Shown: positions 1 through 64,000 of the stretch, piece by piece
Layout of the letters: every line of letters starts with the position of its first letter
How positions within the stretch are numbered: position 1 is the stretch's first letter
NCBI GenBank assembly: GCA_963743885.1
Contig: CAVURJ010000001.1
Span: 12,949-76,948 of the forward strand
Reading direction: 5' to 3'
Source: Candidatus Moraniibacteriota bacterium
GTDB lineage: Bacteria; Patescibacteriota; Minisyncoccia; Moranbacterales; UBA1568
DNA: 64,000 nt
Position numbers and translations under genes: made by a program
Notes under the pieces: generated by a model
What the model saw: the letters and a program-made list of their open reading frames with translations, nothing else
What the model was told of the DNA's origin: nothing
Database searches by the model: none

Positions 1-174
1 CAGCTCCGTCTGCAGGCAGCACTCAAGATGCGCATCGACAGCCAAATCGGTCAGATCGAGCTCCAGAAGAAGCTCGATACCCCAGTCAGTCAGAACGGCA
101 TCGGCCTCCACAGGCGCACTGCCGAGAAGATCGTCCGCGAAGTCGAAATCATCATGCTCCTCAAATATAGCTAA
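1..174 (+). CDS. 3' end of an upstream gene (C-terminal fragment, product unknown), truncated by window start
   Basis: The reading frame is open from nt 1 to TAA at 172-174 (...KIVREVEIIMLLKYS*). No start codon lies inside the window. Confidence 0.25.
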   Translation, partial: QLRLQAALKMRIDSQIGQIELQKKLDTPVSQNGIGLHRRTAEKIVREVEIIMLLKYS

Positions 175-210
175 CTAGCTTCACTAGCTGCCTTAGCTTC
201 ATTAGCTTTT
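150..210. repeat. array of about five TAGCT-containing octamers upstream of the four-helix-bundle gene; an inverted AGCTAA array sits at 586-618
   Basis: Sequence reads ctaACTAGCTtcaCTAGCTgccTTAGCTtcaTTAGCTttt. At the gene's 3' end the complementary motif is repeated four times: aAGCTAAaaaAGCTAAaAGCTAAcgaAGCTAAag. Confidence 0.5.
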
Positions 211-606
211 ATGATAAACGGCTACAGACAACTCATCGTCTGGGAAAAATCAAAACAGCTCGCTATCGCTGTTTATGAACTGACGGAAAAGTTCCCGAGA
301 GAAGAAATTTTCGGAATAACCTCACAGATGCGACGCTGCGCCATTTCAATCCCCTCTAATATAGCTGAGGGAAGAATGCGTGGGACAAGGAAGGATTTTC
401 TTTCTTTTTTGCGCATAGCCTACGGATCAGGGGCTGAACTAGAAACACAATTGGAGATATCGAGAGAAATCTTCAAGAAAACCAAAACGAACTATACGCA
501 TGTAAACCTGCTTCTTGAAGAGACCATGAAAATGCTCAATGTTATGATAAGAAGGATGAATCCCGAGTACTCACAAGCTAACGAAGCTAAAAAAGCTAAA
601 AGCTAA
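211..606 (+). CDS. four-helix-bundle protein (23S rRNA intervening-sequence protein family, TIGR02436-like)
   Basis: 131 aa. The N-terminus YRQLIVWEKSKQLAIAVYELTEKFPREE...SQMRRCAISIPSNIAEG is typical of this family. I recognise it from memory, not from a search. Confidence 0.7.
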   Translation: MINGYRQLIVWEKSKQLAIAVYELTEKFPREEIFGITSQMRRCAISIPSNIAEGRMRGTRKDFLSFLRIAYGSGAELETQLEISREIFKKTKTNYTHVNLLLEETMKMLNVMIRRMNPEYSQANEAKKAKS

Positions 607-619
607 CGAAGCTAAAGAA

Positions 620-1810
620 ATGCGTTTCTTCGACCTCCTCAAACTGTCGCTTCGAATGTTCAAGGCCCGCACCATGCGGACGCTCCTTACTATCCTCGGC
701 ATGTCAGTCGGCATCGCAGCCATCATCTTCCTCGTTTCCTTCGGCTACGGCCTCCAGCGGACACTGCTCCAGAAGATCACGACTTCCGACGCGCTCGTCA
801 GCCTCGACGTCACCGCGGGCAAGGAAGGTGGGCCCGACAAACTCGATAGCACTGCTATCGACGACCTACGCCTCATCCCAGACGTAACAGACGTCATCCC
901 AGTCCTCGAGCTCGCCGGCCAAGGCCGTTTCGACGGGATCACGCTTGATATCAATACCGTCAGCTCCGAAGCTTCACTCCTCAAGATTGAAGGTCTCAAG
1001 GTCACGGAGGGACGACTCCTCGACAAAGGCGAGACTCAAGGCATCGTCATCACCACAGCTGTCGCACAGGTCTTCAATACGACCCCGGACAAGATGATCG
1101 GCCGCCCGGTTGACCTGACCCTCTTCCGCGACAAGGATAGCACCGGCAAGGAATCATCCTATAGTCCAGGCAAGCCATACACTATCGTCGGCGTCGTCTC
1201 GGGTGAAGAGAACATCGTCTACCTCCCGATCGCATCGCTTTCCGGATTCCAGATCGAAAGCTACACCAAGCTCAAGGTGAAATGCCAGTCGACTGGCGTC
1301 ATGGGCCAGGTCCGCAGCGAAGTGGAGAATCGCGGCTTCATCGCCTCGTCCATCTCCGAGACCATCGACCAGGCCAACAAAGTCTTCCGCGCCGTCCAGA
1401 TCGTCCTCATGGTCTTCGGCATGATCGCGCTCATCGTCTCGGCTATCGGTATGTTCAACACCATGACCATCGCCCTCCTCGAGCGTACTGAGGAGATCGG
1501 CATCATGAAGGCCATCGGCGCCTCACGCGGCAGCATCTCACTCATGTTCATTATGGAATCAACGCTCATGGGCTTCCTTGGCGCCTTAGGTGGCGTCGTC
1601 CTTGGTATCATCGAAGGTCAGGTGCTCAATATCCTTATCAATGCCGTCGCGACCCGCTTCGGCGGCGAATCCGTCAGCCTCTTCTACAGTCCACTCTGGT
1701 TCATCTCGACCGTCATCGGCTTCGGCGCCTTCGTCGGATTCTTGACCGGCCTCTTCCCGGCCCGCAAGGCCTCAAGCATCGATACCCTCGAAGCACTCCG
1801 ATACAAGTAG
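620..1810 (+). CDS. ABC transporter permease, FtsX/MacB-like (periplasmic domain plus C-terminal 4-TM FtsX domain)
   Basis: 396 aa. N-terminal TM helix, large extracytoplasmic domain, and a C-terminal FtsX-type TM bundle (MKAIGASRGSI...). There is no ATPase gene downstream, so the partner is presumably upstream of the window. Confidence 0.8.
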   Translation: MRFFDLLKLSLRMFKARTMRTLLTILGMSVGIAAIIFLVSFGYGLQRTLLQKITTSDALVSLDVTAGKEGGPDKLDSTAIDDLRLIPDVTDVIPVLELAGQGRFDGITLDINTVSSEASLLKIEGLKVTEGRLLDKGETQGIVITTAVAQVFNTTPDKMIGRPVDLTLFRDKDSTGKESSYSPGKPYTIVGVVSGEENIVYLPIASLSGFQIESYTKLKVKCQSTGVMGQVRSEVENRGFIASSISETIDQANKVFRAVQIVLMVFGMIALIVSAIGMFNTMTIALLERTEEIGIMKAIGASRGSISLMFIMESTLMGFLGALGGVVLGIIEGQVLNILINAVATRFGGESVSLFYSPLWFISTVIGFGAFVGFLTGLFPARKASSIDTLEALRYK

Positions 1811-1851
1811 AAAACGTATTACGTATATCGTAGTATGTATCACGTATAAAT

Positions 1852-1881
1852 AAGCAGCGGATCATCCGCTGCTTATTTTTT
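1852..1881 (+). terminator. rho-independent terminator of the permease gene
   Basis: The hairpin aagcagcgg-atcat-ccgctgctt is followed by atttttt. Confidence 0.75.
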
Positions 1882-1964
1882 ACCCATAGAAAAACCCGCC
1901 GATACAACACGTGGAGAGTTTCTCTACGCCTGTTGCGGCGGGTTGGTAGGAACGAGCTGATTTC

Positions 1965-2285
1965 TCAGCTGCCCCCAGTGATAGGTTCGTCCGAAGACGT
2001 GACCACGAGACCTTCAAGCACTGTGGTTTTCAGACACCTGGGATGCCAGCACTTCTGTACCACATACGGATGCATACGACTGGGACCGTAACTGAAATCT
2101 GGCGTCTCATCGTGGATCTGCACCGTCAGCCGACTACCGCACTTGGGACAGTGTTGGAAGCCACCGGCAGAATGAATCACAGCAGCGATGAAGACAGTGA
2201 ATGCAAACAAGCAAACAGCAACCTGCAACAGTCCGAACAGCAAAGTCACAATGGCAGCAATCAGCAGAATAAACAGGAACGGCAT
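1965..2285 (-). CDS. hypothetical small membrane protein with a zinc-ribbon-like Cys cluster
   Basis: 106 aa. Hydrophobic N-terminal half, then CPKCGSRL...CWHPRC. Confidence 0.35.
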   Translation of the reverse strand: MPFLFILLIAAIVTLLFGLLQVAVCLFAFTVFIAAVIHSAGGFQHCPKCGSRLTVQIHDETPDFSYGPSRMHPYVVQKCWHPRCLKTTVLEGLVVTSSDEPITGGS

Positions 2286-2380
2286 GATGACCCCCTCGGG
2301 AATGAACCAAAAAGATAAAGAATTGGTTGTTAATGCACTTCAAAAGAATATAGCATATTTTTATCATTCTGTCAATATTA

Positions 2381-2407
2381 CGTAATAAAAACGGCTCAAA
2401 AGAGCCG
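2381..2407 (-). terminator. intrinsic terminator downstream of the P-type ATPase gene (minus strand)
   Basis: cggctc-aaaa-gagccg hairpin. The T-run is on the minus strand (aataaaaa on plus). Confidence 0.55.
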
Positions 2408-2534
2408 CTATATCCAAACCTATCCTCCCTTAACTCTATCTTTGCCCTGTACTCTTTACCCTCTCTGTCTTTCTACACCCTAAACCCTATCATCTATACC
2501 CTGCCCTTTCTACACCCTAACCCCTATCCCCTGT

Positions 2535-4304
2535 TCAGTACGTCGAGCGAAGCGCATTGACGATCACAATGACGTCGATGACCTCCTGGAGGATGGCGCC
2601 ATAGAGCGGCGGTATATAGCCAGCCGAAGCGATGAGCATACCAGCCGATGAAAGCCCGATGCCAAGCATGATGCTCTGGAACGCGACGTGGTAGGAGCGG
2701 CGGCCGATATGCACCGCATCGCGGATGAGCCAAGCGTCGCGGCCGAGGATAGCAACATCCGCTGCCTCGATTGACGCACTGTTCTCCGTGCCCGAAAAGA
2801 CGATGCCAACATCAGCGAGCGCCAGCGCCGGCGCGTCGTTCATGCCATCCCCGATCATACCAACCAGCTCCCCCTCTCCTTGATAACGCTTAACCAGTGT
2901 CGTCTTCTTTTCTGGGCTGCAATCAGCGTAGATCGGGATCCGAAAATGCCCGAAGATGCGCTCAGCATTCGCTTTGCGATCACCAGTCAATATACCAAGG
3001 CTATAGCCACGCTCCCTGAGATAATCGAAGACCTTGGCGCTCCCTGCCTTGAGCTCGTCATCGAAATAGAAGCGGGCGATCCGATGTTCGCCCGAGAGCA
3101 GATCCACAACGATGCCATTATCCTTTGCATCTTCCGCTTTCACGATGCCATAACGCTGGCCAGCAATCGTCCCGAAGATACCCTTCCCGATGACCTCTTC
3201 CACATCCTCGGCGAAGAACCGTTCCTCACCATGCACCGCGTGCGCCTCAATGAACGCCTTGGCAAGCGGATGGAAAGAGTGCCACTCGAGCGCCGCCGCG
3301 AGCGCGAGCGCCCCATCCTTATCGATATGCTTGTCAGACAGCTCGATCCGCTCGAGGTGCGGCACGCCGAGCGTGAGCGTCCCGGTCTTGTCGAAGAAGA
3401 AACGCTTGGTCCGCGCTAGAAGCTCGAGCGCGTACGGGCCCTTGATGATAATATTCTTGCGCGCTGCCTTGTTAAGCCCGCCGATAAAGGAGAGCGGCGC
3501 CGCGATGAGGAGTGGGCACGGCGTCGCGATGACGAGCACCGCCAAGAACCGTCCCCAATCCCCGGAAACGGCATATGCCGCAAAAGCGACTGCCAAAGAA
3601 AATACCGTAAAATAGCCATTATATCGTTCCGCGAGACGCCCCAGAGGCGACGGATGCGTCTTGCCCTCTTCGACCAGGCCCAAGATCCGTCGGTAGCTCG
3701 AATGCTCGAAGTCGCCCTTCACGCGAAGCTCCGCCGTCTCACCGACGTTGATGATGCCGCCCTTGAGGAGCGTGCCATGCTCATAGACGACCGGCTCCAT
3801 CTCGCCCGTCAGGTTCGCCTCATTGAAGAGGCCTTTCTCCGAAACAAGTGTCCCATCAATAGCGATCATCTCGCCGCGCTTCACAATGATGACATCGCCC
3901 GGACGCGCGTCCTGGAGCGCTACATTCTCCGTACCCTGCCCAACCTTCCGAAGCACCGTCTTCGGGATATTCTCGAAAAGGCCACGAAGCGTCTTTTCTG
4001 CCCGCGTCGTGCCATACTTCTCGAGCGCCGCCGAGACCGCCACCATGAGCGCCACGACCGCACCCGGCAGCATCTCGCCGAGTGTGAGTGACAGTGCAAG
4101 CGCGATGAACGCCAGATAATCGAGGTTCCACTTCTTCATCCGCAGACGCTCCCATGATTCCCATGCGAGAGATATGAGTCCGGCCGCGATCATGGCTGCA
4201 TAAGCAATCGCGGAATCCGTAGCCAAAGCAAATATGAGCACGATCGCAAGTACAATCGGAAAATGAAACTCTCGACTCTTCAGGATATCAAATACGGATA
4301 TCAT
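2535..4304 (-). CDS. P-type cation-transporting ATPase, P1B-like (CPx motif), without an N-terminal HMA domain
   Basis: 589 aa. Phosphorylation motif FFFDKTGTLT, hinge GDGMNDAPALA, and TM CPx motif ATPCPLLIAAP. Confidence 0.85.
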   Translation of the reverse strand: MISVFDILKSREFHFPIVLAIVLIFALATDSAIAYAAMIAAGLISLAWESWERLRMKKWNLDYLAFIALALSLTLGEMLPGAVVALMVAVSAALEKYGTTRAEKTLRGLFENIPKTVLRKVGQGTENVALQDARPGDVIIVKRGEMIAIDGTLVSEKGLFNEANLTGEMEPVVYEHGTLLKGGIINVGETAELRVKGDFEHSSYRRILGLVEEGKTHPSPLGRLAERYNGYFTVFSLAVAFAAYAVSGDWGRFLAVLVIATPCPLLIAAPLSFIGGLNKAARKNIIIKGPYALELLARTKRFFFDKTGTLTLGVPHLERIELSDKHIDKDGALALAAALEWHSFHPLAKAFIEAHAVHGEERFFAEDVEEVIGKGIFGTIAGQRYGIVKAEDAKDNGIVVDLLSGEHRIARFYFDDELKAGSAKVFDYLRERGYSLGILTGDRKANAERIFGHFRIPIYADCSPEKKTTLVKRYQGEGELVGMIGDGMNDAPALALADVGIVFSGTENSASIEAADVAILGRDAWLIRDAVHIGRRSYHVAFQSIMLGIGLSSAGMLIASAGYIPPLYGAILQEVIDVIVIVNALRSTY

Positions 4305-4316
4305 GATGATTTTTTG

Positions 4317-5774
4317 TTAAATGATTTTCTTTTTATTAGCTGCTGGATCAACAAGGTGATTTCGTAGCGGATTGCCGTTCTTGTACGCACGAATCCGAAT
4401 CTCATCGGCCTGAAGGCGCTCCTCAAGCGCCTCTATCTCCCGATCCTCACGACGCACCTGCCGAAGCAGCCAAAAGAACGCCGCCCCAAACATACCAGAA
4501 ATGAATAGGACACCGCCGAAAAGATAAAGAAAGAGATTGCTCGGCGAACCGGCAGCCATCCGGAGCATATCCCAGCGCGTATCAACCGACAATCCTGCCT
4601 GCCGGAGCTCAGCGCACCGATTAAAGTACGGCTCCAGCCGTTCGAGCGCCCCGAATCCGCTGTTCGTCCCCGAAGCAGCAGCCATGAAAGATGCCTCAGC
4701 GCTCTCGCAACGCTTCGCTGAGAACTGGAGGAACCCTTCCCGGAAACGCTGCCCGTATACGCCCTCCTCCGGAGCGATCCGCATCTCATCGGCCGCCGTA
4801 CGGAGGATATCGATCGGAAGCGCGAAGGCGAAGTTGTCGCCCGACACCTGGTCAAACCCACTCGTCTGAAAAGTAATGATACCCACGGCCTCGCCAGCAT
4901 CATTCAAGAGCGGCCCACCGCTCGAGCCCTCTGATACCTTGGCATCAGTCTGGAATATCCGGAAGCTCCGATCGGATGACTGCTTGATAGCACTCACGAC
5001 ACCCTCAGTAAAAGTCGCCTCGGCCGGATCATTCCGGTTAGCCTCGGCGGTCGCCGGAAACCCGAAGATAAAGGCTTTCCTTCCGACTGACAAGTCTTCC
5101 GAGCGGCCCAAGCGGAGCGCCGGCAAACCAGTCTCGGCAATCCGTATGATGGCGATATCGCGCTCATCATCGAGGAAACGATCATTCACGGAAATGATTT
5201 CAGCCGGATACCCCTCAGCCATCAGATCCGCGATGCGGGTCTTGTCCGATCCGGGCCGGAGCACCGCCACCTCATGATGGAGATCGAAAGTGCTGTGATC
5301 GATGACGTAGCGGAGCACCTCGCGCGTGAAGCGCTCACCCTCCTCAGAATCAATGAAGGACCCGAGCTCCTCCTCGGAAAGGAAGAGCGCATTCTCGAAC
5401 ATCGCCGAAAGCGCGCTCTCGGATGCGAGGGACTGTTTGACTGTCTCCTGCGAAACGACATGGGCGTTGGTAGCGATAGAGCCGTCAGAGTGGATGACGA
5501 AGCCGCTCCCTGAAAGATACTCATCGACCTCTACTTCGGTATACTCATCCGGAATAACCGCCACGAAGCGCTTCCGAATATCCACCTTGACCGCCGGGAC
5601 CTTCGCCGTACCGGACACATGTTCGGCGATACGGACCACTGACGGCTTGGCCAAATCAGCGAGCGCCTCTTCTGGTAGTGCAGACGGCTGCGCCAAAACC
5701 GGAAATATCGGAAAGCCGGAGAGGACCATCACGAAAACCGCCAGGATGCTGTTTGTCTTTATCTGGGGTGCCAT
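4317..5774 (-). CDS. secreted trypsin-like serine protease (S1 family, HtrA-like catalytic domain) with C-terminal TM helix and coiled-coil tail
   Basis: 485 aa. Signal peptide. Catalytic-triad context HVV(H)...DIAII(D)...GSSGGPLL(S). No clear PDZ domain. The C-terminal hydrophobic segment is followed by a charged helix. Confidence 0.7.
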   Translation of the reverse strand: MAPQIKTNSILAVFVMVLSGFPIFPVLAQPSALPEEALADLAKPSVVRIAEHVSGTAKVPAVKVDIRKRFVAVIPDEYTEVEVDEYLSGSGFVIHSDGSIATNAHVVSQETVKQSLASESALSAMFENALFLSEEELGSFIDSEEGERFTREVLRYVIDHSTFDLHHEVAVLRPGSDKTRIADLMAEGYPAEIISVNDRFLDDERDIAIIRIAETGLPALRLGRSEDLSVGRKAFIFGFPATAEANRNDPAEATFTEGVVSAIKQSSDRSFRIFQTDAKVSEGSSGGPLLNDAGEAVGIITFQTSGFDQVSGDNFAFALPIDILRTAADEMRIAPEEGVYGQRFREGFLQFSAKRCESAEASFMAAASGTNSGFGALERLEPYFNRCAELRQAGLSVDTRWDMLRMAAGSPSNLFLYLFGGVLFISGMFGAAFFWLLRQVRREDREIEALEERLQADEIRIRAYKNGNPLRNHLVDPAANKKKII

Positions 5775-5831
5775 AGGAGTGTTTCAATTGTAGCATAAAA
5801 AAGAGAGGTTTAATCCCATCTTCCCACCCTC

Positions 5832-5857
5832 ATCTCTCATCTTCTTCGTCTATCCCC
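5832..5857. repeat. CT-rich dispersed motif TCTCTCATCTTCTTCRTCTATCCCCT (copy 1 of 3)
   Basis: The same ~26-mer recurs at 11511-11536 and, for 20 nt, at 26061-26080. Related CCCTGTACCCTAT / CCCTAAACCC modules lie at 2470-2532, 5853-5880 and, reverse-complemented, at 10969-11003. Confidence 0.5.
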
Positions 5858-5886
5858 TGTACCCTATTACCTCTACCCTACCCATA

Positions 5887-5916
5887 TTGACAGATTATTA
5901 GTTTATAAGTAAACTA
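5887..5916 (+). promoter_or_regulatory. sigma70-like promoter of the marR-MFP-RND operon with an overlapping palindromic operator
   Basis: TTGACA (5887-5892), 17-bp spacer, TAAACT (5910-5915). The inverted repeat TAGTTTA-taag-TAAACTA (5899-5916) overlaps the -10 element. It lies 28 bp upstream of the marR start. Confidence 0.5.
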
Positions 5917-5943
5917 TCCATACATGAACTAATCATACGCTCT

Positions 5944-6435
5944 ATGAACACCCCGTGCCGTTTCGAAAAAGCCGACATCGCCTCGCCGATATTCTGTGCC
6001 TGGACCAGGCTCGAATCCCTCGCTCAACGTCATGTCTTCGGACGCGTCGGGCTGAGCTCATCGAGCTTCAAGATCCTCGCCCTGATCGCTCGCAGACGCT
6101 CAATCACCCCAAGCGATATCCTCGCCGAACTCGAGATTACCAAGTCCAACCTGAGCCAGCGACTGCGCGCCCTCGAAGAGAAGCGCCTCATCAAGCGCTC
6201 TCGGGCAGGCATATCAGACGACCGCCGCAAAGTCGCTTTCCTGATTACTCCAGCCGGAGAACGCAAGCTCCGTGAAGCAGCCCTCGTCGCCAAACAAGCC
6301 GGCCTCTCCTTTGAAAAAGACTTCACCAAAGAGGAGATCAAGCATCATCGGGCATTCTTCACAAAACTCCTCATTCTGCTCGACCAGAAAGAACAAGAGC
6401 TCAAGAAACAGCCGAAAAAAGCCATAACCAAGTAA
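5944..6435 (+). CDS. MarR-family transcriptional regulator
   Basis: 163 aa. Winged-HTH region ITPSDILAELEITKSNLSQRLRALEEKRLIKRSR...DRRKVAFLITPAGE. Confidence 0.8.
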   Translation: MNTPCRFEKADIASPIFCAWTRLESLAQRHVFGRVGLSSSSFKILALIARRRSITPSDILAELEITKSNLSQRLRALEEKRLIKRSRAGISDDRRKVAFLITPAGERKLREAALVAKQAGLSFEKDFTKEEIKHHRAFFTKLLILLDQKEQELKKQPKKAITK

Positions 6436-6450
6436 TAACCACCCTATCCT

Positions 6451-7536
6451 ATGAACAAACGCTTCCTTATCGCTACAGCCCTCGCTCTGATTCTCGGCGG
6501 ACTCGCCTTCTTTTTCTCCCGGGAAGAGTCTTCTCCGGAAAAGACCTCAGCTAATCAGACAAACGCCCCGCTTGCTGTTCGGACCGAAAGCGTCGCTGAA
6601 AGACAGTCCTCGTCTTTCCATTTCTCCTACCCCGGCACCGTCTCAAACGAAGGCGAAGCTACACTTACCGCGCAAGTCTCCGGCACGATCGTCTCGGCCG
6701 ACCTCGCCCTCAATAGATATGTCAGTGCCGGACAGACGCTCTATACTATCGACGAAACCGGTACAAGCCTTGGATCGAAGGGTGGTACACAGAGCGCCGA
6801 CCTCCAGAGCGCTGCTCTCTCGCTTGAAAACGCCAAAAAAGCCTACCAGGAAGCCGTCCGGAACGACCATCAGGAAGGCACGAGTGCTTCGGAAAGCGCC
6901 AAGATCCAGGCCCGAAACAGCCGCGATATGGCTGAGATCGCCTACGCATCGCTCCGCGACAAACGCTTCGTGAAGAGTCCGATAGCCGGAACTGTCACCA
7001 TCAAGCATGCTTCTGTCGGTGATACCGTCTCGGCCGGGACGCCGCTTGCGACCGTGAGCCGCGGCAAAAAAGTCGTGCGATTCTTCGTACATGACACAGA
7101 ACATCTGCTCCTCACCCCGGGCCAAGAGATTTCTTTCAGCAAGAATGCCGACGGCCAGGACGCCATCGTGGGCAAGCTCCTCCGCGTCGCCCAGACTGCC
7201 GACCCTGAAAGCCGGCGCTTCCTCGCCGAAGCGGAAAGTGCTGATCCGCGCTTCAAGAAATTTGCGAGCGGATCCGTCGTCACTGTATCTGCATCCGTCA
7301 CTCGGGTAGCCCCGGCTGGAAGTTTCTTCCTTCCCCTCTCCGCAGTGCTCCGCGACCAGAGCGGCGCTGCCGTGCTCGCTTATGACGATGGCCAGGCCAA
7401 GCGCCTTCCGGTCGATATCCGGAGCATCGATGGCGAGACAGTCGAGCTCTCCGGATTGAATGATACCGCGACCCGTATCATCATGACGGACGTCAAGCGC
7501 CTCAAAGAAGGTGATGCCATCACGCTCAAACAGTAA
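6451..7536 (+). CDS. efflux RND periplasmic adaptor subunit (membrane fusion protein, HlyD family)
   Basis: 361 aa. N-terminal TM anchor, lipoyl-like hairpin motifs (LTAQVSGTIVSADL...; VKSPIAGTVTIKHASVGDTVSAGTPLATV), C-terminal beta-barrel region. Confidence 0.7.
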   Translation: MNKRFLIATALALILGGLAFFFSREESSPEKTSANQTNAPLAVRTESVAERQSSSFHFSYPGTVSNEGEATLTAQVSGTIVSADLALNRYVSAGQTLYTIDETGTSLGSKGGTQSADLQSAALSLENAKKAYQEAVRNDHQEGTSASESAKIQARNSRDMAEIAYASLRDKRFVKSPIAGTVTIKHASVGDTVSAGTPLATVSRGKKVVRFFVHDTEHLLLTPGQEISFSKNADGQDAIVGKLLRVAQTADPESRRFLAEAESADPRFKKFASGSVVTVSASVTRVAPAGSFFLPLSAVLRDQSGAAVLAYDDGQAKRLPVDIRSIDGETVELSGLNDTATRIIMTDVKRLKEGDAITLKQ

Positions 7537-10500
7537 CTCATCTGGTTTCTTTCCCTTTATGCCTACTACACCGGAACACCGCGACCCATCCTCGGACTCC
7601 CGCTACCTCGATACGCTCACCTTCGACCCGGAGCTGAAGCAGGGTTTCCTCAATTTCTTCGTGACCCGCACGCGCGTCGTCATCCTCTTGATCATCCTCC
7701 TCTCCGGCTGGGGTATCTACGCTTACAATATCCTCCCGCGCGAATCGAACCCAGAGGTCAAGATCCCTATCGCCATCGTCTCCGCCGTCCTCCCTGGCGC
7801 CTCACCGAGCGACGTCGAAGAGCTCGTCACCAAAAAGATCGAGACCGAAGTCTCTTCGCTCAAAGGTGCAAGCAAAGTGACTTCGACATCATCCAACTCC
7901 GTCTCGGTCACGAGCATCGAATTTGAAGCAAGCGAAAATCTCGACGATGCCATCCGCCGCGTCCGCGATGCCGTCAACACCGTCGCTCCGGACCTGCCAG
8001 CCGAAGTCGAGACACCGACCGTCTCCGAGATCTCCTTCGATGACCAGCCGATTCTCACGATGGTCCTCACTGGCCCCTACGACGGCTTCACACTGCGCGA
8101 ACACGCCAAAACGCTCCAGGATGAGCTCGAAAAAGTCCCTGATGTCCGCGACGTGACGCTCTCGGGCGGCGATGAGGTGGAATTTTCCATCGCCTACGAC
8201 CCCGCCAAACTGGCAGTCTACGGGCTCTCGGCGGATGCCGCCAATAACGCCGTACGAAGCGCCAATATCGCCGTCCCCGGCGGCAATTTCGACGGACAAG
8301 AATTCGTCTACCCCATCCGTTCCGACGGTCGCTTCTTCGACGCGCAGGCACTCGGCGACACTCCAATCCAAAAGACAAGAAGCGGCGCTATCATCTCCCT
8401 CCGCGATATCGCAACCGTCGAGGAACGCGCCATCAAACGCACGGCACTCTCCCGCCTCTCCATCAGCGGCAGCACCCCGGAAAACGCCGTCACTATCGAT
8501 ATTGTCAAGAAAACCGGCGGCTCGATCATCGATATCGCCGACACATCGAAGAAGACCGTGGCCGATCTTCTCGCCACCTTCCCGAGCGGCATGAAGACCG
8601 ATATCACTGTCGACCTCTCGGACCAGATCAGTAATGACTTCACGCAACTCAGTCACGACTTCCTCATCACCGTCACGCTCGTCGTCATCACACTCATCCT
8701 CTTGGTCGGGCTCAAGGAGGCACTCATCGCCGGCCTCACTATCCCACTCGTCTTCTTCGCAACCTTCGGGACGATGATGCTCACCGGCACCTCGCTCAAC
8801 TTCCTCTCGCTCTTCTCGCTCCTCCTCGCACTCGGCCTCCTGGTCGATGACGCCATCGTGGTCGTTTCCGCCACCAAGCAATACCTGCGCACTGGCAAGT
8901 TCACACCGGAAGAGGCGGTACTCCTTGTGCTCCGCGACTTCAAGGTCGTACTCCTCACCACGACTCTCGCCACCACCTTCGCTTTCATGCCGCTCCTCCT
9001 CTCGAGTGGCATCATGGGAGAGTTCATCAAATCCATCCCGATCACCGTCTCAATCACGCTCATCTCCTCGCTCATCATCGCCATCGTCATCAACCATCCT
9101 CTCGCGGCTGCCCTCGAGCGCATCCGCTTCACCCGAGGCCTCTTCTCCGCACTCGCGCTCCTCGCCCTCGCTGTCGGTCTTATCGCCATCGTGTCCCTCT
9201 CGGGCATCGCCCGCTTCGCACTCGCGGCTGCTTCATTCGCCGCCTTCTTCCTCCTCATCCGCTACCGCTACCAGAGGGGTGGCGAGGCAGTCCTCAAGCA
9301 CAACGAACTCCTCGTCGAAAAAGAGCGCACGAGCGACGCCCTCATCAAAGAAAAGCTCTCTCACCAAATCAGCGACGAAGCCCACTTCATGAACCGTCTC
9401 ATGCACGGTATCGTCCGCATCGACCACTTCATCCCGCTCTATGAGCGCTGGCTCCGCTACACCCTCTCGACCAAGAAGCGCCGTCTCACGGTCGTTCTCG
9501 GCACCGTGGCCCTCTTTGTCGCGACCGCTCTCCTCCCTATCACTGGCATCGTGAAATCCGAGTTCTTCCCTGCTTCCGACGAAGAGCTTCTCTACATCAA
9601 TATCACCGCCCCGATCGGGCTGAAGCTTGAGAAAACCGATGTCATCGTGCGAGAGGTCGAAAAGACACTCCTCACCTACCCGGAAATCAAAAACTTCTCC
9701 ACCGTCGTCGGCCGCTCTTCCTCGGGCGATGGCCTCGGTAGCGGCAGCTCCTCCACGCATGTCGGGAGCATCACCGTCAAACTAACCAAGCCCGATGACC
9801 GTGACATCACCTCCTACGACCTCGCGACTGAGATCCGCGACGAGCTCGCTCCGATACGTGAAGCCGACATCACCGTCTTTTCTCCCTCAGGCGGACCGCC
9901 GGCCGGCGACGCTTTTGAAGCCCAGATACGTGGCGAAGACCTGAACGAACTCTCGCGCATCGCAGGCGATCTCAAGGATATCCTCGCGACGATCCCCGGC
10001 GTGACCGGCATCGAAGTCTCACTCAAGGAAGCCCCCGCTGAATACACCTTCACGCTCGATCCTGCCCGCATGGAGCTCTATGGCCTGGACGCTGCCTCTG
10101 TGGGCTCGACGCTGCGCATGGCTGTCTCCGGCACCGAGATCACCAAAGTCATCCGTGATACCGACGAAATCAAAGTTATCGCCCGCTTCGATGAGCGCGC
10201 GCTTCCGACGCTCCAATCGCTCCAGAACCTTCAGATCATCAACCAATCCGGTACGCCAGTCTACCTCAAAGACGTCGCGACTATCGAGCTCAAGCCGTCC
10301 GTCAACGCCATCACGCGCATCGATGAAAAACGCGTCGTGAAGCTCTCCTCCGACGTCATCGGCGACACCAACGCCCAAGAGCTCCTCAAAGCCTTCCAGG
10401 ACAAAGTCGCCGCAAGCTACACACTCCCAGACGGCTATACCTTGAGCTACGGCGGCGAAAACGAAGAGAATACAGAATCAGTGCAGTCCATCCTCAGGGC

Positions 10501-10978
10501 CATGATCATCGCGGCGGTCCTCATCGTCTCGACCCTCGTCATCCAGTTCAACTCTTTCCGCAAAGCACTCCTCGTGCTCGTCACACTCCCCCTCGCGCTC
10601 ATCGGCGTCTTCATCGGCCTCGCGCTCTTCCAGGTGCCGCTCTCCTTCCCAGGACTCATCGGTATCCTCGCCCTCTTCGGCATCGTCGTGAAGAACGCCA
10701 TCATCCTGGTCGACAAGATCAACATCAACCTGACGGTCGGCATCCCCTTCGAGGAAGCCATCGTCGATGCCGGCAAGTCGCGGCTCGAAGCGATCTTCAT
10801 CACGTCGTTCTGCACCATCCTCGGCATCATCCCGATCACGCTCTCGAACGCCCTGTGGCAGGCGCTCGGCTCGGCCATCATCTTCGGACTGATGTTCTCC
10901 TCCTTCCTCACGCTCTTCATCATCCCGGTCCTCTACCGGATGCTTGCAAGCACGAGAGAGAAGGCAGATAGGGTTTAG
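7511..10978 (+). CDS. efflux RND transporter permease (AcrB/HAE family), 12 TM
   Basis: 1155 aa. Two large periplasmic loops and the repeated TM bundle. The start is uncertain: GTG at 7511 overlaps the MFP gene, and ATG at 7559 is the alternative. Confidence 0.9.
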   Translation: MMPSRSNSNSSGFFPFMPTTPEHRDPSSDSRYLDTLTFDPELKQGFLNFFVTRTRVVILLIILLSGWGIYAYNILPRESNPEVKIPIAIVSAVLPGASPSDVEELVTKKIETEVSSLKGASKVTSTSSNSVSVTSIEFEASENLDDAIRRVRDAVNTVAPDLPAEVETPTVSEISFDDQPILTMVLTGPYDGFTLREHAKTLQDELEKVPDVRDVTLSGGDEVEFSIAYDPAKLAVYGLSADAANNAVRSANIAVPGGNFDGQEFVYPIRSDGRFFDAQALGDTPIQKTRSGAIISLRDIATVEERAIKRTALSRLSISGSTPENAVTIDIVKKTGGSIIDIADTSKKTVADLLATFPSGMKTDITVDLSDQISNDFTQLSHDFLITVTLVVITLILLVGLKEALIAGLTIPLVFFATFGTMMLTGTSLNFLSLFSLLLALGLLVDDAIVVVSATKQYLRTGKFTPEEAVLLVLRDFKVVLLTTTLATTFAFMPLLLSSGIMGEFIKSIPITVSITLISSLIIAIVINHPLAAALERIRFTRGLFSALALLALAVGLIAIVSLSGIARFALAAASFAAFFLLIRYRYQRGGEAVLKHNELLVEKERTSDALIKEKLSHQISDEAHFMNRLMHGIVRIDHFIPLYERWLRYTLSTKKRRLTVVLGTVALFVATALLPITGIVKSEFFPASDEELLYINITAPIGLKLEKTDVIVREVEKTLLTYPEIKNFSTVVGRSSSGDGLGSGSSSTHVGSITVKLTKPDDRDITSYDLATEIRDELAPIREADITVFSPSGGPPAGDAFEAQIRGEDLNELSRIAGDLKDILATIPGVTGIEVSLKEAPAEYTFTLDPARMELYGLDAASVGSTLRMAVSGTEITKVIRDTDEIKVIARFDERALPTLQSLQNLQIINQSGTPVYLKDVATIELKPSVNAITRIDEKRVVKLSSDVIGDTNAQELLKAFQDKVAASYTLPDGYTLSYGGENEENTESVQSILRAMIIAAVLIVSTLVIQFNSFRKALLVLVTLPLALIGVFIGLALFQVPLSFPGLIGILALFGIVVKNAIILVDKININLTVGIPFEEAIVDAGKSRLEAIFITSFCTILGIIPITLSNALWQALGSAIIFGLMFSSFLTLFIIPVLYRMLASTREKADRV

Positions 10979-11024
10979 GGGATAGGGTACAGGGTATAGA
11001 AAGAAAAAAGAGAGCGACAAAAAG

Positions 11025-11045
11025 ACCCCTTGCTAGGGGTTTTTT
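11025..11045 (+). terminator. rho-independent terminator of the RND operon
   Basis: acccct-tgct-aggggt followed by ttttt. Confidence 0.7.
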
Positions 11046-11107
11046 GTTCTGCTATGCTGAGCCGGAACAGAAGTCCCTTCACAACCCGAGACGACAAGGA
11101 ACTCACT

Positions 11108-11458
11108 ATGAAAACCCTATTACGCGGCATCTGCAACGGAGCAATAATCACCTTCTCTGACCGCTATGTACTCTTCCTGCTGGCTGCTGTTGTCGGATTA
11201 TCCATCTGGCAATATTCCTGGATCAGTGTTACCCTGCTGCCATTCCTGGCAAGCCATCCGACCTACGTGCTCGTCCCTATCGTTCTTTTCATCGTCAGCG
11301 CCATAGGCATAGGAAAATTCATCGAAGAAGTCGAAGACTACCATGGCATTGATCCTCTGTTCTGTTTTTACGCGTTCTTCATAGGCCTTGTTGCCCTCGT
11401 CTTTTACTGCTGGGCATTGGCAAGCTACGTCTCAATAACGATCACAGTCCCCAGCTGA
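11108..11458 (+). CDS. hypothetical integral membrane protein
   Basis: About 116 aa with 3-4 predicted TM helices. I prefer the start MKTLLRG, preceded by aaggaactcact, because the longer ORF from 11030 would overlap the terminator. Confidence 0.45.
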   Translation: MKTLLRGICNGAIITFSDRYVLFLLAAVVGLSIWQYSWISVTLLPFLASHPTYVLVPIVLFIVSAIGIGKFIEEVEDYHGIDPLFCFYAFFIGLVALVFYCWALASYVSITITVPS

Positions 11459-11478
11459 CAAATCATGCAAAACCAAAA

Positions 11479-11509
11479 CCGATATGGAATTCCATATCGG
11501 TCTTTTTTT
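11479..11509 (+). terminator. terminator (perfect 22-bp palindrome plus T-run)
   Basis: ccgatatggaattccatatcgg followed by tcttttttt. Confidence 0.75.
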
Positions 11510-11651
11510 ATCTCTCATCTTCTTCATCTATCCCCTCTCATCTCTTATCCCGCTCCCCTTTCTCGCCTCGCTTTCGCTCCGTCGAAGCGGGTCCAAGAGG
11601 AGCCCTGCCTGCCGGTAGGCAAGTGGCTCGTCTGCGAGACTGAGGGGTTCT

Positions 11652-12392
11652 CTACTTCTCAGCAATCTCCACGCTCTTCACAACGACCGGCGTGACTGGA
11701 GAGGATCCCTCGCCGCCCGCCTTGGTCGGCGCATCAGCGATGGTGTCGACAGCCTCGAGGCCCGAGACGACATGGCCGAAGATCACATAGTTCGGCGGAA
11801 GCGGATAATCCTTGTGCATGATGAAGAACTGGCTACCGTTGGTATCCGGACCGGCGTTCGCCATCGCGATCGTGCCGCGGGTATACTGCCCCGTAAACGG
11901 CTCGTCATCGAAGCGGTAGCCCGGGCCGCCCATGCCCGTCCCCTGTGGATCTCCACCCTGGATCATGAAGCCAGGAATCGTCCGATGGAAGATCGTCCCA
12001 TCATAGAACTTCTCACGAGCAAGGAACACGAAATTGTTGACTGTGATCGGCGTCGCTGCTGCTGCGAGCTCCACCACGATATCGCCTTGGTCCGTATGGA
12101 GTGTCGCGGTATACTGCTTCTTCGCATCGATCGTCATTGCTGGTGCCTGCATATAGGTCTTTCCTTTTAGAGAATTATCCGCCTGGACCGGCGGCGTCTG
12201 CTTCGCCTGGCTCTTCGCCTCGGCTGGTTTGTCTGCCGTCTTGTCGGCAGGCTTATCAAACGTCAGCCCCGACCCCTCGGACGATTTCTCAGTCCGTACC
12301 TCCGGCGTATCCATCGAACATCCCGCAAGCGCGATGCCGCCGATGATTGCCACTGCTATCTTTTTTCTCATACGCGTCTTTGTTACTAGCAC
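11652..12392 (-). CDS. cyclophilin-type peptidyl-prolyl cis-trans isomerase, lipoprotein
   Basis: 246 aa. Lipobox IALAGCS. Cyclophilin core FHRTIPGFMIQGGDP...GPGYRFDDE...GTIAMANAGPDTNGSQFFI. Confidence 0.85.
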   Translation of the reverse strand: MLVTKTRMRKKIAVAIIGGIALAGCSMDTPEVRTEKSSEGSGLTFDKPADKTADKPAEAKSQAKQTPPVQADNSLKGKTYMQAPAMTIDAKKQYTATLHTDQGDIVVELAAAATPITVNNFVFLAREKFYDGTIFHRTIPGFMIQGGDPQGTGMGGPGYRFDDEPFTGQYTRGTIAMANAGPDTNGSQFFIMHKDYPLPPNYVIFGHVVSGLEAVDTIADAPTKAGGEGSSPVTPVVVKSVEIAEK

Positions 12393-12438
12393 ACTCCCAT
12401 CAGTATACTACATTCCCACGCACATGATACCGTTACCA

Positions 12439-12467
12439 TTGACAAGCAGCTAAAAAGGGTGTATAAT
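12439..12467 (+). promoter_or_regulatory. near-consensus sigma70 promoter (TTGACA-17 bp-TATAAT)
   Basis: TTGACA 12439-12444 and TATAAT 12462-12467, with no CDS downstream. The hexamers are verifiable by inspection. Whether this organism's sigma factor prefers them is an inference. Confidence 0.55.
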
Positions 12468-12473
12468 GGTATA

Positions 12474-12608
12474 CAGAAGTGCATAAAGCTAATTCGTCCA
12501 CAAAACCCGCCTGGTGGCAGTTGGGACGTAGTGCCCATAGTGGATTGGATATCTTGAAGCGCTTAAGGGCCTGTCTGAAACATTAGACAGGTCCTAGATT
12601 TTTTTTAA
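12474..12608 (+). ncRNA. candidate ~135-nt small RNA (promoter-to-terminator unit), identity unknown
   Basis: The transcript would start ~7 nt after the -10 element and end at the hairpin cctgtct-gaaacatt-agacagg followed by a T8 run at 12570-12608. It contains no ORF. I recognise no Rfam family by eye. Confidence 0.3.
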
Positions 12609-12794
12609 AAGCCTTTACCCTGTTACAAATCCACGAAAGATTTTCGATAACCGCCAACCCGAAGGCGAAGCCGCCTATCAGCTCTACCATTACACAACGC
12701 AAGCCCCTGCCTGATTTGTAATAGGGCTCCTGCCAAAAGTTGCCCTACCGAAAGCACGGCAATCGCCTTACAGAGATTCACTTCAAAAAAAGCC

Positions 12795-12823
12795 TTGACT
12801 TTTCCCATTTTTTGCGCTATACT
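12795..12823 (+). promoter_or_regulatory. second sigma70-like promoter (TTGACT-17 bp-TATACT)
   Basis: TTGACT 12795-12800 and TATACT 12818-12823. Confidence 0.5.
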
Positions 12824-12842
12824 TAAGAAGTTGAGAAGTGGA

Positions 12843-12884
12843 AACGGGTGAGAGATGTCATAATCTCGCCCGTTTTCTTTTTTC
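12843..12884 (+). terminator. attenuator-like intrinsic terminator about 20 nt downstream of the promoter
   Basis: 11-bp stem acgggtgagag / ctctcgcccgt (one G-U pair), 10-nt loop, followed by ttttcttttttc. Confidence 0.5.
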
Positions 12885-12935
12885 ATCAAGTCCCTTTAAA
12901 AAAGCCTCGGGACAGGCAAAAACAAAAAAGACGTA

Positions 12936-13115
12936 TGACAGAAGTACGTATGGAAGACACCCCAGTGGTGTCAGAGTGTTCGGGCCCTGATTGCCCGAAG
13001 TGCGCCAAAGCGGCTGCAGAAGCCGAGGAGTCAGAGAACACGAACTTCGCGTTCCTCCTCGCGATGCTCCCGGTGATCGCACTCACCTTCTTCGGACAGG
13101 CAGGACTCTTGTAAA
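12936..13115 (+). CDS. hypothetical tail-anchored small protein (59 aa) with a C-x4-C-x2-C motif
   Basis: MTEVRMEDTPVVSECSGPDCPKCAKAAAEAEESENTNFAFLLAMLPVIALTFFGQAGLL. Single C-terminal TM helix. Coding status uncertain. Confidence 0.35.
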
Positions 13116-13142
13116 AAAGACCCTCCCCTCTCCAACAAAAAA

Positions 13143-13169
13143 CCGCCCTACTAAAAGGGTGGTTTTTTT
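13143..13169 (+). terminator. rho-independent terminator
   Basis: ccgccct-actaaa-agggtgg (one G-U pair) followed by ttttttt. Confidence 0.65.
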
Positions 13170-13199
13170 ATTCTTCTCTTTCTTATCTATCACAATAAC

Positions 13200-13440
13200 A
13201 GGTACTGAGACCCAGAACCAGCCTGCCAGCCAAGCCGCCTCGATTCGAGTCAAAGCGGGCCCGCCTAACCGGCGAGGCTGGCCGCGGAATAACGGGTATT
13301 GCACCGCGGGACAAGCCCCGCATTACAGACAAGCTTCACTTGCCTTCCCCGCAGCAAGCTGCAGGGTATTGACCCGATTTTACCTGCGCTCCGTTCGGAA
13401 ACAAAAGTAAACTTTTGTTTCACTCACTACACTTGGTAAT
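13200..13440. ncRNA. candidate structured GC-rich RNA of about 240 nt, bounded by two terminators; identity unresolved
   Basis: No ORF. Nested complementary segments: ccagcc (13231) pairs with ggctgg (13274); cgcc-uaacc-ggcg hairpin; a perfect 10-bp hairpin gaaacaaaag-taaa-cttttgtttc (13399-13422). Weak resemblance to RNase P P4 strands (gagucaaagcgggcc; acagacaagcuu), not conclusive. Confidence 0.3.
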
Positions 13441-13471
13441 AAAACGATCCGCCAGCTGGCGGATCGTTTTT
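13441..13471. terminator. bidirectional terminator: perfect 26-bp palindrome aacgatccgccagctggcggatcgtt flanked by A-run and T-run
   Basis: aaa on the 5' side and ttt on the 3' side. The core atccgccagctggcggat is repeated at 47078-47095. Confidence 0.7.
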
Positions 13472-13559
13472 AGGGTCCAGGACTTGCCTACCCGAATCGC
13501 TACGCGAATCGTTGCGGGCGGGCTCCGGGGTAAATACCATTTATTTTCTAACTAAAATC

Positions 13560-14189
13560 TCAATCCTTCACTTTCCGGTAGTAGATACCAACGTCAGCGA
13601 TCCACTTCTTCACGCTCTCTGAGGTATGGGCCGAGCAGTTCCAGCCGCATTTCCAGACGATGAGCTCTTCTGGCGTATCAAACTCGTACTTCTTGACGAA
13701 GGTATCGATACGGCCGCCGACGACGCCCACGGCTTCCTCCGGACTGCCGAAGCAGCCGTGCCCCATAGCGATGCCACGCGAGCCTGCACCACGATAGCCC
13801 CAGTAGTTGTAGCAATCCTTGCCGTCCTCATCGACCGGCACGCGCTTACCCCAGTTACTTTCCTTCTTGGCAATGCCGACGAGAAAGGCAGCGGTCGTCT
13901 GGTCATACCGGGAGATGGATCGGGACATCCGTTCGATCGGAAAGCCAACGACGACCTTGTTCACGCGGCGCTCGAGCGCGGCATGAGGATCCGGAGCAGC
14001 GAAGACCGGTCCAGGGTCGAGCGAGACACGGAGCGTCGCACCATAGAGAGCCGTGGTCACAACGAAGCTTATGGCGATGAAGGCCACATAAGCGCCACGC
14101 GACGAGATAGCGAGCGGACGCGCGAGAAAAGCCTCGAACCGATCAAGCGCTCTTTGGATGATATTCTGATGTTTCTTTTTCTGTGTCAT
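13560..14189 (-). CDS. membrane-anchored peptidoglycan hydrolase, GH73 N-acetylglucosaminidase-like
   Basis: About 209 aa. N-terminal TM helix. Motifs AKKESNWGKR and CYNYWGYRG resemble the Glucosaminidase (FlgJ/GH73) family signatures ESGWG and NNLFGIK. Start taken at MTQKKK. Confidence 0.5.
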   Translation of the reverse strand: MTQKKKHQNIIQRALDRFEAFLARPLAISSRGAYVAFIAISFVVTTALYGATLRVSLDPGPVFAAPDPHAALERRVNKVVVGFPIERMSRSISRYDQTTAAFLVGIAKKESNWGKRVPVDEDGKDCYNYWGYRGAGSRGIAMGHGCFGSPEEAVGVVGGRIDTFVKKYEFDTPEELIVWKCGWNCSAHTSESVKKWIADVGIYYRKVKD

Positions 14190-14292
14190 AGGTGAGAAAA
14201 TGGCTTGAACAAGTAAAAAAGCGAGCACCCGGACGGCACCCGCTTCTTTAGTTCTACATACAGTATAGCACTTTTCCGGCCGAAAATCAAGC

Positions 14293-15642
14293 CTATCTCA
14301 CCTGAAGCGTCCCGCGGTACATGCCCATCGAACAACTGAAGGGTATCTTGCCAGCGCGAGTCGGCGTGAACTCGATGATGTTCTCTCCGGGTTTGAGACG
14401 GCGCTCAATGCCGAGCTCAGGGATGACAAATGACGACGCGCAACTATATGAATCCTCCGAATTGATGATGAGGCGCACCGGTACGCCGGCCGTGAGCTCG
14501 GGCAACGTGCTCGGGTGATAGCCGTCCGCATCCTGCGTCATGCGGATGACCTGGGCATCACCAGATGTGGTAGGATCCGTCGCCGCGGCAGGACTCTGGT
14601 CTCCACTCCATCCGAAGAGGTGCCAAGCGTTCCCAATATTCCAAAGGCCAAACGCGATAAGGACGACCGCGATGATCGCGAAGAAGACCCGGCGCATCCC
14701 GCCTTGGATTGCTGTGCCCAAACCACCGAACGCGAGCAGCCCTGGCATCGTACCGAGCGCGAAGACCGCCATGATAATCGCGCCAGCGAAAGTATCACCG
14801 AGTGTAATGACGGAAAGCTGCACTGCCTGTGTGAAACCGCACGGAAGAAAGAACGTGAGAGCGCCGGAAAGGAGGGCGCCGCGATGCGAATACCCGGCTC
14901 CGTCGTGGCGGCCTGCGCCAAGCATCCGGCTGATGGCTTTCGGCAGAGTGAATGAAAAATGGCTCAAACGAGGGAAAATATCCGAGAGCTGAAGACCGAT
15001 GAGCAGCATGACAAGACCGACCAAAAGGGTCAAAAAAGCCGTCGCGGAAAGTGAAAGCTGGAGCCGTTCGCCGAAGAGCCCAAGGAGAGCACCAAAGAAC
15101 GCGAAGCCGCCGACGCGTCCGGTATTGAACCAGAGTTGTGGGATGAATTTGTCACGGAAAGAGCGCTCGGGATGAAGCTCGCTGTAGCGGGCTGCGACGC
15201 CGAGCACGAGGCCGCCGACAATCGCCGCACAGGTAGAGATACCAGCTGCGAGACCAATCAGGAACACGAGGCCGAGTCGGGAGAGATCGAGCGTCTCGGA
15301 TCCGAAGGAAGCCGAGAGCCAGCCGAGATGGCCGAGCGCGAGGTATCCGACGAAGACAAGCGCGATCGCGAAGAGTGCCGCGACATATGCTTCGAGCTCG
15401 CGCGAGACGAGCGGTAGATGCCCTGCAGCATCTGCCACTGTATAGCCGGCCGTCTCAATGACAGCCCGCACCGCCTCTTCATCGGGCGCAGTACCGTCCG
15501 AGGCGATGATGATCGTCCCAGTCCTGTGGTTGGCTTCGGCCCGAGTGACATGCGCGATCTTTGCGAGCTCGCCTTCAAGCGTCAGTTCGCACGAGCGGCA
15601 GTGCATCCCAGAAACGAATATCTTTTGTTGTGGCATAAGCAA
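14293..15642 (-). CDS. fusion protein: N-terminal heavy-metal-associated (HMA) domain, TauE/SafE-type permease, C-terminal cupredoxin-like domain
   Basis: 449 aa. GMHCRSC (GMxCxxC) at the N-terminus. A 7-8 TM core. The C-terminal ...SYSCASSFVIPELGIERRLKPGENIIEFTPTRAGKIPFSCSMGMYRGTLQV matches the Cupredoxin_1 pattern. Confidence 0.65.
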   Translation of the reverse strand: MLMPQQKIFVSGMHCRSCELTLEGELAKIAHVTRAEANHRTGTIIIASDGTAPDEEAVRAVIETAGYTVADAAGHLPLVSRELEAYVAALFAIALVFVGYLALGHLGWLSASFGSETLDLSRLGLVFLIGLAAGISTCAAIVGGLVLGVAARYSELHPERSFRDKFIPQLWFNTGRVGGFAFFGALLGLFGERLQLSLSATAFLTLLVGLVMLLIGLQLSDIFPRLSHFSFTLPKAISRMLGAGRHDGAGYSHRGALLSGALTFFLPCGFTQAVQLSVITLGDTFAGAIIMAVFALGTMPGLLAFGGLGTAIQGGMRRVFFAIIAVVLIAFGLWNIGNAWHLFGWSGDQSPAAATDPTTSGDAQVIRMTQDADGYHPSTLPELTAGVPVRLIINSEDSYSCASSFVIPELGIERRLKPGENIIEFTPTRAGKIPFSCSMGMYRGTLQVR

Positions 15643-15699
15643 AAAGAAAAGTGGTACAGAAAGTATACCACATTCCCTCTTTCAAGCTCTTTTCTTGGC

Positions 15700-15759
15700 C
15701 TACAATCCAATCCCCTCAAGAAACATCTTCTTCGCAAGGCCGCGGAGCTGGCGGCTATT
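15700..15759. repeat. 60-bp perfect direct repeat, copy A (intergenic)
   Basis: ctacaatccaatcccctcaagaaacatcttcttcgcaaggccgcggagctggcggctatt is identical to 17982-18041. Confidence 0.9.
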
Positions 15760-15777
15760 ACCGAAGAGAATACAAAT

Positions 15778-16527
15778 TTATACCGTCTTCCAAATCATCT
15801 TGAAAATGCTCTTCTGAAGATCAGCAATAGATTGGTCGCGGATGAGAACACCTATCAACGTCCGAAACGAGATAAGCGCTATCGTATCGCCATAGATAAT
15901 GAGGTCAGTCTCGAAACGGAACCCCTCCGGTAGGACCTTGCTCTTCACGAAGTTATCGTACTGCTTCAGCTTGAGATGTGCCCTGGCTGCTTCGGAACGC
16001 TCAACCAAATTATAAAGCCGGCCACCGTTCTCATAGAGACGTGTAAGGAGAGCATCGTTCTGTTCTAGGGTAAATACCCCGTAGAACTTCTCAGGCGTGA
16101 AGAACGAATAAACATCCTTGTGTGTCTCGACGATCTGCCGATAGACATCCAAAAGTCCCTCGCGCCCCTCATAAAACGCTACCGTCGGATGCGACGATGC
16201 GAGCGCATAGAGCGATTCGAGCTCAGGCAGACATTCCCCTGCTACCCGACGCTTTTCCCGGATTACCGCTTCCTCACGATCGAGGTTATGGAGCAGCTTC
16301 TTCGGGTGCTCCGGAATATACAGTGTCCTCTTCTTGCGCACCGTCTGGGAGACCAGTCCGCCTTCAAGAAGCGCGTCGATATATTCGTACGCGGTCGTAC
16401 GCTTGATTCCCGCCTCGCGCGCGATATCAGACACCGTGGCCTCGCCAAGCCGAAGCACGGCTGCATAGGCGTCCGCCTCTTTGCCGGAGAGCCCGATCCG
16501 TTCCAGTTTTTTCAACAAGCTTTCCAT
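15778..16527 (-). CDS. TrmB-family transcriptional regulator
   Basis: 249 aa. N-terminal wHTH ...LSGKEADAYAAVLRLGEATVSDIAREAGIKRTTAYEYIDALLEGGLV... plus a C-terminal TrmB-type domain. Confidence 0.7.
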   Translation of the reverse strand: MESLLKKLERIGLSGKEADAYAAVLRLGEATVSDIAREAGIKRTTAYEYIDALLEGGLVSQTVRKKRTLYIPEHPKKLLHNLDREEAVIREKRRVAGECLPELESLYALASSHPTVAFYEGREGLLDVYRQIVETHKDVYSFFTPEKFYGVFTLEQNDALLTRLYENGGRLYNLVERSEAARAHLKLKQYDNFVKSKVLPEGFRFETDLIIYGDTIALISFRTLIGVLIRDQSIADLQKSIFKMIWKTV

Positions 16528-16703
16528 GCCCCCATCCTACGCGCATTTCAAAAAGTGTCAACTATTTCCGTCACATTTTTACTCTATACGTATATTTATT
16601 GGCTTTTATAAGCATAAAACATATCATCAGTACGTATCTATTTTGCGTATTCCCATAAAGATACGTACCCTATCAGCAGATTCGTTCGGGAGCCGCGCTC
16701 CCT

Positions 16704-17225
16704 TTGACAACCAAGGAGATCGGGATGAAAATCGAAACCATTGGAAGCAACAAGGAATATGTGAGTCTCCCTTGCGGAAGAATCATCGCGAATATCCTCC
16801 GCGTAAGCGAGAATGACTACAAAACATGGAGGCGCACGGAAATTCTCGAGGAATTTTCATTCTTTGTTGGTTCTATTCTCTTTATCACCATTCTTTTGGT
16901 ATTTTTGTGGCACCTCGCGATACTGGATCGACCTGTCGTGCATGTGGAAAATACGATCAGCGGCATTCTCTCCGCCCTCGTTAAGGGAGTGTTTTTCGGT
17001 TTCCTTTTCATAGTATTGCTTACGTCCGCTGGCTTAAGCAGTCTTATGGGGCCACCCCTCATCGCATCACTTCGTATTAGAAGAAAACGAAAGGAATTTC
17101 TCCTAAATATCGGCCGGGCTGACATCGATTGTGAAAAAGTGAGTTCATATCTCTGCGATTCCATCACAAAAGGTGACGGGTATTTGATTATCGCCAAAGG
17201 GCAATCTATAGAAAGTCAGATATAA
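16704..17225 (+). CDS. hypothetical membrane protein (AT-rich insert)
   Basis: 173 aa, 3 TM helices. Lower GC than its surroundings. Alternative start at MKIETIG (16727). Confidence 0.4.
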   Translation: MTTKEIGMKIETIGSNKEYVSLPCGRIIANILRVSENDYKTWRRTEILEEFSFFVGSILFITILLVFLWHLAILDRPVVHVENTISGILSALVKGVFFGFLFIVLLTSAGLSSLMGPPLIASLRIRRKRKEFLLNIGRADIDCEKVSSYLCDSITKGDGYLIIAKGQSIESQI

Positions 17226-17235
17226 GGAGATAAAC

Positions 17236-17904
17236 ATGCCAGACAGCATCGCAATGCTCAACCGTCTCGTGTCCAAAACCGTCGCGAGCGACAAAAAAAA
17301 TGCCGCCCACCAAGCGGAAACCGACTTGAAATCCGCCGAATACCTCTGTGAGCTTAGTACATTCGAAGCCAATGCCAAACTTCTCCGCACAAAGCTCCGG
17401 CTCGAAGGCATCACACCGCTTAGCATCCTGCCCCACGCAGTTTGGGGAAAACTCTGCACTCATGCCGGAGGGTTCCTCCGATTCGATGTCCTGGTCGATA
17501 CGCAAGAGCAGAAAAAGAAGCTCGTCGCAGGAAAGATAGTGCGAGGCATCCAGAAAAAACCAGAGGGGACTGGGAACGGAAAACTGGATTTCGTTATCTT
17601 TTCAGGAATGTTTGCTCTTTGTATCATCAGTATAGTGTGCGGGATGGTTCTCTTTTCGAAACCATCGATTTACACAGCATGGAGCATAACATGGTGCCTC
17701 CTTATTTTCATCCTCCCTCAAGGAACACTCGAACTCATAGGACAAAGAAGGCTTCAAAAGACCCTGCGGACCGAGAAGAATTCCGTCGTCTACGTGACCG
17801 AGGGGTGCCGTGGGGCGGCGGTAGCGATCATCGCAAAGTGGGGAGAATTCCCCATCGAACAGACGGTGATCGACGAGGTTCTGGACTCAACCCTCTCCAT
17901 CTAA
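17236..17904 (+). CDS. hypothetical membrane protein (AT-rich insert)
   Basis: 222 aa. Central pair of TM helices. RBS aaggagataaac precedes the start. Confidence 0.45.
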   Translation: MPDSIAMLNRLVSKTVASDKKNAAHQAETDLKSAEYLCELSTFEANAKLLRTKLRLEGITPLSILPHAVWGKLCTHAGGFLRFDVLVDTQEQKKKLVAGKIVRGIQKKPEGTGNGKLDFVIFSGMFALCIISIVCGMVLFSKPSIYTAWSITWCLLIFILPQGTLELIGQRRLQKTLRTEKNSVVYVTEGCRGAAVAIIAKWGEFPIEQTVIDEVLDSTLSI

Positions 17905-17981
17905 GAACGGCAACAAGACAAATACGCGCGAAGGAAGTTCCATCTCCCTTCGCGCTTTTTTCTTATATTCCACTAAGATAT

Positions 17982-18041
17982 CTACAATCCAATCCCCTCA
18001 AGAAACATCTTCTTCGCAAGGCCGCGGAGCTGGCGGCTATT
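17982..18041. repeat. 60-bp perfect direct repeat, copy B (the last 19 codons plus stop of the pseudouridine synthase gene)
   Basis: Identical to 15700-15759. It encodes ...LRGLAKKMFLEGIGL* on the minus strand. Confidence 0.9.
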
Positions 18042-18692
18042 GCCCGGCTTCAGTGCACCGAGATAGATGCCCATGACACGCACGCGGGTCAACCGCTCGA
18101 CGGTCATACGGGCCTCCGAGAGCATGCGACGGATCTGATGCTTCTTGCCTTCAGTCAAAATAATAGAGAGCGTGTGCGGACCAGCGACCGTCACTTTCTT
18201 TGCCTTGAGCCACTCACCTTCGCTCTTGACGCCCTCCTCGAGCACTTTCTTCGCCAGAGGCGGAATATCTTCGCGAACGATCACCTCGTATTCCTTCTCG
18301 TGCTTGAAGCGCGGATGGAGTAGACGATCCGTCACGCGACCATCATCCGTCAGAATGATCAGTCCTTCCGATGCCTTGTCGAGACGGCCCACTGGAAACA
18401 AACCTGGAAAACCGGCCACTTCGGCGATGGATCGCTCATTCCCCTGCGGCGAATGTGTGATGATGCCGCGCGGCTTGTAATAGGCGATATACGTAAACTC
18501 CTTCTCTTGGGGCGTCAGGCTGCCAGAGACTTCCACAGTATCGGACTCCTCTACCTTGCTGCCAAGCTCGGCTTTCTTTCCGTTGATGCGCACTTTCCCA
18601 GATGTGATGAGATCATCGGCTCCGCGGCGCGTCGAAAACCCCTTGATCGCCAGGTAGCGATTGATGCGGATAGGATAGGTAATTTCTTCCAT
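17982..18692 (-). CDS. rRNA pseudouridine synthase, RsuA/RluB family (S4 domain plus catalytic domain)
   Basis: 236 aa. The S4 domain is RINRYLAIKGFSTRRGADDLITSGKVRINGK. The catalytic motif VGRLDKASEGLIILTDDG contains the catalytic Asp. Confidence 0.85.
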   Translation of the reverse strand: MEEITYPIRINRYLAIKGFSTRRGADDLITSGKVRINGKKAELGSKVEESDTVEVSGSLTPQEKEFTYIAYYKPRGIITHSPQGNERSIAEVAGFPGLFPVGRLDKASEGLIILTDDGRVTDRLLHPRFKHEKEYEVIVREDIPPLAKKVLEEGVKSEGEWLKAKKVTVAGPHTLSIILTEGKKHQIRRMLSEARMTVERLTRVRVMGIYLGALKPGNSRQLRGLAKKMFLEGIGL

Positions 18693-18699
18693 ACAGGTA

Positions 18700-18890
18700 T
18701 CAAGTTTGTAAAGTTTGTAAAGTCATCAAGTTCATAAAGTCTTTCAAGTTTATAAAGTCTGTAAAGTTTGTAAAGTCATCAAGTTTGTAAAGTCATCAAG
18801 TTTGTAAAGTTTGTAAAGTTATAAAGCAGAGACCCTCCGAATCAAATTATTCTTTGCTTTATAAACTTGATAACTTTCAACTTTATAAAC
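18700..18890. repeat. tandem array of about 11 copies of the 9-bp unit T(T/C)TGTAAAG, some spaced by TCATCAAG, followed by inverted copies
   Basis: caagTTTGTAAAGTTTGTAAAGtcatcaagTTCATAAAG...TTTGTAAAGtcatcaagTTTGTAAAGTTTGTAAAGTTATAAAG. Inverted copies (ctttataaacttgataactttcaactttataaac) lie at 18855-18890. The same inverted motif recurs at 19405-19430. Confidence 0.8.
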
Positions 18891-18894
18891 TCAA

Positions 18895-19290
18895 TTAATC
18901 GTTGTAGCACTTGTCGCAGCGGCAGCCCATTTCCTTGAGCGCCTCGAAATAATCACGGCCATAGTTGTAGTGGAGCTCTTCACCGGCTTTGATATTCTTC
19001 TTCGCAACGATGAAGATGCGACCGCGGCGGTTGATCGCCTCGCAATTCGGGCGGCAGGAATGGTTGATGTAGCGGGCGGTATTCCATCGCGGGCTGCCGT
19101 CGATATCCCAGCGACTGTTCACGTTGAAGATATAGAGGTTGCTCACCGTATCCTTGGCAGGAATGCGATGACCCACGTACTCGATGATGGTCGTCCCCTT
19201 CTTGATATCGATATCGGCGTACAGTCCGAGGCCCGCGCTTGAGCGCTTGACCTTGAGATGCTTCGGGTGCTCGTGCTTCTCTTGCTTCAT
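18895..19290 (-). CDS. SET-domain protein (putative lysine methyltransferase) with post-SET Cys cluster
   Basis: 131 aa. NHSCRPNCEA...ELHYNYG...CRCDKC. Confidence 0.8.
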   Translation of the reverse strand: MKQEKHEHPKHLKVKRSSAGLGLYADIDIKKGTTIIEYVGHRIPAKDTVSNLYIFNVNSRWDIDGSPRWNTARYINHSCRPNCEAINRRGRIFIVAKKNIKAGEELHYNYGRDYFEALKEMGCRCDKCYND

Positions 19291-19442
19291 ACGTTTCTTC
19301 GTCGTTTGTTACAGAAGAAAAGTATAGCACGAGTTGTCAGAAAAATCAAGCCTAACGAACCGACCTAGAAACAAAATCAGATTCTTCTAAGAGTTTCTCT
19401 TCTGCTTTACAGACTTGATAACTTTAAACCTGACACACTCAA

Positions 19443-20561
19443 TCATTTCCTCTCCAGCGTGATGACGACGATTTCCGGCGTATTACCCACGCGCATGGCC
19501 GGCCCCCAGGTTCCGACGCCGTTCGTCGTATAGATGGAATAGTCACCGATAGTGCGGAGCCCGTAGTCGAACCCGTGGTAGACGAGGCGCGTGATGAAAT
19601 TGAACGGATATTGCTGGCCCTTATGCGTATGGCCGGAGAGCTGGAGGCTCACGCCCTGCTTGGCAAACTCCTCAACGTAGATTGGCGGATGATAGAGGAG
19701 AATAATCGGCTGGCCAGCAAACCGCGGCTTGAGCGCGAGGAATTTCTCCGGCGTGCCATCGACGGTCCCGTATTCTGGACAACTAATTCCGATCACTCCA
19801 ATACCGCCGAGATCAGCCATCTCGCCGTCGAGAACCTGGATGCTGGTGTTCTGAAGAGCGTCCCGAGATTTTCCAACTCCGAGATACGTCTCGTGGTTGC
19901 CTGTGACGAAGAACGTCCCGCGCGACGGGCGGAGATCCCGGAGTGGGAGCACGAGATCATCGAGCATCCCATCCATACCGTCGAAGAGATCACCCGTAAT
20001 GAAGACCGCTTCCGGCTGCACAGCATTCACCTGATCGACAACCGACTGGAGGAAATCAGCCCGGTAGACGCTCCCGAGATGGACATCAGAGAGCTGTACG
20101 ACCCGCTTGCCCTGCCACTCTTCCGGCAAATCCTTGATCTCTACCGTGACTTCTTTCAACTGCGGATGGAAAGCGTTCCAAGCGCCGTAGATGGAGACGA
20201 GGCCCGCGATGACGATAAGCACTGATCCGATCACGGGCAGAGATGCCTCGAAGTGGACTATCTTTCCGATGAGGACGACCACCCACAAAGCGAGGAACGC
20301 GAGCACGAGATTAGTCAGGACCCCGAGCCACCACCCGGCGACGAGGTAGAGAAAGCGGATCGTCTGGTATTCGAAGAGATGCACCAGGACCGACGCCAGG
20401 ATGAAACTTATCGAGAGGAAGAGGAGCAAACCGAAAAGTACTGTCCGCTGCCCGGAAGAAAGCGCCGGAAATATCCTCGTGAGCGAGAAATACACGAACG
20501 CGTGCGCGGAGAGAAGAATCGTCTCAGCAAGGAGGAGGAAAATAATCATCTGGATACGCAT
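19443..20561 (-). CDS. membrane-anchored calcineurin-like metallophosphoesterase
   Basis: 372 aa. Four N-terminal TM helices. Phosphoesterase motifs LSDVHLG, ITGDLFDG, GNHE, GHTH. Confidence 0.85.
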   Translation of the reverse strand: MRIQMIIFLLLAETILLSAHAFVYFSLTRIFPALSSGQRTVLFGLLLFLSISFILASVLVHLFEYQTIRFLYLVAGWWLGVLTNLVLAFLALWVVVLIGKIVHFEASLPVIGSVLIVIAGLVSIYGAWNAFHPQLKEVTVEIKDLPEEWQGKRVVQLSDVHLGSVYRADFLQSVVDQVNAVQPEAVFITGDLFDGMDGMLDDLVLPLRDLRPSRGTFFVTGNHETYLGVGKSRDALQNTSIQVLDGEMADLGGIGVIGISCPEYGTVDGTPEKFLALKPRFAGQPIILLYHPPIYVEEFAKQGVSLQLSGHTHKGQQYPFNFITRLVYHGFDYGLRTIGDYSIYTTNGVGTWGPAMRVGNTPEIVVITLERK

Positions 20562-20569
20562 ATGGGTAA

Positions 20570-20755
20570 GTAACCGTTCAAAATCTCATGTCTCGAGAAA
20601 ACGTTCGGGTTTCGAGATGAAAACATTGAAGAGATGAGGAAGGCTACATTCGTAACCTGACGAGTCTTGAAAGGTTTTCAGCCGAAACCCGGATGTTTTA
20701 TCAGACAAGCATGATTCTTTTTTATTTTATGAGCGGTGAGAGTTTGAACGGTTAC
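20570..20755. repeat. long imperfect inverted repeat (potential ~180-nt stem-loop) in a divergent intergenic region
   Basis: gtaaccgttcaaa (20570-82) is the reverse complement of tttgaacggttac (20743-55). Inner arms cgagaaaacgttcgggtttcgag (20593-615) and ttttcagccgaaacccggatgtttt (20675-99) are also near-complementary. Confidence 0.6.
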
Positions 20756-20848
20756 TCAAGTTATCTGCCCATATGGTAACACGAAGCCGTTGCGCCGGAA
20801 AACCGGGCCAGACCGTACTACGGAGGTAACCGCTAAGCATCCGGTACT

Positions 20849-21070
20849 ATGAACAAAGCCATCGCTGTCATCATCACGCTCGCCACGCTCGGAGCGGCCA
20901 CCTATCTCCTCTCCCGTAACTCAGGAAATGCCCAGACCGCGGCCATATCAGCGGATACCCAAACAGCCGGACAGACAGCCTCCCAGGCGACGGGAAACGG
21001 TAACCAGTACCGCTACGGGCAACAGAATACAGCCCGGCCAAATCCATCAGCTACCACCCAGACAAGCTAA
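20849..21070 (+). CDS. hypothetical small secreted Gln/Thr-rich protein
   Basis: 73 aa. Signal peptide MNKAIAVIITLATLGAATYLLS, then a low-complexity QTA-rich tail. Confidence 0.4.
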   Translation: MNKAIAVIITLATLGAATYLLSRNSGNAQTAAISADTQTAGQTASQATGNGNQYRYGQQNTARPNPSATTQTS

Positions 21071-21077
21071 CTTGTCT

Positions 21078-21110
21078 AAAAAAAACATCCTCTTTCTGAG
21101 GATGTTTTTT
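21078..21110. terminator. bidirectional terminator
   Basis: A-run, then catcctc-tttct-gaggatg, then tttttt. Confidence 0.75.
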
Positions 21111-21123
21111 GTATTCAACAAAA

Positions 21124-21438
21124 CTACTTTCCCGGTTTCTCGCCATCGAGACGACGGATCAGGTCGCGCATGTAGTACATGCCGGCGAACAAGAAGAATG
21201 CGGCGAGAAGCTTGACGATGCGGAGCGCGATAGCCCAGGCTGCGTCCTCGTACGTCACCGGCAGCGTCTCGAGCCCGCCTGCGACGATGAGGCAGACGAG
21301 TGCCACGGAAAGGAGCTTGTACGAGAGATCGAGCTCAAGCTCGACACGCCAGACGATGCCGATCACATAGACGAGCGTCACACACAGGAAGATACCCGTG
21401 AAGAGCGAGAGGACTGAGAGGATGATATCGGTGTTCAT
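21124..21438 (-). CDS. hypothetical 3-TM membrane protein
   Basis: 104 aa. Confidence 0.45.
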   Translation of the reverse strand: MNTDIILSVLSLFTGIFLCVTLVYVIGIVWRVELELDLSYKLLSVALVCLIVAGGLETLPVTYEDAAWAIALRIVKLLAAFFLFAGMYYMRDLIRRLDGEKPGK

Positions 21439-22847
21439 GGTTTCGCCACCCCCTTTCTCTTCGGGCTGATGAGACCGATCGCCGCCAGATGGCGCTCAGT
21501 GACATGCCGGATATGATGCATATAGAGCCAGTATTCGCGGATGAAGAGGAGCAGAAAGAGGATAAGGAGTGAGAGGAGCAGAAAGAAGATCGTCCCCAAG
21601 AAGCTCGCCACTTCATAGTACGTCACCTCGGCGTTCTCACTGAAACGAATGAGCGGCCAAGCACGAATACCGATCACTGCCTCGCGGCTCACGATACGCC
21701 CGCCATGAGCTGCATCAATTCGGATACGGTACGTCCCAGGCTCGAGTGAGAGCGGCGCTTTCCGATCCATACGAAGCGATGATCGGCCGGAACCGTCGAC
21801 CGGTGCGCCGAGACCACGGATCTCTTTGCCGGACGCATCGAGGATGAAGCTTGAAAATACGGTCCCTTCAGGAAATGCCGCGCCCGTACTCACGATGGCG
21901 ATATCGAGCGGATCACCTTGGAAAGCGAATTCTGCACCATTGTTCACACGAATGGTGAATCCGATACCGATACCCGGAATGACACTCCCCGACTGCCCAA
22001 CACCAGAACCAGTGGCAGCATCCCCCCCACTACCGCTGCCATCATTCGCATCTCCATCACGCGTCCGGAAGATGAAGCTGTCCGTCGCTGTCCGGGACGG
22101 GTCATTCGGATCGGTGATTGTCACGGAGAGAATGTGATTGCCGTTCTCGAGACGAACCGGCGGAATCCATGAGAAGTAGCCGTTCCCATTGGCGACGATA
22201 TCCGCCTCTATGGAAGGGTTGGTCATAGCGATTCTGACAAGCGCATCTGCGATATTGGTCGTACCGGTCACCTGCGGTCGGGTACGGTCCATGACGATAC
22301 CAGTACGATCGGAAGCGACAGATCGGCCGCCGAGCGTCTCGATCGTCACAGTCGCTGGGGGCAGAATATTGGGGCAATCGAGCGCCGTCGCAGAGACCGG
22401 GGCAGAGACAGCACTACCAGGCGCCATCGGGCCATAGGCTGTGATGATATAGGCATAGGTCGCGTTGGGGACGACGGCCGTATCGACGTACTGCGAGACG
22501 GTCACGCCGGTCGAAAGTGGCAGGCTATCGCGCTCGATATCCCAGGTATCAGTCGCGGCATCATTCGCCCAGTCGAGATTGATACGTGGTGCGCCCGAGA
22601 CACAGACCGGTGTCGCTATGATGACAGGCTGCGCCGGCGGACCGAGCACGACCGCTGTGACAGTGATGATATCATCAGCGAGCGCCGAGATACGCTTGGT
22701 AATATCATTCCGGAAGAAATCCGGTCCGAGCGCGAAGCCGAAGCCGAGATAGGCGGCGAATGAGAAAAAGGCGGCCCAGAAATGGAGCCGTGCGAGCCGC
22801 TTGAGTGATGGAGATGACCGATGGCGCATAAGAGCGTATCTCGACAT
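21435..22847 (-). CDS. hypothetical secreted/surface protein with Ig-like or FN3-like beta domains and a C-terminal TM anchor
   Basis: 470 aa. N-terminal signal/TM helix. Beta-rich Thr/Val repeats (ATVTIETLGG...; ILSVTITDPNDP). C-terminal hydrophobic segment. Stop/start overlap with the upstream gene. Confidence 0.45.
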   Translation of the reverse strand: MSRYALMRHRSSPSLKRLARLHFWAAFFSFAAYLGFGFALGPDFFRNDITKRISALADDIITVTAVVLGPPAQPVIIATPVCVSGAPRINLDWANDAATDTWDIERDSLPLSTGVTVSQYVDTAVVPNATYAYIITAYGPMAPGSAVSAPVSATALDCPNILPPATVTIETLGGRSVASDRTGIVMDRTRPQVTGTTNIADALVRIAMTNPSIEADIVANGNGYFSWIPPVRLENGNHILSVTITDPNDPSRTATDSFIFRTRDGDANDGSGSGGDAATGSGVGQSGSVIPGIGIGFTIRVNNGAEFAFQGDPLDIAIVSTGAAFPEGTVFSSFILDASGKEIRGLGAPVDGSGRSSLRMDRKAPLSLEPGTYRIRIDAAHGGRIVSREAVIGIRAWPLIRFSENAEVTYYEVASFLGTIFFLLLSLLILFLLLFIREYWLYMHHIRHVTERHLAAIGLISPKRKGVAKP

Positions 22848-22901
22848 GAATTTTGAGATCCACTCTAGCTATTTTAGCACATATAACGACGTTTTGCGGC
22901 G

Positions 22902-23717
22902 TCAATGCGCGTGCCGGAAACGATAGAAGGCTGCTCCAGCAAAGCAGAGCGCAAGTAGCATAACGATCGTGGCGCCGGCCGGCAAATCGAAGAAGAACGA
23001 TACGAGGATGCCAGAAAAGACGGATGCAACCGCAAAAGCGACTGAGAGCGCCATCGCGCGCGAGAAGCGCCGAGCCGCCTGAAGCGCCGCGACCGGCGGC
23101 AGGATGAGGAGCGCCGAGACCAGCATGACGCCGACTACCTTGATCGAGAGGACGACCGTGATCGCCGTAAGGAGCGCGAGAAGCGTATTGATCGTCTTGG
23201 TATGTACGCCGCTGACCGCCGCGTATTCCTCATCGAAGGTCATCGAGAAGAGATCCCAGTACAAAAGGACGAGCGAGAGGAGGACGACTACCGAGAGGCC
23301 GACGGAAAGCCAGACCTCCCCTGCACCAATCGCCAGGATGTTGCCGAAGAGGTAGCTGAAGAGATCGACATTAAAGCCGCCGGACAGACTCGCGAACAAG
23401 ATACCGGACGCGATGCCGATGGCTGAAACGATGCCGATGGCAGCATCACCATAGAGCCGCGCCTTCTCGGAAAGCCTGAGGATGAGAACGGAGCCGAGCA
23501 TCACGATCGGAATCGCGACCGCGAGCGGATAGACACCAGCGAAAAGGCCGAGTGCAAGCGCACCGAAGCTCACATGCGAGAGCCCGTCGCCGATGAGCGA
23601 CATCTTGCGAAGCACGAGGAACATGCCGAGCGCCGCACAGGCGACCGCCACGAAGAGTCCCGCGAGAAAGGCTCGCTGGATGAAAGAATAGCCGGCAAAT
23701 GCGATCAGATCATGCAT
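22902..23717 (-). CDS. znuB: metal (Zn/Mn) ABC transporter permease
   Basis: About 271 aa, 8 TM helices, ABC-3 family look. The start MHDLIAF overlaps the znuC stop (ATGCATGA). Confidence 0.8.
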   Translation of the reverse strand: MHDLIAFAGYSFIQRAFLAGLFVAVACAALGMFLVLRKMSLIGDGLSHVSFGALALGLFAGVYPLAVAIPIVMLGSVLILRLSEKARLYGDAAIGIVSAIGIASGILFASLSGGFNVDLFSYLFGNILAIGAGEVWLSVGLSVVVLLSLVLLYWDLFSMTFDEEYAAVSGVHTKTINTLLALLTAITVVLSIKVVGVMLVSALLILPPVAALQAARRFSRAMALSVAFAVASVFSGILVSFFFDLPAGATIVMLLALCFAGAAFYRFRHAH

Positions 23718-24429
23718 AGTCGTGATGATGTGTGATGCGGTGCTCATGGAGGAATGCCTCGGCATCACCGAAATACGCGACTTTTCGATCGATCACGAGG
23801 AGCTTGGTCGCATAGCGGCCGACATAGTCCATATCGTGCGTCACGATAGCGACCGTGATACGCTGCTCGCGGTTGAGTGCCTTGAGGAGCGCGAAGAATT
23901 CCTCACGTGACTCCGGATCAAGCGCGGTCGACGGCTCATCGAGGAGAAGAAGCTCCGGTCGATTCACAAGCGCACGAGCCAGAAGCACGCGCTGCTGCTG
24001 GCCGCCTGAGAGTTCGGAGAATGGCCGCGAAGCGAGATCCTCCACGTCAAGGAGCGCGAGCGCCTCTCGAGCCATCACTCGGTCATCCGAACGGAGACGC
24101 TTCGGAAAAGAACGGTCCGCCATAAGCCCGGTCAGGACCACCTCTTCGGCGCTTGCTGGAAAGAGCGGATTGACGGAAACGTTCTTCTGCGGCAGATAGC
24201 CGATACGCGAACGGCCGGCAGCGAGCGGCGCCAGGTCGCCGAAGAACCGCATCTCGCCGGAAACGGTCGGAGTGATACCAAGAAGCGCCTTGAGGAGCGT
24301 CGTCTTGCCAGCGCCATTGGGCCCCGTGATACAGACGAACTCGCCCGAAGCTACGGAGAAAGTGACATCCTTCAGGATATCGCTTCCGCCCAGGCGGACC
24401 GTCAGTCCAATGACATCAATTGCTTGCAT
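23710..24429 (-). CDS. znuC: metal ABC transporter ATP-binding protein
   Basis: About 239 aa. Walker A GPNGAGKTT, signature LSGGQQQRV, Walker B LLLLDEP. Start MQAIDVIGL at 24429. The 391-aa track ORF is an artefactual N-terminal extension. Confidence 0.85.
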   Translation of the reverse strand: MQAIDVIGLTVRLGGSDILKDVTFSVASGEFVCITGPNGAGKTTLLKALLGITPTVSGEMRFFGDLAPLAAGRSRIGYLPQKNVSVNPLFPASAEEVVLTGLMADRSFPKRLRSDDRVMAREALALLDVEDLASRPFSELSGGQQQRVLLARALVNRPELLLLDEPSTALDPESREEFFALLKALNREQRITVAIVTHDMDYVGRYATKLLVIDRKVAYFGDAEAFLHEHRITHHHDYA

Positions 24430-24442
24430 GTATGTGCACTCA

Positions 24443-25387
24443 TTATCTAGAACACCCCAGACCCTCGCTGAGATGAGCGAGATTCTCTTCCATAATGGAG
24501 AGGAAGGATACGCTTCCATTATAGTCCTCTTTTGCGATATTGTGAGCGGCATTGAGAAGCAGGAGCTTGGCTCCGGTCTCTGAGGCGATAGTCTCGGCGA
24601 TCTTCGGGCTCGCGAGCTCTTCATAGAAGACTGTGCCGATATGCTCGCGCCGAATCTGCTCGACCATGGCCGCGAGATCCTTCGCGCTCGGTTCAGCATC
24701 CGGAGCGATCCCCTGCGCTGCCATGTATTCAAGTCCGTAACGATGCGCCAGATACCCGAACGCATAGTGTCCACCATAGACAATCGTCTTCGACTGACAA
24801 GAAGCGAGTGTTGTACGGTACTCCGTATCGAGCGCTGCGAGCTTGCTGCTATAGGCCTCGGCATTCGTCCGGTATGCTGTCGCATGTGCTGGATCCTTCT
24901 CGGCGAATGCTTCCGCTATGGATGACGCTATCTTGGCCGCATTGTCGAAATCGAGCCAGATATGCGGATCCATCGATCCAGCAGGTTCGTCTTCATCATG
25001 AAAAACACTCGCGATCATTCCTATCCCAGCGCTCGCATCGACGACACGCACGCCCCTCCCGAGAGCGGACGCTGCAATATCGACTGCCCACAGCTCCATA
25101 ACCTCTCCGGTGTAGACGAAGACATCGGACTGGTCGATCCTCATAATATCGCTCGGCTTCGGATCGAAGGCATGCGACTCAACCCCCGGCGGCAGAAGGA
25201 GCGCCACATCGACATACTCGCCGCCGATTGCCTTGGCGAAGTCATAGAGTGGAAACAGCGTCGTAACGACGGAAATCTTCTTCTGTCCGTCCTCCGTATC
25301 CGGCTGACCAGAACCGCCGAATACGACATATCCGCCGATGGCAGCTACCACTAGAATGACGGCTGCGATAATAAACTTCTTATCCAT
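24443..25387 (-). CDS. znuA: metal ABC transporter substrate-binding protein (TroA/ZnuA cluster 9)
   Basis: 314 aa. N-terminal anchor helix. Conserved His/Asp metal-site context (HAFDPKP; DPHIWLD). Confidence 0.85.
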   Translation of the reverse strand: MDKKFIIAAVILVVAAIGGYVVFGGSGQPDTEDGQKKISVVTTLFPLYDFAKAIGGEYVDVALLLPPGVESHAFDPKPSDIMRIDQSDVFVYTGEVMELWAVDIAASALGRGVRVVDASAGIGMIASVFHDEDEPAGSMDPHIWLDFDNAAKIASSIAEAFAEKDPAHATAYRTNAEAYSSKLAALDTEYRTTLASCQSKTIVYGGHYAFGYLAHRYGLEYMAAQGIAPDAEPSAKDLAAMVEQIRREHIGTVFYEELASPKIAETIASETGAKLLLLNAAHNIAKEDYNGSVSFLSIMEENLAHLSEGLGCSR

Positions 25388-25414
25388 ATCCCCTTCTCCT
25401 AAAGATTGATTACC

Positions 25415-25840
25415 TTATGAACACTTGCCACACAACCCGAAGAACTCAAACGAATGATCCAGAATTCTAAACCCTTCTTTCTTCGCGATCCGCTGTTCCT
25501 CACCGCACAAGCTCCCCTCTAGGCGGATATCACGGACATCGCCACACGAGACGCAGGTCAGGTGATGGTGATGCTCCCCGACAAGTTCATAAAGCGCGAC
25601 ATCGTTCCGAAGCGTCAGTTCCTTGACGTATCCAGAGCGTTTGAGTGATTCAAGCTCCCGGTAAACAGTCGTTTTGTTGAAGGCCTTCCCTGCGAGACTG
25701 GCCCGCTCGAGCAGCACTGCGACCGATACCGGCTTCCCTGCCAATTCGAGCGACAGAAGGATCGCTTCACGCGCCGCCGACCGGCGGAATCCGGCCGCCC
25801 GCATCTTCTCAAGGATGGCTGCGACTCTCTGAGAGATCAT
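25415..25840 (-). CDS. zur: Fur-family metalloregulator, probably Zur
   Basis: About 141 aa from MISQRV. C-terminal HHHHLTCVSCG...C..C metal sites. First gene of the zur-znuACB operon. Confidence 0.75.
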   Translation of the reverse strand: MISQRVAAILEKMRAAGFRRSAAREAILLSLELAGKPVSVAVLLERASLAGKAFNKTTVYRELESLKRSGYVKELTLRNDVALYELVGEHHHHLTCVSCGDVRDIRLEGSLCGEEQRIAKKEGFRILDHSFEFFGLCGKCS

Positions 25841-25875
25841 ATCCCCTGCTTTACGGCTTATGTAATCCCATATTA

Positions 25876-25892
25876 ATGCAACCGAGTTGCAT
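25876..25892. promoter_or_regulatory. candidate Zur operator: 7-3-7 palindrome ATGCAAC-cga-GTTGCAT
   Basis: Perfect inverted repeat 36 bp upstream of the zur start (minus strand). Confidence 0.4.
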
Positions 25893-26060
25893 CTGTCAAG
25901 AGACAAGAAAAAAACCGCCTTAGGGCGGCACTCTATATATAGAGATATCAGCATATTTCTACCCCTCCTTCTTTCCATCCCTGTATCCTCCATCACTTAT
26001 CCATTATCTTTTATCTTCCCCGACTATTCCCCATCACTTATCACTCATCTATTATCTCTT

Positions 26061-26080
26061 ATCTTCTTCATCTATCCCCT
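26061..26080. repeat. CT-rich dispersed motif copy (ATCTTCTTCATCTATCCCCT)
   Basis: Matches 11517-11536 exactly, and 5838-5857 with one mismatch. Confidence 0.5.
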
Positions 26081-27365
26081 ACTCATATCGAAGCGCTTCG
26101 AGGGCATGGATCTTGGCGGCACGGATAGCCGGGAAGATGCCAGTGACGAGCCCAAGCATGAAGATGAAGATAGCAATCGAGATGACGAAGACAGATGGCA
26201 TCTCAACAAAGTCCGTCGGCGAGACACCATACCGACCAGCCATCACGTTGATGCCGATATTGATACCCTTGGCTGCCGCATAACCGAAGGCGAGACCGAT
26301 ACCGCCGCCAAAGAAACTGATGAGGAACGCCTCGAAGATGAACATCTTGAAGATATCAGTACGCTTCGTCCCGAGCGCCTTCAGGATGCCGACCTCCTTA
26401 GTGCGCTGGAGGAGCGAGATACTCAAGGTATTGAGCATACCCATGGCGGAGATGGACATGATGATGACGCCGAAGACGACAAGCACAGCCCGGACGATGG
26501 AGAAGAAGGCATTGATATCAGCGACCGTATCGACGACGCTCTCCGTAACGAAGGCCGTCTGCTCGATACCGAGGCGCACCGGCTCGATGGACGCTTCATC
26601 CTTCACATGCACCTTGGCGAACTGGCCAGCCACCTTGCCGTAGCGCTTGCGGACCTCATCGATCGGGATATAGGCATAGACGGCATCATCCTTGGACTGG
26701 TCCCTCAGGATACCGGCGATGACGAGACGGCCTTCGGTAGCGATATCCGCTTCGTTTTTCGGCACCTCATCGACATCGGCAAGCATATCGGCCGTCACCA
26801 CGCCGGTGTACTCAATCTCCTTGCCCACTGCGTCTTCCGGATTGCCAAAGCCGAGGAGCTCGGCCAATTTCGGCGTGATAAGGATGGATCGACTTTCCGC
26901 GAACAGCTTATCGCGAAGCTCCTGAGAAGCATCGGATCGGGCCAGGTCGAGATAGTGCCGACTCACGGCATTGATGACGACATCCGTCTGCGCCTCGCCA
27001 TTGAAGAACTTGCCGCCGATTGAAGCGCGTACCTCTACCTGATCGATGCCCTCAATATTGGAAATGCGCTCAAGCGTCGTCTTATCGAGAAGCGCGAAGC
27101 TCTCGAGACTCTTATTGCTCACGTCGATGATATCGATCGGGTTGTTGTCGGTGACCTCGCGGATGACCATCCCCTGCACACCGAAGCCGAGCGAGATGAG
27201 GAGCGTGATGATACCGATACCAATGGCGACGCCACCAATGGTCAGCATCGAGCGCATCCGGTTCGAGAACATGTTGCGATACCCGATGAAAAGAATCGTC
27301 GAGAGACGCATATGTGCGAACGGCTCCGAGCCATCGCGACTGTCTTTCAGAAATGGGATCTTCAT
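26079..27365 (-). CDS. ABC transporter permease, FtsX/MacB-like
   Basis: 428 aa. N-terminal TM, extracytoplasmic domain, C-terminal FtsX 3-TM bundle. Start overlaps the upstream ATPase gene. Confidence 0.8.
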   Translation of the reverse strand: MKIPFLKDSRDGSEPFAHMRLSTILFIGYRNMFSNRMRSMLTIGGVAIGIGIITLLISLGFGVQGMVIREVTDNNPIDIIDVSNKSLESFALLDKTTLERISNIEGIDQVEVRASIGGKFFNGEAQTDVVINAVSRHYLDLARSDASQELRDKLFAESRSILITPKLAELLGFGNPEDAVGKEIEYTGVVTADMLADVDEVPKNEADIATEGRLVIAGILRDQSKDDAVYAYIPIDEVRKRYGKVAGQFAKVHVKDEASIEPVRLGIEQTAFVTESVVDTVADINAFFSIVRAVLVVFGVIIMSISAMGMLNTLSISLLQRTKEVGILKALGTKRTDIFKMFIFEAFLISFFGGGIGLAFGYAAAKGINIGINVMAGRYGVSPTDFVEMPSVFVISIAIFIFMLGLVTGIFPAIRAAKIHALEALRYE

Positions 27366-28144
27366 ACGGTTTCTGTTCCAGTTTCACTCCTATCTTCCGA
27401 TGGCGTCTCTTCGCCCATATCGTCCTCGATCGCATCGATGGAATGCTGGTTGACGATGTCCGACGTGATCCGGCCATCCACCATATTAACGATACGCGAG
27501 CCGAACTTATACTGGTCGATGTTGTGCGTAACCATCATGATGGTGATGCCGAACTTCCTCGAGATATCACGAAGGAGCGTCATGAGCGTCTCACCGGCCT
27601 TGAGATCAAGGTTGCCAGTCGGCTCATCCGCGATGATGAACTTCGGGTTGAGGAGAAGCGACCGGGCGAGCGCGATACGCTGCTGCTGGCCACCAGAAAG
27701 ATCGTACGGGCGATGATTGGCCCACTCCCCCATACCGACGAGCTCGATCAGCTTGGCCGCATCTGGAATGCTCTCGTTAAAAGTCTTGCCGCCGATAACG
27801 CCCGGGATAGCGATATTCTCGATGACGGTAAGCGACTTGATCCAGAACGGCTGCTGCGGGATGAAACCGATATTTTTGTTCCGGAAATTCGCGCGCCACT
27901 CCTTGGTCTTGGCCCAGATATCATCCTTCTCGATGAAGACCGTGCCTTCAGTCGGATTTTCCAGACCGTAGACTGAGTGGAGCAGTGTCGATTTGCCGCA
28001 GCCGGACGGCCCGACGAGCAACACAAACTCGCCTCGATGCACTTCGAGGTCGATACCATGAAGCACCGCGATATCCTGCGTGCCCACATGGAAGCTCTTC
28101 TTGAGCCCTACTACCCTGATAACGACTTCCTTCTCTTCTGGCAT
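27362..28144 (-). CDS. ABC transporter ATP-binding protein (MacB/LolD-like)
   Basis: 260 aa. Walker A GPSGCGKST, signature LSGGQQQRIALAR, Walker B IIADEPTGNLD. Confidence 0.9.
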   Translation of the reverse strand: MPEEKEVVIRVVGLKKSFHVGTQDIAVLHGIDLEVHRGEFVLLVGPSGCGKSTLLHSVYGLENPTEGTVFIEKDDIWAKTKEWRANFRNKNIGFIPQQPFWIKSLTVIENIAIPGVIGGKTFNESIPDAAKLIELVGMGEWANHRPYDLSGGQQQRIALARSLLLNPKFIIADEPTGNLDLKAGETLMTLLRDISRKFGITIMMVTHNIDQYKFGSRIVNMVDGRITSDIVNQHSIDAIEDDMGEETPSEDRSETGTETV

Positions 28145-28197
28145 ACTGCCGATTCACCGATTACCCTCCTAAGTAACTGTCCACATTCTCATCGCCA

Positions 28198-31100
28198 CTA
28201 ATTCCCGTTCAATCTCGCAATCCATCCGAAATTATTGAGGAACGTCCTCGTGATCACTTCGGTTGCATTGGCCTTGGACTGCTCTACCGGCACCGTTGCC
28301 GCATCCGATACTGTCTTATTGCCGGCTTCGTCGGTCGCCTCAATCTGATAGCTGTAGACATCGCCCGCCTCGGCCGGAATAGTGATCAGATGGTAGGTAT
28401 TGAGCGAATCGTCGCTCGTCGACTGTTCGAAGGACTTGGTGACAATGCCCTTGGCATAGGCCACATGAAGCCGAGACGGCTCGTCGGTCTCGATCTTGAT
28501 ATAGACGTTCGCCTGCGCGGCGGCACCGCGACCAGAGACGCGTCCCATCGCCTTGTTGGAGACGATTTTCGGCGGGCGCGAGTCAGTGCGCGTCGTAATC
28601 TTCTGCTCATACGGAGTCGCCTGAATGGCATACTGATCCTTACCGGTGACAGTGACCACATACTCCACCGCCGGATCGAGATCCGTGATCTCTGCAGCGT
28701 GCTCCGTCCCCAGGTCTTCTGTCAGATACGTACCCGTACCGCCAGCCACTGATTTGTAGTATACCAGAGTCGACGTCGGCACATTGGTCTTGTACGCGAT
28801 GGTAATGGTCGGCAGGTCGACATTCTCCTTGTTCTCAATGAGCACATCAGACACGACCGGCTCTTCCGGCGTCGAGAAGGAATACTCATCCGATGAGAAC
28901 GTATTGAGATCACCATCGATACAGCTAATCTGCACACGGTATGACGAGGCTGGAGAAAGCTGATCGATCTGCTGCACGTGTCCCGATCCACCCGTCTCTT
29001 CCTCGATAGTAAACGAACCGTACTCGAGGGTACACGTAGCACTCACATTGGTCTCCCATTTCACGTAGGCCGTATTGAGCTTGATATCGGTCACGGTCAC
29101 TTCCGAAATGACCGGCGGCGGCAGCGTCTCAAACGTGCTAATCTCAGACGTGCCGATGTTGCCGTCCGGATCGATATACTTCACACGATAGTAATACTTG
29201 GTCCCGGCATCCAAGCCCTTGGTGATGACCTCATGCGTCGTCACCGAATCCACCTGGCCAGTCGTCTCACCGAGCGAGATGGCCTTGCCATACTCAATGA
29301 ACGAGCTCGCGACACGATCCGTAGCCCATTTAAATGTCGCCTGATACGACTGCGTCACATAGCTCGGTGTACCAACAAGCTTCGGCGCCGTCGTATACTT
29401 GCCGGTCGGAATGATCGAGACCGTCGACGAAGCGGCTGAGTAGTTACTCGTCTTGTCCTTGGACTTCACATAGTAGTAGTACAACCGGCTCTCAAGCGTC
29501 GTATCGCCGGAAGGCAAGAGAATCTCGCCGGAGTCCACGTACGCGCTACCCGTCGTCTTGGCGATCTCAGTGAATGAGACGTTATCATCGGAACGATAGA
29601 TCACGAAGCCGTCGAAGTTGGCCTGATCGATGCCGTCCGGACGTGCCCACTTAATGGCGATGCCGTACTTAGAATTCTCACGATCGGACGTATCGAAGAT
29701 CTGCACGTTGCCCGGGATCGGTGGATTGCTCGTATCAGCCGTGAACGGGATGACGGCGTAGTTGCCGTACTCGATATTGCCCGCCTCATCCTCAGCGACT
29801 ACGAAGAAGAGATTCTCGCCCTTCTGGGTGGCGAAGGCGCTCGGTCCAGCCGATTCAATAGTGGTTGAGACGGAGTTGTTGGCTGTCGGCAGCACATTGA
29901 CCGCATAATGATACACCAGCCCGGTCGGATCGCCAGCGAACGATGACGGCTGGTCCCACGAGAAGGAGAATGAGTTCTCAGTCGAGGTCGCTGGACTCAC
30001 AGCAAGGTTCTGCGGCGGCGTCGGAGCGCTCGCGCTGAAATAGTATTCCTGCATGAGCGACGCCGAAGCGTTGCCAGCGCCATCCACAGCCCGCAAGTAA
30101 AACTTGTTCTTGCCGGACTGATAGGCGCCAACGATATGATCGACATTCGGGAGCGCGAGCGACACCTGGGCGGTATCGGTGATATCGATCCAGGTATCTG
30201 TCACATCGCCATCCGTGCGGTACTGGAGCTTGGTAATGCCGGAGAAAAGATCGGATGCATCAGCTGCCCAAAGGAAGGTGTAATTGTCGGATGCTGTATA
30301 ACCGGTCGGAGTGACAGAGATGGTCGACGGCGCGGACGGCGCGATATTGTCGAATTTGTATGTGAACGCGGCATACGGCGTCGCCGGGGTCATGCCAGCA
30401 TTGTCCTCCGCCGAAATGCGGAGGTAATAGGTCTGTCCAGCCGAAAGCGTCCCGGCGGTATACGTGGTACCGGTCTGGAAAGTGACTGGGTCCCCATTCA
30501 CATCGGTACCGAAATACACATAGTAGCCAGCGATGCCGGAACCACCGACACCGTCTGTCGCACCCCCGACCGCGTCAGCTGCCGGCCACTCAAAGTGTGG
30601 CGCCACATGGTTGTACCAGGTATTTGCTGTGATAGATGCTGTCTTAGCGGCCGACGAATATGCGGAAACAGCGCTCGGATTGGTCGGCACTGCCATATCC
30701 TGATAGTAACTCACCGAATAACTTGCGACTGTCGGCGAGAAGATGCGATCAGATGATGAGAGATTCGCACGCACCTGGATATAGCCGTCCGGATCGGAAT
30801 TGATCTTGAACGCATGCGACGTGCCGATGGTCTGCTCATTGGACACCGCCACCCACTCGGACCAGGCAGCGCCATCCGGTGATGTGCGCGTCTCGAAGGA
30901 AACGAACGTGTTGTCCGGCTCAGTATAATCGACGGTCAGATTGCCCCACTTGTAGACCGAGACGAGATTGATCGCTTCCGAGGTATACGTGCCGGTCTTC
31001 TGGAAGCCGGTGCCATTACCCGATGAACTCACCACGTAGCTATAGAGGCCGTCCGGATACGAATTGGTACCATTACCAGCAGAAACCCAGTGGCGGCTAC

Positions 31101-34100
31101 TTGTATTCGTGATGAAACCACCGACATTGACCTGGGCTGGAATAGCAGTCACAGATGCCCACGTACCAGCAAGGCCATCCGCGATACGATACCGGTAGAT
31201 ATCAGCTGTATTGGTACCATGCGTCACATAGAGGTAGCCATCGCCGCCATCCACGATGCCGCCGCCAGTATTGATGGTGGCTGGAAGGTTCGGCAAAGTC
31301 GCCCAGGCTTCCGGGGATGGTGTGTAACGATAGATAGTATTAGTACCGCCACGCATCGAATAGATGTAGCCGCCACTGTACACCATACTTCCGCCAGTCG
31401 TTGGGAGGAGCGAAGCATTGGCGAGGAGTGCCGCCGACCAGCGCGATCCAGCGACCGCATTGAGATCATAACGCCACCAGGTGCTCGTACCGGTACCGCG
31501 CGTCAAATAGATATAACGCGATCCATCATAGGTCATGCTCGAACCAGCACCCACCGGGAGCGGCGGCTGATCAAGCGTGAGCTCGGTCCAGACATTGGTC
31601 GCGACATCGTACTTGTAGAAATAATCGCCCTTGCCGCTCGCGCGTGAGATACGGAGCGTGCCCGGCGAATAATAGATCTCATCGCGATCAGTCGCGTAGA
31701 CCATCGACACGCCGCCATTGTTGGCATCTTGCCAACCCCAAGCACCGACTGGCAGCCGCGCGAGATCGGTCGTTGTACCAGACGCCGCATCATAACGCAC
31801 GAAGAGATTATCATAACCGCCACGGGTCATATAGATATTATCGCCGCCATCCCCTACACCATACGCGCCATAGGTGAACGGGAAGTACGATGATCCTCCG
31901 GGGATAGACGGGCCGAAGAAGCCCTTATTCGGGGTCTCCCAGGAAGACTCGGCAATATTGTAGCGATAAACGTTGGTCGTACCAGCGCCACGCGTCGCGT
32001 AGATATAGCCGCTATAGATGACCTGTGCCGCGCCCTGATCAAAGCCGACCGGGGTATCCGGCAGCTGTGACCACTCGTTCGTGCCGACATCATAACGGAA
32101 GTAGTTGTCGATACGGTTGCCACGCGTCACATAAATATTGTCGGTCTCTGTATCGTAGGCGATACTGCCACCGGTATAGACACCGACCGGTGCCTGAGCG
32201 AGCACCGTCCAGGTATTGGCCGTCTCACCGTACGCTGCATCCGTCGCGATGGAATACTTGGCAAGATACGGATAGTAATTGCCCTGGATGACATAGATAT
32301 TGTTACGACCGTCATAGGCGCTATCCGACCCGTAGCTGGTCATCTGACCATCGGCGGCGTTCGGATTGCCGAACTGTGCGTTCGCCCGGGCTGACCAGCT
32401 GTCATTCACCGTATCATATCGATAGAAAGCATCGTCGCTGCCCGGCAGGCCATAGATATAGCGCGACCCGTCATAAGCGAGCGAGCCGCCAATATAGAAG
32501 TTCTTCGGCGCGCTCGAGACGGCCGACCACGTACCAGCCGCGATATCGTACTTCCAGAAAGTCGGCAGGTTGTTACCCTGCGTCGCATAGAGATAGCCTT
32601 CTGCGCCAGCAACGATTGATCCACCATAACTCACAATGGCTGGCGTCGATGTAAGCGTCGTCCAGGTATCAGTCGACGGCGTGTAACGGTAGAATCCGGT
32701 CTGTCCGCCGCCACGGAGCACATAGATATAGTCGATGCCACCATACGTCGCCTTGACCGCATCACCACCATAATTGATGGTGCCCGTCGCATACGTGAGA
32801 CGCGACTGATTCCAGAAGCCCGAACCAGAGGCGAGCGAGAGGCGGAGCGCATCTGGCACATCGGATGCAGAAACATTCTCGAGCGTACCGGCTGAGAAAT
32901 GCGCCTGAGTCGTCTTGGTCTCGATAAGCGCCGGGGAGACGCCGGCATAGACATACGTGAAGGCAGCATATGCGGAGGCACTCACGTTGCCGTTGCCGTC
33001 TTTCGTCTTGATGCGGAGGTAGTACGTGCCAGCATCCATCGCACGATTGACCTCATACGTCGCTCCTGCCTGATATGAACCATCTGTCTCCGGATCGGCA
33101 CTCGCATTTGGACCGAAATACACGTAGTACCCAGAGACACCCGCCTCCGGGCTCGAAGCACCCGAGAATGAGAAGTATGGATGCTCATACGGATAGGATT
33201 GCCCCGAAGACAGCGTCGTTCCTCCACTCACTGAATAGGCGTTCACTGCTGTCGGGTTGGTCGGCAACGTATCGGAATTATTGTACGTGATGTCATAATC
33301 ATAGACCGTTGGTGTGCTCGCGCCATCCGTCGTCGAAAGCGTAATGCGCACTTGGATGTATCGCTGGGCTGGCGACGCGATCGTCGTACCCGAGACCGCC
33401 TCCCATGACGACCATGACGAAGCATCTGTGCTCGTGCGTGTCTCATAGACAATCGCGGTATTGGCCGGCGTCGCATCAGTCGCCTCAAACGATACCCAGT
33501 TCGAAGCCTGCGATACATCAATTGCCTCACTCATGTACACGCCTGAGGCGGTAAAGTTTTGTGCGCCCGCGGTATAGCTCCACATGTCGGTCGTCCCCTG
33601 GCCCGTGAGCGCATAGAAAGAGCTCCCGCCCGCATATTCGATATTGGCGCCATTGTACGGGCCGCGACCATAGAGGTACTTCTGGTTCGACGGCAGGAGC
33701 CGCCACGTATCGGTCGAAATGGTGTACTCCCATGTCTCGTCTTTGTAGAGACCGGCGAGCGCATAGATCTTGCCATTTGCATGGGTCAGATCCGTACCGT
33801 AGTACTGATTGAACGGCGTCGAAGCAACCTCGGACCAGGTGCCGGCCACAGTGTCGTACTTGAGAAACACCGTCTCACCATCACCCATCGTAGCGAAAAG
33901 ATTCGTCCCGTCCGAGACGAGCCGAGCACCGGCGTAAGCACTATACGTGACACCGCTCACGGTTATCGCAGCATTCGTCGTCCAAGCAAGCGTCGCACTA
34001 TTCGGACTACTATAGAGCGTCGAGGTACCGATGCCGCGAAGTACATAGACCCGGTCATTAGAAGCATTGTACGCCGCACTCGTGCCGTGCGATCCGGTCG

Positions 34101-36135
34101 CAGGCAGCACCGTCATCGCGGCCCACGTATTGGTCGAGATGGTATAGCGATAGAACGTCGTTGTGCTATTGCCAAGCGGATAATAGATATAGTCCCCAAC
34201 GAGCGTACCGGTCGTATCCTGCGTCGGCACCAACGGAAGACTTGCGAGTGTCGTCCACGTATTGGATGCCACATTGTAGCGATAGAAGCCGGCTGTCCCG
34301 CCGCGCACCGCATAGACGTACGAGCCGGCGCCGGTCACGCCGTTCCAAAGCAGATCACTGCCCGTCCCCATCGTGATGGTATTATTCACCACCTGCTGCG
34401 GACCAACCCAATCCCCGGTCGTCCCGAGCGCCGGATCAAACTTCCAGAAGTCATACGTGCCGGATGAACGAAGCACGTAAAACTGGCCATCGGATTCATT
34501 ATAGGAAATCGGCACGTTATCCGCCGTCGCCGGAGCAGTATTGAGTACTGTCCAGGTATTGCTCGCGATAGTATACCGCAGGAAGGCATTAGTAGCCGCC
34601 GAGCGCATGTAGTAGATATGGCCGTTGGCATACGCGCCCTTCTGATTACCATTGAAGAGATAGCCAGACGTGATATTTGCCATCGCTGACCAGGTGTTCG
34701 TCGCGATACTGTACCGGTAAAAGGTCAGTGTGTTGCCACCACGCGGCGTATAAAGATAACCGTCCTCGCCATAGACCAGGCTCGCACCAGTCGAAGCTGA
34801 TCCCGAGATTGGCGCGAGCGACTGCCACTCGCCGGCCGAGACATCATAACGCCAAAAGTCCGTACTGCCATTGCCACGAAGCACATACGGATCCGTCCCA
34901 TCGAAGCCGATGCTGCCACCGGTCCAGATGGTATCGAGGAGATCCGGCAACGCCGCCCACGTATCCGTCGCCGTATCGTAGTGATAAAACTTCTTCGAAT
35001 AGCCGCCGAGGATGGCATAGATACCGTCCGCTCCGTCCGAGACCATGCTCGATCCGTAATACGCTGGGAAGGGCAGATCACCAAGCTCCGTCCATTCATT
35101 GAGCACGGAATCATACTTCCAAAAGGCCTTGTCGGCGTAACCGCGCATCACATAAAGATCGCTCCCGACAAAAGCCGAGCTTGATCCCTGGCCGATGGAA
35201 TCCGGCGGCTGCGTCCACGTGCGAGCGGCCCAGGTGCCCTGCGAAGCGAGCTGTATCGCATCCGTAGAACTATCAAGCGAAACATCCGTAACTGCACCAC
35301 GTCCCCACTCCGCCTCGGTGCTCACCGACTTCGTGAACGGAGCGCCAGAAACATTCATCCCCCAGATATAGACCATCGCGACCGCTGTGATCGCGACGCC
35401 ACCACGCCATGAGAGCGCGCGGACAAGACGGAGCATCCCGAGCAACTTACGGCCGGAAAATCCGAACGCTGTACGAATCGTCTTGTGCCGATGATACGAC
35501 CGGCCATAGCTTTCCTTACGTGAGACTTCGTAGCGCGTAAGGAATTCTCCAAGGTCTTTCGCATCAATAGGCAGCTCTACCTTCGGCTCCTCTCGAGCGA
35601 AGAATGTCTCATGGAAATCAGCCTGCTGCCGCTTGAAAAATCGAGAAAAATCCGCCTTCAATCGGCTCACTGTCGCAGAAATATCTGGTTTCTTCCAAGA
35701 CTTCCGGGCTGGGCGCGGCAGGACAACCCGCTTGATTGCCGGCTGATAGCTCATCCATCGCCTCGTACGACGAGAAAGCTCTGTCTCCTCATCGAGTGAT
35801 CCACACTCCCATGCGATTGCTTTCTTCTTTCGATTTTCCTTAGCAGCAATCGTCTTTTTGAGGGCCGCAAAAGACGGCGCTTCGGCACCGGATAATACGT
35901 TCTTTTTCGCTTGTGTTTTTGCCTTTCCGATCATTTCCGAATCCGTGAGAGAATGCACCAAAACAAAAGATCTTTCCTCTCCAGAATGACGCGCAAAAAA
36001 CGCAAAAAATCCGGACGATCTTCCACTTATGATTATAACACTTTTTTCCCAGCAAGAAAGCAAAAAAACAACCAAAAGAAACGCCCTTCCGGGCAACAAA
36101 AACCATCTCAGCATCACATGAACGACAGACGACAA
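28198..36135 (-). CDS. giant extracellular repeat protein (2645 aa): N-terminal anchor, many Kelch/beta-propeller-like blades, FN3/Ig-like modules towards the C-terminus
   Basis: Dozens of ~50-aa repeats of the form ...G(T/S)xDFWRYDxxxxxWxxL... (FYRYSIATNTWSAM; FWKYDIAAGTWSAVS; and others). C-terminal beta-sandwich repeats (PPVISEVTVTDIKLNTAYVKWETN...). The true start is probably internal: a TM helix lies near aa 240. Confidence 0.7.
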   Translation of the reverse strand: MSSVVHVMLRWFLLPGRAFLLVVFLLSCWEKSVIIISGRSSGFFAFFARHSGEERSFVLVHSLTDSEMIGKAKTQAKKNVLSGAEAPSFAALKKTIAAKENRKKKAIAWECGSLDEETELSRRTRRWMSYQPAIKRVVLPRPARKSWKKPDISATVSRLKADFSRFFKRQQADFHETFFAREEPKVELPIDAKDLGEFLTRYEVSRKESYGRSYHRHKTIRTAFGFSGRKLLGMLRLVRALSWRGGVAITAVAMVYIWGMNVSGAPFTKSVSTEAEWGRGAVTDVSLDSSTDAIQLASQGTWAARTWTQPPDSIGQGSSSAFVGSDLYVMRGYADKAFWKYDSVLNEWTELGDLPFPAYYGSSMVSDGADGIYAILGGYSKKFYHYDTATDTWAALPDLLDTIWTGGSIGFDGTDPYVLRGNGSTDFWRYDVSAGEWQSLAPISGSASTGASLVYGEDGYLYTPRGGNTLTFYRYSIATNTWSAMANITSGYLFNGNQKGAYANGHIYYMRSAATNAFLRYTIASNTWTVLNTAPATADNVPISYNESDGQFYVLRSSGTYDFWKFDPALGTTGDWVGPQQVVNNTITMGTGSDLLWNGVTGAGSYVYAVRGGTAGFYRYNVASNTWTTLASLPLVPTQDTTGTLVGDYIYYPLGNSTTTFYRYTISTNTWAAMTVLPATGSHGTSAAYNASNDRVYVLRGIGTSTLYSSPNSATLAWTTNAAITVSGVTYSAYAGARLVSDGTNLFATMGDGETVFLKYDTVAGTWSEVASTPFNQYYGTDLTHANGKIYALAGLYKDETWEYTISTDTWRLLPSNQKYLYGRGPYNGANIEYAGGSSFYALTGQGTTDMWSYTAGAQNFTASGVYMSEAIDVSQASNWVSFEATDATPANTAIVYETRTSTDASSWSSWEAVSGTTIASPAQRYIQVRITLSTTDGASTPTVYDYDITYNNSDTLPTNPTAVNAYSVSGGTTLSSGQSYPYEHPYFSFSGASSPEAGVSGYYVYFGPNASADPETDGSYQAGATYEVNRAMDAGTYYLRIKTKDGNGNVSASAYAAFTYVYAGVSPALIETKTTQAHFSAGTLENVSASDVPDALRLSLASGSGFWNQSRLTYATGTINYGGDAVKATYGGIDYIYVLRGGGQTGFYRYTPSTDTWTTLTSTPAIVSYGGSIVAGAEGYLYATQGNNLPTFWKYDIAAGTWSAVSSAPKNFYIGGSLAYDGSRYIYGLPGSDDAFYRYDTVNDSWSARANAQFGNPNAADGQMTSYGSDSAYDGRNNIYVIQGNYYPYLAKYSIATDAAYGETANTWTVLAQAPVGVYTGGSIAYDTETDNIYVTRGNRIDNYFRYDVGTNEWSQLPDTPVGFDQGAAQVIYSGYIYATRGAGTTNVYRYNIAESSWETPNKGFFGPSIPGGSSYFPFTYGAYGVGDGGDNIYMTRGGYDNLFVRYDAASGTTTDLARLPVGAWGWQDANNGGVSMVYATDRDEIYYSPGTLRISRASGKGDYFYKYDVATNVWTELTLDQPPLPVGAGSSMTYDGSRYIYLTRGTGTSTWWRYDLNAVAGSRWSAALLANASLLPTTGGSMVYSGGYIYSMRGGTNTIYRYTPSPEAWATLPNLPATINTGGGIVDGGDGYLYVTHGTNTADIYRYRIADGLAGTWASVTAIPAQVNVGGFITNTSSRHWVSAGNGTNSYPDGLYSYVVSSSGNGTGFQKTGTYTSEAINLVSVYKWGNLTVDYTEPDNTFVSFETRTSPDGAAWSEWVAVSNEQTIGTSHAFKINSDPDGYIQVRANLSSSDRIFSPTVASYSVSYYQDMAVPTNPSAVSAYSSAAKTASITANTWYNHVAPHFEWPAADAVGGATDGVGGSGIAGYYVYFGTDVNGDPVTFQTGTTYTAGTLSAGQTYYLRISAEDNAGMTPATPYAAFTYKFDNIAPSAPSTISVTPTGYTASDNYTFLWAADASDLFSGITKLQYRTDGDVTDTWIDITDTAQVSLALPNVDHIVGAYQSGKNKFYLRAVDGAGNASASLMQEYYFSASAPTPPQNLAVSPATSTENSFSFSWDQPSSFAGDPTGLVYHYAVNVLPTANNSVSTTIESAGPSAFATQKGENLFFVVAEDEAGNIEYGNYAVIPFTADTSNPPIPGNVQIFDTSDRENSKYGIAIKWARPDGIDQANFDGFVIYRSDDNVSFTEIAKTTGSAYVDSGEILLPSGDTTLESRLYYYYVKSKDKTSNYSAASSTVSIIPTGKYTTAPKLVGTPSYVTQSYQATFKWATDRVASSFIEYGKAISLGETTGQVDSVTTHEVITKGLDAGTKYYYRVKYIDPDGNIGTSEISTFETLPPPVISEVTVTDIKLNTAYVKWETNVSATCTLEYGSFTIEEETGGSGHVQQIDQLSPASSYRVQISCIDGDLNTFSSDEYSFSTPEEPVVSDVLIENKENVDLPTITIAYKTNVPTSTLVYYKSVAGGTGTYLTEDLGTEHAAEITDLDPAVEYVVTVTGKDQYAIQATPYEQKITTRTDSRPPKIVSNKAMGRVSGRGAAAQANVYIKIETDEPSRLHVAYAKGIVTKSFEQSTSDDSLNTYHLITIPAEAGDVYSYQIEATDEAGNKTVSDAATVPVEQSKANATEVITRTFLNNFGWIARLNGN

Positions 36136-36323
36136 TATATGGCCTATACAAGCCTCAAATTACAAATTTCATGACGCTGGATTATCAATTATCAATTTTT
36201 CAATGTGATCCACCAATCGAAGATACGAGAAACTATACCCCAGACTCTTCCCATAGAGCCGAAAAAAGACTAGGATAGGATGGTAATTTGTCCCGTACGC
36301 GGGATTTTTGATTAGCAAAGATT

Positions 36324-38045
36324 ATGTTCATGAAACTCATACCATTCCTCTCCTGGGTCCGGACCTACGATAGGAAGAAATTCGTCGCCGACCTCTCGGC
36401 CGGACTAACAGTCGCTGTCATCCTCGTCCCCCAGGCCATGGCCTATGCTATGCTTGCCGGCTTGCCGCCGGTCTACGGTCTCTACGCCGGTCTCATCGGC
36501 GCCGGCGTCGCCGGACTTTTCGGTAGTTCGACCCAGCTTTCGACTGGTCCCGTCGCCATCGTAAGCTTCCTCGTCCTCACCTCGCTCACGCCATTTGCGG
36601 CTCCAGAAAGCGAAAATTTCATCAGTCTCGCCATCCTCCTTGCACTCTTGGTCGGCCTCGTACAACTCCTCATGGGCGTGTTCCGCCTCGGCTTCATGAT
36701 GAGTTTCGTCTCGCACGCGGTCGTCGTCGGCTTCACCAATGCTGCCGCGCTCATCATCGCCTCGACCCAGATCCCGAGTCTCCTCGGCATCAAGGTCGGC
36801 CAGCACGAACTCGTCTTCGAGACCTTCATCGATATCGCACGGAACCTTCCGACGACTCATCTCCCAACTGTCGCCATAAGCGTTGCCGCCATCGCCGCAC
36901 TCCTCATCCTCCGCCGGATCCACAAAGCTTTCCCTGCCGCCCTCGTTATCGTCGTCACCTCCATCCTCGCTTCCTCATACTTCGATTTCGAAGCGCTCGG
37001 TATCAAAGTCGTCGGTGCCGTCCCGAGCGGCATCCCCTTCCCGGCGCTCCCAGCCTTCTCATTCGATATGGCAAGCGATCTCCTCGGCACCGCGCTCATC
37101 ATCAGCATCATCGGATTCATGGAAGCCTTTGCCATAGCCAAATCCTTGGCTGCCAAGCGGAAAGAGAAGATCGATGTGAATCAAGAACTCATCGGTCAGG
37201 GACTCGCCAACATGGCCGTCTCGCTCTTCCGCGGCTATCCTGTGAGCGGCTCCTTCTCGCGAAGCGCCGTCAACAATCTCGCCGGCGCGCAGACCGGCAT
37301 GGCTGGAGCCTTCGTCAGCCTCTTCGTCCTCCTCGCACTCCTCTTCGTCGCGCCGTATCTCTACGCACTGCCGAAGGCCGTGCTCGCCGCGATCGTCATC
37401 GTCGCCGTCATCGGACTGGTTGATATCCGCGAACTCAGCCATCTCTGGAAGACTACACGCTCCGACGGCGCCGTTGCTGTCGCCACCTTCGGCTTCGCCT
37501 TCCTCATGAAGCCGGACTACGCTATCTTCATCGGCATCATCCTCTCGCTCATGCTCTTCCTCCGGAAAACCATGCGTCCCGATCTCGCTATCCTCGGCCG
37601 CGATGAAGAACGTCATGCCTTCGCTGATATCAAGAACGATCCGGCCGCACGCACCTGCCCATACATGACGCTCGTCCGACCGGACCGTGCGCTCTACTTC
37701 GCAAACATCGACGCGACCCTCGAAAGTGCTGAGCGGATCATCGCCGAATGTACACCAAAGATCTTCATCGTCGACGGCGAAGCAGTCAACTTCATCGACG
37801 CCACCGCTATCGAGGCACTCGGGCGCTTCATCCGCGAAAAGGAAGAGGCTGGACTCCGCATCCTCTTCATCAATCTCAAAGAAGACGTACGTGCGACCTT
37901 CCGCCGAGCCAGCATGGACGATTTCCTCGAGAAAAATGCCTCTATCATGGGAAAAAGCGCCGCTATCGCCGCCGGCAAAGCCCTTCTCCCCGCCGAGTGC
38001 TGCGCGACCTGCACCGCCCGCGTCTTCCAGGAATGCAAGAAGTAA
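36324..38045 (+). CDS. SulP-family anion transporter with C-terminal STAS domain
   Basis: 573 aa. N-terminal motif ADLSAGLTVAVILVPQAMAYAMLAGLPPVYGLYA. The STAS region is at the C-terminus. Confidence 0.9.
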   Translation: MFMKLIPFLSWVRTYDRKKFVADLSAGLTVAVILVPQAMAYAMLAGLPPVYGLYAGLIGAGVAGLFGSSTQLSTGPVAIVSFLVLTSLTPFAAPESENFISLAILLALLVGLVQLLMGVFRLGFMMSFVSHAVVVGFTNAAALIIASTQIPSLLGIKVGQHELVFETFIDIARNLPTTHLPTVAISVAAIAALLILRRIHKAFPAALVIVVTSILASSYFDFEALGIKVVGAVPSGIPFPALPAFSFDMASDLLGTALIISIIGFMEAFAIAKSLAAKRKEKIDVNQELIGQGLANMAVSLFRGYPVSGSFSRSAVNNLAGAQTGMAGAFVSLFVLLALLFVAPYLYALPKAVLAAIVIVAVIGLVDIRELSHLWKTTRSDGAVAVATFGFAFLMKPDYAIFIGIILSLMLFLRKTMRPDLAILGRDEERHAFADIKNDPAARTCPYMTLVRPDRALYFANIDATLESAERIIAECTPKIFIVDGEAVNFIDATAIEALGRFIREKEEAGLRILFINLKEDVRATFRRASMDDFLEKNASIMGKSAAIAAGKALLPAECCATCTARVFQECKK

Positions 38046-38160
38046 CACAAGTTTCTACTTCAAGAAAAATCACTCCCTAGTGGGGAGTGATTTTCTTTTA
38101 TACTCCGACGACCGTGTATCATCAAAACCAGCGTGGTGATGACTTAGCTCTTTCGTAGCG

Positions 38161-39249
38161 CTACTCGCCGTACTCTTTGTGGCTATACTTTTTCAAACCC
38201 TTTTTCGCTTTTTTTAAAAACTTACCGAACTGTCGGCCCTTTTGTCTCTTTTCAAGCTCCGTCATTTCATAATGACCGGATTCTTTCTTCAAATTGATGT
38301 AGTTGGAATATCTCTCTCCATCCAGCTTGCCCGACTGTACCGCTGACAATACTTCGCAATCAGGTTCACTGACGTGCGTGCAGTCGGCAAATTTGCATTT
38401 TTCCGCCAAGGCCGCTATTTCCTCGAAGAGACCGCTTATGCCGGCATTCACATCCGTCACCCCCACTTCCCGCACTCCGGGATTGTCTATTACGATGCCA
38501 CCGTTTTCCAAAAAATACATTTCTCTCGCGGTCGTCGTGTGTTTCCCTCGGCCCGAATGCGCTCCGATCTCGCCGGTCTGTATCTTGCCTCCGCCAAGCA
38601 GCTTGTTGATCAAAGAGGATTTTCCGACACCGGACGAACCGAGAAAGCAGTAGGTCTTGCCTTTTTCTATATATTCTTTCAACGCATCCAGCCCCTCATC
38701 GGAAAAAGCGCTGGTCACAATGATATCAATATCCTTGAGCCTCTCTTGTATCTGGGCGAGCTTTGAATCCAGGTCTTCTTTGGAGATCAGATCTATCTTG
38801 TTGAAGACAATAGCAGGCTGTATCCCTCCATCACGCGCTATGGAAAAATATCTTTCAAAACGATTCAGATTATAGTCCCGATCAGCCGACTCGATAACCA
38901 GGGCGACATCAATATTTGCCGCTATGACCTGGATCTCATCTTTGCCGCTCCGCTTTCTTTTCATCACCGTCTTCCTCGGCAAGATACTCTCTATGACAGC
39001 TTTCTTCTCTTCCACTTCGGAAATGACCACCCAATCACCGACGGCCGGATAATCCTCCCTAGAGACAGCCTTGAAAATACGCTTGCCGGTTATTTTCGCC
39101 AGATATTCTCCGCGAGTACTTCTGACTTCATATATTCCCCTCCGTTCAGCGGTTACCCGGGCAACCTGAAAAACATCCAACCCAAGCCTCACACGCTCAG
39201 ACTCGAAAAAATCATCCCAACCCAGATCTTCCCTGTTCATAATATCCAT
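38161..39249 (-). CDS. rsgA: ribosome small-subunit-dependent GTPase A
   Basis: 362 aa. OB fold at the N-terminus. Circularly permuted GTPase motifs (NKIDL, then GSSGVGKSSLIN). C-terminal zinc finger CKFADCTHVSEPDC. Confidence 0.85.
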   Translation of the reverse strand: MDIMNREDLGWDDFFESERVRLGLDVFQVARVTAERRGIYEVRSTRGEYLAKITGKRIFKAVSREDYPAVGDWVVISEVEEKKAVIESILPRKTVMKRKRSGKDEIQVIAANIDVALVIESADRDYNLNRFERYFSIARDGGIQPAIVFNKIDLISKEDLDSKLAQIQERLKDIDIIVTSAFSDEGLDALKEYIEKGKTYCFLGSSGVGKSSLINKLLGGGKIQTGEIGAHSGRGKHTTTAREMYFLENGGIVIDNPGVREVGVTDVNAGISGLFEEIAALAEKCKFADCTHVSEPDCEVLSAVQSGKLDGERYSNYINLKKESGHYEMTELEKRQKGRQFGKFLKKAKKGLKKYSHKEYGE

Positions 39250-39314
39250 ATCCTCTATTCTACCATCAAAGCCCCGTATACCCTCTCCCAGGGAAAGAGG
39301 AGTATACTGATTCT

Positions 39315-40637
39315 ATGAACAAATTTCTTCGTTTTCTCCCAGCCGGAAGCATTTTTTTGGCAATCACCACCTTCCTCTCCTACGGGACAGGACTCTGGCG
39401 CGATCGAATATTCGCCCAGAGTTTTGGCGCATCCCGAACATTGGATGCTTACAATGCCGCTTTCTTGCTGCCTGATCTCCTTTTCAATATCTTCATCGCC
39501 AGCGGCATCGCCGCAGCTTTCGTCCCCATCGTTACCGACCTCCTGAAGTCTGATCAAAAAAGAGCCGCGGAGTACCTAAGCACAGTGATCAGTGGGGCTA
39601 CAGGAGCCATGGCCCTCTCCGCCACTCTCATTATCGTGTTCGCCGGACAAATCAGCAGCTTGGTAGCTCCAGGCTTCCAGCCGGAAGATCAGCTCATGGT
39701 GGCCAGGCTGCTCCGTACCCTCGCCCTCTCCCCCCTCCTCTTCGGCGCTTCCAACGCCTTAGGAGCGCTCCTTATCGTCAAACGACGCTTCCTCTATTAT
39801 GGACTGTCTCCGGTACTCTATAACCTCGGTATCATTTTTGGCACCCTCTTCCTCTCTTCTCGCTACGGCATCATGGGGGCGGCCTGGGGAACGCTTCTCG
39901 GAGCACTCCTCCACCTTCTCGTACGGATATTCGACGTTCTCCGTTCCGGCTTCACATGGCACTGGGGGTTTTTCCCTTCACGACCAGAATTTAAGAAGAC
40001 GCTTTCTCTTATGGTGCCCAAGATGCTCGGCCACCCAGTGGAGCTCGCTACCTTTTGGATCTTCACCATCATCGCCTCGCATCTTGAGGCGGGCTCCGTC
40101 GCCGTTCTCAATTTCGCCAGAAACTTTGCGAGTGTCCCCGTAAGCCTGATCGGCATTACCGTCGCCACCACTACCTTTCCTCTCTTGACCCAGACCCTCG
40201 CCGATGGCGCCATGAAGGCTTTCCGTAAAACACTGAGGACATCTTCCTGGATCATTTTTGGCGGAAGCGCGTTGGCAGCTGTTATTATTTTTCTCATCCG
40301 CGAGCCCCTCGTCCGCATCGTCTTGGGTGGCGGAGCATTCGACCAAGCAAGCGTCCTTCGAACCGCCCTAGTCCTAGGGGTATTCACTCTCGCTATCCCC
40401 ACCGAATCCTTGATACACCTTCTGGCCAGGGCCTTCTACGCAACCAAAAATACGCTCATTCCCGTTGTCCTCAGCCTCATCGGCCTGATTGTCGCGGTTA
40501 CCGTCGCTTTCTCTTTCACTCCGCGTCTTGGTATTATCGCTCTACCGCTTGCTTTTTTCTTGGGAAGCCTCGCCAAGCTCTCCTTCCTTCTCCTCTTTTT
40601 GCCCAGGCGCCTGCGAAAAGTAGAAAATATCACATAA
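39315..40637 (+). CDS. murJ: lipid II flippase MurJ/MviN family (MOP superfamily)
   Basis: 440 aa, about 12-14 TM helices. MurJ-like N-terminus ...RDRIFAQSFGASRTLDAYNAAFLLPDLLFNIFIASGIAAAFVPI. Confidence 0.65.
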   Translation: MNKFLRFLPAGSIFLAITTFLSYGTGLWRDRIFAQSFGASRTLDAYNAAFLLPDLLFNIFIASGIAAAFVPIVTDLLKSDQKRAAEYLSTVISGATGAMALSATLIIVFAGQISSLVAPGFQPEDQLMVARLLRTLALSPLLFGASNALGALLIVKRRFLYYGLSPVLYNLGIIFGTLFLSSRYGIMGAAWGTLLGALLHLLVRIFDVLRSGFTWHWGFFPSRPEFKKTLSLMVPKMLGHPVELATFWIFTIIASHLEAGSVAVLNFARNFASVPVSLIGITVATTTFPLLTQTLADGAMKAFRKTLRTSSWIIFGGSALAAVIIFLIREPLVRIVLGGGAFDQASVLRTALVLGVFTLAIPTESLIHLLARAFYATKNTLIPVVLSLIGLIVAVTVAFSFTPRLGIIALPLAFFLGSLAKLSFLLLFLPRRLRKVENIT

Positions 40638-40722
40638 CCTCTTCCTAGTATCCCTATCGACTACCGGTTTTTCTCTTGCTACACTATGGGCACCTTCGCT
40701 CTCCACACCACTATTCAAAACT

Positions 40723-41487
40723 ATGCGCTTTAAAAAACTGGCCATCATTCTCATTCTTCTCATAGCGATCACGGGCGGCGCGATGATGTTCTCTCTGTAT
40801 GAGAAAAGAACCGCTTCCCCGCAACCGCTCATACCTCTCTCATCCCTCCCGGAAGCCCAGCCATTTTCTCCTTCACCAAATCCCCTTCCGACCGAATCAC
40901 CCAAAGAGCTCCCGGAAAAATTTTTGCTTCAAGTCCCCTTCACTCCACAAGCCCCTACCGGAAACTGGGATGAGATGCATGGAGAGGCCTGCGAAGAGAC
41001 CAGCGCCCTCATGGCTGCTGCGTACTTTGCCGGCGATACCAGAGCGGTTTTGCCTGCAGCGGAAGTAGAGAAGCAATTGGCCGATCTGACCGCCTGGCAA
41101 GAAAAACGCTTTGGGTATTCACTGGATTCTACCGCCGAAGAAACAGCAGAGATGATTCGCTCCGTCTATCATCTCAAGACTGAGCTGGTCGCTGATTTCA
41201 CGGAACAAGATATCAAAAAAGCACTGGCCGCGGGCCACGTCATCATCGTCCCTCTAAGCGGACGCGAGCTCGGCAATCCCTACTTCCGCCAGCCCGGACC
41301 AATCTATCATATGATCGTCATCCGCGGGTATACCGAGGCAGAGCTCATCACCAACGACCCCGGGACAAAGCGCGGCGAAAACTATCCGTATTCCTTTGCC
41401 ACGATTAAGAACGCCGGCGCTGACTGGAATCATACTACTGGTACGATCGACGATGGAAAATCCATTATGATCGTCGTCTCAAAGTAA
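40723..41487 (+). CDS. membrane-anchored C39-like (papain-fold) cysteine peptidase domain protein, paralog 1
   Basis: 254 aa. N-terminal TM helix. Peptidase_C39_2-like pattern: VPFTPQAP..W.......CEETSALMAAAYF (Cys), ...YHMIVIRGY (His), ...NDPG. Confidence 0.6.
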   Translation: MRFKKLAIILILLIAITGGAMMFSLYEKRTASPQPLIPLSSLPEAQPFSPSPNPLPTESPKELPEKFLLQVPFTPQAPTGNWDEMHGEACEETSALMAAAYFAGDTRAVLPAAEVEKQLADLTAWQEKRFGYSLDSTAEETAEMIRSVYHLKTELVADFTEQDIKKALAAGHVIIVPLSGRELGNPYFRQPGPIYHMIVIRGYTEAELITNDPGTKRGENYPYSFATIKNAGADWNHTTGTIDDGKSIMIVVSK

Positions 41488-41497
41488 TCATCATCCT

Positions 41498-42166
41498 ATG
41501 TTTTTTCTCACGCTTCCCAGACTCCTCTTCCTCCTTCTGACACCGGTCCTCGTAACAGGAGCCGTCGTTTACGAGGTTGTGGAGAGTAAGCCCCGCCCAG
41601 CCACTTTTTCTCTTGCCGTCCCCTTCACGACCCAAGCTCCAGACGGTGTGTGGGAGAATAATGCAAACTGTGAAGAAGCGAGTGCACTCATGGTAAGCGC
41701 TTTTCTCGCGGGCGATACCAGAGAGGATATCCCTACATCTGAAGCCAAGCGCGCTCTTGACGCTCTGGTCCGCTGGGAGCGCTCCAATCTCGGTTACCAT
41801 GTCGACACCGGTATCGGAGAGATAGGCGCGATGATAGAGGCAAATTTTGATCTTACGACCGAAGAGCTCGTCGACTTCACGGAAGATGATTTGAAACAAG
41901 AACTCCTCGAAAATCATGTCATCATTCTTCCAGTCAATCTGAAGCTTCTCGGAAGTGCAAAGTACCAAGGAGCAGGCAATGATTACCACGTCGTCGTCAT
42001 CCGAGGGTATACAGAGACCGACTTTGTAGTGAATGACCCCGGGACCACCAGCGGCAAAAATAATCTCTACTCATTTGCCACGATCCAAAGCGCTGCTGCT
42101 GATTGGGACAATGCAAACCGAAAACTGAACTCGGACAGGAAAGCAGTTCTTGTCGTTTCAAAGTAG
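41498..42166 (+). CDS. C39-like cysteine peptidase domain protein, paralog 2
   Basis: 222 aa. Same architecture, ~45% identical to the upstream gene (CEEASALMVSAFLAGDTR...YHVVVIRGYTE...NDPGT). Confidence 0.6.
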   Translation: MFFLTLPRLLFLLLTPVLVTGAVVYEVVESKPRPATFSLAVPFTTQAPDGVWENNANCEEASALMVSAFLAGDTREDIPTSEAKRALDALVRWERSNLGYHVDTGIGEIGAMIEANFDLTTEELVDFTEDDLKQELLENHVIILPVNLKLLGSAKYQGAGNDYHVVVIRGYTETDFVVNDPGTTSGKNNLYSFATIQSAAADWDNANRKLNSDRKAVLVVSK

Positions 42167-42232
42167 CTCTGCTCTCATCGTCCTTGCCCCACTTCTTGGA
42201 TACTCGCCCACCCTACTCGATACAAACAAAAA

Positions 42233-42257
42233 CAGCACCTTCTTGGGTGCTGTTTTT
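42233..42257 (+). terminator. rho-independent terminator after the peptidase pair
   Basis: cagcacc-ttcttg-ggtgctg followed by ttttt. Confidence 0.7.
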
Positions 42258-42344
42258 ACTTACTACTCCACATGTTGGACGAAGTAAGAACCTATATATT
42301 GAGAGAATCGAGCAATAAAATCCAGGCCTAAGACTTTTATTCTA

Positions 42345-42611
42345 CTAATTTTCGGGAATTGAGATAACACCAGCTTTAAAGCCAAAAAAACTAAACATCT
42401 CCTCATTAAGACTCTCCACGCCCTTATCATCGTTTTGTTTAACCCGCTCCCTTTCCAATAGCTGCGTAGTGAACCCTTTCTTTGAAAAAAGAAAACCACC
42501 TTCAATCAAGTTTTTCGTATCAAAAGGCATCTGTCCATCAGGCCCAGTGTTTCTTACAACATAGGGACTTTCCAGGTACCTACTATCTTGCTCTCTGTTT
42601 ATAGTATTCAT
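42345..42611 (-). CDS. hypothetical 88-aa protein, translationally coupled to the SDH-family protease (island gene)
   Basis: Its start lies 3 nt after the protease stop. AT-rich codon usage unlike the host genes. Confidence 0.4.
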   Translation of the reverse strand: MNTINREQDSRYLESPYVVRNTGPDGQMPFDTKNLIEGGFLFSKKGFTTQLLERERVKQNDDKGVESLNEEMFSFFGFKAGVISIPEN

Positions 42612-42613
42612 AG

Positions 42614-43750
42614 CTATATAGTTGGTGTTGAAACAGGTGCTGGAAGATCAACTTTCCGCCAACCCGTATTTAATACAACTACATTACCATTAAACTGCAT
42701 ATCCAGTTTTCTTTGGATTAGTATTCTATTTTTTGCATAAAACTCCGATGAAACTCTCAGGCTTTCCAAGAAAGCATGTTTTAATTCTATCTCAATTGTA
42801 GGAAGAACCACGTTGAGTTGCTCTTGCATATAGTTCTGTAGCAACTGAAAAACTAATTGCTGGTTATTAGAAATCTGCGGTGGAATATTGATAGGAGGAG
42901 GCGACTGAAGAAGCGGAGCGGCATTTGGATCCCTCAGGTACTCAGCCAATGGATCAAATGGCATACGAGTCTTGATTTCTGATTCAAAATCCATGTGGAT
43001 ATCCCACATCATTTTTTCCAATTCTATGTCTGGCGTTATTACATTCAACCCTATTTCTTCTGCTTCTTTCCTTCCAAGAGCATGCCCATGGCTGAAAAAA
43101 CTCTTATTGAGCTTAGTTGCAATTGCATGAGCTTGTGATTTTTTTTCAGGGTCTATCATGTGCATTTGGAGCATTTTTTCCCCAATAGCTATCGATAATG
43201 AGGAAGAGCGTTTTGCAAAGCCAAGAGCTGTTGGCTCTACAACTTCACATAATTTCTCAAATGCACTTTTAATGTACTCCTGTTCCGTAATACCGGCCTC
43301 TTCTCGAACAAAACTTAAAAATGAAGCTACATCTTCATATCCAAACTCTTGAGTTGTACCATCTTTTTTTCTTGTTTTTATTTGTGGGTCTATTGGTCCT
43401 AAACAACCATACGGACCCATGACAATTTCATCGGCGCCAAGAGCTAAAAGAGTGGCCGCACTAAATGCTGAATGAGGTACCAAAACATTTACCTTTTTGA
43501 AGGATGAGCGGAGAAGTGAGATTACTCTCCAAGAAGTCAGGGGGTCTCCGCCGGTTGATTCTATAAGTAAGTCAATCGCAGTCTCCGGTGTCTTTGTTAT
43601 AGCCTGTATCTGATCAATAAACTCATCAATCACATCGCCTGCCATAGCCGCAGCAGCACCTCGTCTTTGAGAGGTAACATAAGTAACCAAAGGATTACCC
43701 CTCTTTGCTTCAATCTTCTTGTATAATTCAGCTCTTTCTGCAATTGCCAT
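42614..43750 (-). CDS. ClpP/SppA-fold serine protease of the SDH (serine dehydrogenase proteinase, S49-like) family
   Basis: 378 aa. ...LVTYVTSQRRGAAAAMAGDVIDEFIDQI...IESTGGDPLTSWRVISLLRSSFKKVNVLVPHSAFSAATLLALGADEIVMGPYGCLGPIDPQ matches the family core. The C-terminal ~150 aa are unassigned. Confidence 0.6.
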   Translation of the reverse strand: MAIAERAELYKKIEAKRGNPLVTYVTSQRRGAAAAMAGDVIDEFIDQIQAITKTPETAIDLLIESTGGDPLTSWRVISLLRSSFKKVNVLVPHSAFSAATLLALGADEIVMGPYGCLGPIDPQIKTRKKDGTTQEFGYEDVASFLSFVREEAGITEQEYIKSAFEKLCEVVEPTALGFAKRSSSLSIAIGEKMLQMHMIDPEKKSQAHAIATKLNKSFFSHGHALGRKEAEEIGLNVITPDIELEKMMWDIHMDFESEIKTRMPFDPLAEYLRDPNAAPLLQSPPPINIPPQISNNQQLVFQLLQNYMQEQLNVVLPTIEIELKHAFLESLRVSSEFYAKNRILIQRKLDMQFNGNVVVLNTGWRKVDLPAPVSTPTI

Positions 43751-43811
43751 GTAGATTCTTTAGTAATTGAATTATACCGAAATGTAGTGTAAAGTAAAGT
43801 GAAGTGAAAAT

Positions 43812-43991
43812 ATGGAAATGAAAGATGCTTTTTACACTACAGAAGAACTGGCAACTAAGCTAAAGCTGAATGTCATGACGATTTACCGCTATATTAAAGC
43901 CGGAAAGTTAAAAGCCCATAAAATCGGCAAAGAGTACCGAATTGACCGGATCGAATTCGAAAGATTCATAAAAAGCACGGAAACGAAATGA
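43812..43991 (+). CDS. excisionase/MerR-like HTH DNA-binding protein (59 aa)
   Basis: MEMKDAFYTTEELATKLKLNVMTIYRYIKAGKLKAHKIGKEYRIDRIEFERFIKS. Its stop overlaps the next start (ATGA). Confidence 0.6.
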   Translation: MEMKDAFYTTEELATKLKLNVMTIYRYIKAGKLKAHKIGKEYRIDRIEFERFIKSTETK

Positions 43992-45673
43992 GCAAGAAAA
44001 CTCAGACTCAAAAAATTCTACCATGGGAAAACGGCGAGTTAGAAACTCTTCTTCAGGGATTAATTGCTCATGGGTCGGAAGTAGCAAAAGTAGATTTCAA
44101 AACAGAAATCGCAATCAACACTCCGGAACAAAAGGCTGACCTACTCAAAGACATCATTGCTATTGCTAACACCTATGACGATAACTATGACGATCATGGG
44201 TTTATTATTTATGGAGTGAAAGCAAAAACTATAACCGGCATTTCTCAAACAGAAGTTGACGTTGATAAATTTCAAAACAACATAGAACAGCTTCTCAAAA
44301 CATATATCTCCCCAATGCCACAGATATATGTAATCGGGTTTGAAACCGCCTCTGGAGAAAAATGGGGGGCTATTGTGATACCTCCACGCAATAGCAAGCC
44401 ACACATGTTTTTCAAGGAATTATCTTGCCAAGATAAATCACGTATGCGAAGGAAAGGCGAATGGTTCGTTCGCCGAGGATCAACAACCGACCCGGGCCTT
44501 CCAGAAGATCTCGCTATTATCACTCAAAAACAGATAGAGCTAAGCCTCGAGCCATTACGAGACAGTATCCGAAGTCTTCAGATTCGTATTGCCAAAACAG
44601 AAGAACAGTACAACAGCGCCTTATTCAAACTGGTTGAGCGCGCACTTTCAGCTCTTCCAGAAAGTACTCAAAGCAGGTCGGAAGAGAAAAAAGAGGAAAT
44701 TGGCTCTGATATTGAAATAGCTCTTGGAATGGATCTTCCCGCTCGCCTCAAGCAAAAACTAAAAACTCCGACGGATAAAATAGCTGAGGACCTGATAACG
44801 GAAGCGAAAAAGATTCGTGAAATGATTGATGGTCCATCTTCTGGTATCCCCTGGACACCACAACCCAACAACCCCGATGAAAACAAACGAATTATTAACG
44901 AACTTGAAGAAAAAACCCGGGCCTTCCAAATATCAGTAGCAACAATCCTTCTAAACGATCATAAGGGTATTTATACCGATGCTCTTTTGCGTGCGATAAA
45001 AATACTCGCAAGAATGGTAGATGTGCCCAATGGCATTGCCTTTAATAGGATTGGTACGGCACTAAGATACTATCCGCTCGGATTGATTATATATACGATC
45101 TTTATTTTTGGAGTTGCTGCAAATAAGCCAGAAATACTAAGAAAGGTACTTGATCTTCCGGTAAAAGGCCGTCGAGCAGGCACAAGTGCGCACATAACAG
45201 ATATTTTCTTTTTTTGGTATGAGGCAAAGGCTCTGTTCAATGACGCATTTGCTCAAAGGTGGTGCGAACCAATAGGCCAAAGGATACGGCAAGTAATGAC
45301 TGACCATGTCAGTGATTTGCTTACTGAACTTACCGAACCAGAGTATTTTTTCAGAGGCGAATTTGTTCTCGCATTAACGCGCATTGATAAACTAACCGGG
45401 GACGGCGAAAATATTGATCGCAGGGTGCCCTTGCCAGGTCTCTACCTCTACCTTAATGAAGTACACGATATCGTAACTGATTTTCTTATCGAACATCCCA
45501 GCTGGTTTGAAAAATTCTATACTCAACCAATAAGCGAAATTCTTGATACATTTGACTGCAATGCAGATAAAATGGTCTCTCCGGGTTGCTTTGGTTCAGG
45601 GCTTCATAGCCTCAAAACCTCAAAAATATACCAGGACTCGTTACAAAAAAAGACTGTGGCGGCGCCAAAATAG
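43988..45673 (+). CDS. AlbA_2/Schlafen-like N-terminal domain protein with a ~400-aa uncharacterised C-terminal region
   Basis: 561 aa. N-terminal ...GSEVAKVDFKTEIAINTPEQKADLLKDIIAIANTYDD...GFIIYGVK fits the AlbA_2 (Schlafen-group) pattern E..EfK....ia.aN..GG.i.iGv. AT-rich. Confidence 0.55.
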   Translation: MSKKTQTQKILPWENGELETLLQGLIAHGSEVAKVDFKTEIAINTPEQKADLLKDIIAIANTYDDNYDDHGFIIYGVKAKTITGISQTEVDVDKFQNNIEQLLKTYISPMPQIYVIGFETASGEKWGAIVIPPRNSKPHMFFKELSCQDKSRMRRKGEWFVRRGSTTDPGLPEDLAIITQKQIELSLEPLRDSIRSLQIRIAKTEEQYNSALFKLVERALSALPESTQSRSEEKKEEIGSDIEIALGMDLPARLKQKLKTPTDKIAEDLITEAKKIREMIDGPSSGIPWTPQPNNPDENKRIINELEEKTRAFQISVATILLNDHKGIYTDALLRAIKILARMVDVPNGIAFNRIGTALRYYPLGLIIYTIFIFGVAANKPEILRKVLDLPVKGRRAGTSAHITDIFFFWYEAKALFNDAFAQRWCEPIGQRIRQVMTDHVSDLLTELTEPEYFFRGEFVLALTRIDKLTGDGENIDRRVPLPGLYLYLNEVHDIVTDFLIEHPSWFEKFYTQPISEILDTFDCNADKMVSPGCFGSGLHSLKTSKIYQDSLQKKTVAAPK

Positions 45674-45883
45674 CGTTAGACACAAATAATCGAGCTCTGC
45701 GAGACAAAAATAGAGACAGTAGGGTAAGTTTAGTGTGGTTTTCAAAAAGCAGAAAAGGGGCCAGGTACTTTTTTTTAGGCTTCCCTTACAATTGTACTCC
45801 CTCCAACAAAAAAACACACCCTTACGGATGTGTCTTTTCTTTATGCTCCGGCGATAGGATTCGAACCTATGACCAAGTGATTA

Positions 45884-46425
45884 CATGTGATCCTCTTGTT
45901 TCCAAGACGCATGGACTATATCATCTCCATCGCACATTGCATTAGGAGTGAGGCGCTTCGACTTTTTGCAAAGCCTACTCTCTTGCGAGATAGTCTCTGA
46001 ACCTTCCCTCTCGGGCTTGGCTGCTGATTACCATAATCGCGCTGAACGATCTTAGGCTTCCAGCAATTCACCTCATTTATCACTTTCGGATTTCTCCGAA
46101 AGGCTGCGTAGTTTTTCATGCTCCTCCCTGTGGCAATTCGCGCATATCAGGGTGCATTTTTTCAGTTCTTTCTCAATCCGCTCCCAACTTCTTGTCAGGC
46201 CATCTTGAGATATACCGAAATCTTTCCTTCCATCAATATGATGGAATTCAAGAGCACCGAAACAGCGATTATACCCACAGCGGGAGCATTTTCCGCCTTT
46301 GTATTCGATAGCGCGCAGTCGCATCATCTTACGACGCTTTGCAACGGCCCGCTTCAAATACTCTCGACGGTCAGCATAGGTTCTTGTGTCTGGCATACAT
46401 AAATAAGTATACCACACATGTTTCC
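45884..46425 (-). other. group I (IC3-like) self-splicing intron within tRNA-Asn
   Basis: The 5' exon ends in U and the intron ends in G (omega-G, ...CACAUG|UAA...). The 3' core carries the P7/J6-7 hallmark sequences UUCAGAGACUA and GAUAUAGUCC, a P8-like hairpin CUCUCGCAAGAGAG, and a P9 hairpin GUCUUGG-AAA-CAAGAGGA. The ORF sits near the 5' end, in the P1/P2 region. Confidence 0.75.
46073..46417 (-). CDS. HNH homing endonuclease encoded inside the group I intron
   Basis: 114 aa. CSRCGY...FHHIDG...CANCH, an HNH motif with two CxxC pairs. GTG start is 6 nt after the 5' splice site; an internal Met (MPDTR) is the alternative. Confidence 0.7.
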   Translation of the reverse strand: MWYTYLCMPDTRTYADRREYLKRAVAKRRKMMRLRAIEYKGGKCSRCGYNRCFGALEFHHIDGRKDFGISQDGLTRSWERIEKELKKCTLICANCHREEHEKLRSLSEKSESDK

Positions 46426-46618
46426 ACAGTCACCTGCTCTACCACTGAGCTACGCCGGAATATTCTGTTGTCAAATCGCCCTTTTGGACGATGGCGTCAT
46501 TGTACGCGAAAAGAAAGAAAAAGGCAAGAGAAAGCCCCTGCTTCGCACGGAAGACAGGGGACTTGAGAGATCGGGAAACGTTACCCGAAGGCGAGAACGA
46601 CTTGACCGTGAACAGGTA

Positions 46619-46939
46619 TCAAATCGGCAGCGGCCGTTGACCGAAATTCATCGGGAAAAACGGCGCCACTTCCGGCTGATAAGCATCGTCGCCGAGGGCA
46701 GACTTGAGGACGAACGACGGCTCATCGGATACGGCGCCGGCCATGCACGCGAGCGTCTTTTCGGCTTCAACCGTATTGAGCTTCTGAAGCGCGTATCCGG
46801 TATGGACGATCACATAGTCACCGACCCTGATACCGTCAACCAATGCGAGTGAAACCTCTTTCTGCACGCCATCCATGTCGACGATGGCGCCACCGCCGGC
46901 CGTCAGACTGGCTACTTTCACAGGTATTGCGAGACACAT
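46619..46939 (-). CDS. hypC: [NiFe] hydrogenase maturation factor HypC/HybG family
   Basis: 106 aa. Hallmark N-terminus MCLAIP, then ...VDGIRVGDYVIVHTGYA. Confidence 0.8.
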   Translation of the reverse strand: MCLAIPVKVASLTAGGGAIVDMDGVQKEVSLALVDGIRVGDYVIVHTGYALQKLNTVEAEKTLACMAGAVSDEPSFVLKSALGDDAYQPEVAPFFPMNFGQRPLPI

Positions 46940-47033
46940 GATGTGCTCCTTTTCGTAAGAACTACAGGGAAAATACCCTTCTGAAGCTAGTATATCAAAT
47001 CCCCTGTTTTTCCGATATACTATGAAAAGTCCT

Positions 47034-47059
47034 GGATTCCCGCCTTCGCGGGAATGACA
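47034..47059. repeat. REP/MITE-like hairpin element ggattcccg-ccttc-gcgggaatgaca
   Basis: Palindrome followed by ATGACA. Related copies lie at 47566-47592 (reverse orientation), 47603-47629 and 54204-54230. Confidence 0.6.
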
Positions 47060-47077
47060 GAAGAATAAAACTAACGA

Positions 47078-47095
47078 ATCCGCCAGCTGGCGGAT
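47078..47095. repeat. 18-bp perfect palindrome ATCCGCCAGCTGGCGGAT (second copy)
   Basis: Identical to the core of the bidirectional terminator at 13441-13471. Confidence 0.7.
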
Positions 47096-47115
47096 AAAAA
47101 GCTACAAGCTACCGT

Positions 47116-47496
47116 ATGATTATCCACATCTTTGGCAACCCGGACCTCCCCGAGGATGCTCTCCCGGTCCGGCTCATGCCACGCCTCGAAGCCGCCTTCC
47201 CAGATATCCGCTTCCGCCTGACCGACCCCAATGAGCTCGATCTGCCGAAGCCCGGCGAAGATTTCCTCGCCATCGATACGGTCGATGGACTGAAAGACGT
47301 CCGTGAGATCGGCGTCGATGAGATCGCGGCACAGAAAGCCCGCTCCACCGCCCATGACTACGACTTCGCTTCCTGGCTCCTCCTCGCACAGAAGCTCCGT
47401 CCCGGGCTCCATGCCCACATCATCGGCATCCCCATGGAGACCGATGAAGCATCAGCTCTTGCCGAGCTCATCCCGCTGATCAAACAGCTCGACTAA
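47116..47496 (+). CDS. hydrogenase maturation endopeptidase (HycI/HybD/HoxW family)
   Basis: 126 aa. Family pattern IFGNPDLPED (GN...DD-like metal-ligand region)...LAIDTVDG...THDYDFASWL...IIGIPME, with spacing consistent with the Asp/Asp/His Ni-binding triad. Confidence 0.55.
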   Translation: MIIHIFGNPDLPEDALPVRLMPRLEAAFPDIRFRLTDPNELDLPKPGEDFLAIDTVDGLKDVREIGVDEIAAQKARSTAHDYDFASWLLLAQKLRPGLHAHIIGIPMETDEASALAELIPLIKQLD

Positions 47497-47503
47497 AAGA
47501 CAA

Positions 47504-47535
47504 AGCCGCCCTCCGATGTGTTGGGCGGTTTTTTC
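47504..47535 (+). terminator. rho-independent terminator after the maturation protease gene
   Basis: agccgccc-11 nt-gggcggtt followed by tttttt. Confidence 0.7.
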
Positions 47536-47565
47536 ATGTGCTTTGAATTACGAAACCCTTTTTTC

Positions 47566-47629
47566 TGTCATTCCGGCCTCCGAGCCGGAATCTAGAAGAA
47601 CTGGATCCCGGGTCAAGCCCGGGATGACA
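47566..47629. repeat. two adjacent REP/MITE-like hairpin elements, one in reverse and one in forward orientation
   Basis: tgtcattccggc-ctccga-gccggaatc (47566-47592), then ggatcccggg-tcaa-gcccgggatgaca (47603-47629). Confidence 0.6.
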
Positions 47630-47645
47630 AAGATAAACTAGGTTA

Positions 47646-48947
47646 CTATATCTCTCTCAGCTTGAGCTTGAGGAAATGCGAAGCGCAGCTCATGCACGGA
47701 TCATAAGCACGGATGATCTTCTCGCACTCGAGCGAAAGTGCATCATGATCCATCGAAAGATTCTCCTGGATGAACTTGCCGAGGTCGGCCTCGATTGTGA
47801 TCTGGTTCTGACCGGTCGGAACAATCACCTCGCCGCGAAGCACTACGCCCTTCTCATCGGTCTCATACTTGTGATAGAGCGTACCGCGCGGCGCTTCGAC
47901 GACGCCGACGCAGACCGTCGCCTTGGGCACGACATGCTGGAGCGGCTCCTTGACGAATGTCCACTTCGAAAGAATGTCCAACGCCTCATCCACGCTATGA
48001 AGCATCGCGATCGCCTGGGCGAGATTGTTGTGATAGACATCGTGCGATGGGAACTTCTTGAGCGCCTCTGCGGCATCACGACGGGTGTCTGGATGAAGCG
48101 TCTCTTGTGAGAGATTGATGCGCGCGAGCGCGCCCACGCGATACGCCTGACCATCAAACTTGTAACCGGACGCTTCCGAATACGGGATAACGACACGCTC
48201 GAGATGGTCGCGATAACCGCTCTCATCAGCCACTTTTCCGTTCATATCCCAGAGCTCGCCTTCGAAATAGGAAAACGGATTGGCCTTGAGCGCGATGTAG
48301 TTGGTCTCGCGCACCAGCGAGAATGGGCAGTTCATGAAGATATCGATGGCACGAAGCACCGCCGGACGGATTTCCTTGAGCTCTTCGATCGAGTGTTTCA
48401 TCTCCTCCGCCTCCGGCACGTGCGCGAAACCGCCCGGCATAAGAAACGGCGCATGCACGCTCCGGCCGCCAGCCAAGATCGCTAGATGATTGCCAGCTCC
48501 CTTGATCTCAAAGGCGTCATGAAGTACCTGGTGCTCGGCCGGGTCGCTCTCATCAAACTCAAGGAGCGAATCCTTGCCGTACATATCCGGCATCACGAAC
48601 ATATACAGATGGAGCGCGTGGTCGCGGAGGATGAGACCATGGTACGTGAGGGCACGGAGCGCCTTGGTCTGTTCGGTCGGTACGAGGCCGAAACCTTTCT
48701 CGATCGCCTCGATGCTTGCCATGAGATGCGCATTGGAACAGGTGCCGCAGATACGGGAAAGAAGCTGCGGGATGGCCATGATTGGCTTGCCGACCATCGC
48801 CTGCGTGAAGAAACGCTTGTACTCATTGATAGCGAACTGCACGGATTCTACCTTGCCGTCGCTTATGAGCACGTCGAGACCGGCCGAGCCTTCGATCTTG
48901 GTGATCTCCTTGATGCTGAACCTGCTGTGATCAGATACCTGGTGCAT
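47646..48947 (-). CDS. [NiFe] hydrogenase large subunit (cytoplasmic group 3-like)
   Basis: 433 aa. N-terminal Ni-binding motif RICGTCSNAH. C-terminal motif DPCMSCASH. Confidence 0.9.
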   Translation of the reverse strand: MHQVSDHSRFSIKEITKIEGSAGLDVLISDGKVESVQFAINEYKRFFTQAMVGKPIMAIPQLLSRICGTCSNAHLMASIEAIEKGFGLVPTEQTKALRALTYHGLILRDHALHLYMFVMPDMYGKDSLLEFDESDPAEHQVLHDAFEIKGAGNHLAILAGGRSVHAPFLMPGGFAHVPEAEEMKHSIEELKEIRPAVLRAIDIFMNCPFSLVRETNYIALKANPFSYFEGELWDMNGKVADESGYRDHLERVVIPYSEASGYKFDGQAYRVGALARINLSQETLHPDTRRDAAEALKKFPSHDVYHNNLAQAIAMLHSVDEALDILSKWTFVKEPLQHVVPKATVCVGVVEAPRGTLYHKYETDEKGVVLRGEVIVPTGQNQITIEADLGKFIQENLSMDHDALSLECEKIIRAYDPCMSCASHFLKLKLREI

Positions 48948-48992
48948 ATTACCAAAAAGTTACAAGAGACAAGTTACAAGAAACAAAAAATG

Positions 48993-49493
48993 CTACTCGG
49001 CTTTCTCTAAAGCCGGGACGATACCGAATTCCACGAGCGCGTCGTTCACGACCTTCACGAACGCGGCCTCCTGCATCGGGCAGCCATTCACTGCGGCATC
49101 CACCGTGATGATCTCATCGAGCCTCTTCGCTTTCTTCCCATAGTGGAACTTCTCCAGAAGGAAACTAATCTTCTTCTCCACTTCCTCGGGGAATTCGTTC
49201 CGCTGCGTGGAGAAATTGCCAGCCACGGCGCACGAGCCGATCGCGACCACCTTCTTCGCTAGGCGGCGGATCTCAAGCAATTTTTCTTCCTGATCCGGCG
49301 CGGCGATCGCCCCCTCGACGAACGCAACATCCATCTCATCCATCACATTCTTTGACTTGAGCACCTTGGCGTAGCGGATATCGAGAAGCGGCAGCCACTC
49401 CTGATAGTGGTCATTCAAGATCTCGGTAAACATGACCGTACTATCCTCGCAGCACGAGAACGAGAACCAGCCGATACGAAGCTTCTTGCCCAT
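48993..49493 (-). CDS. [NiFe] hydrogenase small subunit (NuoB-like FeS subunit)
   Basis: About 166 aa from MGKKLRIGWFSFSCCEDS...GSCAVAG. Confidence 0.85.
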   Translation of the reverse strand: MGKKLRIGWFSFSCCEDSTVMFTEILNDHYQEWLPLLDIRYAKVLKSKNVMDEMDVAFVEGAIAAPDQEEKLLEIRRLAKKVVAIGSCAVAGNFSTQRNEFPEEVEKKISFLLEKFHYGKKAKRLDEIITVDAAVNGCPMQEAAFVKVVNDALVEFGIVPALEKAE

Positions 49494-49525
49494 AGATTCA
49501 AAAAAGAATTTATTATGCCTCCATT

Positions 49526-49559
49526 GTAACACAAAACCCCGCCTATCAGACGGGGTTTG
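49526..49559 (-). terminator. terminator of rpoD (minus strand)
   Basis: ccccg-cctatcaga-cgggg, flanked so that the minus-strand reading is followed by uuuguguu. Confidence 0.6.
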
Positions 49560-49605
49560 TTCATTGCTCTTTGTTCACTGTTCCTTGCTCCCTGCTCACT
49601 GACCC

Positions 49606-51000
<1,395 letters not shown>

Positions 51001-51084
51001 AAGATTACTGACAAATATTCAGACGACGAAAGGCGGATGAAGACCCGCCGGATACCGTATCATAGCAGTTTTACCGGAAATCCG

Positions 51085-52896
51085 CTACTTCTCCGAGGAG
51101 ACTTTCACGAATTCCGCGAGCAGCCCCTTCTCTGCTTCCCGATCGCCAAGTTTCCTCGCCGCATAGATCGCCCGCTCGAGAGAGACAAGCTTTTCGCGCC
51201 GCGTCACCTCCCGCGTCAGATCCTCAAGGTACCGCTTGGCCATCGCCACCATGATACCGGACCGCTCTTCCTCTGGAGCGTTGGCCACCTCCGGCGTCTC
51301 AAGTGCTCGGAATGAGAGCCTCGCGGCATCCTGCTTCTTCGCCGTATCCTCAATGAGCGACAAGGGATCGCCTGCTCCAGCCTGGATAACGAAGAAAGAA
51401 AGCGGGTGCTGCCCTATCCATGTCTTCGTCTCCAGATCAGCAGATGGGTCATCGAGCACCGTCCGGACTAGCGGCTCCGCGATAGCGAGACCGATCAGCT
51501 CCTCGCGTAGAAGCTCCGAACGCTTGCCGAACACATGCGCATTCCTGATCGGATCCTCCACCTTCGCCGCCGGCTGATACGGAAGATCCCGACGTTGCTT
51601 CGCATCGAACGCAGCATTCACGACACCGATGACGATGCGCTCCTCCGTCCCAATCTCCCGGGCGAGCTCCTTGATCCAATGGGCGCGCTCGATCGGATTC
51701 TTCACAACCGCGAGAAACCCCGCATACTCATCGACGATCTTGCGCTTGCCTTCCGGCGTCGTCCGATCATGTAAAGCGAGGACAGCATCGAGAAAATACC
51801 GAGGCGCCGGCACCGATGCTGCTACCGACTCCCGGAGCTTCTCCGGACTTTCCTTGCCCATATCCGCTGCGTCCTTGCCCGAAGGAATAGCGACGAGAGT
51901 CACCGACATTTCCTTTTCTAGAGCCGCTTCCGCGCTCTTGCGGGCCGCCTTCTGACCGGCACCGTCCATATCGAAGAAAAGCTTGAGATCGTTACCATAG
52001 CGCTTCATGAGCGTGAGCTGCTCATCAGTGAGCGCCGTCCCGGATACCGCTACGGTATTGCCGATCCCAGCCTGGTGCATCGCGATGACATCCATATTCC
52101 CCTCGACGATCACTGCTCCACCTGCCTGCTTCATCGCCTGCTTGGCCAGATACAGTCCATAGAGCGCCCGGCTCTTGTGATACACCGCCGTCTCGGGAGT
52201 ATTGATATACTTGGCCTGCGATTCATCTCCTCCCGGCGCCACGCGTGCCGAATAGCCGATCACCCGGCCGAAGATATCGAGGATTGGAAACATGATGCGG
52301 TCACGAAAACGGTCATACTGTCCGTTACCACCTTCTTTCTTGATCGCCATGCCGGCATGCTCGATCTCATCCAGCCGATATCCCTTATCGACCAGAAACT
52401 CCAGCATGTGCCGCCAGCCGTCAGGCGCATAGCCAAGCCGGAACGTCTTGATACTCTCATCGGAAAGCCCGCGTCCACGGAGATACTCAAGGATCTTTCC
52501 CTTACCAGGCCCATCCCAGAGCTGCTTCTCATAGAACTTCGTCGCGAGCTCGAGCAGATCGAAGATACGGTCCTTCTCTTCCTTGTTCTCCTTGGCCGCA
52601 CCGCTGTTGTATTCTGGCAACTCCACGCCGGCACGCTCAGCGAGCATCCGGAGCGCCTCCTTGAACTCGAGTCCTTCGATCTCCATCACAAACGCGAAGA
52701 CATCGCCACCCTTGCCGCAGCCGAAGCAGTGCCACATGTTCTTCTCCTCGTTCACCATGAAAGACGGCGTCCGCTCCTGATGGAACGGGCAACAAGCCTT
52801 CCAGTGCACCCCGGACTTCGTGAGCTGGACGTACGATCCGATGAGCTCGACGATATTGAGACGCGCCTTGATTTCGTCTGTAGTTCCCGCACTCAT
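51085..52896 (-). CDS. dnaG: DNA primase
   Basis: 603 aa. Zinc ribbon CPFHQERTPSF...CFGCGKGGD. TOPRIM motifs EGNMDVIAMHQAG and DMDGAG. Confidence 0.9.
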   Translation of the reverse strand: MSAGTTDEIKARLNIVELIGSYVQLTKSGVHWKACCPFHQERTPSFMVNEEKNMWHCFGCGKGGDVFAFVMEIEGLEFKEALRMLAERAGVELPEYNSGAAKENKEEKDRIFDLLELATKFYEKQLWDGPGKGKILEYLRGRGLSDESIKTFRLGYAPDGWRHMLEFLVDKGYRLDEIEHAGMAIKKEGGNGQYDRFRDRIMFPILDIFGRVIGYSARVAPGGDESQAKYINTPETAVYHKSRALYGLYLAKQAMKQAGGAVIVEGNMDVIAMHQAGIGNTVAVSGTALTDEQLTLMKRYGNDLKLFFDMDGAGQKAARKSAEAALEKEMSVTLVAIPSGKDAADMGKESPEKLRESVAASVPAPRYFLDAVLALHDRTTPEGKRKIVDEYAGFLAVVKNPIERAHWIKELAREIGTEERIVIGVVNAAFDAKQRRDLPYQPAAKVEDPIRNAHVFGKRSELLREELIGLAIAEPLVRTVLDDPSADLETKTWIGQHPLSFFVIQAGAGDPLSLIEDTAKKQDAARLSFRALETPEVANAPEEERSGIMVAMAKRYLEDLTREVTRREKLVSLERAIYAARKLGDREAEKGLLAEFVKVSSEK

Positions 52897-53042
52897 ATAC
52901 TCCCGTGAAGCAATATTGGATTCTTTCCCTTAGAGTAGCGCTAAATGGCTCTAAAAAGCAAGAAAAAACATCTCTTTAATAGAAATAGGGAAGAAAAACC
53001 CTTACCATACCATTTTCCGACTCTCTTAATCCTCTTTTTATT

Positions 53043-53080
53043 TGTACATATTTTACTACGACCGTAGTAAAATATGTACA
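53043..53080. promoter_or_regulatory. 38-bp perfect palindrome (copy 1), between the PaaX-like gene and the dnaG start
   Basis: tgtacatattttactacg-ac-cgtagtaaaatatgtaca. Confidence 0.7.
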
Positions 53081-53127
53081 CGAGCAAAGACAAGAAAACG
53101 AGAGTCGTAACAAGAAATCATCGGCAA

Positions 53128-53808
53128 CTACTTGAGACCGAACTCCTTCTTAAGCCAGTCATTATTCTCTATCTCCCCTGCCACGATATAGACAAGCTCT
53201 TTCCCCATCTTGTACTGAGCCTTGAGCAGCGCTATGACCCGCTCACACTCATACGGATACACCCACACGCTCTCCTGAAGCTTCACAAAACCAAATGAGC
53301 GCATATCCTCACGAGCATGATCCCTGAGGTGCCGCTTCTTCTCTTCAATATCAAAAATAACTATCCGCCATTTCCCATCCCAGCGCCAACGCTTGAGCGA
53401 TCGCTCTTTCAGCTGATACCGAAGCAATTCTTGCCGACCCTTTTCTGTCAGCCGAACCACTGTTTCACCATCTCTTAGAAAGATAGTCACCATCCCTCGA
53501 CGAGCAAGGCGTTTCACGGCTTCTCGAGCGAAAGCCTCAGAATAATAGCGCCGATGAAGCTTTTTCCCGCGCTTCTCAAATATTTTCACTGCCTGCACGA
53601 TATTCGGCGCTGCAAGTGCAATCGTCATCAAACCAGCAACTGCCACAGCCCCAAGCAAAGCCGACCCTACAAGACCATACGGGAGACGCTCCTTCTTTTC
53701 CTGCTTTCTTATCGATTTTCCCTGCCGATTCTTACTATCATCCGAAGTCGACTTTTCACTTTTCGAACCAGTTTTTTTCTTACCTGTTTCCATATGATTT
53801 ATTTTCAT
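53128..53808 (-). CDS. PaaX-like (PaaX_C domain) putative transcriptional regulator
   Basis: About 226 aa from MKINHMETG. C-terminal ...WRIVIFDIEEKKRHLRDHAREDMRSFGFVKLQESVWVYP resembles PaaX_C. The longer track ORF to 53952 would read through the upstream palindrome. Confidence 0.5.
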   Translation of the reverse strand: MKINHMETGKKKTGSKSEKSTSDDSKNRQGKSIRKQEKKERLPYGLVGSALLGAVAVAGLMTIALAAPNIVQAVKIFEKRGKKLHRRYYSEAFAREAVKRLARRGMVTIFLRDGETVVRLTEKGRQELLRYQLKERSLKRWRWDGKWRIVIFDIEEKKRHLRDHAREDMRSFGFVKLQESVWVYPYECERVIALLKAQYKMGKELVYIVAGEIENNDWLKKEFGLK

Positions 53809-53856
53809 ACGTCTTATTTTTTGTATTATACTACCTCCTCGTGCCACCCATCTCTC

Positions 53857-53894
53857 TGTACACATTTTACTACGGTCGTAGTAAAATGTGTACA
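53857..53894. promoter_or_regulatory. 38-bp perfect palindrome (copy 2), about 50 bp upstream of the PaaX-like gene start
   Basis: tgtacacattttactacg-gt-cgtagtaaaatgtgtaca. It differs from copy 1 only at symmetric positions and at the centre. Confidence 0.7.
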
Positions 53895-54082
53895 GTACAG
53901 AAAAAAAACGGTGGGGTGGTATTACTGGTGAGAAATAGAGGGAATAGCACAACGAGAGGAAGATTTATACTTAGTGAATCTCCCACAGGCTTACGCTCAG
54001 TGGTTTTTTGATATTCAAACAGCATAGCTGTTTGCCACACTTAAGTGCGAAGTGCCCCCATCCAACGGGCTTACGCCCGGGG

Positions 54083-54110
54083 ATTTGTACACACTATTAA
54101 GAAAATCTCC
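54083..54110. terminator. bidirectional terminator
   Basis: aaaatctcccg-ataaaa-cgggagatttt flanked by A-run and T-run. Confidence 0.75.
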
Positions 54111-54203
54111 CGATAAAACGGGAGATTTTTGACTTATTATGCCGCTCTTCCTGCCTGCTGGTAGGCATGGGATGCGGGATCCAGGTTTTCTTTCCGAATC
54201 TTT

Positions 54204-54230
54204 GGATCCTGGGTCGAGCCCGGGATGACC
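54204..54230. repeat. REP/MITE-like hairpin element ggatcctggg-tcga-gcccgggatgacc
   Basis: Same family as 47034, 47566 and 47603. It lies adjacent to an 18-mer cctgcctgctggtaggca (54150-54167) that recurs at 11604-11621 with one mismatch. Confidence 0.6.
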
Positions 54231-54247
54231 ATTCGACAGACTCATGG

Positions 54248-55036
54248 TCATTTATTCCCGACGATGACGAGGATATCGGTGCCGGGGTTCGCTTCGCCCT
54301 CAGGCAGCGTACCAACCATGCCGCCAAGGCTCTCAGCTATGCTCTTGGCCAGATCAGCATGCTTACCGGACAGGTCAATGACGAGATTCCCCTGGTAATC
54401 ATTCTTCGCGGCCTTCTCCTTCGCCACCACTTCGGTATCCGCAAACGCAGCCTTGATGTCGCTCTCAAGCGTGTTCGTTACCCCTACTTTCGTAGAACCA
54501 TTATAGAGAGCTACCGTTACATGCGTAACCTCGGAAGTCGCCTCAGAGGTACTCTGTTCCGACACCGGAGCGATAGGAGTAGTCTCGGTCGCAGGCGCAG
54601 ATGTTTGTGTTGGCTGTTGGCTATTGGCTACTCCCTGGTTCACATTGACCGTCGTCACATCGACGATCTTCTTCGTGCTCGGACGATAGAGGATTGCCCG
54701 ACCGCTATTGGTATAGATGAGCACCTTATCGCCATTCTCTGCCCGCTGGAAAAAAGGCTGCTCTGCGAGCTTCTCCCGATCGGTCACAGTCGCCAGGGTC
54801 GGAGTCTCCCCCGTCGGCAGTTCGAGCACATCCCCGATAGTCTTGGTCAGATTCGCTATCTCATCGCTCTCCGCAGCAGGCACGGCATGCTTGTACTGAT
54901 AGTAGAAGTATCCCGCAACACCGAAAGAAATCAGAAGGAGGAACACCAAAACAACGATGACCGGCAAAGCCCGGTTCGAATGCACGATGGCAACCGGCTC
55001 GGCTGCTATTGATTTTTGTTTCACTGCCCGAGGCAT
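54248..55036 (-). CDS. hypothetical N-terminally anchored exported protein
   Basis: 262 aa. A single TM helix after a short cytoplasmic tail. The C-terminal domain is unassigned. Confidence 0.45.
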   Translation of the reverse strand: MPRAVKQKSIAAEPVAIVHSNRALPVIVVLVFLLLISFGVAGYFYYQYKHAVPAAESDEIANLTKTIGDVLELPTGETPTLATVTDREKLAEQPFFQRAENGDKVLIYTNSGRAILYRPSTKKIVDVTTVNVNQGVANSQQPTQTSAPATETTPIAPVSEQSTSEATSEVTHVTVALYNGSTKVGVTNTLESDIKAAFADTEVVAKEKAAKNDYQGNLVIDLSGKHADLAKSIAESLGGMVGTLPEGEANPGTDILVIVGNK

Positions 55037-55111
55037 TGTGTTTCCGTATGAATACTTCTTCTGCCATTATACTCCACCAGAGAAACAATCAGCAAGAGAA
55101 AAAGGGGTATG

Positions 55112-56113
55112 CTAGTACTGCTCATCAATCTTATCGTAGATGAACTTCGAGATATCAGCAATCGATTGCTTGAGCTCTTCCGTATTATGCCCACGTGTCA
55201 TGATACAGGCCAGATACGGATGGTCAGGAAAATACACAATGCCGCAGTCATGGAGCTGTCGCTCCACATTACCCGTCCCGGCCTCACCGAACTTGTGGGC
55301 TATAGCGACGTCAGATGGCACCCCAGCCACCAGCCCGTCATTAAAATCTGTCGATGCGAGAAGAGCGATCGCCTTCTCTGAATTTTCACGTGAAAGATAC
55401 GAGCTATTGAACAGTATGCGGAAGAATCCGGCATATTCCTTGACGGTCAGCTTGGCTTCCTGGTTCGCCAAAACATCGTCTCCGACACCGAGCATCGCGA
55501 AAAGCTCCTGTATCCTCTCAATCGGAAGATGGCTCGTCAGGATCCCAAGCGCCTGATTATCGGAATAGATAATCATCCGACGAATCAGCTCCTCCACCGT
55601 ATATGACTGTCCAGGAACTAGCTCTTCACGCGGCGTAATCGTCTGATTGATACCGAAGTCGCGCGGTCCGTTATATAATATTTCAGTCGCCAAAAGCCCC
55701 GGCTTGGATTCAGACCAACGATAATACACCATCATGACCGGCACCTTGAGAAGCGACGCTGGAAAGAATTCCCCTCCCTCGCCGACACCGAACGTCGGCC
55801 CGTTGTTCAGATCACGGAAATACACGGCTGCGCTGGAAAACGAGCTCTTCCCCTTCAGCGCCGAAACGAACTCCTCAAGCGCATCATGGAAGTTTTCCTT
55901 ACGGGCATCGATAGATCCCTCAGCTACCTCACACTCAAGCAACGGGTTGATATACTTATAATTACCAGCCTGCCTTACCTGCTTGGATGCGCTTTCCTTT
56001 TTCTCATATAGCCATCCGCTCATCGGATCGCTAGCAAAAAATCCACAAATAGCGCCTATAAAAAAAATCCCGAGCGCTATTAAAGAATGTCTACGATTCA
56101 CAATCATACTCAA
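55112..56113 (-). CDS. class A beta-lactamase-like serine hydrolase, membrane-anchored
   Basis: 333 aa. SxxK (ASLLK), SDN loop (YSDNQA), KTG-like triad (HKFGEAG). N-terminal TM helix. Confidence 0.65.
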   Translation of the reverse strand: MSMIVNRRHSLIALGIFFIGAICGFFASDPMSGWLYEKKESASKQVRQAGNYKYINPLLECEVAEGSIDARKENFHDALEEFVSALKGKSSFSSAAVYFRDLNNGPTFGVGEGGEFFPASLLKVPVMMVYYRWSESKPGLLATEILYNGPRDFGINQTITPREELVPGQSYTVEELIRRMIIYSDNQALGILTSHLPIERIQELFAMLGVGDDVLANQEAKLTVKEYAGFFRILFNSSYLSRENSEKAIALLASTDFNDGLVAGVPSDVAIAHKFGEAGTGNVERQLHDCGIVYFPDHPYLACIMTRGHNTEELKQSIADISKFIYDKIDEQY

Positions 56114-56133
56114 ATCACGCCATCAAAAACCTT

Positions 56134-56601
56134 TTACCTCGAAACCGAAATCTCGCTCTCGACCTCCGGATTGCAAGCGCGGACAGTCACGATATTATTA
56201 CTGTCCAATTCTACCATATAACCCGTCCTCGCGGCATTTCCATCCCTCGGATCAAAAGGAATGTCTTTAAGGTATCTTGCCAAATCGGTGCTCAGATCAA
56301 GACAGCCATCCACATTCGATGTCGTGCACCCATGGATATCCGTAAATATACATCCCCCGGATTCCGTTCCAAGCTGTCGCCCTGGATTTTCAACTCCAGA
56401 AGGGAACTGCCCCTTATTATCGATAACGTATTGGGCGATTGCTGTTGATATCGACTCTATATCGGCATGACGTCTTGCATCCCGAGCATCCTGAAACCGC
56501 TTCAGTGGATCAAGCGCAACCACGACGACCGTCGCCAAAACAGCAATGATGCCGATGACGAGAAGGATCTCAATAAGAGTGAACCCCGAACGATTTTTCA
56601 T
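56134..56601 (-). CDS. type IV pilin / pseudopilin (prepilin N-terminal methylation domain)
   Basis: About 155 aa from MKNRSGFTLIEILLVIGIIAVLATVVVVAL, the class III signal peptide with G|F cleavage site and Glu+5. Confidence 0.7.
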   Translation of the reverse strand: MKNRSGFTLIEILLVIGIIAVLATVVVVALDPLKRFQDARDARRHADIESISTAIAQYVIDNKGQFPSGVENPGRQLGTESGGCIFTDIHGCTTSNVDGCLDLSTDLARYLKDIPFDPRDGNAARTGYMVELDSNNIVTVRACNPEVESEISVSR

Positions 56602-56822
56602 GAAGCTTGTCGTTACAGGAAGATTGTGAGGCGAAGCCGCTTCCGCGGCAGGATCTTGCCCGGGCAGTACACTCTCTCGAAAATCGTACGGGGTGAAGCC
56701 TTTTTGATTTTTTCGCATACAAAAACAGCAGAATCTACGCATAGGATAGCAGTTTTCCCGTTATTTTCCAAGAAAAACACGCTCGAGATGAGCGTGTTTC
56801 CAATATTCATCACACGGATACC

Positions 56823-59800
56823 TTACAGCGCGGGCTCTGCCGGCAAAACTTCGGTGGTGGCACCCACCTCGGTATTCGGCACCTCAACCGACGGGGCCGA
56901 TTCCTCAACGAATGGCGCCGGACCAGGGACGGTCGTATCCACAGCGGGCAGCGGCACTATCTGATCGGCTTCTTCGGTCTCCTTCTCTTCCTCAGAAACG
57001 CTCACATTTGCCTTCTTCACAGCGACAGCCACCCACGAGAACCGAAGATCGGCCGGGGCTTTCTGATTGAGGACGATCGTAAAGCCGTCCTTCCCCTTCT
57101 CCGTCACGATATACTTCATATCCGCCGCGAAGACCGTATCAAGATACTCTTGCTCCACGAGCGCAATATCCGCCCGGAGATCCTTGTCCGCCTCATCATC
57201 GAGAAGCGGCGAGACATCATTTGTCATGCTGACCGCGACGATCGGCTGCCGCTCATACGCCGTACCGAACGGCACACGAACCTTTCGCTCCCCCTTCTTG
57301 ATAACCGCAAATCCGGCCGTATCCGATCCGAAAGTCGGCGCCTGCTCAAAGGTCGTCTTGCCACTGAAGACGGCATCCCCGATGAAGGAGGCGAGCTTCG
57401 AGAAGACCGTCTCACCGGCGAATTCCGCATCTCCGCCGATCCGAAGTGCTCCCGCGACCGAAAGCTTGCCCAGGATGCTGCCGTCCATCTGGACGACGAA
57501 CGAATCGACAGACAGCTTCTTCATGGCGATAGAGAGCTGTTCCTTCACGACGCTTGCGGCTTCCGAAGAACCATTCTGGGCTCCCGCTGCCGCTTCCAGT
57601 CCGGCATACTTCTCTTCCAGGCTGCCGATCTGATCAGTGAAGATCTGGAGACCCTCGATCGAGTCCGCCTTGATACTCTTGGCAAAGATCTGGTCGGCAT
57701 AGAGCGTCGGGGTGATCACCTCGTCCGAAGCTGCCACGCGACCCGTGAAGATCTCCGACGGAGCCATATTTTTCTTCTCGTTCTCATCGCGGACCGTCTT
57801 CAGGAACGCTAGGATCTTCTCCTCCTTGGTCGGTTCTGCTGCTGCCAGACGGATACTTGCTGCATCACCGGCATCCAGCCCGCTCACAGCGGCATCCGCA
57901 GAAGCATCAGAAACGATGCCTGCCTGATCCAGAGATTCCTTTTGCTGCATCGCCAATTCGACCGGCATGCCGGAATAATCAGCCAGATTGACGAAAACCA
58001 TGGCCGTACCGCAAAGAGCATCTTCTCCCAGCCCATACTCTATCGGACACTGTGCGAAATCTCCAGGGACCGGATCATTCAAAACCTGTCCGATTACCCG
58101 TCCAGCCTGCGTCGCTCTCATGGCATAACCGGAAACAGTCGACGCCGTCAACCGCTCACCGGCAGCTGGCCAGCCATTTTGGTTGGTCACCTTGACAGGA
58201 ACCCGTCCGACAAGAGCGATAGGATAACTGTTTTCCGCCTCTGTGCCGAGAATGATGCCTGGCTGTGTCGCCACAACGCCGATCACATCGCGCTGGTATG
58301 CGCCAGTCGTCCGTTTTACCCCCGCATCAAGAGACGTGTCGACAGAGACCAGTTCTCCCGCTTCAAGCGATTCGTTAGAATAATATCTTTCTGCCAAGTC
58401 TGCCCCGCCCAACACTCCAGTATCCGGCGACGTGCCAAGAAGGCCATCGACGAGAAGCTCTTTCTGAATGGAATCAATATTCGTTATGATCTGGTCAATC
58501 GACTGGTCAAAACTCTCATCTTCACGACCGATCCAAACGCCGGCGAGAGAACCGAAGACGACAGCATCTTCAGCGACGCTGATCGAGGTAACATCATCGA
58601 AGTCCGTCCCCGTCCATTCCGTCCCGCCGTCATCGGTTTTTTCTGAATCGCCATGGAAAACATCAGTGATATACCCGCTGCCATACCCTTGGAAGACGCT
58701 GACGCCGCCGCCATCGGCCCCATCGCTCGTTCCGACATACCTCTCTCGCATTTTCCCTAGGAAATTCGTGTCCGTAACCGCGACTGAAGTCACCGTATTA
58801 CTCGAACCATACAACTGCTCCGGAATTATCTCGAAGTCAGATGTTGTATCTGGTGTTGTAGAAAACGCCGGCGAAACAGTCAGTGTCGTAGCTGTATTGC
58901 CTGTTACCCGCCTCGTTTGACCGACACCGGTATCACTCGTGATTTCAACTATGGAGCCAGCGAACTGATTCAATACCCAAGCCTCCCCGGAATCGCCGAT
59001 TGTCGTCGAGGTAGCAGTTGTCGCATCCGTAACACGCACCGAGCTATGCCGAAGCGCCTGGACTCCATCATTATACATACGACGCGCCTGGGCCTGCGTA
59101 AGCGTATCAGACGTTGTGGCACCGCCGCCTGCAAAGTAGACATCATCAATCTGTCCGTCCCAGAAGTTTCCGCCAGCTGCACCAGATCCGTCAGCTCCTA
59201 TCGTAAGGATGTTTCCGGAAAGCGTCGCAGTTGCAGCCAGCGTAGTATCACAGGCCACTGCCAATCGCCCATCAATATAGAGACAGAGCGCGGCATCGGT
59301 GTTTACCGCCGTGACGTTGTGCCATTGATTGTCATTGTACGCTAGCGTCGAAGTCACCGAGTCATCGTATGCGGCTGTCGCAGCTGTATCCTGAATACCG
59401 AAGATGATGTTGCCCGTAGAACTCATTTCAATGGTGTAGCCGATGCCCTCTGCACCGCCCAACGTCGGGTAGCGCTTATCAACCAGGACATCGGTGCCCG
59501 CCATAGCCGTCGGATGCTTGAACCACAACGACACGTGGAACGAGATGGCGGCCGTATCAAAATCAGTATCCACATCGCAAGTACCATCATTGTTGGCGTC
59601 AGAACAGAGGAACTGCGAGGTACCATTGAAAGACAGTCCCGTCCCACGCACGCCATTCACGCCGTAGGTCGGTGCGACTTCCGGCTCCAGCACGCTGTTC
59701 CGAATGGTAGAGTCAACCAAATCACCGGTCGTCTCATTGAATGAAAACATCCCGCGTGGAGTTCCTGACATATACGGCGTGATGCGGTTCGTATCATAAA

Positions 59801-62800
59801 ATTTCGACCAGCCGATGACCGTACCGGAAGGAGCGTTCACATCATGGATTTCCGTCAGTCCTTGGCTATGCCCGACATAAACAACGTCTGCCTTGGCAGT
59901 ATCAGCCGTACCTTCCGCGTATGTTTCACGCTCAAGCACCCACATCGCGTCAGCGGTAGTCGCGACGGTTGGCGCGGTTTTAAAGGCATTCGGAAGGTTT
60001 CCGGTCGCCTCATCCCATATATCGTCAGGCCCCGCATCGTTAGCAACGGACGTTTCGATATCGTTGTAGCGCTCTATTTCAGCAAGCGTTTCATTTACGA
60101 GATAAAGCCTGCCACGACGCGTAACCCAGACCTGGTTTATATCATCCGTCGTAGCGCCATCGGCATACCGCAGCACTCTTCCTGAGGTCATGTTTATGAC
60201 TTGAGCGGCATCATCCGTCGCGACAGCGATGAAAAGGTTTCCATTAAGCGGACCACCGTTCGTCTGAGTGATGCTCGATCCATACATATTGGCGCCATGG
60301 ATATCATTGACAACGTTGCTGAATATCGAGAGCGCCGTAATCGCACCGGACGAATACGCGACAACCGTATTGCGGCTCGCAATATTCTTATCTCCGTTTG
60401 TACGATCCACAGAATCAAAATTCTGGATCCGATCGTTATAAAAGTCAATCGCATACATGCCTGTCGGCGATGATCCTTTGGTTCCGACATACACCACGCC
60501 GTTTATTCCGAACACGCTCGATGGGTCATTATTGGTATTCGTACCGAGCGCACACGGTCCAGTCACGCAGCTTCCAGCCGCATCCTGGTCGAATTTCATC
60601 CACATGCTCCCGTCTTGAGCATCGAAGATATACATTGCCGAAGTAGTCGCAACAAGAATAGCTTTCCTCGGAAAGGCTGCCCGTCCACATCGGTCATCAG
60701 TGAGCGCGCATGCATCACCAGGACCATCATCTTTCGTTTCGACATACCAACTCGCACCCTGAACAGATGGATTATTGATCCATGCTCCTCCATCGCTATC
60801 ACGAGTCGTATCGTATACGAACACTGATTGGATGTTAGCAAGCGCCGTATGGTCATTTAAGCCCTTCCGTAAATAATCACCGTACACAACAGCATCCCCC
60901 CGGCTCGTTGCGCTGCCGATTTGGAGCTTTGTCGTATTCGTTACTCCATTATAGGCGGCGATATTTTCGGTACCGATACCGACAGCCCCGTTGCCATCCA
61001 CGATAAATGGTGTCGTATCGCCAGAGGCATCATCAATACGGAGACCATTGCCTATCCCACGGTTATCTACCTTGATAGCATCATTGGCAATACCAGTATT
61101 GAGCTGCTCCACGCCGAACGTGAAGGCACTGTCCGTACCAGCAGAAGCTGGGTTGCTCACGATGATAGAATCTTGCGTCCCATCCAAAGTGATGGTCTGA
61201 TTGCCAGCCGCACCAGTATTATACGTACCGGCCAGATCAGCGCCGCTGCCACCAGCGATCGTACATTCTGTCTGGCTGCCGCTATCCGTACATGTGACAC
61301 CGGCGCCGAGGAAGGCGAGCGTGGTGCGCGAGGTGAGCGATGTCGTCTCGTCTTTGACCAGGTTGTAACCGCTCCCTACGCCGCCGACAGTCGTCCAGCC
61401 TGATCCATTGTACGTGATGAGCTGATTGCCGGCCGCATCCCAAGCAAGATAGCCTTCGCCGGACGTCGGGCTTGATGGCGAAGCAGAAGCGGCGTTCGGC
61501 AGGCGGAGACCTTGGTTAGCTGTCGTACCGTGCGTGATGAGCGCTAGATCGACAAAAGCTGCGGAAGCCGCAGAAATAGACTGGCTCGCCGAAAGGCTGA
61601 TGCCACCATTCGCCGTCAGCACACCAGCCAAAGTCAAAGCACCGGTCGAAGCGACGAAGTCGGTACCGGTGTTGCCAATGTTCGTGAGGATATTGGTATT
61701 AGCATCGATGGTACCCGAGAGCGTATGAGCACCGACCGTATCGGTCGACGCATCAAAGGTGATACCGCCGTTCGCGGCGATGGCACCAGAAGACGTAATG
61801 CCGGCTACGGCCGTAATAACACCCGAACTATCAACTTGGAAAAGATCGCCATTCCCCACAGTGAAAAGCGCTGCGGGAGTGGTATCGCCAACACCGACGT
61901 TGCCACCCGAAAGGATGGTCACTTTATCAGTATCATTCGTCTTGATAGCGAAATTATGATTAGTCGCCGTGCCGACATACCCGCCATTGGGATTCAACGA
62001 TCCAAGCTCCGTCTCTATATTCGACGAATTCTCCCTCACGACGAAGTTGACTGCAGCACCGCCACTAGCAAGGCCCTGGATATACGTCATAGCGGGATTG
62101 ACGAGCGCCTCATACGATGTCCCGGTACCAAGCACGCCAAAAGCGGCGTATCCAGCCGATGTTGTATTGATACCGACAAATCCGCCGTTGAAGACGGCAG
62201 CATAATTCGCATCCGCGCCGCTCACATTGACGTAAAGACCCGTATTGGTCGAAGTACCACCAGTATCCCCGGTCAAACTTATATACTGGCCATAATTATT
62301 AATCGTACCGCCCGTCGCGCCGGTCCGTGTAACAGTCGTGTAATCCCCGTAGGTCGTATCGGTGCCGGTCGTAACGATACCCGTATCAGAGACAGTATTG
62401 GTGGAACCATACTCCGTACCGGCAGTTGTGCTCGTCGAAGCCAGATTGAGGTCAAGGATGGCATCTGGCGTCGCATCACCGAGGCCAAGCCGGAAATTGG
62501 TATTATCCCAAAAGAACTGCCCATTATTTTGATTAAGAACACCGGAAGCCCCAGCAAAGAGGACAGAGCCCTCCGTAGCCGAGGTAATCGATCCGCCGAT
62601 ACTCATGCCTCCGCCCGAGAGTGTCGTCCACGCGGTGCCATTGTAGGTGATGAGCTGATTGCCGGCCGCATCCCAAGCAAGATAGCCTTCGCCTGAGGTT
62701 GGATTGGATGGCGTAGCTGATGCAGCGTTCGGCAAGCGGAGACCTTGATTGGCCGTCGTGCCATGCGTGACCGAAGCAAGATCGATGAACGAGGCTGCTC

Positions 62801-64000
62801 CGCCAGTGAGCGACTGGCTCGCTGCGAGACTGATGCCTCCGTTCGCCGTCAAGACACCGGCCAAGGTCAAAGCGCCGGTCGAAGCGATGAAGTCGGTGCC
62901 GGTGTTGCCGATATTCTCGAGGATATTTGTATTGGCATCAAGCGTTCCAGAGAGCGTATGAGCACCGACCGTATCGGTCGAAGCATCGAAGGTGATGCCG
63001 GCATTAGCGGCGATAGCCCCTGTGGAGGTGATGCCTACCACAGCAGCGATGGCGCCGGAAGAGTTCACCTGGAAGAGGTCGCCGCTACCGACCGTAAGGA
63101 GGGCGGCCGGGGTGCTATCGCCGATACCAGTATACCCCGTTGAAAGAATAGTAACCTTCGCAGTATTGCTCGGGCCAATCATAGTGGAATTAGCCGTACC
63201 ATTGGTAATACCATTACCAAAGGCGGACGCATTGAGAGCCGAAACAGTGTTGCCGTAACCGAAAGCCGAAGCGTTATCACTAGTGGAAGTGTTGTTTGCG
63301 CCAATCGCTATAGCATAACCGGCCGTCGTCGCAGTATTGCCATATCCTACCGCAACGGTCCGATCATATGTCGCGACGTTATTGGATCCAACAGCAGTCG
63401 CATTCGCATTCCAAGCGCTGTTACCATACCCAGCATTAAGCGCAAGACTCGTACTCCCTATACTAACCATGCCCGGACCGATAGCCACAGCTCCCCCTTG
63501 GAAACTGGCAGCATAATTCGTATCCGCCCCTGAAACGTCTACATACAAGCCGTAGTTAGTCGAAGTGCCGCCCGTATCACCAGTAACCGAGATGTATTGG
63601 CCATAATTATTGACCACAGCCGTTCCTCCTGTTCCAGTCCTCGTGACGGTGGTATAGCCGCCATACGTAGAATCAGTACCACTTGTAACAACACCGGTAT
63701 CAGAGATGGTATTCGTAAAGCTATATTCCGTACCAGCAGTCGCATTCGTCGATACCAGGTTGAGATCGAACACGGCATCCGGTGTCGTATCCCCAAGCCC
63801 GAGGCGATGATTGGCCAGGTCGTAATAGAAGGATGTATTGTCGCTGGACAGTGCTCCGTTCGTGGTTGCAAAAACGACAGACCCTACGGTCGGAGCGAAC
63901 CAGGTCGGAGCACCGGCACCGCCTGAGACGAGAGCAAGGCCGGAGTTGGCATTAGCCGCCAGGACGGAAAGGGCTGAAGCCGTAGAATAAACGATGCCTC
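56823..64000 (-). CDS. giant secreted repeat protein (more than 2390 aa, 5'-partial: the ORF remains open to the window edge) with three or more tandem ~290-aa repeats, a LamG/ConA-like domain and a C-terminal beta-rich region
   Basis: The track start at 63773 is a GTG inside a repeat. The upstream in-frame translation (...FYYDLANHRLGLGDTTPDAVFDLNLV) continues the repeat seen twice internally (NFRLGLGDATPDAILDLNLAST...). LamG-like segment LSFNGTSQFLC...WHNVTAV...LYIDGRL. Confidence 0.7.
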   Translation of the reverse strand, partial: GIVYSTASALSVLAANANSGLALVSGGAGAPTWFAPTVGSVVFATTNGALSSDNTSFYYDLANHRLGLGDTTPDAVFDLNLVSTNATAGTEYSFTNTISDTGVVTSGTDSTYGGYTTVTRTGTGGTAVVNNYGQYISVTGDTGGTSTNYGLYVDVSGADTNYAASFQGGAVAIGPGMVSIGSTSLALNAGYGNSAWNANATAVGSNNVATYDRTVAVGYGNTATTAGYAIAIGANNTSTSDNASAFGYGNTVSALNASAFGNGITNGTANSTMIGPSNTAKVTILSTGYTGIGDSTPAALLTVGSGDLFQVNSSGAIAAVVGITSTGAIAANAGITFDASTDTVGAHTLSGTLDANTNILENIGNTGTDFIASTGALTLAGVLTANGGISLAASQSLTGGAASFIDLASVTHGTTANQGLRLPNAASATPSNPTSGEGYLAWDAAGNQLITYNGTAWTTLSGGGMSIGGSITSATEGSVLFAGASGVLNQNNGQFFWDNTNFRLGLGDATPDAILDLNLASTSTTAGTEYGSTNTVSDTGIVTTGTDTTYGDYTTVTRTGATGGTINNYGQYISLTGDTGGTSTNTGLYVNVSGADANYAAVFNGGFVGINTTSAGYAAFGVLGTGTSYEALVNPAMTYIQGLASGGAAVNFVVRENSSNIETELGSLNPNGGYVGTATNHNFAIKTNDTDKVTILSGGNVGVGDTTPAALFTVGNGDLFQVDSSGVITAVAGITSSGAIAANGGITFDASTDTVGAHTLSGTIDANTNILTNIGNTGTDFVASTGALTLAGVLTANGGISLSASQSISAASAAFVDLALITHGTTANQGLRLPNAASASPSSPTSGEGYLAWDAAGNQLITYNGSGWTTVGGVGSGYNLVKDETTSLTSRTTLAFLGAGVTCTDSGSQTECTIAGGSGADLAGTYNTGAAGNQTITLDGTQDSIIVSNPASAGTDSAFTFGVEQLNTGIANDAIKVDNRGIGNGLRIDDASGDTTPFIVDGNGAVGIGTENIAAYNGVTNTTKLQIGSATSRGDAVVYGDYLRKGLNDHTALANIQSVFVYDTTRDSDGGAWINNPSVQGASWYVETKDDGPGDACALTDDRCGRAAFPRKAILVATTSAMYIFDAQDGSMWMKFDQDAAGSCVTGPCALGTNTNNDPSSVFGINGVVYVGTKGSSPTGMYAIDFYNDRIQNFDSVDRTNGDKNIASRNTVVAYSSGAITALSIFSNVVNDIHGANMYGSSITQTNGGPLNGNLFIAVATDDAAQVINMTSGRVLRYADGATTDDINQVWVTRRGRLYLVNETLAEIERYNDIETSVANDAGPDDIWDEATGNLPNAFKTAPTVATTADAMWVLERETYAEGTADTAKADVVYVGHSQGLTEIHDVNAPSGTVIGWSKFYDTNRITPYMSGTPRGMFSFNETTGDLVDSTIRNSVLEPEVAPTYGVNGVRGTGLSFNGTSQFLCSDANNDGTCDVDTDFDTAAISFHVSLWFKHPTAMAGTDVLVDKRYPTLGGAEGIGYTIEMSSTGNIIFGIQDTAATAAYDDSVTSTLAYNDNQWHNVTAVNTDAALCLYIDGRLAVACDTTLAATATLSGNILTIGADGSGAAGGNFWDGQIDDVYFAGGGATTSDTLTQAQARRMYNDGVQALRHSSVRVTDATTATSTTIGDSGEAWVLNQFAGSIVEITSDTGVGQTRRVTGNTATTLTVSPAFSTTPDTTSDFEIIPEQLYGSSNTVTSVAVTDTNFLGKMRERYVGTSDGADGGGVSVFQGYGSGYITDVFHGDSEKTDDGGTEWTGTDFDDVTSISVAEDAVVFGSLAGVWIGREDESFDQSIDQIITNIDSIQKELLVDGLLGTSPDTGVLGGADLAERYYSNESLEAGELVSVDTSLDAGVKRTTGAYQRDVIGVVATQPGIILGTEAENSYPIALVGRVPVKVTNQNGWPAAGERLTASTVSGYAMRATQAGRVIGQVLNDPVPGDFAQCPIEYGLGEDALCGTAMVFVNLADYSGMPVELAMQQKESLDQAGIVSDASADAAVSGLDAGDAASIRLAAAEPTKEEKILAFLKTVRDENEKKNMAPSEIFTGRVAASDEVITPTLYADQIFAKSIKADSIEGLQIFTDQIGSLEEKYAGLEAAAGAQNGSSEAASVVKEQLSIAMKKLSVDSFVVQMDGSILGKLSVAGALRIGGDAEFAGETVFSKLASFIGDAVFSGKTTFEQAPTFGSDTAGFAVIKKGERKVRVPFGTAYERQPIVAVSMTNDVSPLLDDEADKDLRADIALVEQEYLDTVFAADMKYIVTEKGKDGFTIVLNQKAPADLRFSWVAVAVKKANVSVSEEEKETEEADQIVPLPAVDTTVPGPAPFVEESAPSVEVPNTEVGATTEVLPAEPAL
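61411..63000. repeat. intragenic tandem duplication of about 1.23 kb at roughly 85-90% identity (61411-61770 versus 62641-63000 are near-identical)
   Basis: gtacgtgatgagctgattgccggccgcatcccaagcaagatagccttcgcc... occurs at both positions. The protein repeats ~290 aa. Confidence 0.8.

Follow-up and report, generated by a model that had tools for sequence, protein, structure and literature searches.

The genomes of candidate-phyla-radiation bacteria are tiny, these organisms cannot grow on their own, and the literature that we searched contains almost nothing about RNA-based regulation in them. The interval 12400–13560 raises the question of what a protein-poor space of 1.1 kb carries in such a genome. 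It belongs to a 64-kb stretch of DNA, hereafter called the window, and the relatives of the proteins encoded at its flanks are from Candidatus Moranbacteria and Patescibacteria. DNA of this organism is present in sequencing run ERR12035942. A reading of the DNA letters and open reading frames only had assembled five elements of the interval into one regulatory region. The sequence features that it described are all present, whereas the RNA identities that it proposed fail. Rather than a single region, the interval of this Moranbacteria-like bacterium is probably a mosaic, the three units of which are independent and differ in evolutionary age: a small RNA (sRNA) gene without a match in Rfam, a micro-protein gene with a leader hairpin, and a lineage-specific hairpin-rich insert (Table 1). 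Two of the RNA elements, the genus-level sRNA and a widely conserved 5′ hairpin or attenuator, have comparative support and are new to Rfam; both can be modelled and searched for in metagenomes and metatranscriptomes. Long intergenic spaces of compact genomes can thus be mosaics, in which old elements adjoin very recent insertions.

Table 1. Features of the interval and of the adjacent 209-aa gene leader, with positions in the window
Feature	Position	Strand	Basis or remark
sRNA promoter TTGACA-17-TATAAT	12439–12467	+	12/12 consensus match
sRNA body, ~92 nt	12474–12565	+	folds and alignment with relatives
sRNA intrinsic terminator	12566–12608	+	13-bp stem, T8 run
Variable spacer	12609–12794		no function detectable
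p54 promoter TTGACT-17-TATACT	12795–12823	+	10/12 consensus match
Leader hairpin with terminator core	12830–12889	+	fold, covariance model, relatives
Second small hairpin GCCU-CGGGAC-AGGC in 5′ UTR	12904–12917	+	kept with changed stems
Micro-protein p54/p59	12935–13114	+	alignment A1, homologues
Bidirectional terminator after p54	13137–13168		13-bp stem, A6 before, T6 after
Hairpin-rich insert	13195–13545	-	boundaries near 13190/13539 by L145 empty-site alignment
Core X of insert	13354–13444		89% identity to L081 5921–6012
Perfect 15+15 palindrome	13441–13470		probable minus-strand terminator of 209-aa gene
209-aa gene promoter TTGATT-17-(TG)TATACT and leader hairpin	14213–14290	-	outside the given interval

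Coding content and known RNA families

The description of the interval as protein-poor holds only in part, since it contains one conserved gene for a protein of 54 or 59 residues. The region 11500–14500 contains six promoter-like sites, compared to 1.8 ± 1.4 in shuffled sequences. The alternative that the interval is a degenerate gene is contradicted by a tblastx comparison of 12393–13559 to all related loci, which returned only p54 and a DNA-level match of core X. The 139-aa open reading frame at 12991–13410 has no match in Pfam.

The 6S, SRP, RNase P, and tmRNA molecules that had been put forward as identities of the RNAs are supported by neither Rfam nor ARAGORN. A cmscan search at the gathering score detected no family in the interval, and its only match across the whole window is a group I intron at 45892–46127. 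With E values of up to 10, cmscan of 12300–13700 gave only chance-level matches, located on terminator hairpins, and the related loci L147 and L149 likewise produced chance-level matches and no Rfam family. ARAGORN predicted 0 tmRNA or tRNA genes over the window. The motifs GGCAAGUCC and CGGCUUG of the hairpin-rich insert resemble RNase P superficially, by eye, and Rfam gives no support for the resemblance.

Small RNA gene of close relatives

The sRNA promoter is located where the sequence-only reading had placed it, and the strong terminator was recovered as a hairpin spanning residues 12566–12595 with a T-run extending to 12608. The four closest relatives, L146, L147, L148, and L149, which represent three distinct sequences (L148 and L149 are grouped), all have the promoter, body, and terminator, and retain both promoter hexamers and the 17-nt spacing. 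The sRNA body is 83, 74, and 89% identical to those of the relatives, compared to 17–27% alignable positions in the spacer that follows it and 81–85% identity of the PPIase coding sequence; its conservation equals that of coding DNA. To judge by these comparisons, the element is a real stand-alone RNA gene, as had been proposed. The PPIases of the loci carrying the sRNA (L146, L147, and L148/L149) have identities of 87, 83, and 78%, respectively, and the sRNA was not found in loci with a PPIase identity of 74% or lower; among the Moranbacteria-like Patescibacteria, it is limited to a narrow clade. Searches for the sRNA in phage, plasmid, and viral contig collections gave no match or only chance 15-mers.

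The sRNA body is predicted to fold into a long interrupted closing stem, formed by AAGUGC/GCGCUU, AAG/CUU, and AUUCGUCCAC/GUGGAUUGGAU, which encloses a highly conserved apical domain of about 45 nucleotides (CAAAACCC...GCAGUUGGGACGUAGUGCCCAUAG). The plus strand folds better than the minus strand (−47.3 versus −35.4 kcal/mol) and has more G-U pairs (five versus one), and the fold of the body alone is no better than those of shuffled sequences (z −1.15). The terminator stem has a different sequence in L148/L149 with the pairing kept, and the T-run does not vary. The paired positions show one compensatory double change, together with four one-sided changes that keep the pairing; in this set of four sequences the covariation is not significant, as the count of double changes was reached in 138 and the covariation score in 82 of 500 shuffles. 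A 1-nt indel within the conserved block would shift a reading frame, and the few substitutions would be nonsynonymous, which shows that the sRNA is non-coding; a second indel, of 9 nt, is located in a variable hairpin.

The consensus sigma-70-type promoter would drive the synthesis of a transcript of approximately 135 nucleotides, which may act in trans by base pairing or protein binding. The gene has its own conserved promoter and Rho-independent terminator, and it is non-coding and conserved above its neutral flanks. It resembles trans-encoded bacterial sRNAs, for example those of the Hfq- and ProQ-types, in its consensus promoter, length of about 135 nt, ending in a stem-loop and U-run, absence of an open reading frame, genus-level conservation, and position between divergent or neighbouring genes. 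It differs from them in that no match was found among the 4227 Rfam families and that its conservation resides in the 45-nt apical domain, not in a short seed. To our knowledge, Hfq is generally lacking in Patescibacteria. Duplexes of the sRNA with the 5′ regions of p54, PPIase, and the 209-aa gene, calculated using RNAduplex in three genomes, are at chance level (z −1.6 to +0.8), and no target emerged from them. A proposed likeness to the promoter at 2347–2375, based on the common start GAAGTGCAT, was rejected: that promoter belongs to a 106-aa gene, and the similarity does not extend further.

The conserved multi-stem domain directly adjoins an intrinsic terminator, and the sRNA is located on the same strand as p54 and always upstream of it in the four relatives. 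Such an arrangement might indicate an orphan riboswitch or cis-acting leader, the apical domain of which binds a ligand while the terminator gates read-through into the micro-protein gene. However, the distance from the sRNA to the next open reading frame is 330 nt, and it is occupied by the unalignable spacer, the conserved promoter of p54 itself, and a second terminator-like hairpin. Moreover, the p54 cassettes of all more distant relatives work without the sRNA, no antiterminator pairing is evident, and there is no match to an Rfam riboswitch, all of which makes the cis-acting role very unlikely. The spacer has fold z values of only −1.7 to −1.8 on either strand, and was therefore rejected as a structured RNA; it has no tblastx match. 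Because the sequence downstream of the sRNA is a non-conserved spacer followed by a separate promoter, control of a gene in cis by the sRNA is improbable.

Micro-protein p54 and its cassette

The second unit, the cassette 12795–13168, is conserved at the order or class level. It is predicted to comprise a strong promoter, a hairpin of about 60 nucleotides beginning at about +1, a small hairpin, an A-rich tract, and the gene of a membrane micro-protein with a C(P/T)xC motif, followed by a terminator. That the open reading frame encodes a real small CxxC membrane protein, as had been suspected, is supported by an invariant pair of cysteines and 311 homologues, most of which have 50–60 residues (range 47–94); those that are assigned to a source organism by name are all from Moranbacteria or Patescibacteria. 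The conservation was detected using both tblastn and a profile search. Translation from the ATG at 12935 would give a protein of 59 residues, whereas the gene callers chose the ATG at 12950, which gives 54 residues; the first ATG (MTEVRMED) is retained in L145, L146, and L148. The protein can be divided into an acidic N-terminal part containing the C(P/T)xC motif and a C-terminal transmembrane helix ending in LTFFGQ(V/A)GLL. Both cysteines and the C-terminal motif are invariant in alignment A1. Terminators of the type that follows p54 are also present after the gene in relatives.

With its 54–59 residues, one transmembrane helix, and soluble N-terminal part, p54 is similar to NapE/TorE-type proteins, and three of its homologues have been named “NapE component” by JGI. 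Unlike NapE/TorE-type proteins, p54 contains the conserved C(P/T)xC motif, has no match in Pfam or NCBIfam, is not accompanied by nitrate reductase genes, and belongs to a family that was found only in Patescibacteria. The assignment of p54 to NapE (PF06796-type) was rejected, as there is no profile match and the name in the source records of the three homologues is all that suggests it.

Leader hairpin of the p54 mRNA

The p54 promoter was located as described in the sequence-only reading; it is 91–94% identical in close relatives and recognizable at all p54 loci. The stem of the leader hairpin begins 6–7 nucleotides past the −10 hexamer at all loci, where the start site is predicted from promoter spacing. 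The hairpin was recovered as inverted repeat I1 (12832–12885; −29 kcal/mol, z = −6.6), with four G-U pairs on the plus strand and none on the minus strand. It is organized as GUUGAGAAG-UGGAAACGGGUG, the apical stem, and CCCGUUUUCUUUUUU-CAUCAA. The hairpin was found in all of the approximately 30 loci for which upstream DNA is available, and covariance model R1, constructed from the relatives, matches it with an E value of 5e-5 and also matches every p54 locus.

The apical stems were out of register in the MAFFT alignment of the leaders, and folds of individual sequences and the covariance model were used. The apical part ranges in length from 11 to about 70 nucleotides, and its stem covaries: the sequences differ and pairing is present in 25 of the 25 leaders (mean z −3.0). 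Eleven p54 leaders fold with z values of −5.6 to −8.7 and are paired from the first base. The basal stem exhibits hardly any covariation, because its sequence is too conserved; the lower stem GUUGAGA/UCUCAAC is replaced by AUAGAGA/UCUCUAU in L023. The U-tract of 8–13 nt is invariant. Further downstream, the stem of the second small hairpin is GCCUG/CAGGC in L001, GCCUGC/GCAGGC in L002, and GCCC/GGGC in L007. An A-rich tract separates this hairpin from the start codon, and there is no visible Shine-Dalgarno sequence in the 5′ UTR.

The arrangement of a GC-rich hairpin and U-tract between the promoter and start codon, which had been interpreted as an attenuator or riboregulator, is kept in about 30 loci and is supported as a promoter-proximal terminator or attenuator. 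Since the core of the hairpin is built like an intrinsic terminator, some transcripts would be expected to stop there, which would result in attenuation. The leader is similar to attenuators such as pyrG- and pyrBI-type leaders and terminator-type riboswitch platforms in its GC-rich stem and U-tract, position between the promoter and open reading frame, and conservation together with the gene. It differs from them in that no upstream sequence is present from which an antiterminator or aptamer could be built, the length of the apical part is variable, and the helix continues past the U-tract to +1. No competing upstream structure is possible as a mechanism to relieve attenuation, as the predicted +1 is already the start of the hairpin; with nothing upstream and a freely variable apical region, the leader does not have the organization of a riboswitch.

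Protection from 5′-end-dependent RNases requires a stem-loop at the 5′ end of the mRNA, as in ompA of E. coli and aprE of B. subtilis. The p54 leader would resemble these stabilizers in that its hairpin starts at the predicted 5′ end or 1–2 nt from it; nevertheless, the stabilizers are not terminator-like and have no U-tract, and the start of the p54 transcript is derived from promoter spacing. The segment of the helix past the U-tract, which reaches to the first transcribed base, would matter only in read-through mRNA, the fully paired 5′ end of which may be protected against 5′-end-dependent decay.

This extension of the helix to the predicted +1 is useless in termination and typical of 5′ protective stem-loops, and the sequence of the basal stem hardly varies in either arm, as is expected of a protein-binding site. 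The leader might act only as a 5′ mRNA stabilizer or insulator, without attenuation, or the inverted repeat GTTGAGAA...TTCTCAAC might be a DNA operator for a repressor. We consider these roles unlikely, given that the GC stem with its invariant U-tract is in form a canonical intrinsic terminator and that G-U pairs occur on the sense strand only. In addition, the variability of the apical part causes the distance between the half-sites to range from about 25 to 90 nt, which argues against a dimeric DNA-binding protein. A DNA-level role, for example that of an operator, is conceivable from the sequence alone. The reading that we prefer is that the hairpin attenuates transcription and protects the read-through mRNA.

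Related leaders of other genes

The leader hairpin of the 209-aa gene (AGAACUAAAGAAGCGGGUGCC...GGGUGCUCGCUUUUUUACUUGUUC) matches that of p54 in its architecture and (A/G)CGGGUG arm. Two leaders of 209-aa genes have fold z values of −5.0 and −5.5, the latter being that of the window, and are paired from the first base. The leader of this gene is kept in L081, L082, L145, L098, and L099/L100, and the CAP-domain gene is preceded by a leader of the same type in L081 and L144. Apart from p54, leaders of the form (A/G)CGGGUG...CCCGUUUU are located upstream of the 209-aa and CAP-domain genes and nowhere else in the scanned loci, as determined by a regular-expression scan and weak covariance model matches (E 0.025–0.6); the 209-aa leader of the window itself is unmatched by the covariance model at E values of up to 1. 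The 5′ arm motif (A/G)CGGGUG, common to the three leaders, suggests that a set of envelope proteins, namely p54, the muramidase-like 209-aa protein, and the CAP-domain protein, depends on one common factor or forms one regulon. The 5′ hairpin is tied to a conserved, uncharacterised CxxC membrane micro-protein of about 55 residues and is common to two other envelope genes. A more far-reaching interpretation, according to which the (A/G)CGGGUG hairpin with its U-tract represents a new class of factor-dependent attenuators that governs an envelope regulon in Moranbacteria-like Patescibacteria, and the sRNA modulates it in trans, is in our judgement very unlikely.

Hairpin-rich insert and palindrome

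The GC-rich segment of the third unit has no convincing open reading frame and is strongly structured, in agreement with the sequence-only reading; however, it spans about 13195–13545 and folds better on the minus strand. In L145, the corresponding site is empty, and an ordinary 45-nt terminator follows the 209-aa gene. The insert is also missing in L146, L148, and L149, and is partly present in one relative, L081. It is located between two convergent terminators, and neither a promoter nor an Rfam match was found for it, so that the structured RNA candidate of the sequence-only reading is not supported as a conserved RNA gene. A pseudogene was considered and rejected, as tblastx did not detect similarity of the insert to genes of related loci. 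The most likely identity of the insert is repeat-derived or mobile DNA, and not an RNA gene. It has replaced the ordinary terminator between two convergent genes, and the perfect palindrome now probably terminates the 209-aa gene.

The fold of the minus strand has an energy of −169.5 kcal/mol (z −7.2) compared to −135.9 kcal/mol (z −4.5) for the plus strand; z values range from −7.2 to −8.6 and from −4.5 to −5.6, and the numbers of G-U pairs are 17 and 4, respectively. Core X is 89% identical in L081, where it has the same orientation to the 209-aa gene, whereas the adjacent 209-aa gene itself is 81% identical. The pairing of a hairpin within core X (13398–13421) survives a double change from A-T to G-C. 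The strand preference, the conservation of core X, and this one compensatory change would fit a functional structured RNA of about 350 nucleotides transcribed from the minus strand, either as the 209-aa gene's 3′ UTR or as a processed product of it. We regard such an RNA as quite unlikely, considering the four relatives that do not have the insert and the absence of a promoter and Rfam match. Furthermore, the flanking modules are rearranged in L081, and therefore the long-range helices of the insert cannot form there. The stem of the perfect terminator-like palindrome lies about 90 nt past the stop codon and its U-tract ends at about 120 nt; this palindrome should stop most transcripts before they reach two thirds of the insert.

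Relative to the L145 site, the insert is a clean insertion of about 345 bp, the ends of which pair in the fold, and the conservation of its core between two genomes exceeds that of host genes. Together with a related palindrome elsewhere in the window, these properties are reminiscent of a miniature inverted-repeat transposable element (MITE). The similarity extends to REP/BIME, ERIC, and Correia-like repeats, as the insert of about 350 bp is composed of stacked hairpins, lies between convergent genes, varies among close relatives, and supplies a terminator. In contrast to these elements, the insert has terminal inverted repeats that lack significance, their score being reached in 27 of 500 shuffles; a target-site duplication could not be recognised, and a single copy was seen in the 64 kb of the window. 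Searches of phage, plasmid, and viral contig collections gave no match or only chance 15-mers, and the exact 19-nt core pattern is absent from the viral contigs. A MITE is accordingly an unlikely identity of the insert.

The palindrome is perfect and bidirectional in form, as had been stated, but consists of two arms of 15 nt and thus has 30 nt rather than 26. It is lacking in the L081 copy of core X. The reported recurrence of its 18-nt core, ATCCGCCAGCTGGCGGAT, was verified, and the second copy is located at 47078–47095.

Setting of the intergenic interval

Judged by sequence comparison, the interval 12393–13559 holds elements of known kinds that are new at the family level, real and moderately interesting, with putative functions; such elements have barely been charted so far in this group of organisms. 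It is flanked on both sides by minus-strand genes (table). The source genome belongs to the Patescibacteria, near Candidatus Moranbacteria, as do the named homologues of both flanking proteins. Every feature listed in the sequence-only reading was found to exist. Both promoters were recovered, with 12/12 and 10/12 matches (six promoter-like sites occur in 3 kb, versus 1.8 expected), as were two terminators, the hairpin after the second promoter, and the small ORF, which is a real gene. The palindrome is perfect and its 18-nt core is repeated, but it is 30 nt long and not 26. The suggested identities of 6S, SRP, RNase P, or tmRNA fail: in this region, Rfam gave no match at the gathering score, its hits with E up to 10 were chance resemblances to terminator hairpins, and ARAGORN called neither tRNA nor tmRNA. 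No publication on regulatory RNAs of these bacteria turned up in full-text literature searches.

Features of the interval and of the remaining window
Feature	Position	Strand
Cyclophilin-type PPIase lipoprotein gene	11652–12371	−
Probable PPIase −10 box	12403–12410	−
Small RNA gene (a)	12439–12608	+
Terminator of (a)	12566–12608	
Micro-protein cassette (b)+(c)	12795–13168	+
Leader hairpin (b)	12832–12885	+
Counterpart of boxA-like segment	12891–12903	
p54 ORF (c)	12935–13114	+
Cassette terminator	13137–13168	
Insert (d)+(e)	13195–13545	
Small ORF across core X	13299–13439	+
Core X	13354–13444	
Perfect palindrome (e)	13441–13470	
Conserved 209-aa membrane protein gene, weakly similar to FlgJ muramidase domain	13560–14189	−
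Promoter and leader of 209-aa gene	14290–14213	−
Metal/redox genes	14293–16527	−
Group I intron	45892–46127	−
HNH-endonuclease-like ORF	46073–46417	−
Second copy of palindrome core	47078–47095	
Promoter-like site and hairpin	53804–53900	+

A small RNA gene, probably recently acquired

Element (a) reads as a stand-alone small RNA that entered the interval in a recent ancestor. It occupies the same position in all the closest relatives, L146, L147, and L148/L149, the PPIases of which are 87%, 83%, and 78% identical, and each copy consists of TTGACA/T-17-TATAAT, a body of approximately 92–101 nt, a hairpin, and a T8 run. No trace of it was found in the more distant relatives L003, L007, L011, and L151 (PPIase ≤74% identical), in which just 90–100 nt or so separate the PPIase gene from the next promoter. 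The body is 74–89% identical to those of relatives, similar to the PPIase coding sequence (81–85%), and the spacer 3′ of it is unalignable (17–27%). Because this spacer is not conserved and the promoter that follows is independent and much older, (a) would be a stand-alone RNA and not a leader. It is assigned as an RNA gene, as had been proposed, because of its conserved body, its own conserved promoter and terminator, and its lack of coding potential, not because of covariation: the four distinct sequences available contain a single compensatory double change, from CCAC/GUGG to CCGC/GCGG, plus four one-sided changes, a number that is not significant.

The common predicted fold is a conserved domain of approximately 45 nt at the apex of a long closing stem with interruptions. 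Folding is stronger on the plus strand than on the minus strand, and the body alone folds no better than shuffled sequences. A peptide-coding alternative was rejected: a 1-nt indel falls within the conserved block, each of the few changes near the 5′ end would alter an amino acid, and the remaining body lacks variation at would-be wobble positions. Element (a) behaves like classical bacterial sRNA genes and fits none of the described families; duplex prediction with the neighbouring 5′ UTRs identified no target. Positions 12403–12410, CAGTATAC (minus strand GTATACTG, −10-like TATACT), are invariant in all five close relatives and are probably the −10 box of the PPIase promoter, divergent from and back to back with that of (a).

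A leader hairpin conserved with a micro-protein

The ORF (c) encodes p54, a CxxC membrane micro-protein, for which a profile search found 311 homologues of 47–94 aa, mostly 50–60. Those with a source organism name all come from Moranbacteria/Patescibacteria, and none matches a Pfam or NCBIfam family; three bear the JGI label 'NapE component', nothing more. To judge from these searches, p54 represents a micro-protein family that is uncharacterised and confined to Patescibacteria. A six-sequence alignment shows no variation in the CxxC pair or the C-terminal LTFFGQxGLL, and in many loci tblastn places the ORF beside either the PPIase gene or the 209-aa gene.

The same cassette lies 5′ of every p54 homologue with enough DNA (approximately 30 loci, 25 distinct sequences) and is composed of TTGACT-17-TATAAT, a 6–7-nt spacer, GUUGAGAAGUGAAAAACGGGUG, a variable apical stem-loop, and CCCGUUUUUUCUUUCUCAAC. 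A covariance model with twelve relatives as input retrieves all p54 leaders, the window copy at E 5e-5. Thirteen leaders were folded, with energies relative to shuffles of z −5.6 to −8.7 for eleven from p54 and −5.0 and −5.5 for two from the 209-aa gene; pairing in each starts at the first base or within 1–2 bases of it. The apical sequences are unrelated across lineages, yet form a stem in 25/25 leaders (mean z −3.0). The lower stem of L023 is switched to AUAGAGA/UCUCUAU, and G-U pairs occur on the sense strand only.

The attenuator arrangement initially noted is upheld by a terminator-form core that lies between promoter and ORF and is conserved with p54. Since this core has the textbook form of an intrinsic terminator, attenuation is the natural reading. 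The helix extends past the U-tract down to the predicted +1; this lower part could not contribute to termination and would instead act in the read-through mRNA, most simply by protecting its 5′ end. The leader thus has the form of intrinsic-terminator attenuators and also that of 5′-terminal stabilisers; a riboswitch was rejected. No antiterminator is possible 5′ of the hairpin because no upstream RNA exists, which leaves a trans factor or polymerase properties as the presumed source of any relief of termination. Just 3′ of the hairpin, in the p54 5′ UTR of several relatives (L001 at approximately 1885–1900, L002, L096, and L099), CUCUUUAACAA agrees at 11/12 positions with boxA, the NusB/NusE site of E. 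coli rrn operons; the window counterpart is UCCCUUUAAAAAA.

The leader of the 209-aa gene has the same architecture, with a promoter, six nucleotides, and AGAACUAAAGAAGCGGGUGCC...GGGUGCUCGCUUUUUUACUUGUUC, and is kept in L081, L082, L145, L098, and L099/L100. In L081 and L144, a CAP-domain gene located 3′ of the 209-aa gene also bears it. In both families, the preceding co-directional gene is followed by no terminator-like structure other than the leader hairpin, and the promoter is therefore nested between the stop codon and the terminator of that gene. In a scan of approximately 1 Mb of related loci, the promoter-proximal (A/G)CGGGUG...CCCGUUUU arrangement was restricted to the p54, 209-aa, and CAP families, and the (A/G)CGGGUG motif is absent from ordinary 3′ terminators of the same genomes. 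This pattern, together with weak model hits, is a hint that envelope proteins share a regulatory factor. The 209-aa gene adjoins metal/redox genes, also in L144 (1027–3381), which encode an HMA + DsbD_2 + cupredoxin membrane protein and a TrmB-like regulator, with an HMA P-type ATPase additionally present in L144. Together with the CxxC micro-protein, these neighbours hint at a copper/redox envelope theme.

A hairpin-rich insert

The insert (d)+(e) is extremely self-complementary (z −7.2 to −8.6 on the minus strand, −4.5 to −5.6 on the plus strand), and G-U pairs number 17 on the minus and 4 on the plus strand. Rfam gives no match for it, and its translation resembles no gene of the related loci. 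The perfect palindrome is located approximately 90 nt past the stop codon of the 209-aa gene and is likely its terminator. The proposal of a conserved structured RNA gene was not supported for (d), which contains no promoter-like site, is placed between two convergent terminators, and is absent from L145, L146, L148, and L149. In L145 (209-aa protein 71% identical), the p54 and 209-aa genes converge, separated by 140 nt that contain two ordinary terminators; alignment shows that approximately 345 extra nucleotides in the window replace a 45-nt terminator. The closest relative on the 209-aa side, L081 (88%), keeps the 91-nt core X at 89% identity, with its orientation to the 209-aa gene unchanged. 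There, it lies at a distance of 2.4 kb, beyond an inserted AbiE toxin-antitoxin pair and the CAP gene, and the flanking modules are in a different order, at a contig end.

Repeat-derived or mobile DNA ranks first among the readings of the insert, which resembles intergenic palindromic repeat elements; a 3′-UTR RNA is a less probable alternative. A classical MITE was rejected, with terminal repeats that are not significant and no second copy in the 64-kb window. In L081, the pair (DUF6922 + AbiEii, 3669–4597) is inserted directly after the 209-aa gene and followed by an 84-nt duplicate of the 3′ end of that gene. The small ORF spanning core X has neither a promoter nor a ribosome-binding site; L081 retains its final 21 codons (..ILPALRSETKVNF[C/R]FTHYTW, then stop). 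Three of the five differences between the two are at third positions, and two of the five (one third, one first position) form a compensatory pair of the core X hairpin. The second copy of the 18-nt palindrome, ATCCGCCAGCTGGCGGAT, is again terminator-like, and its recurrence suggests a small recurrent palindromic module.

Other elements in the window

A group I intron (Rfam RF00028, 84.7 bits) is directly preceded on its 5′ side by an HNH-endonuclease-like ORF of 114 aa, and no tRNA was called near it. Farther along, a promoter-like site precedes a perfect hairpin of 18 bp, CTGTACACATTTTACTAC / GTAGTAAAATGTGTACAG, with a folding energy of −33.9 kcal/mol (80-nt fold), which lies within a 274-aa minus-strand ORF.

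Follow-up and report, generated by a model that had tools for sequence, protein, structure and literature searches.

A TrmB cassette flanked by a perfect 60 bp duplication of a pseudouridine synthase gene end in a Moranbacteria-like CPR bacterium

A cassette encoding a TrmB-family regulator and two hypothetical membrane proteins sits 60 bases before the end of a pseudouridine synthase gene (rsuA) of a Moranbacteria-like CPR bacterium, with the same 60 bp of gene end present on both sides of the cassette and the gene itself intact. The locus was analysed within a contiguous stretch of 64 kb, referred to here as the window, and its features are given in Table 1. In our judgement there is an even chance that the cassette arrived by insertion with long target duplication, through homologous recombination by the host at a piece of the gene end that came in with the foreign DNA. 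Insertion of this kind is already known, its mechanism is unsolved, and it is the class that fits the present cassette best.

Table 1. Features of the cassette and its surroundings (window coordinates)
Feature	Position	Strand	Remarks
HMA-DsbD_2-cupredoxin membrane protein	14293..15636	-	Resident chromosomal gene across the insertion; Pfam
Terminator-like hairpin with T run	15651..15671	-	28 nt past the orphan stop, just upstream of the HMA gene start
R1, orphan copy of synthase gene end (last 19 codons and stop)	15700..15759	-	Still similar up to 15762, apart from one synonymous-type mismatch
Inserted cassette, 2,222 bp	15760..17981		Absent from L112, L001 and L002
TrmB-family winged-helix regulator, 249 aa	15778..16527	-	Pfam PF01978, E 2e-14
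Divergent promoter and candidate operator region	16528..16724		Promoter-like site, TACGTA motifs
Hypothetical membrane protein 1, 166 aa	16725..17225	+	Two long hydrophobic stretches; GC lower than elsewhere in the insert
Hypothetical membrane protein 2, 222 aa	17236..17904	+	Two long hydrophobic stretches; without family match
G+C-rich hairpin with T runs, bidirectional terminator-like	17926..17955		Conserved in L019
R2, functional copy, real 3' end of synthase gene (19 codons and TAG)	17982..18041	-	Sequence comparison
RsuA/RluB/RluF-family pseudouridine synthase, intact target, 236 aa	17982..18692	-	S4 and PseudoU_synth_2 domains

Results

The 60-mer CTACAATCC...GGCGGCTATT occurs exactly twice in the window, as R1 and R2, with no mismatches and a start-to-start spacing of 2,282 nt, and a match was seen in none of 100 dinucleotide-preserving shuffles. 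The initial annotation had described a perfect 60 bp direct repeat duplicating the 3' end of the synthase gene, and both its position and its identity (60/60 nt) held. It had also taken the second copy for the stop codon and last 19 codons of the gene and the first for an orphan, and this was borne out: copy 2 encodes NSRQLRGLAKKMFLEGIGL and the stop, the C terminus of the 236 aa ORF. The repeat can be prolonged to 63 nt with a single mismatch, ACC versus GCC (on the coding strand GGT versus GGC, both Gly). The 236 aa ORF passes the cut-off of the TIGR00093 pseudouridine synthase subfamily, its best named similarities being to RluF, RluB and RsuA, each below the equivalog cut-off. Its amino acid identity is 94% to the homologue in L112, the closest relative found, 78% to that in L001 and 69% to that in L002, the nucleotide identity to L112 being 80–86%. 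The ORF is intact and full-length in comparison with these relatives, the duplicated end thus restoring the target gene, and homology of the gene to L112 ends at window position 17981, one base beyond the stop codon, which ends at 17982. R1 is 78.6% identical to the L112 rsuA end over 70 nt when 13 nt of downstream flank are included; the likeness of these 13 nt to the L112 sequence downstream of rsuA is weak and A/G-rich, and is a hint only. Exact-protein look-ups of the synthase and of the neighbouring HMA protein returned no record.

The reading of the locus as an insertion, for which an empty site in relatives had been proposed as a check, was supported by L112, L001 and L002, in each of which the rsuA 3' end is single and the TrmB cassette is missing, the single-copy site of L112 carrying other genes. 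What lies between rsuA and p222 varies: nothing in L001 and L002, five genes forming a copper island in L112 and, here, the HMA gene together with the cassette. This variation supports the alternative suggestion of a recombination hot spot. We considered whether the HMA gene, which is absent from L001 and L002, might be part of the insertion, and rejected this since L112 and other relatives carry the gene here: an 82% homologue lies at the same locus in L112, and homologues in further relatives adjoin the p222 or PPIase gene. Conservation of the HMA gene in L112 marks the flank beyond copy 1 as chromosomal, and the flank adjoining copy 2 is assigned to the cassette because a homologous cassette in L019 has the same terminator. 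A metagenome scan with the HMA homologue P0015 as query recovered only relatives of 41–51% identity and missed the contig from which P0015 itself comes. No third, degenerate copy of the rsuA end, which would be a sign of tandem accretion, was found between the HMA gene and p222, and a search of metagenome contigs with the 60-mer, its third codon positions replaced by N, gave 0 hits.

The structure might also have been created by assembly, an empty site and a free 2.28 kb circle, or two strain variants, having been threaded through the shared 60-mer. The de Bruijn graph of the integrated form is identical to that of an empty site plus a circle, and the only match to the exact TrmB protein, a 1.7 kb Logan contig (run ERR12035942), stops 48 nt past the TrmB stop codon and 30 nt into the repeat, which reveals a branch there, 30 nt presumably being k-1 for a Logan setting of k=31. 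However, the junctions from repeat to cassette and from cassette to repeat must exist in the reads in either case, so that a cassette joined to an rsuA end is real. In addition, a three-gene circle with no replication gene is unlikely to persist alone, and an analogous structure, described below for L029, is present in three independent assemblies from different samples. We therefore regard an assembly effect as very unlikely.

Read from copy 2 to copy 1, the cassette consists of 20 nt, a bidirectional terminator, the two membrane-protein genes, a divergent promoter/operator region, the TrmB gene and 18 nt. The gene content given in the initial annotation, a TrmB regulator and two hypothetical membrane proteins, was confirmed by Pfam for the former and by hydropathy for the latter. 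The description of the insert as AT-rich stood in direction, the GC content of 0.488 lying below the window mean of 0.536 (SD 0.039, 2.2 kb windows), but not in degree, as the insert is only mildly low and 8.5% of windows are as low or lower; GC is clearly low only in the first membrane-protein gene (GC 0.437, GC3 0.485). A far more deviant island, with a GC content of about 0.40, lies at 42.6–47 kb of the window.

Membrane protein 1 has no family match in Pfam, PHROG, PADLOC or NCBIfam and has a 61% identical homologue in L019. A search among 5.8 billion proteins for membrane protein 2 returned only the protein itself and one 55% homologue, and its exact-protein look-up gave no record. A profile search led to a distant family of proteins of about 330 aa, the Pfam curated cut-off being reached in none of 10 sampled members, and the AF2 model, with a pLDDT of 45.7, was unusable. 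In L019 the terminator following the membrane protein 2 homologue is conserved with that at 17926–17955, and similarity stops just past the T run. This hairpin would now terminate both the membrane-protein operon and the synthase gene, and the hairpin between R1 and the HMA gene is a candidate for the original terminator of the synthase gene. No Rfam matches were found at or near the locus, or in L019 or L025.

The TrmB gene reads towards R1 and the HMA gene, with its stop codon 18 nt from R1. Profile matches of its product in the PDB are AF2008, TrmB (3qph) and TrmBL2, and PADLOC matches are confined to the winged-helix part. Homologues of 44–67% identity are encoded on other CPR contigs, each adjoining a divergent small ORF, which is hydrophobic where it was read. 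The divergent control region contains, besides a promoter-like TTGACA/TAGGAT site for TrmB, three TACGTA motifs, among them a perfect 10 nt inverted repeat, GTACGTATCT (16630–16639) and AGATACGTAC (16659–16668); its proximal part is conserved with L019, and TTGACACTTTTT lies upstream of TrmB in L020, L025 and L029 as well. From its sequence, the TACGTA-containing region is a candidate operator.

The initial annotation had noted that no integrase was present, and our searches agreed: neither an integrase nor a transposase was found in the insert (Pfam, PHROGs, PADLOC, NCBIfam) or among 36 ORFs of the window. No relatives of TrmB were detected in phage and viral-contig collections, the viral contigs having been scanned with TrmB itself and with an alignment of TrmB sequences, nor did a scan of viral contigs with membrane protein 2 recover any relatives. 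In tblastn searches, TrmB had no homologues in phages, and proteobacterial plasmids contained only homologues of about 27% identity, with no mobility association. Several element classes could be set aside. The 60-mer has no attC-like fold (z-scores of -1.4 and -0.7 for folding, no better than shuffles) and no intI was found in the window, which speaks against an integron gene cassette; there is no transposase, no terminal inverted repeats pair the insert ends and the duplication is 60 nt, which speaks against a DDE transposon or IS; and an element targeting tRNA genes was rejected, there being no tRNA in the window.

A decayed or non-autonomous site-specific element, resembling a CIME, has to be weighed more carefully; in that case the 60-mers would be attL and attR, formed by a tyrosine integrase acting at the synthase 3' end and since lost or supplied in trans. 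A duplicated gene 3' end that restores its target is the classic signature of such an event, the repeat stops exactly at the stop codon, as would be expected of an attP evolved to mimic the gene end, and CIMEs by definition retain attL and attR, their integration genes having been lost (PMC5704250). Nevertheless, no integrase was seen in the insert or in the 36 window ORFs searched, the three genes are intact and show no remnant of a pseudogene between them, and the non-coding pieces, of only 18, 197, 10 and 77 nt, offer little space for arm sites. The idea that the cassette is the remnant of an integrase-bearing element consequently finds little footing, as these pieces leave no space for a decayed integrase. 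Nor is there a tandem partner at the locus, conserved chromosomal genes lying on both sides. The homologous cassette of L019 has no rsuA-like sequence beside it and that of L029 uses an unrelated repeat, and the phage and viral-contig collections yielded no integrase-bearing relative, the plasmid homologues being distant and without mobility association. The att-site mechanism favoured in the initial annotation is thus not upheld, in view of the negative searches for an integrase, the flanks of L019 and L029 and the failure to find TrmB relatives in phages and viral contigs. An integrase encoded outside the 64 kb of the window may act in trans, but we consider an element of this type unlikely.

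A second TrmB cassette was found in another CPR lineage, in L029, L030 and L031, whose assemblies are 98.8–99.5% identical. It is flanked by a 48 nt duplication of the tsaD 5' end, consisting of the base before the ATG and the initial 47 nt of the gene, in the order orphan 48 nt, spacer, terminator, membrane-protein gene, promoter, TrmB, 4 nt and intact tsaD. The initial annotation had proposed looking for homologues next to tRNA or rluB 3' ends elsewhere; the L019 membrane-gene module has no adjoining rsuA-derived sequence, and the L029 cassette lies on a 48 nt tsaD repeat. In both the rsuA and the tsaD case the repeat has its outer edge at the boundary of the coding sequence (the end of the stop codon and 1 nt before the ATG, respectively), and the repeat begins 4–18 nt past the TrmB stop codon. 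Between the two L029 copies there are three differences in 48 positions, each a synonymous third-codon transition (chance P about 0.01–0.03). Such a pattern is what homologous recombination with donor DNA would be expected to produce, each copy deriving from a functional allele and the two alleles having diverged slightly. These differences, at three sites only, suggest such an origin, and bases 61–63 of the repeat in the window (GGT versus GGC) have the same synonymous pattern. Recurrence of gene-end-flanked TrmB cassettes amounts to two cases, one of them being the case through which the arrangement was ascertained. In four other TrmB contexts (L020, L022, L026 and L027) no significant flanking repeat was detected, an 18 nt repeat in L020 not being counted because it scored no better than shuffled controls, and about 1.3 Mb of 112 loci, mostly CPR contigs, contained no other gene-end duplications flanking an insert.

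These two repeats also bear on the possibility of a true target-site duplication, made at insertion by filling in a staggered double-strand break of about 50–60 nt or by an MMBIR-like template switch, with no homology carried by the cassette. Such a mechanism would account for long repeats whose length differs between unrelated target genes (60 nt in the window and 48 nt in L029) and for the resemblance to the 'long and variable' duplications for which double-strand breakage has been proposed (PMC2853133). However, a random stagger does not predict a repeat edge at the coding-sequence edge in both cases, the exclusively synonymous differences in L029 suggest two functional alleles, and on reading the sequences we saw no clear microhomology at the junctions. 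Such a duplication is, in our view, quite improbable.

Discussion

Our preferred reading, that of host homologous recombination on a gene-end fragment, would require incoming DNA that carried the cassette together with a short stretch of homology to the end of the synthase gene, the source of this donor being hypothetical. Host recombination within the gene-end homology would then join the cassette to the chromosome, with no need of a cassette-encoded recombinase, either by a single Campbell-type crossover with a circular molecule consisting of the cassette plus the repeat, or from linear transforming DNA by one homologous and one illegitimate joint. Homology-facilitated illegitimate recombination is known mainly to delete recipient DNA, whereas recipient DNA is duplicated here, a point against this reading. 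The outcome would be a gene rebuilt at R2 and an orphan end, R1, left attached to the old downstream DNA. As a consequence the synthase gene would now end at the cassette terminator, the HMA gene would now lie downstream of TrmB on the same strand, and the cassette is probably still precisely deletable. Recombination between R1 and R2 would free a circle with one copy of the repeat and restore the empty site, and with the same repeat the freed circle could integrate again in any related genome.

Insertions with long target duplication have been described as inserts of less than 20 kb with no mobility genes, flanked by repeats of more than 30 bp and with an empty site in a relative (Nobusato 2000, Gene 259:99; Furuta, Abe and Kobayashi 2010, PMC2853133). 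The present cassette resembles them in its size, in the lack of an integrase or transposase, in a repeat that is single-copy at the empty site of a relative and in the survival of the target gene. Repeat length varies by event in that class, from 46 to 423 bp (PMC2853133), and is 60 and 48 nt in the two cases considered here. The published cargo consists of restriction-modification genes, whereas here it is a TrmB regulator and membrane proteins, and the published hosts are proteobacteria, cyanobacteria, Thermus and an actinobacterium rather than a CPR bacterium; most cases come from naturally competent species (PMC2853133). Moreover, the published repeats often span a start or stop codon (PMC2853133), whereas the repeat here stops precisely where the coding sequence does. 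Three other known systems offer partial parallels. CIMEs and integrase-less ICE/IME remnants likewise lack integration genes of their own and are bounded by direct repeats, one of which is a housekeeping gene's 3' end. However, CIMEs arise by decay of an ICE or IME and need the integrase of a related element (PMC5704250), whereas our searches found neither a remnant nor a related element or integrase, and the sister cassette uses another, 5'-end repeat. The microcin H47 island of Escherichia coli, one of the 'unconventional circularizable structures', is also a small repeat-flanked island with no site-specific recombinase and excises via host functions acting on the repeats (PMC5426353); its excision, which is RecA-independent, was shown experimentally, whereas the present cassette is known from sequence. 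Finally, homology-facilitated illegitimate recombination in natural transformation (PMC3240628) similarly combines one homologous with one illegitimate joint and involves no element-encoded enzyme.

A bolder proposal, which we think rather unlikely, is that cassettes of TrmB and membrane-protein genes form an unrecognised family of small, recombinase-less mobile elements of CPR bacteria. Such cassettes would have captured 50–60 nt of a housekeeping gene end (rsuA 3', tsaD 5') as a homing arm and would insert within that gene end while rebuilding the gene, and transcription from the TrmB promoter would then read through into the adjacent gene. In a more radical version, the TrmB-like protein would itself participate in insertion.

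The genomes of CPR bacteria (Patescibacteria) are tiny and poor in classical mobile elements, and the means by which they gain genes are poorly understood. Taken alone, the locus described here is a small, fairly ordinary genomic islet. It is also a clean and, with repeats identical at 60 of 60 positions, apparently recent gene gain with no element-encoded recombinase, and four relatives all differ at this site. If the arrangement proves general, short gene-end homology, by driving insertion with long target duplication, would provide CPR bacteria with a path for gene flow, and a class of insertions so far described for restriction-modification genes would be extended.

Results

A 60-nt sequence occurs exactly twice in the window, as two mutually identical direct copies (R1 and R2) separated by 2,222 bp, and no such match was found among dinucleotide-preserving shuffles. 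R2 closes an ORF, 17982-18692(-), whose product contains S4 and PseudoU_synth_2 domains and scores above the TIGR00093 pseudouridine-synthase subfamily cut-off; its top scores are to RluF, RluB and RsuA, each under the equivalog cut-off. The perfect duplication of a synthase 3' end reported in the initial annotation was confirmed. In-register similarity runs 3 bases beyond the 60-mer with 1 mismatch, the triplet concerned reading GGT or GGC on the minus (coding) strand and encoding Gly in both. The 60-mer folds no better than its shuffles. The terminator-like hairpin 28 nt after R1 may be the original terminator of the synthase gene. Directly upstream of that gene is a ~140-bp array of 8-9-nt units (AAGTTTGTA / AAGTCATC) with inverted partial copies, and the SET-domain gene is bracketed by a 41-nt direct repeat (83% identical).

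The cassette between the copies encodes a TrmB-family regulator and, divergently, two membrane proteins with hydrophobic stretches and no family match; an AF2 model of membrane protein 2 was unusable. The lower G+C content noted initially is real (0.488, where the window averages 0.536, placing it at the 8.5th percentile among windows of 2.2 kb) but modest, and due mostly to the first membrane gene. Three TACGTA motifs upstream of TrmB, which include a perfect inverted repeat of 10 nt whose arms are 19 nt apart and are partly conserved in L019, a 1.45-kb contig, constitute a candidate TrmB operator. Elsewhere in the window, a low-GC island (~0.40) is far more deviant in composition than the 15700-18041 insertion, and a ~42-nt intergenic motif (…TATCTCTCATCTTCTTCATCTATCCCCT) is present in five copies.

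Positions of features in the window and in related contigs
Sequence	Feature	Position	Strand	Remarks
Window	R1	15700-15759	-	Orphan copy of synthase gene end
Window	R2	17982-18041	-	TAG stop and last 19 codons of synthase ORF
Window	Terminator-like hairpin	15671-15651	-	
Window	TrmB-family regulator	15778-16527	-	Cassette
Window	Divergent promoter region			197 nt, between TrmB and membrane gene 1
Window	TACGTA motifs	16585-16668		In divergent promoter region
Window	Membrane protein 1 ORF	16725-17225	+	Cassette
Window	Membrane protein 2 ORF	17236-17904	+	Cassette
Window	G+C-rich hairpin	17926-17955		Flanking T runs; next to R2
Window	Unit array and 41-nt repeat	18698-18837, 18851-18895, 19403-19443		Near synthase gene
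Window	~42-nt motif	5817, 11495, 13154, 25991, 26039		
Window	Low-GC island	42600-47600		SDH/ClpP-like protease; Schlafen AlbA_2 protein (PADLOC candidate families PDC-S50, PDC-S65)
Window	Small HNH-like ORF	46073-46417	-	In the low-GC island; called by eye from its CxxC and HH motifs
Window	p222-upstream motif	14215-14285	-	
L001	p222-upstream motif	10853-10915		
L002	p222-upstream motif	10800-10860		
L112	p222-upstream motif	12168-12225		
L112	Copper island	5972-8395, 9744-12149		Against window 15638-15699 and 14293
L112	MITE-like insertion	~12225-12440		~210 bp
L020	TrmB homolog and divergent 204-aa ORF	9187-10750		S10 ribosomal-protein operon, between rpsJ and rplC
L022	TrmB homolog			After M48 peptidase gene
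L027	TrmB cassette	8847-8971		Ends 50 nt from 3' end of tRNA-Gly(GCC) gene heading tRNA cluster
L029	Repeat copies	465-512, 2177-2224		45/48 identical

Searches with the synthase protein retrieved uncultured Moranbacteria-like (CPR) genomes. Two of their contigs, L001 and L002 (synthase 78% and 69% identical in amino acids), share the order metallophosphoesterase, SET, synthase, p222 (our name for the 222-aa protein encoded downstream of the synthase gene), cyclophilin and AcrB-like pump, and in both the p222 gene follows within 167-177 bp of the synthase gene. A closer relative, L112, was found via the HMA-DsbD-cupredoxin protein (RsuA 94% and SET 98% identical; nucleotides 80-86%); here the synthase gene is followed by genes for a multicopper oxidase, a SHOCT protein, a CsoR-type repressor, the HMA protein and a P-type ATPase, then p222. 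All three contigs lack both the TrmB cassette and a second synthase 3' end, which supports the initial reading of an insertion. Because HMA homologs occur at this locus in relatives (on other contigs they adjoin the p222 or cyclophilin gene) and the cassette in none, the HMA gene is resident and the cassette the newcomer. The synthase-p222 interval has three different contents among four relatives and is therefore a hot spot, in line with the second initial reading. Just the HMA-DsbD-cupredoxin gene is retained in the window out of the L112 copper-island genes. Upstream of p222, all four relatives have a conserved motif of ~60 nt (…GTGCTATACTGTATGTAGAACTAAAGAAGCGGGTGCCGTCCGGGTGCTCG TTTTTT), which may be a promoter and leader and has no match in Rfam; in L112 a MITE-like insertion with terminal inverted repeats, missing from the window, separates it from the p222 start codon.

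The limits of homology define the polarity of the insertion. Similarity between the window and L112 spans the synthase gene as far as 17981, a single base beyond its stop codon (which ends at 17982), and picks up again at the HMA gene ATG; that between the R1 flank and the L112 downstream region is short and weak. L019 carries homologs of membrane genes 1 and 2 (61% and 55% identity), and the hairpin and T run beside R2 are conserved with the terminator after its membrane-gene-2 homolog. Similarity stops immediately past the T run, and no synthase-like sequence follows the L019 terminator. Together these observations place R2 between the chromosomal gene body and the cassette, and R1 between the cassette and the chromosomal DNA downstream, an arrangement that a crossover inside R would produce.

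The initial annotation had proposed att-site integration by an element decayed or mobilised in trans, while noting that no integrase was present. The latter point held, since none of the three cassette proteins matches an integrase, transposase or defence system and a Pfam scan of 36 ORFs across the window yielded no recombinase. The non-coding pieces of the insert measure only 18, 197, 10 and 77 nt, leaving no space for a decayed gene; the insert has no terminal inverted repeats and the window contains no tRNA. TrmB relatives were absent from phage and viral-contig collections, and plasmid homologs were distant (~27% identical) and had no mobility association. Although duplication of a gene end is what site-specific integration would leave, the att/integrase mechanism is not supported, and we consider a decayed or trans-mobilised element of that type unlikely.

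Among 5.8 billion proteins, membrane protein 2 had one close homolog; a profile search reached a distant family of ~330-aa proteins, none of whose ten scanned members attained a Pfam cut-off. TrmB homologs (44-67% identity, the highest in L020) lie on other CPR contigs in mutually unrelated contexts, each adjoining a divergently transcribed small ORF that is hydrophobic where its sequence was read and varies in family. In L027 the neighbour is a tRNA-Gly gene, and no tRNA-end duplication was found there. In L020, L022, L026 and L027 no flanking repeat exceeded shuffled controls, the 18-nt repeat in L020 included.

When all 112 fetched loci (~1.3 Mb) were scanned for direct repeats of 30 nt or more, one further case of this kind emerged, in L029, L030 and L031, three independent assemblies of another CPR lineage from different samples (mutually 98.8-99.5% identical). 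A 48-nt direct repeat, which duplicates the tsaD 5' end, brackets their TrmB cassette. The right copy in L029 comprises 1 base and the first 47 nt of tsaD and begins 4 nt past the TrmB stop; the left, an orphan, has kept its overlap (ATGA) with the stop codon of the DHH-type gene upstream, and beyond it come a spacer of 26 nt, a bidirectional terminator and the convergent membrane gene. The window and L029 share the anatomy R, spacer, terminator, membrane gene(s), promoter, TrmB and, 4-18 nt on, R, and in both the repeat's outer edge is a coding-sequence edge. All three differences between the L029 copies are third-codon synonymous transitions (chance P ~0.01-0.03), and this pattern suggests that recombination joined two functional alleles, and not that a single sequence was duplicated and later decayed. 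We think it improbable that staggered breakage or a template switch created the duplication in the window. The two cases hint that TrmB cassettes recur in this gene-end-repeat form.

Discussion

Our favoured mechanism, to which we give about an even chance, is that host homologous recombination acted within a gene-end fragment borne by incoming DNA. After this first event, R1 x R2 recombination would regenerate a circle with one R, which could spread to related genomes via the same homology. An assembly mixture of empty site and circle would give the same structure; a Logan contig ends 30 nt inside the repeat, indicating a graph branch there and nothing more, and we see only a slight chance that the structure arose so.

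The window structure agrees with the published 'insertion with long target duplication', in which repeats of >30 bp flank an insert of <20 kb that lacks mobility genes, and the empty site of a relative has the repeat sequence once (PMC2853133). A start or stop codon often lies within such repeats, which lets the target gene survive, and most of the cases come from naturally competent species (PMC2853133). Unlike the published RM cases, the insertion described here is in a CPR host and its cargo is non-RM. With a cassette design that recurs and a clean series of empty sites, recombinase-free gene gain in CPR becomes directly testable.

Follow-up and report, generated by a model that had tools for sequence, protein, structure and literature searches.

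A low-GC island beside an intron-split tRNA-Asn gene of a Candidatus Moraniibacteriota bacterium carries a predicted prokaryotic Schlafen module and a separate protease pair

Introduction

Do four genes that share a small AT-rich island form one defence system, or were separate modules brought together on one element? The question is raised by a locus within 64,000 nucleotides of contig CAVURJ010000001.1 from a Candidatus Moraniibacteriota bacterium; this whole stretch is referred to here as the window. In a preliminary description, made from the sequence alone, the four genes were taken to be one candidate defence module without a named counterpart. Here the borders, the genes and the genomic neighbourhoods of their relatives (loci designated L) are examined.

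Results

The accessory island (42170..45843, unstranded) is bounded on one side by a host gene for a C39-like peptidase and on the other by the 3' end of a tRNA-Asn gene. Its GC content is 0.406, whereas the window averages 0.536 (SD 0.035, same-size windows); it is the minimum-GC 3.7-kb stretch of the whole 64 kb, and GC3 ranges over 0.32-0.45 for the island genes and 0.54-0.77 for the flanking genes. The island is compositionally foreign, and the shift to an AT-rich composition and different codon usage given in the preliminary description was borne out by these profiles. At the left border, a perfect 12-bp inverted repeat with a 6-nt loop (42228..42257, unstranded), with 100% complementary arms and runs of A and T on either side, resembles a terminator and may serve as a bidirectional one.

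The right border is a tRNA-Asn(GUU) gene (45844..46459, minus strand), identified with Rfam and the intron mode of ARAGORN; the island had been said to end at the 3' end of such a gene, and the tRNA proved to be real, with its 3' end at 45844. Default-mode ARAGORN returned zero tRNAs in the window because the gene is split by a 542-nt group I intron (46425-45884, minus strand; Rfam RF00028, 84.7 bits), which interrupts it at position 35/36 and contains an HNH open reading frame (46417-46073, minus strand; Pfam HNH, E 5.7e-4). The 5' exon (46459-46426) and 3' exon (45883-45844), both on the minus strand and recovered in intron mode, fold when joined into tRNA-Asn(GTT). The intron-split gene is a member of a class described previously (PMC13011429). 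No recombinase or integrase was found by tblastn across the 64-kb window, in agreement with the earlier statement that the island has no integrase; a repeat search yielded no att-like direct repeats at the island, and the sole related flank found was not a true empty site. Composition and the comparison with related loci are therefore the basis for designating the island an integrative-element remnant.

The two operons diverge from a 61-bp control region (43751..43811, unstranded) between the protease gene on the minus strand and the HTH gene on the plus strand, where the GTAAAG/GTGAAG repeats reported earlier are present. The protease gene has a promoter-like site on the minus strand (-35 TTTACT at 43798-43793, -10 TATAAT at 43776-43771; promoter scan, 10/12 matches), and the plus strand carries the repeat TGTAAAGTAAAGTGAAGTG at 43789-43806, immediately 5' of the HTH gene. 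AAAGTAAAGT occurs once in the window (0.01 expected). The protease promoter block is kept upstream of the protease genes in L131 and L133, and a related 17-nt motif, TGTAAAC[A/T]AAAGTAAAG, is found twice in each of these loci, with 0.01 and 0.00 occurrences expected. The motif in the 61-bp region may be an operator.

The plus-strand operon is led by a 59-aa HTH_17/excisionase-family DNA-binding protein (43812..43991, plus strand; Pfam HTH_17, E 2.5e-15). It scores 50.1 bits against TIGR01764 'excise' (cut-off 28.8) and E 1.7e-12 against PADLOC mad1, while NCBIfam MADS1 stays under its cut-off. Identity is 86% to the HTH protein upstream of the closest pSlfn relative (L129) and 61-65% to the HTH_17 proteins of L131-L134, which in L131 and L133 were found to lead type III R-M operons. 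Only in the closest relative (L129/L130) is this gene likewise paired with pSlfn; upstream of other family members lie different genes. The leader of the cargo operon is probably a transcriptional regulator and possibly an excisionase.

Its reading frame overlaps that of the following 561-aa protein (43988..45673, plus strand) by ATGA, as originally noted and confirmed on the sequence. The 561-aa protein matches Pfam SLFN_AlbA_2 (E 7.9e-12, residues 31-168) and consists of an N-terminal Schlafen/AlbA_2 nuclease domain (aa 17-180; 44036..44527, plus strand), a long helix with a disordered linker, and an all-alpha C-terminal domain of PDC-S65 type (aa 255-557; 44750..45658, plus strand). In the AF2 model (pLDDT 80) the nuclease domain has a fold of the AlbA_2/Schlafen/SAMD9 type. 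The motif E31-x4-D36-x-K38 (44078-44101, plus strand) aligns with the catalytic triad of CbCash (profile E 1.2e-14 over aa 17-180), and family-wide conservation of this Ex4DxK triad is 90% or more. About 110 full-length homologs were found, with 46-80% identity, in CPR bacteria, Sphingobacteriia, Burkholderiales and Acidobacteriota. By sequence, the protein is placed in the prokaryotic Schlafen (pSlfn) defence family described in 2025-2026 (PMC13056530, PMC13462974), and anti-phage and tRNase activity has been shown experimentally for members of the Schlafen family (PMC13056530, PMC13462974, PMC13552941).

The C-terminal domain has homology to PADLOC PDC-S65 (E 2.7e-11; aa 252-486 align with positions 309-537 of the 592-position profile), with no Pfam family and no specific PDB fold match. 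It was present in only 108 clusters when 1.84 billion representative proteins were searched, and in 40 of 57 proteins it is joined to Schlafen; the other fusions are to EAD8, SIR2, PNP_UDP_1 and NNH6. Because its fusion partners are such varied effectors (SIR2, PNP, EAD8, NNH6), the domain is probably a sensor, domain shuffling being the sole basis for this putative sensory or regulatory role.

The minus-strand operon encodes a 378-aa SDH-type ClpP-fold serine protease (42614..43750, minus strand) that extends C-terminally into a helical and beta-meander region. Pfam SDH_protease covers residues 3-125 only (E 1.4e-19), and the best family match, phrog_11747, carries no functional annotation. 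The open reading frame of the 88-aa partner (42345..42611, minus strand) begins 2 nt past the protease stop (TAG-CT-ATG). In the partner, an N-terminal core, RYLESPYVVR (residues 11-20), is conserved and the C-terminus varies; the protein gave zero matches in Pfam, PADLOC, PHROG and NCBIfam. Homologous small open reading frames lie immediately downstream of protease relatives in L040 (43% over 74 aa) and L041 (60% over 45 aa), and the N-terminal motif is common to 13 of the 16 protease loci, where protease and small partner are paired. Carriers of the pair are prophages, plasmids and integrative elements in bacteria and archaea.

All sequence observations of the preliminary description withstood these analyses, and its interpretation did so in part. 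The same open reading frames were found, including the coupled 378-aa and 88-aa pair with its 2-nt gap, and the AlbA_2/Schlafen, HTH and SDH assignments were upheld, SLFN_AlbA_2, HTH_17 and SDH_protease all lying above Pfam gathering cut-offs. The protease and small-ORF pair had been called uncharacterised, and neither a PADLOC match nor, in a literature search, a paper on it was found. The broader statement that no named system matches held for this pair and failed for the Schlafen protein, whose family had been published in 2025-2026 and whose C-terminus matches PDC-S65.

The comparison of relatives of the two operons covered a modest sample of 34 loci for pSlfn and 16 for the protease, and many of these loci were on short contigs. 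R-M genes of type I are immediately upstream of the pSlfn relative in L001, L008 and L014, type ISP R-M genes are upstream in L013 and an EcoRI-type methylase gene in L016; in 10 loci a large serine recombinase lies at most ~4 kb away. Homology and genomic context together give good, sequence-level support to the defence flavour that had been suggested for the AlbA_2/Schlafen gene. A relative of the protease or the 88-aa protein was present in none of the 34 pSlfn loci, including the 80%-identical L129/L130, and a pSlfn gene in none of the 15 other protease loci, where the cargo beside the protease was type II R-M, type III R-M, PIN_12, MazF or nothing. Each module is therefore kept without the other. 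The two modules are independent, and the claim that the four genes constitute one module was not supported.

The closest relatives suggest that both modules occur on one Patescibacteria serine-recombinase element backbone. In L131-L134 the protease (80% identity) and its partner are divergent from two unassigned genes, followed by HTH_17, a type III R-M operon and a serine recombinase. L129 contains HTH_17 (86%), pSlfn (80%) and a serine recombinase, and L040 contains HTH_17, a methylase, MvaI, the protease and the partner, all in one orientation.

Discussion

The locus as a whole is probably a recombinase-less element remnant with two separable modules, HTH_17 with an antiviral pSlfn and a protease with a small protein. 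That all four genes are a single integrated defence system, with the protease and partner activating or regulating the Schlafen nuclease or the reverse, is highly improbable. Such a system would fit the use of one 61-bp control region with a conserved motif by both operons, and the occurrence of protease modules and HTH_17-led cargo operons on the same backbones (L040, L131-L134); protease-activated effectors also exist in other defence systems. However, the 0/34 and 0/15 co-occurrence counts largely refute it. It is also improbable that the Schlafen/AlbA_2 protein is a DNA-binding or regulatory protein serving the maintenance of mobile elements rather than an immune nuclease. The source annotations read 'ATP-binding protein' and 'Putative DNA-binding domain', the solved AlbA_2 domain of SAMD9 binds DNA (7ksp), ~30% of pSlfn genes are away from known defence genes, and just 2/7 assayed pSlfn genes gave a phenotype, the other five giving none (PMC13056530). 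Against this stand the conserved triad and its alignment with the proven triad of CbCash, the result of a Pfam search that found no ATPase or HTH domain in the 561-aa protein, the operonic position of the gene behind R-M genes, and the fusion of the C-terminal domain elsewhere to SIR2 and PNP, classic effectors of abortive infection.

A possible, if doubtful, reading is that the protease pair is a regulatory module of the backbone, an anti-repressor or induction switch like ImmA/ImmR, with HTH_17 as the excisionase and only Schlafen as cargo. In serine-recombinase elements (L040, L041, L126, L131, L133 and the window) the pair is constant and the cargo varies; it follows an S24 repressor gene after a 13-nt gap in the L043 prophage and adjoins a Cro/CI-type HTH gene in L125; a motif found in front of the excisionase-family HTH gene also overlaps the protease promoter; and that HTH protein exceeds the TIGR01764 'excise' cut-off. 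Yet the pair is also found with no recombinase or phage genes nearby (L044, from an archaeon, L128 and L136, a Chlorohelix plasmid in which it adjoins the gene for a 1326-aa AAA protein), precedes a MazF toxin gene in viral contigs, and is intact in the window despite the lost recombinase, and its small partner has no DNA-binding domain.

In ICEBs1, the ImmA protease gene lies at the element edge and diverges from a gene of the excisionase family, which heads the remainder of the element; the window has the same arrangement. The proteins differ: ImmA is a metalloprotease, the window enzyme a ClpP-fold serine protease, and ImmR, the partner of ImmA, is a repressor of the HTH type, while no DNA-binding domain could be recognised in the 88-aa protein. 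The two pairs showed no detectable homology. Compared with SDH-family Clp-fold proteinases (PF01972, NF047768), ClpP, NfeD and SppA, the window protease scores 81 bits against an NCBIfam equivalog cut-off of 250, is extended at its C-terminus by 250 aa of helices and beta-meander, and is of a type that resides on mobile elements, paired with a small ORF bearing a proline-aromatic motif (13/16 loci). With its translationally coupled small protein it forms an independent two-gene unit. Any association of the pair with defence is confounded because the neighbouring defence genes are cargo of the same elements. We propose, with low confidence, that the small protein docks in the protease through its N-terminal proline-aromatic motif, as a substrate or an inhibitor, and, with the same low confidence, that the pair serves the mobile element as an accessory function of the exclusion or addiction type.

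The 561-aa protein resembles the pSlfn proteins RorSlfn5 and EcoSlfn7 (Perez Taboada et al., Nat Microbiol 2026, PMC13056530) in its PF04326 domain of >100 aa with an Ex4(E/D)xK motif, in combining nuclease and second, putatively sensing domain in a single polypeptide, and in the R-M and mobile-element neighbourhoods of its members. The partner domains studied there are Ig-like, DUF262 and HisKinase, and the window C-terminal domain is none of these. Among solved structures, the one closest in sequence to the nuclease domain is that of the CRISPR-associated Schlafen CbCash (PDB 9ylu/9ylv/9ylx; PMC13462974), a proven Mg-dependent endonuclease of the tRNA T-loop and anticodon loop with an identical E/D/K triad. 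CbCash is a 297-aa protein with a Csx15 cA4-sensing domain, acting downstream of type III CRISPR, whereas the window protein has no Csx15/CARF, no CRISPR neighbour and an unrelated helical C-terminal domain. PDC-S65 (SIR2 with a C-terminal helical domain) has a homologous C-terminal domain (phmmer E 6e-14 to the example P0305), a similar length (~560-590 aa) and the same layout of N-terminal effector and C-terminal domain, but its effector is of the SIR2 NADase type rather than a Schlafen RNase; PDC-S65 is a computational candidate only, on which no paper was found in the literature.

The island is probably what remains of a large-serine-recombinase-type integrative element of Patescibacteria, now recombinase-less, and its two separable modules share one divergent control region. 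As judged from related loci, HTH_17 leads exchangeable cargo on this backbone, either R-M or Schlafen, with the 17-nt motif at both promoter regions. Hosts of the 561-aa family are mainly metagenome-only Patescibacteria, most of which the survey of RefSeq complete genomes (PMC13056530) would miss. HTH_17 and pSlfn would in effect be a single-protein antiviral system, in which a predicted Mg-dependent Schlafen/AlbA_2 RNase (E31/D36/K38) is joined to a rare helical C-terminal domain. This domain may hold the nuclease inactive until an infection cue is sensed; the released nuclease would then cut tRNA loops, as for RorSlfn5 and CbCash, halting translation and limiting phage yield.

Borders and composition of the island

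The island (42170-45843) carries four ORFs in two divergent operons, laid out exactly as the preliminary description had claimed. On the minus strand, a 378-aa SDH-type protease ORF (42614..43750) is followed by an 88-aa partner ORF (42345..42611), the first codon of which lies 2 nt beyond the end of the protease ORF (TAG-CT-ATG). The plus strand has a 59-aa excisionase-family ORF, HTH_17 (43812..43991), that overlaps a 561-aa ORF (43988..45673) by the sequence ATGA. The island had also been described as compositionally foreign, and both measures used here bear this out: its GC content is 0.406, the minimum of the 64 kb, against a window mean of 0.536 (SD 0.035 among stretches of equal size), and the GC3 of its genes is 0.32-0.45 against 0.54-0.77 for the flanking genes.

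The tRNA-Asn gene proposed as the right border was recovered as well. ARAGORN with default settings reported no tRNA in the window; in intron mode it found an intron-split tRNA-Asn(GUU) gene on the minus strand (45844-46459), the exons of which (46459-46426 and 45883-45844) join to a canonical tRNA-Asn(GTT) with its 3' end at 45844. The 542-nt intron is inserted at anticodon-loop position 35/36, contains an HNH homing-endonuclease ORF (46073-46417) and matches a group I intron in Rfam (45892-46127, minus strand, 84.7 bits). Intron-split tRNA genes of the same class, which are likewise missed by standard tools, were recently described in Patescibacteria (PMC13011429). With its foreign composition and its site at the tRNA 3' end, the island shows two features of a tRNA-integrated island.

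The absence of an integrase was borne out: tblastn with serine recombinases detected no recombinase gene in the 64-kb window, and the ORF list and Pfam gave no integrase-like ORF in the island. An att-type direct repeat of the tRNA 3' end was sought at the island's left border and none was found, which is weak evidence because serine recombinases require only very short core sites. The best contig from an empty-site search using relatives of the flanking C39 peptidase (L135) retains C39a-C39b and then diverges; as it runs on into different genes past the two C39 genes, it does not qualify as an empty site proper.

The C39-like peptidase genes just left of the island are tandem paralogs (40723-42166; 254 and 222 aa; Peptidase_C39_2, E about 1e-9), and the pair is kept in L135, where synteny stops directly past the second gene. 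To the right of the tRNA, inspection of the ORF list by eye identified HypC-, hydrogenase maturation protease- and [NiFe]-hydrogenase large and small subunit-like ORFs (46619-49532), followed by a lysine-rich RpoD-like sigma factor ORF (49606-51000). A match to the FtrB sRNA (47547-47651; E 0.48, 26.7 against 66 bits) was set aside as chance.

The 561-aa protein is a predicted prokaryotic Schlafen

Prokaryotic Schlafens (pSlfns), defined and tested in two papers of 2026, are recognised by a PF04326 domain longer than 100 aa that contains the catalytic motif Ex4(E/D)xK; in most of them a second domain, presumed to sense infection, is fused to it (PMC13056530, PMC13462974). Phage protection of E. 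coli was shown for two of them, RorSlfn5 and EcoSlfn7, the former of which cuts tRNA anticodon arms (PMC13056530). In CbCash, a CRISPR-associated Schlafen tRNase, a Mg2+ centre formed by E17, D22 and K24 cuts tRNA T-loops and anticodon loops (PMC13462974).

The three domains named in the preliminary description (SDH_protease, HTH_17 and SLFN_AlbA_2) all scored above their Pfam gathering cut-offs in an HMM search. In the 561-aa protein, SLFN_AlbA_2 (PF04326) spans residues 31-168 (E 7.9e-12; 46.2 bits, cut-off 25.3), more than 100 aa in length, and the three-dimensional fold is that of a Schlafen/AlbA_2 domain. The Ex4(E/D)xK motif is present as E31-VAKV-D36-F-K38, with E31, D36 and K38 each at least 90% conserved across 27 homologs. 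A profile of the family, which has about 110 full-length homologs of 46-80% identity, matched the CbCash structure (9ylu_A) over the entire N-terminal domain (E 1.2e-14), aligning E31, D36 and K38 with CbCash E17, D22 and K24. The domain is fused to an all-alpha C-terminal domain of 300 aa, modelled with pLDDT mostly above 85. Judged by sequence, the 561-aa protein is a pSlfn, and it adds a further member to a defence family that has already been described.

A transmembrane helix was considered for residues 359-377 and rejected; in the structural model this stretch forms a helix of 16 residues buried within the C-terminal bundle, predicted with high pLDDT, and its hydrophobicity is treated as probable core packing.

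The C-terminal domain is shared with other defence effectors

When the C-terminal domain was searched alone against 1.84 billion representative proteins, only 108 clusters were recovered. N-terminal partners were counted among the 57 longer members (at least 343 aa). Schlafen/AlbA_2 was the partner in 40 of these, the window pSlfn family included, and the effector-associated domain EAD8 in two. Single members carried SIR2 (P0305, a bona fide PADLOC PDC-S65 with SIR2_2, E 5e-170), a PNP_UDP_1 nucleosidase that also matched a PADLOC effector model, the NACHT N-terminal helical domain NNH6, DUF4780 and, as a weak match, Guanylate_cyc. A constant domain combined with interchangeable abortive-infection effectors and conflict-system adaptors typically marks a sensor or regulator, and we therefore infer that the C-terminal domain is a putative sensor or regulator. 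A fold search of the PDB with this domain gave no specific match, returning only generic helical repeats (NOT1 MIF4G, Munc13).

The PDC-S65 profile matched the window pSlfn at residues 252-486 only, corresponding to profile positions 309-537 of 592 (E 2.7e-11). The C-terminal domain is thus common to both proteins, whereas the N-terminal SIR2 is found in PDC-S65 alone. Membership of the window pSlfn in PDC-S65 was rejected, there being no full-length match and the SIR2 part being left unmatched. A literature search for PDC-S65 found no paper.

The protease and its small partner

The protease matched SDH_protease (PF01972) with 70.7 bits against a cut-off of 31.3 (E 1.4e-19), across its residues 3-125 and only positions 34-160 of the 286 in the profile. 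It scored 81.3 bits against the NCBIfam equivalog NF047768, for which the cut-off is 250, and its top family match was phrog_11747 (E 1e-39), a family of unknown function. By these profile matches the protein is a divergent relative of the canonical SDH proteinases. A PADLOC search with the protease gave no match. The literature on SDH proteases or PF01972 in a defence context held incidental mentions only, and nothing relevant was found on ClpP-like proteases in connection with antiphage activity or prophages.

A small ORF lies directly 3' of the protease gene in 13 of 16 loci. What is conserved in this partner, in both bacteria and archaea and over a range of 41-80% in protease identity, is a short N-terminal proline-aromatic core only. 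This core reads RYLESP[YH] in the closest relatives, RF[ED]TP[YH] and RAPY in more distant ones, and GPF in the most distant, among them the one on a plasmid of Ca. Chlorohelix allophototropha. The pair occurs in serine-recombinase elements (L040, L041/L042, L126, L133/L134), directly past a PIN_12 gene in one of them (L126), in a prophage immediately past an S24 repressor gene (L043), and next to a BamHI R-M system (L127); no obvious mobile-element genes were seen near it in L044 and L128.

In the predicted viral contigs L045 (5551-7389), L046 and L047 (5827-7794), a protease homolog is followed by a 108-115-aa GPF ORF, after which comes a toxin gene of the PemK/MazF type (Pfam E 1.8e-8), an order that resembles protease, antitoxin, toxin. 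The plasmid of the cultured Ca. Chlorohelix allophototropha (L136; NZ_CP128401.1, 117239-122683) encodes a full-length protease homolog of 41% identity, then a 74-aa partner with the motif FTGPFRF, then a 1326-aa AAA-domain protein; this host is a tractable source organism for the pair. An E. coli 'plasmid' of 43.7 kb, in fact the genome of a lambdoid phage (L137; NZ_CP081794.1, 4748-5743), encodes a distant SDH-type serine protease (29% identity); the gene sits between those for the Q antiterminator and the holin and has the opposite orientation. The interval between these two genes is a classic moron slot.

Genomic context and hosts of the pSlfn family

The pSlfn family has neighbours typical of defence genes and of mobile elements. 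Type I R-M genes lie directly upstream of the pSlfn gene in L001, L008 and L014, and in the latter two the adjoining stop and start codons overlap; a type ISP R-M gene lies directly upstream and overlaps it in L013, and an EcoRI-type methylase gene is upstream in L016. Such defence neighbours are a property of family members and not of the window locus, where no other known defence gene adjoins. A large serine recombinase gene is found within about 4 kb of the pSlfn gene in ten loci (L001, L003, L004, L005, L006, L008, L017, L020, L021 and L129). The hosts include Paceibacteria, Parcubacteria, Saccharibacteria, Sphingobacteriia, Burkholderiales and Acidobacteriota, a range wide enough to imply horizontal transfer. 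A scan of the viral contigs of IMG/VR gave no match, so the family is not detectably phage-borne there.

One contig, L008, is labelled a Burkholderiales MAG, though its GC content is only 0.33-0.38, and it carries a group I intron (14651-15203; 65.5 bits) together with a protein closely related to the window HNH protein (E 2e-38). As these are Patescibacteria-type features, the contig may be mis-binned. In L010 (7977-9616), L025, L026, L027 and L031 (7971-9616), mostly Acidobacteriota-type high-GC contigs, the Schlafen gene is broken into two ORFs by frameshifts, which may reflect either faulty assembly or the pseudogenisation of a gene that is costly to keep.

Two modules on a probable common element backbone

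It had been proposed that the four genes form one module, and this did not survive a comparison of gene neighbourhoods. The pSlfn sample comprised 34 loci with relatives of the full-length family, taken from genome and metagenome collections and including the closest relative; genome contigs were scanned with an alignment, single-protein patterns being too specific. When the window proteins were compared by phmmer with all ORFs of the first 32 loci, none of the ORFs beside the Schlafen gene proved related to the protease, the 88-aa protein or the HTH protein. The last two (L129/L130) have an HTH_17 gene and no protease. The pSlfn gene was accordingly accompanied by the protease in 0 of 34 loci, and 0 of 15 other distinct loci with protease relatives contained a Schlafen gene. 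Because the modules do not co-occur in the compared loci, the four-gene combination in the window is a local juxtaposition.

The juxtaposition is explained by a common element backbone. The window HTH_17 matched its Pfam family with E 2.5e-15. In L129/L130, which hold the closest pSlfn relative (80% identity), the HTH_17 protein is 86% identical to that of the window and its gene has the same ATGA overlap, with a serine recombinase gene 3 kb downstream. In L131-L134, which hold the closest protease relatives (also 80% identity), the protease and partner genes are divergent from a longer operon of two unknown genes, a 60-aa HTH_17 gene (61-65% identical to the window HTH_17) and a type III R-M operon, joined in L133/L134 by a large serine recombinase gene. 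In L040, the genes for HTH_17, a methylase, MvaI, the protease and its partner share one orientation. From these layouts, HTH_17 leads an exchangeable cargo slot that is occupied by type II R-M, type III R-M or Schlafen genes. The related loci L040, L041, L126, L129 and L133 each have a large serine recombinase gene, which the window lacks. The island is best read as the recombinase-less remnant of a Patescibacteria serine-recombinase element, in which a defence gene of the pSlfn type sits alongside an independent and uncharacterised protease/peptide module.

HTH_17 was also considered as the MAD1 component of MADS, the methylation-associated defence system; PADLOC mad1 matched it with E 1.7e-12. 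The NCBIfam model antiphage_MADS1 scored 30 against a cut-off of 80 and the island holds no methyltransferase or other MADS gene; the assignment was rejected, the likeness being generic HTH_17 similarity.

The 61-bp region between the operons (43751-43811) suggests how the two modules may have met. Its GTAAAG repeats, read on the minus strand, supply the -35 element of what resembles a protease promoter (TTTACT, 16 nt, TATAAT), a block that also precedes the L131 and L133 protease genes in conserved form. Each of these two loci contains the 17-mer TGTAAAC[A/T]AAAGTAAAG twice on the same strand (5249-5265 and 7915-7931 in L131; 5374-5390 and 7956-7972 in L133), against chance expectations of 0.01 and 0.00, respectively. 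One copy is at the divergent region between the protease gene and a 422-aa gene, and the other is upstream of the HTH_17 gene. The window has a single hybrid copy (43789-43806). If an L131-like backbone lost the DNA between its two direct copies, the outcome would be precisely the window arrangement. The motif may mark the site of the deletion that fused the two modules, and it may also be an HTH_17 operator.

A more ambitious joint reading can be constructed, which we consider doubtful. It holds that the protease and its coupled partner are an unrecognised two-component, protease-gated exclusion, addiction or induction switch of prophages, plasmids and serine-recombinase elements, wired in this element family through a common 17-nt operator bound by HTH_17 to the element's defence cargo (type II R-M, type III R-M or Schlafen), and that the C-terminal domain fused to Schlafen, SIR2 (PDC-S65), PNP, EAD8 and NNH6 is a novel fold dedicated to sensing infection. 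Any remaining novelty would lie in the protease pair and the C-terminal domain.

Implications

The locus is a worked example of an apparent 'four-gene system' that resolves, after neighbourhood comparison, into an element backbone and exchangeable cargo. The common C-terminal domain ties the pSlfn family to PDC-S65, an untested PADLOC candidate, and its swapping across Schlafen, SIR2, nucleosidase, EAD8 and NNH6 proteins provides a concrete sensor hypothesis. The protease/peptide pair is unstudied and widespread on mobile elements, and would represent a new class of system if it does act as a defence, addiction or induction switch. For the Patescibacteria, ultra-small episymbionts with a poorly known antiviral repertoire, the analysis places an intact Schlafen-type predicted tRNase defence gene in the group.
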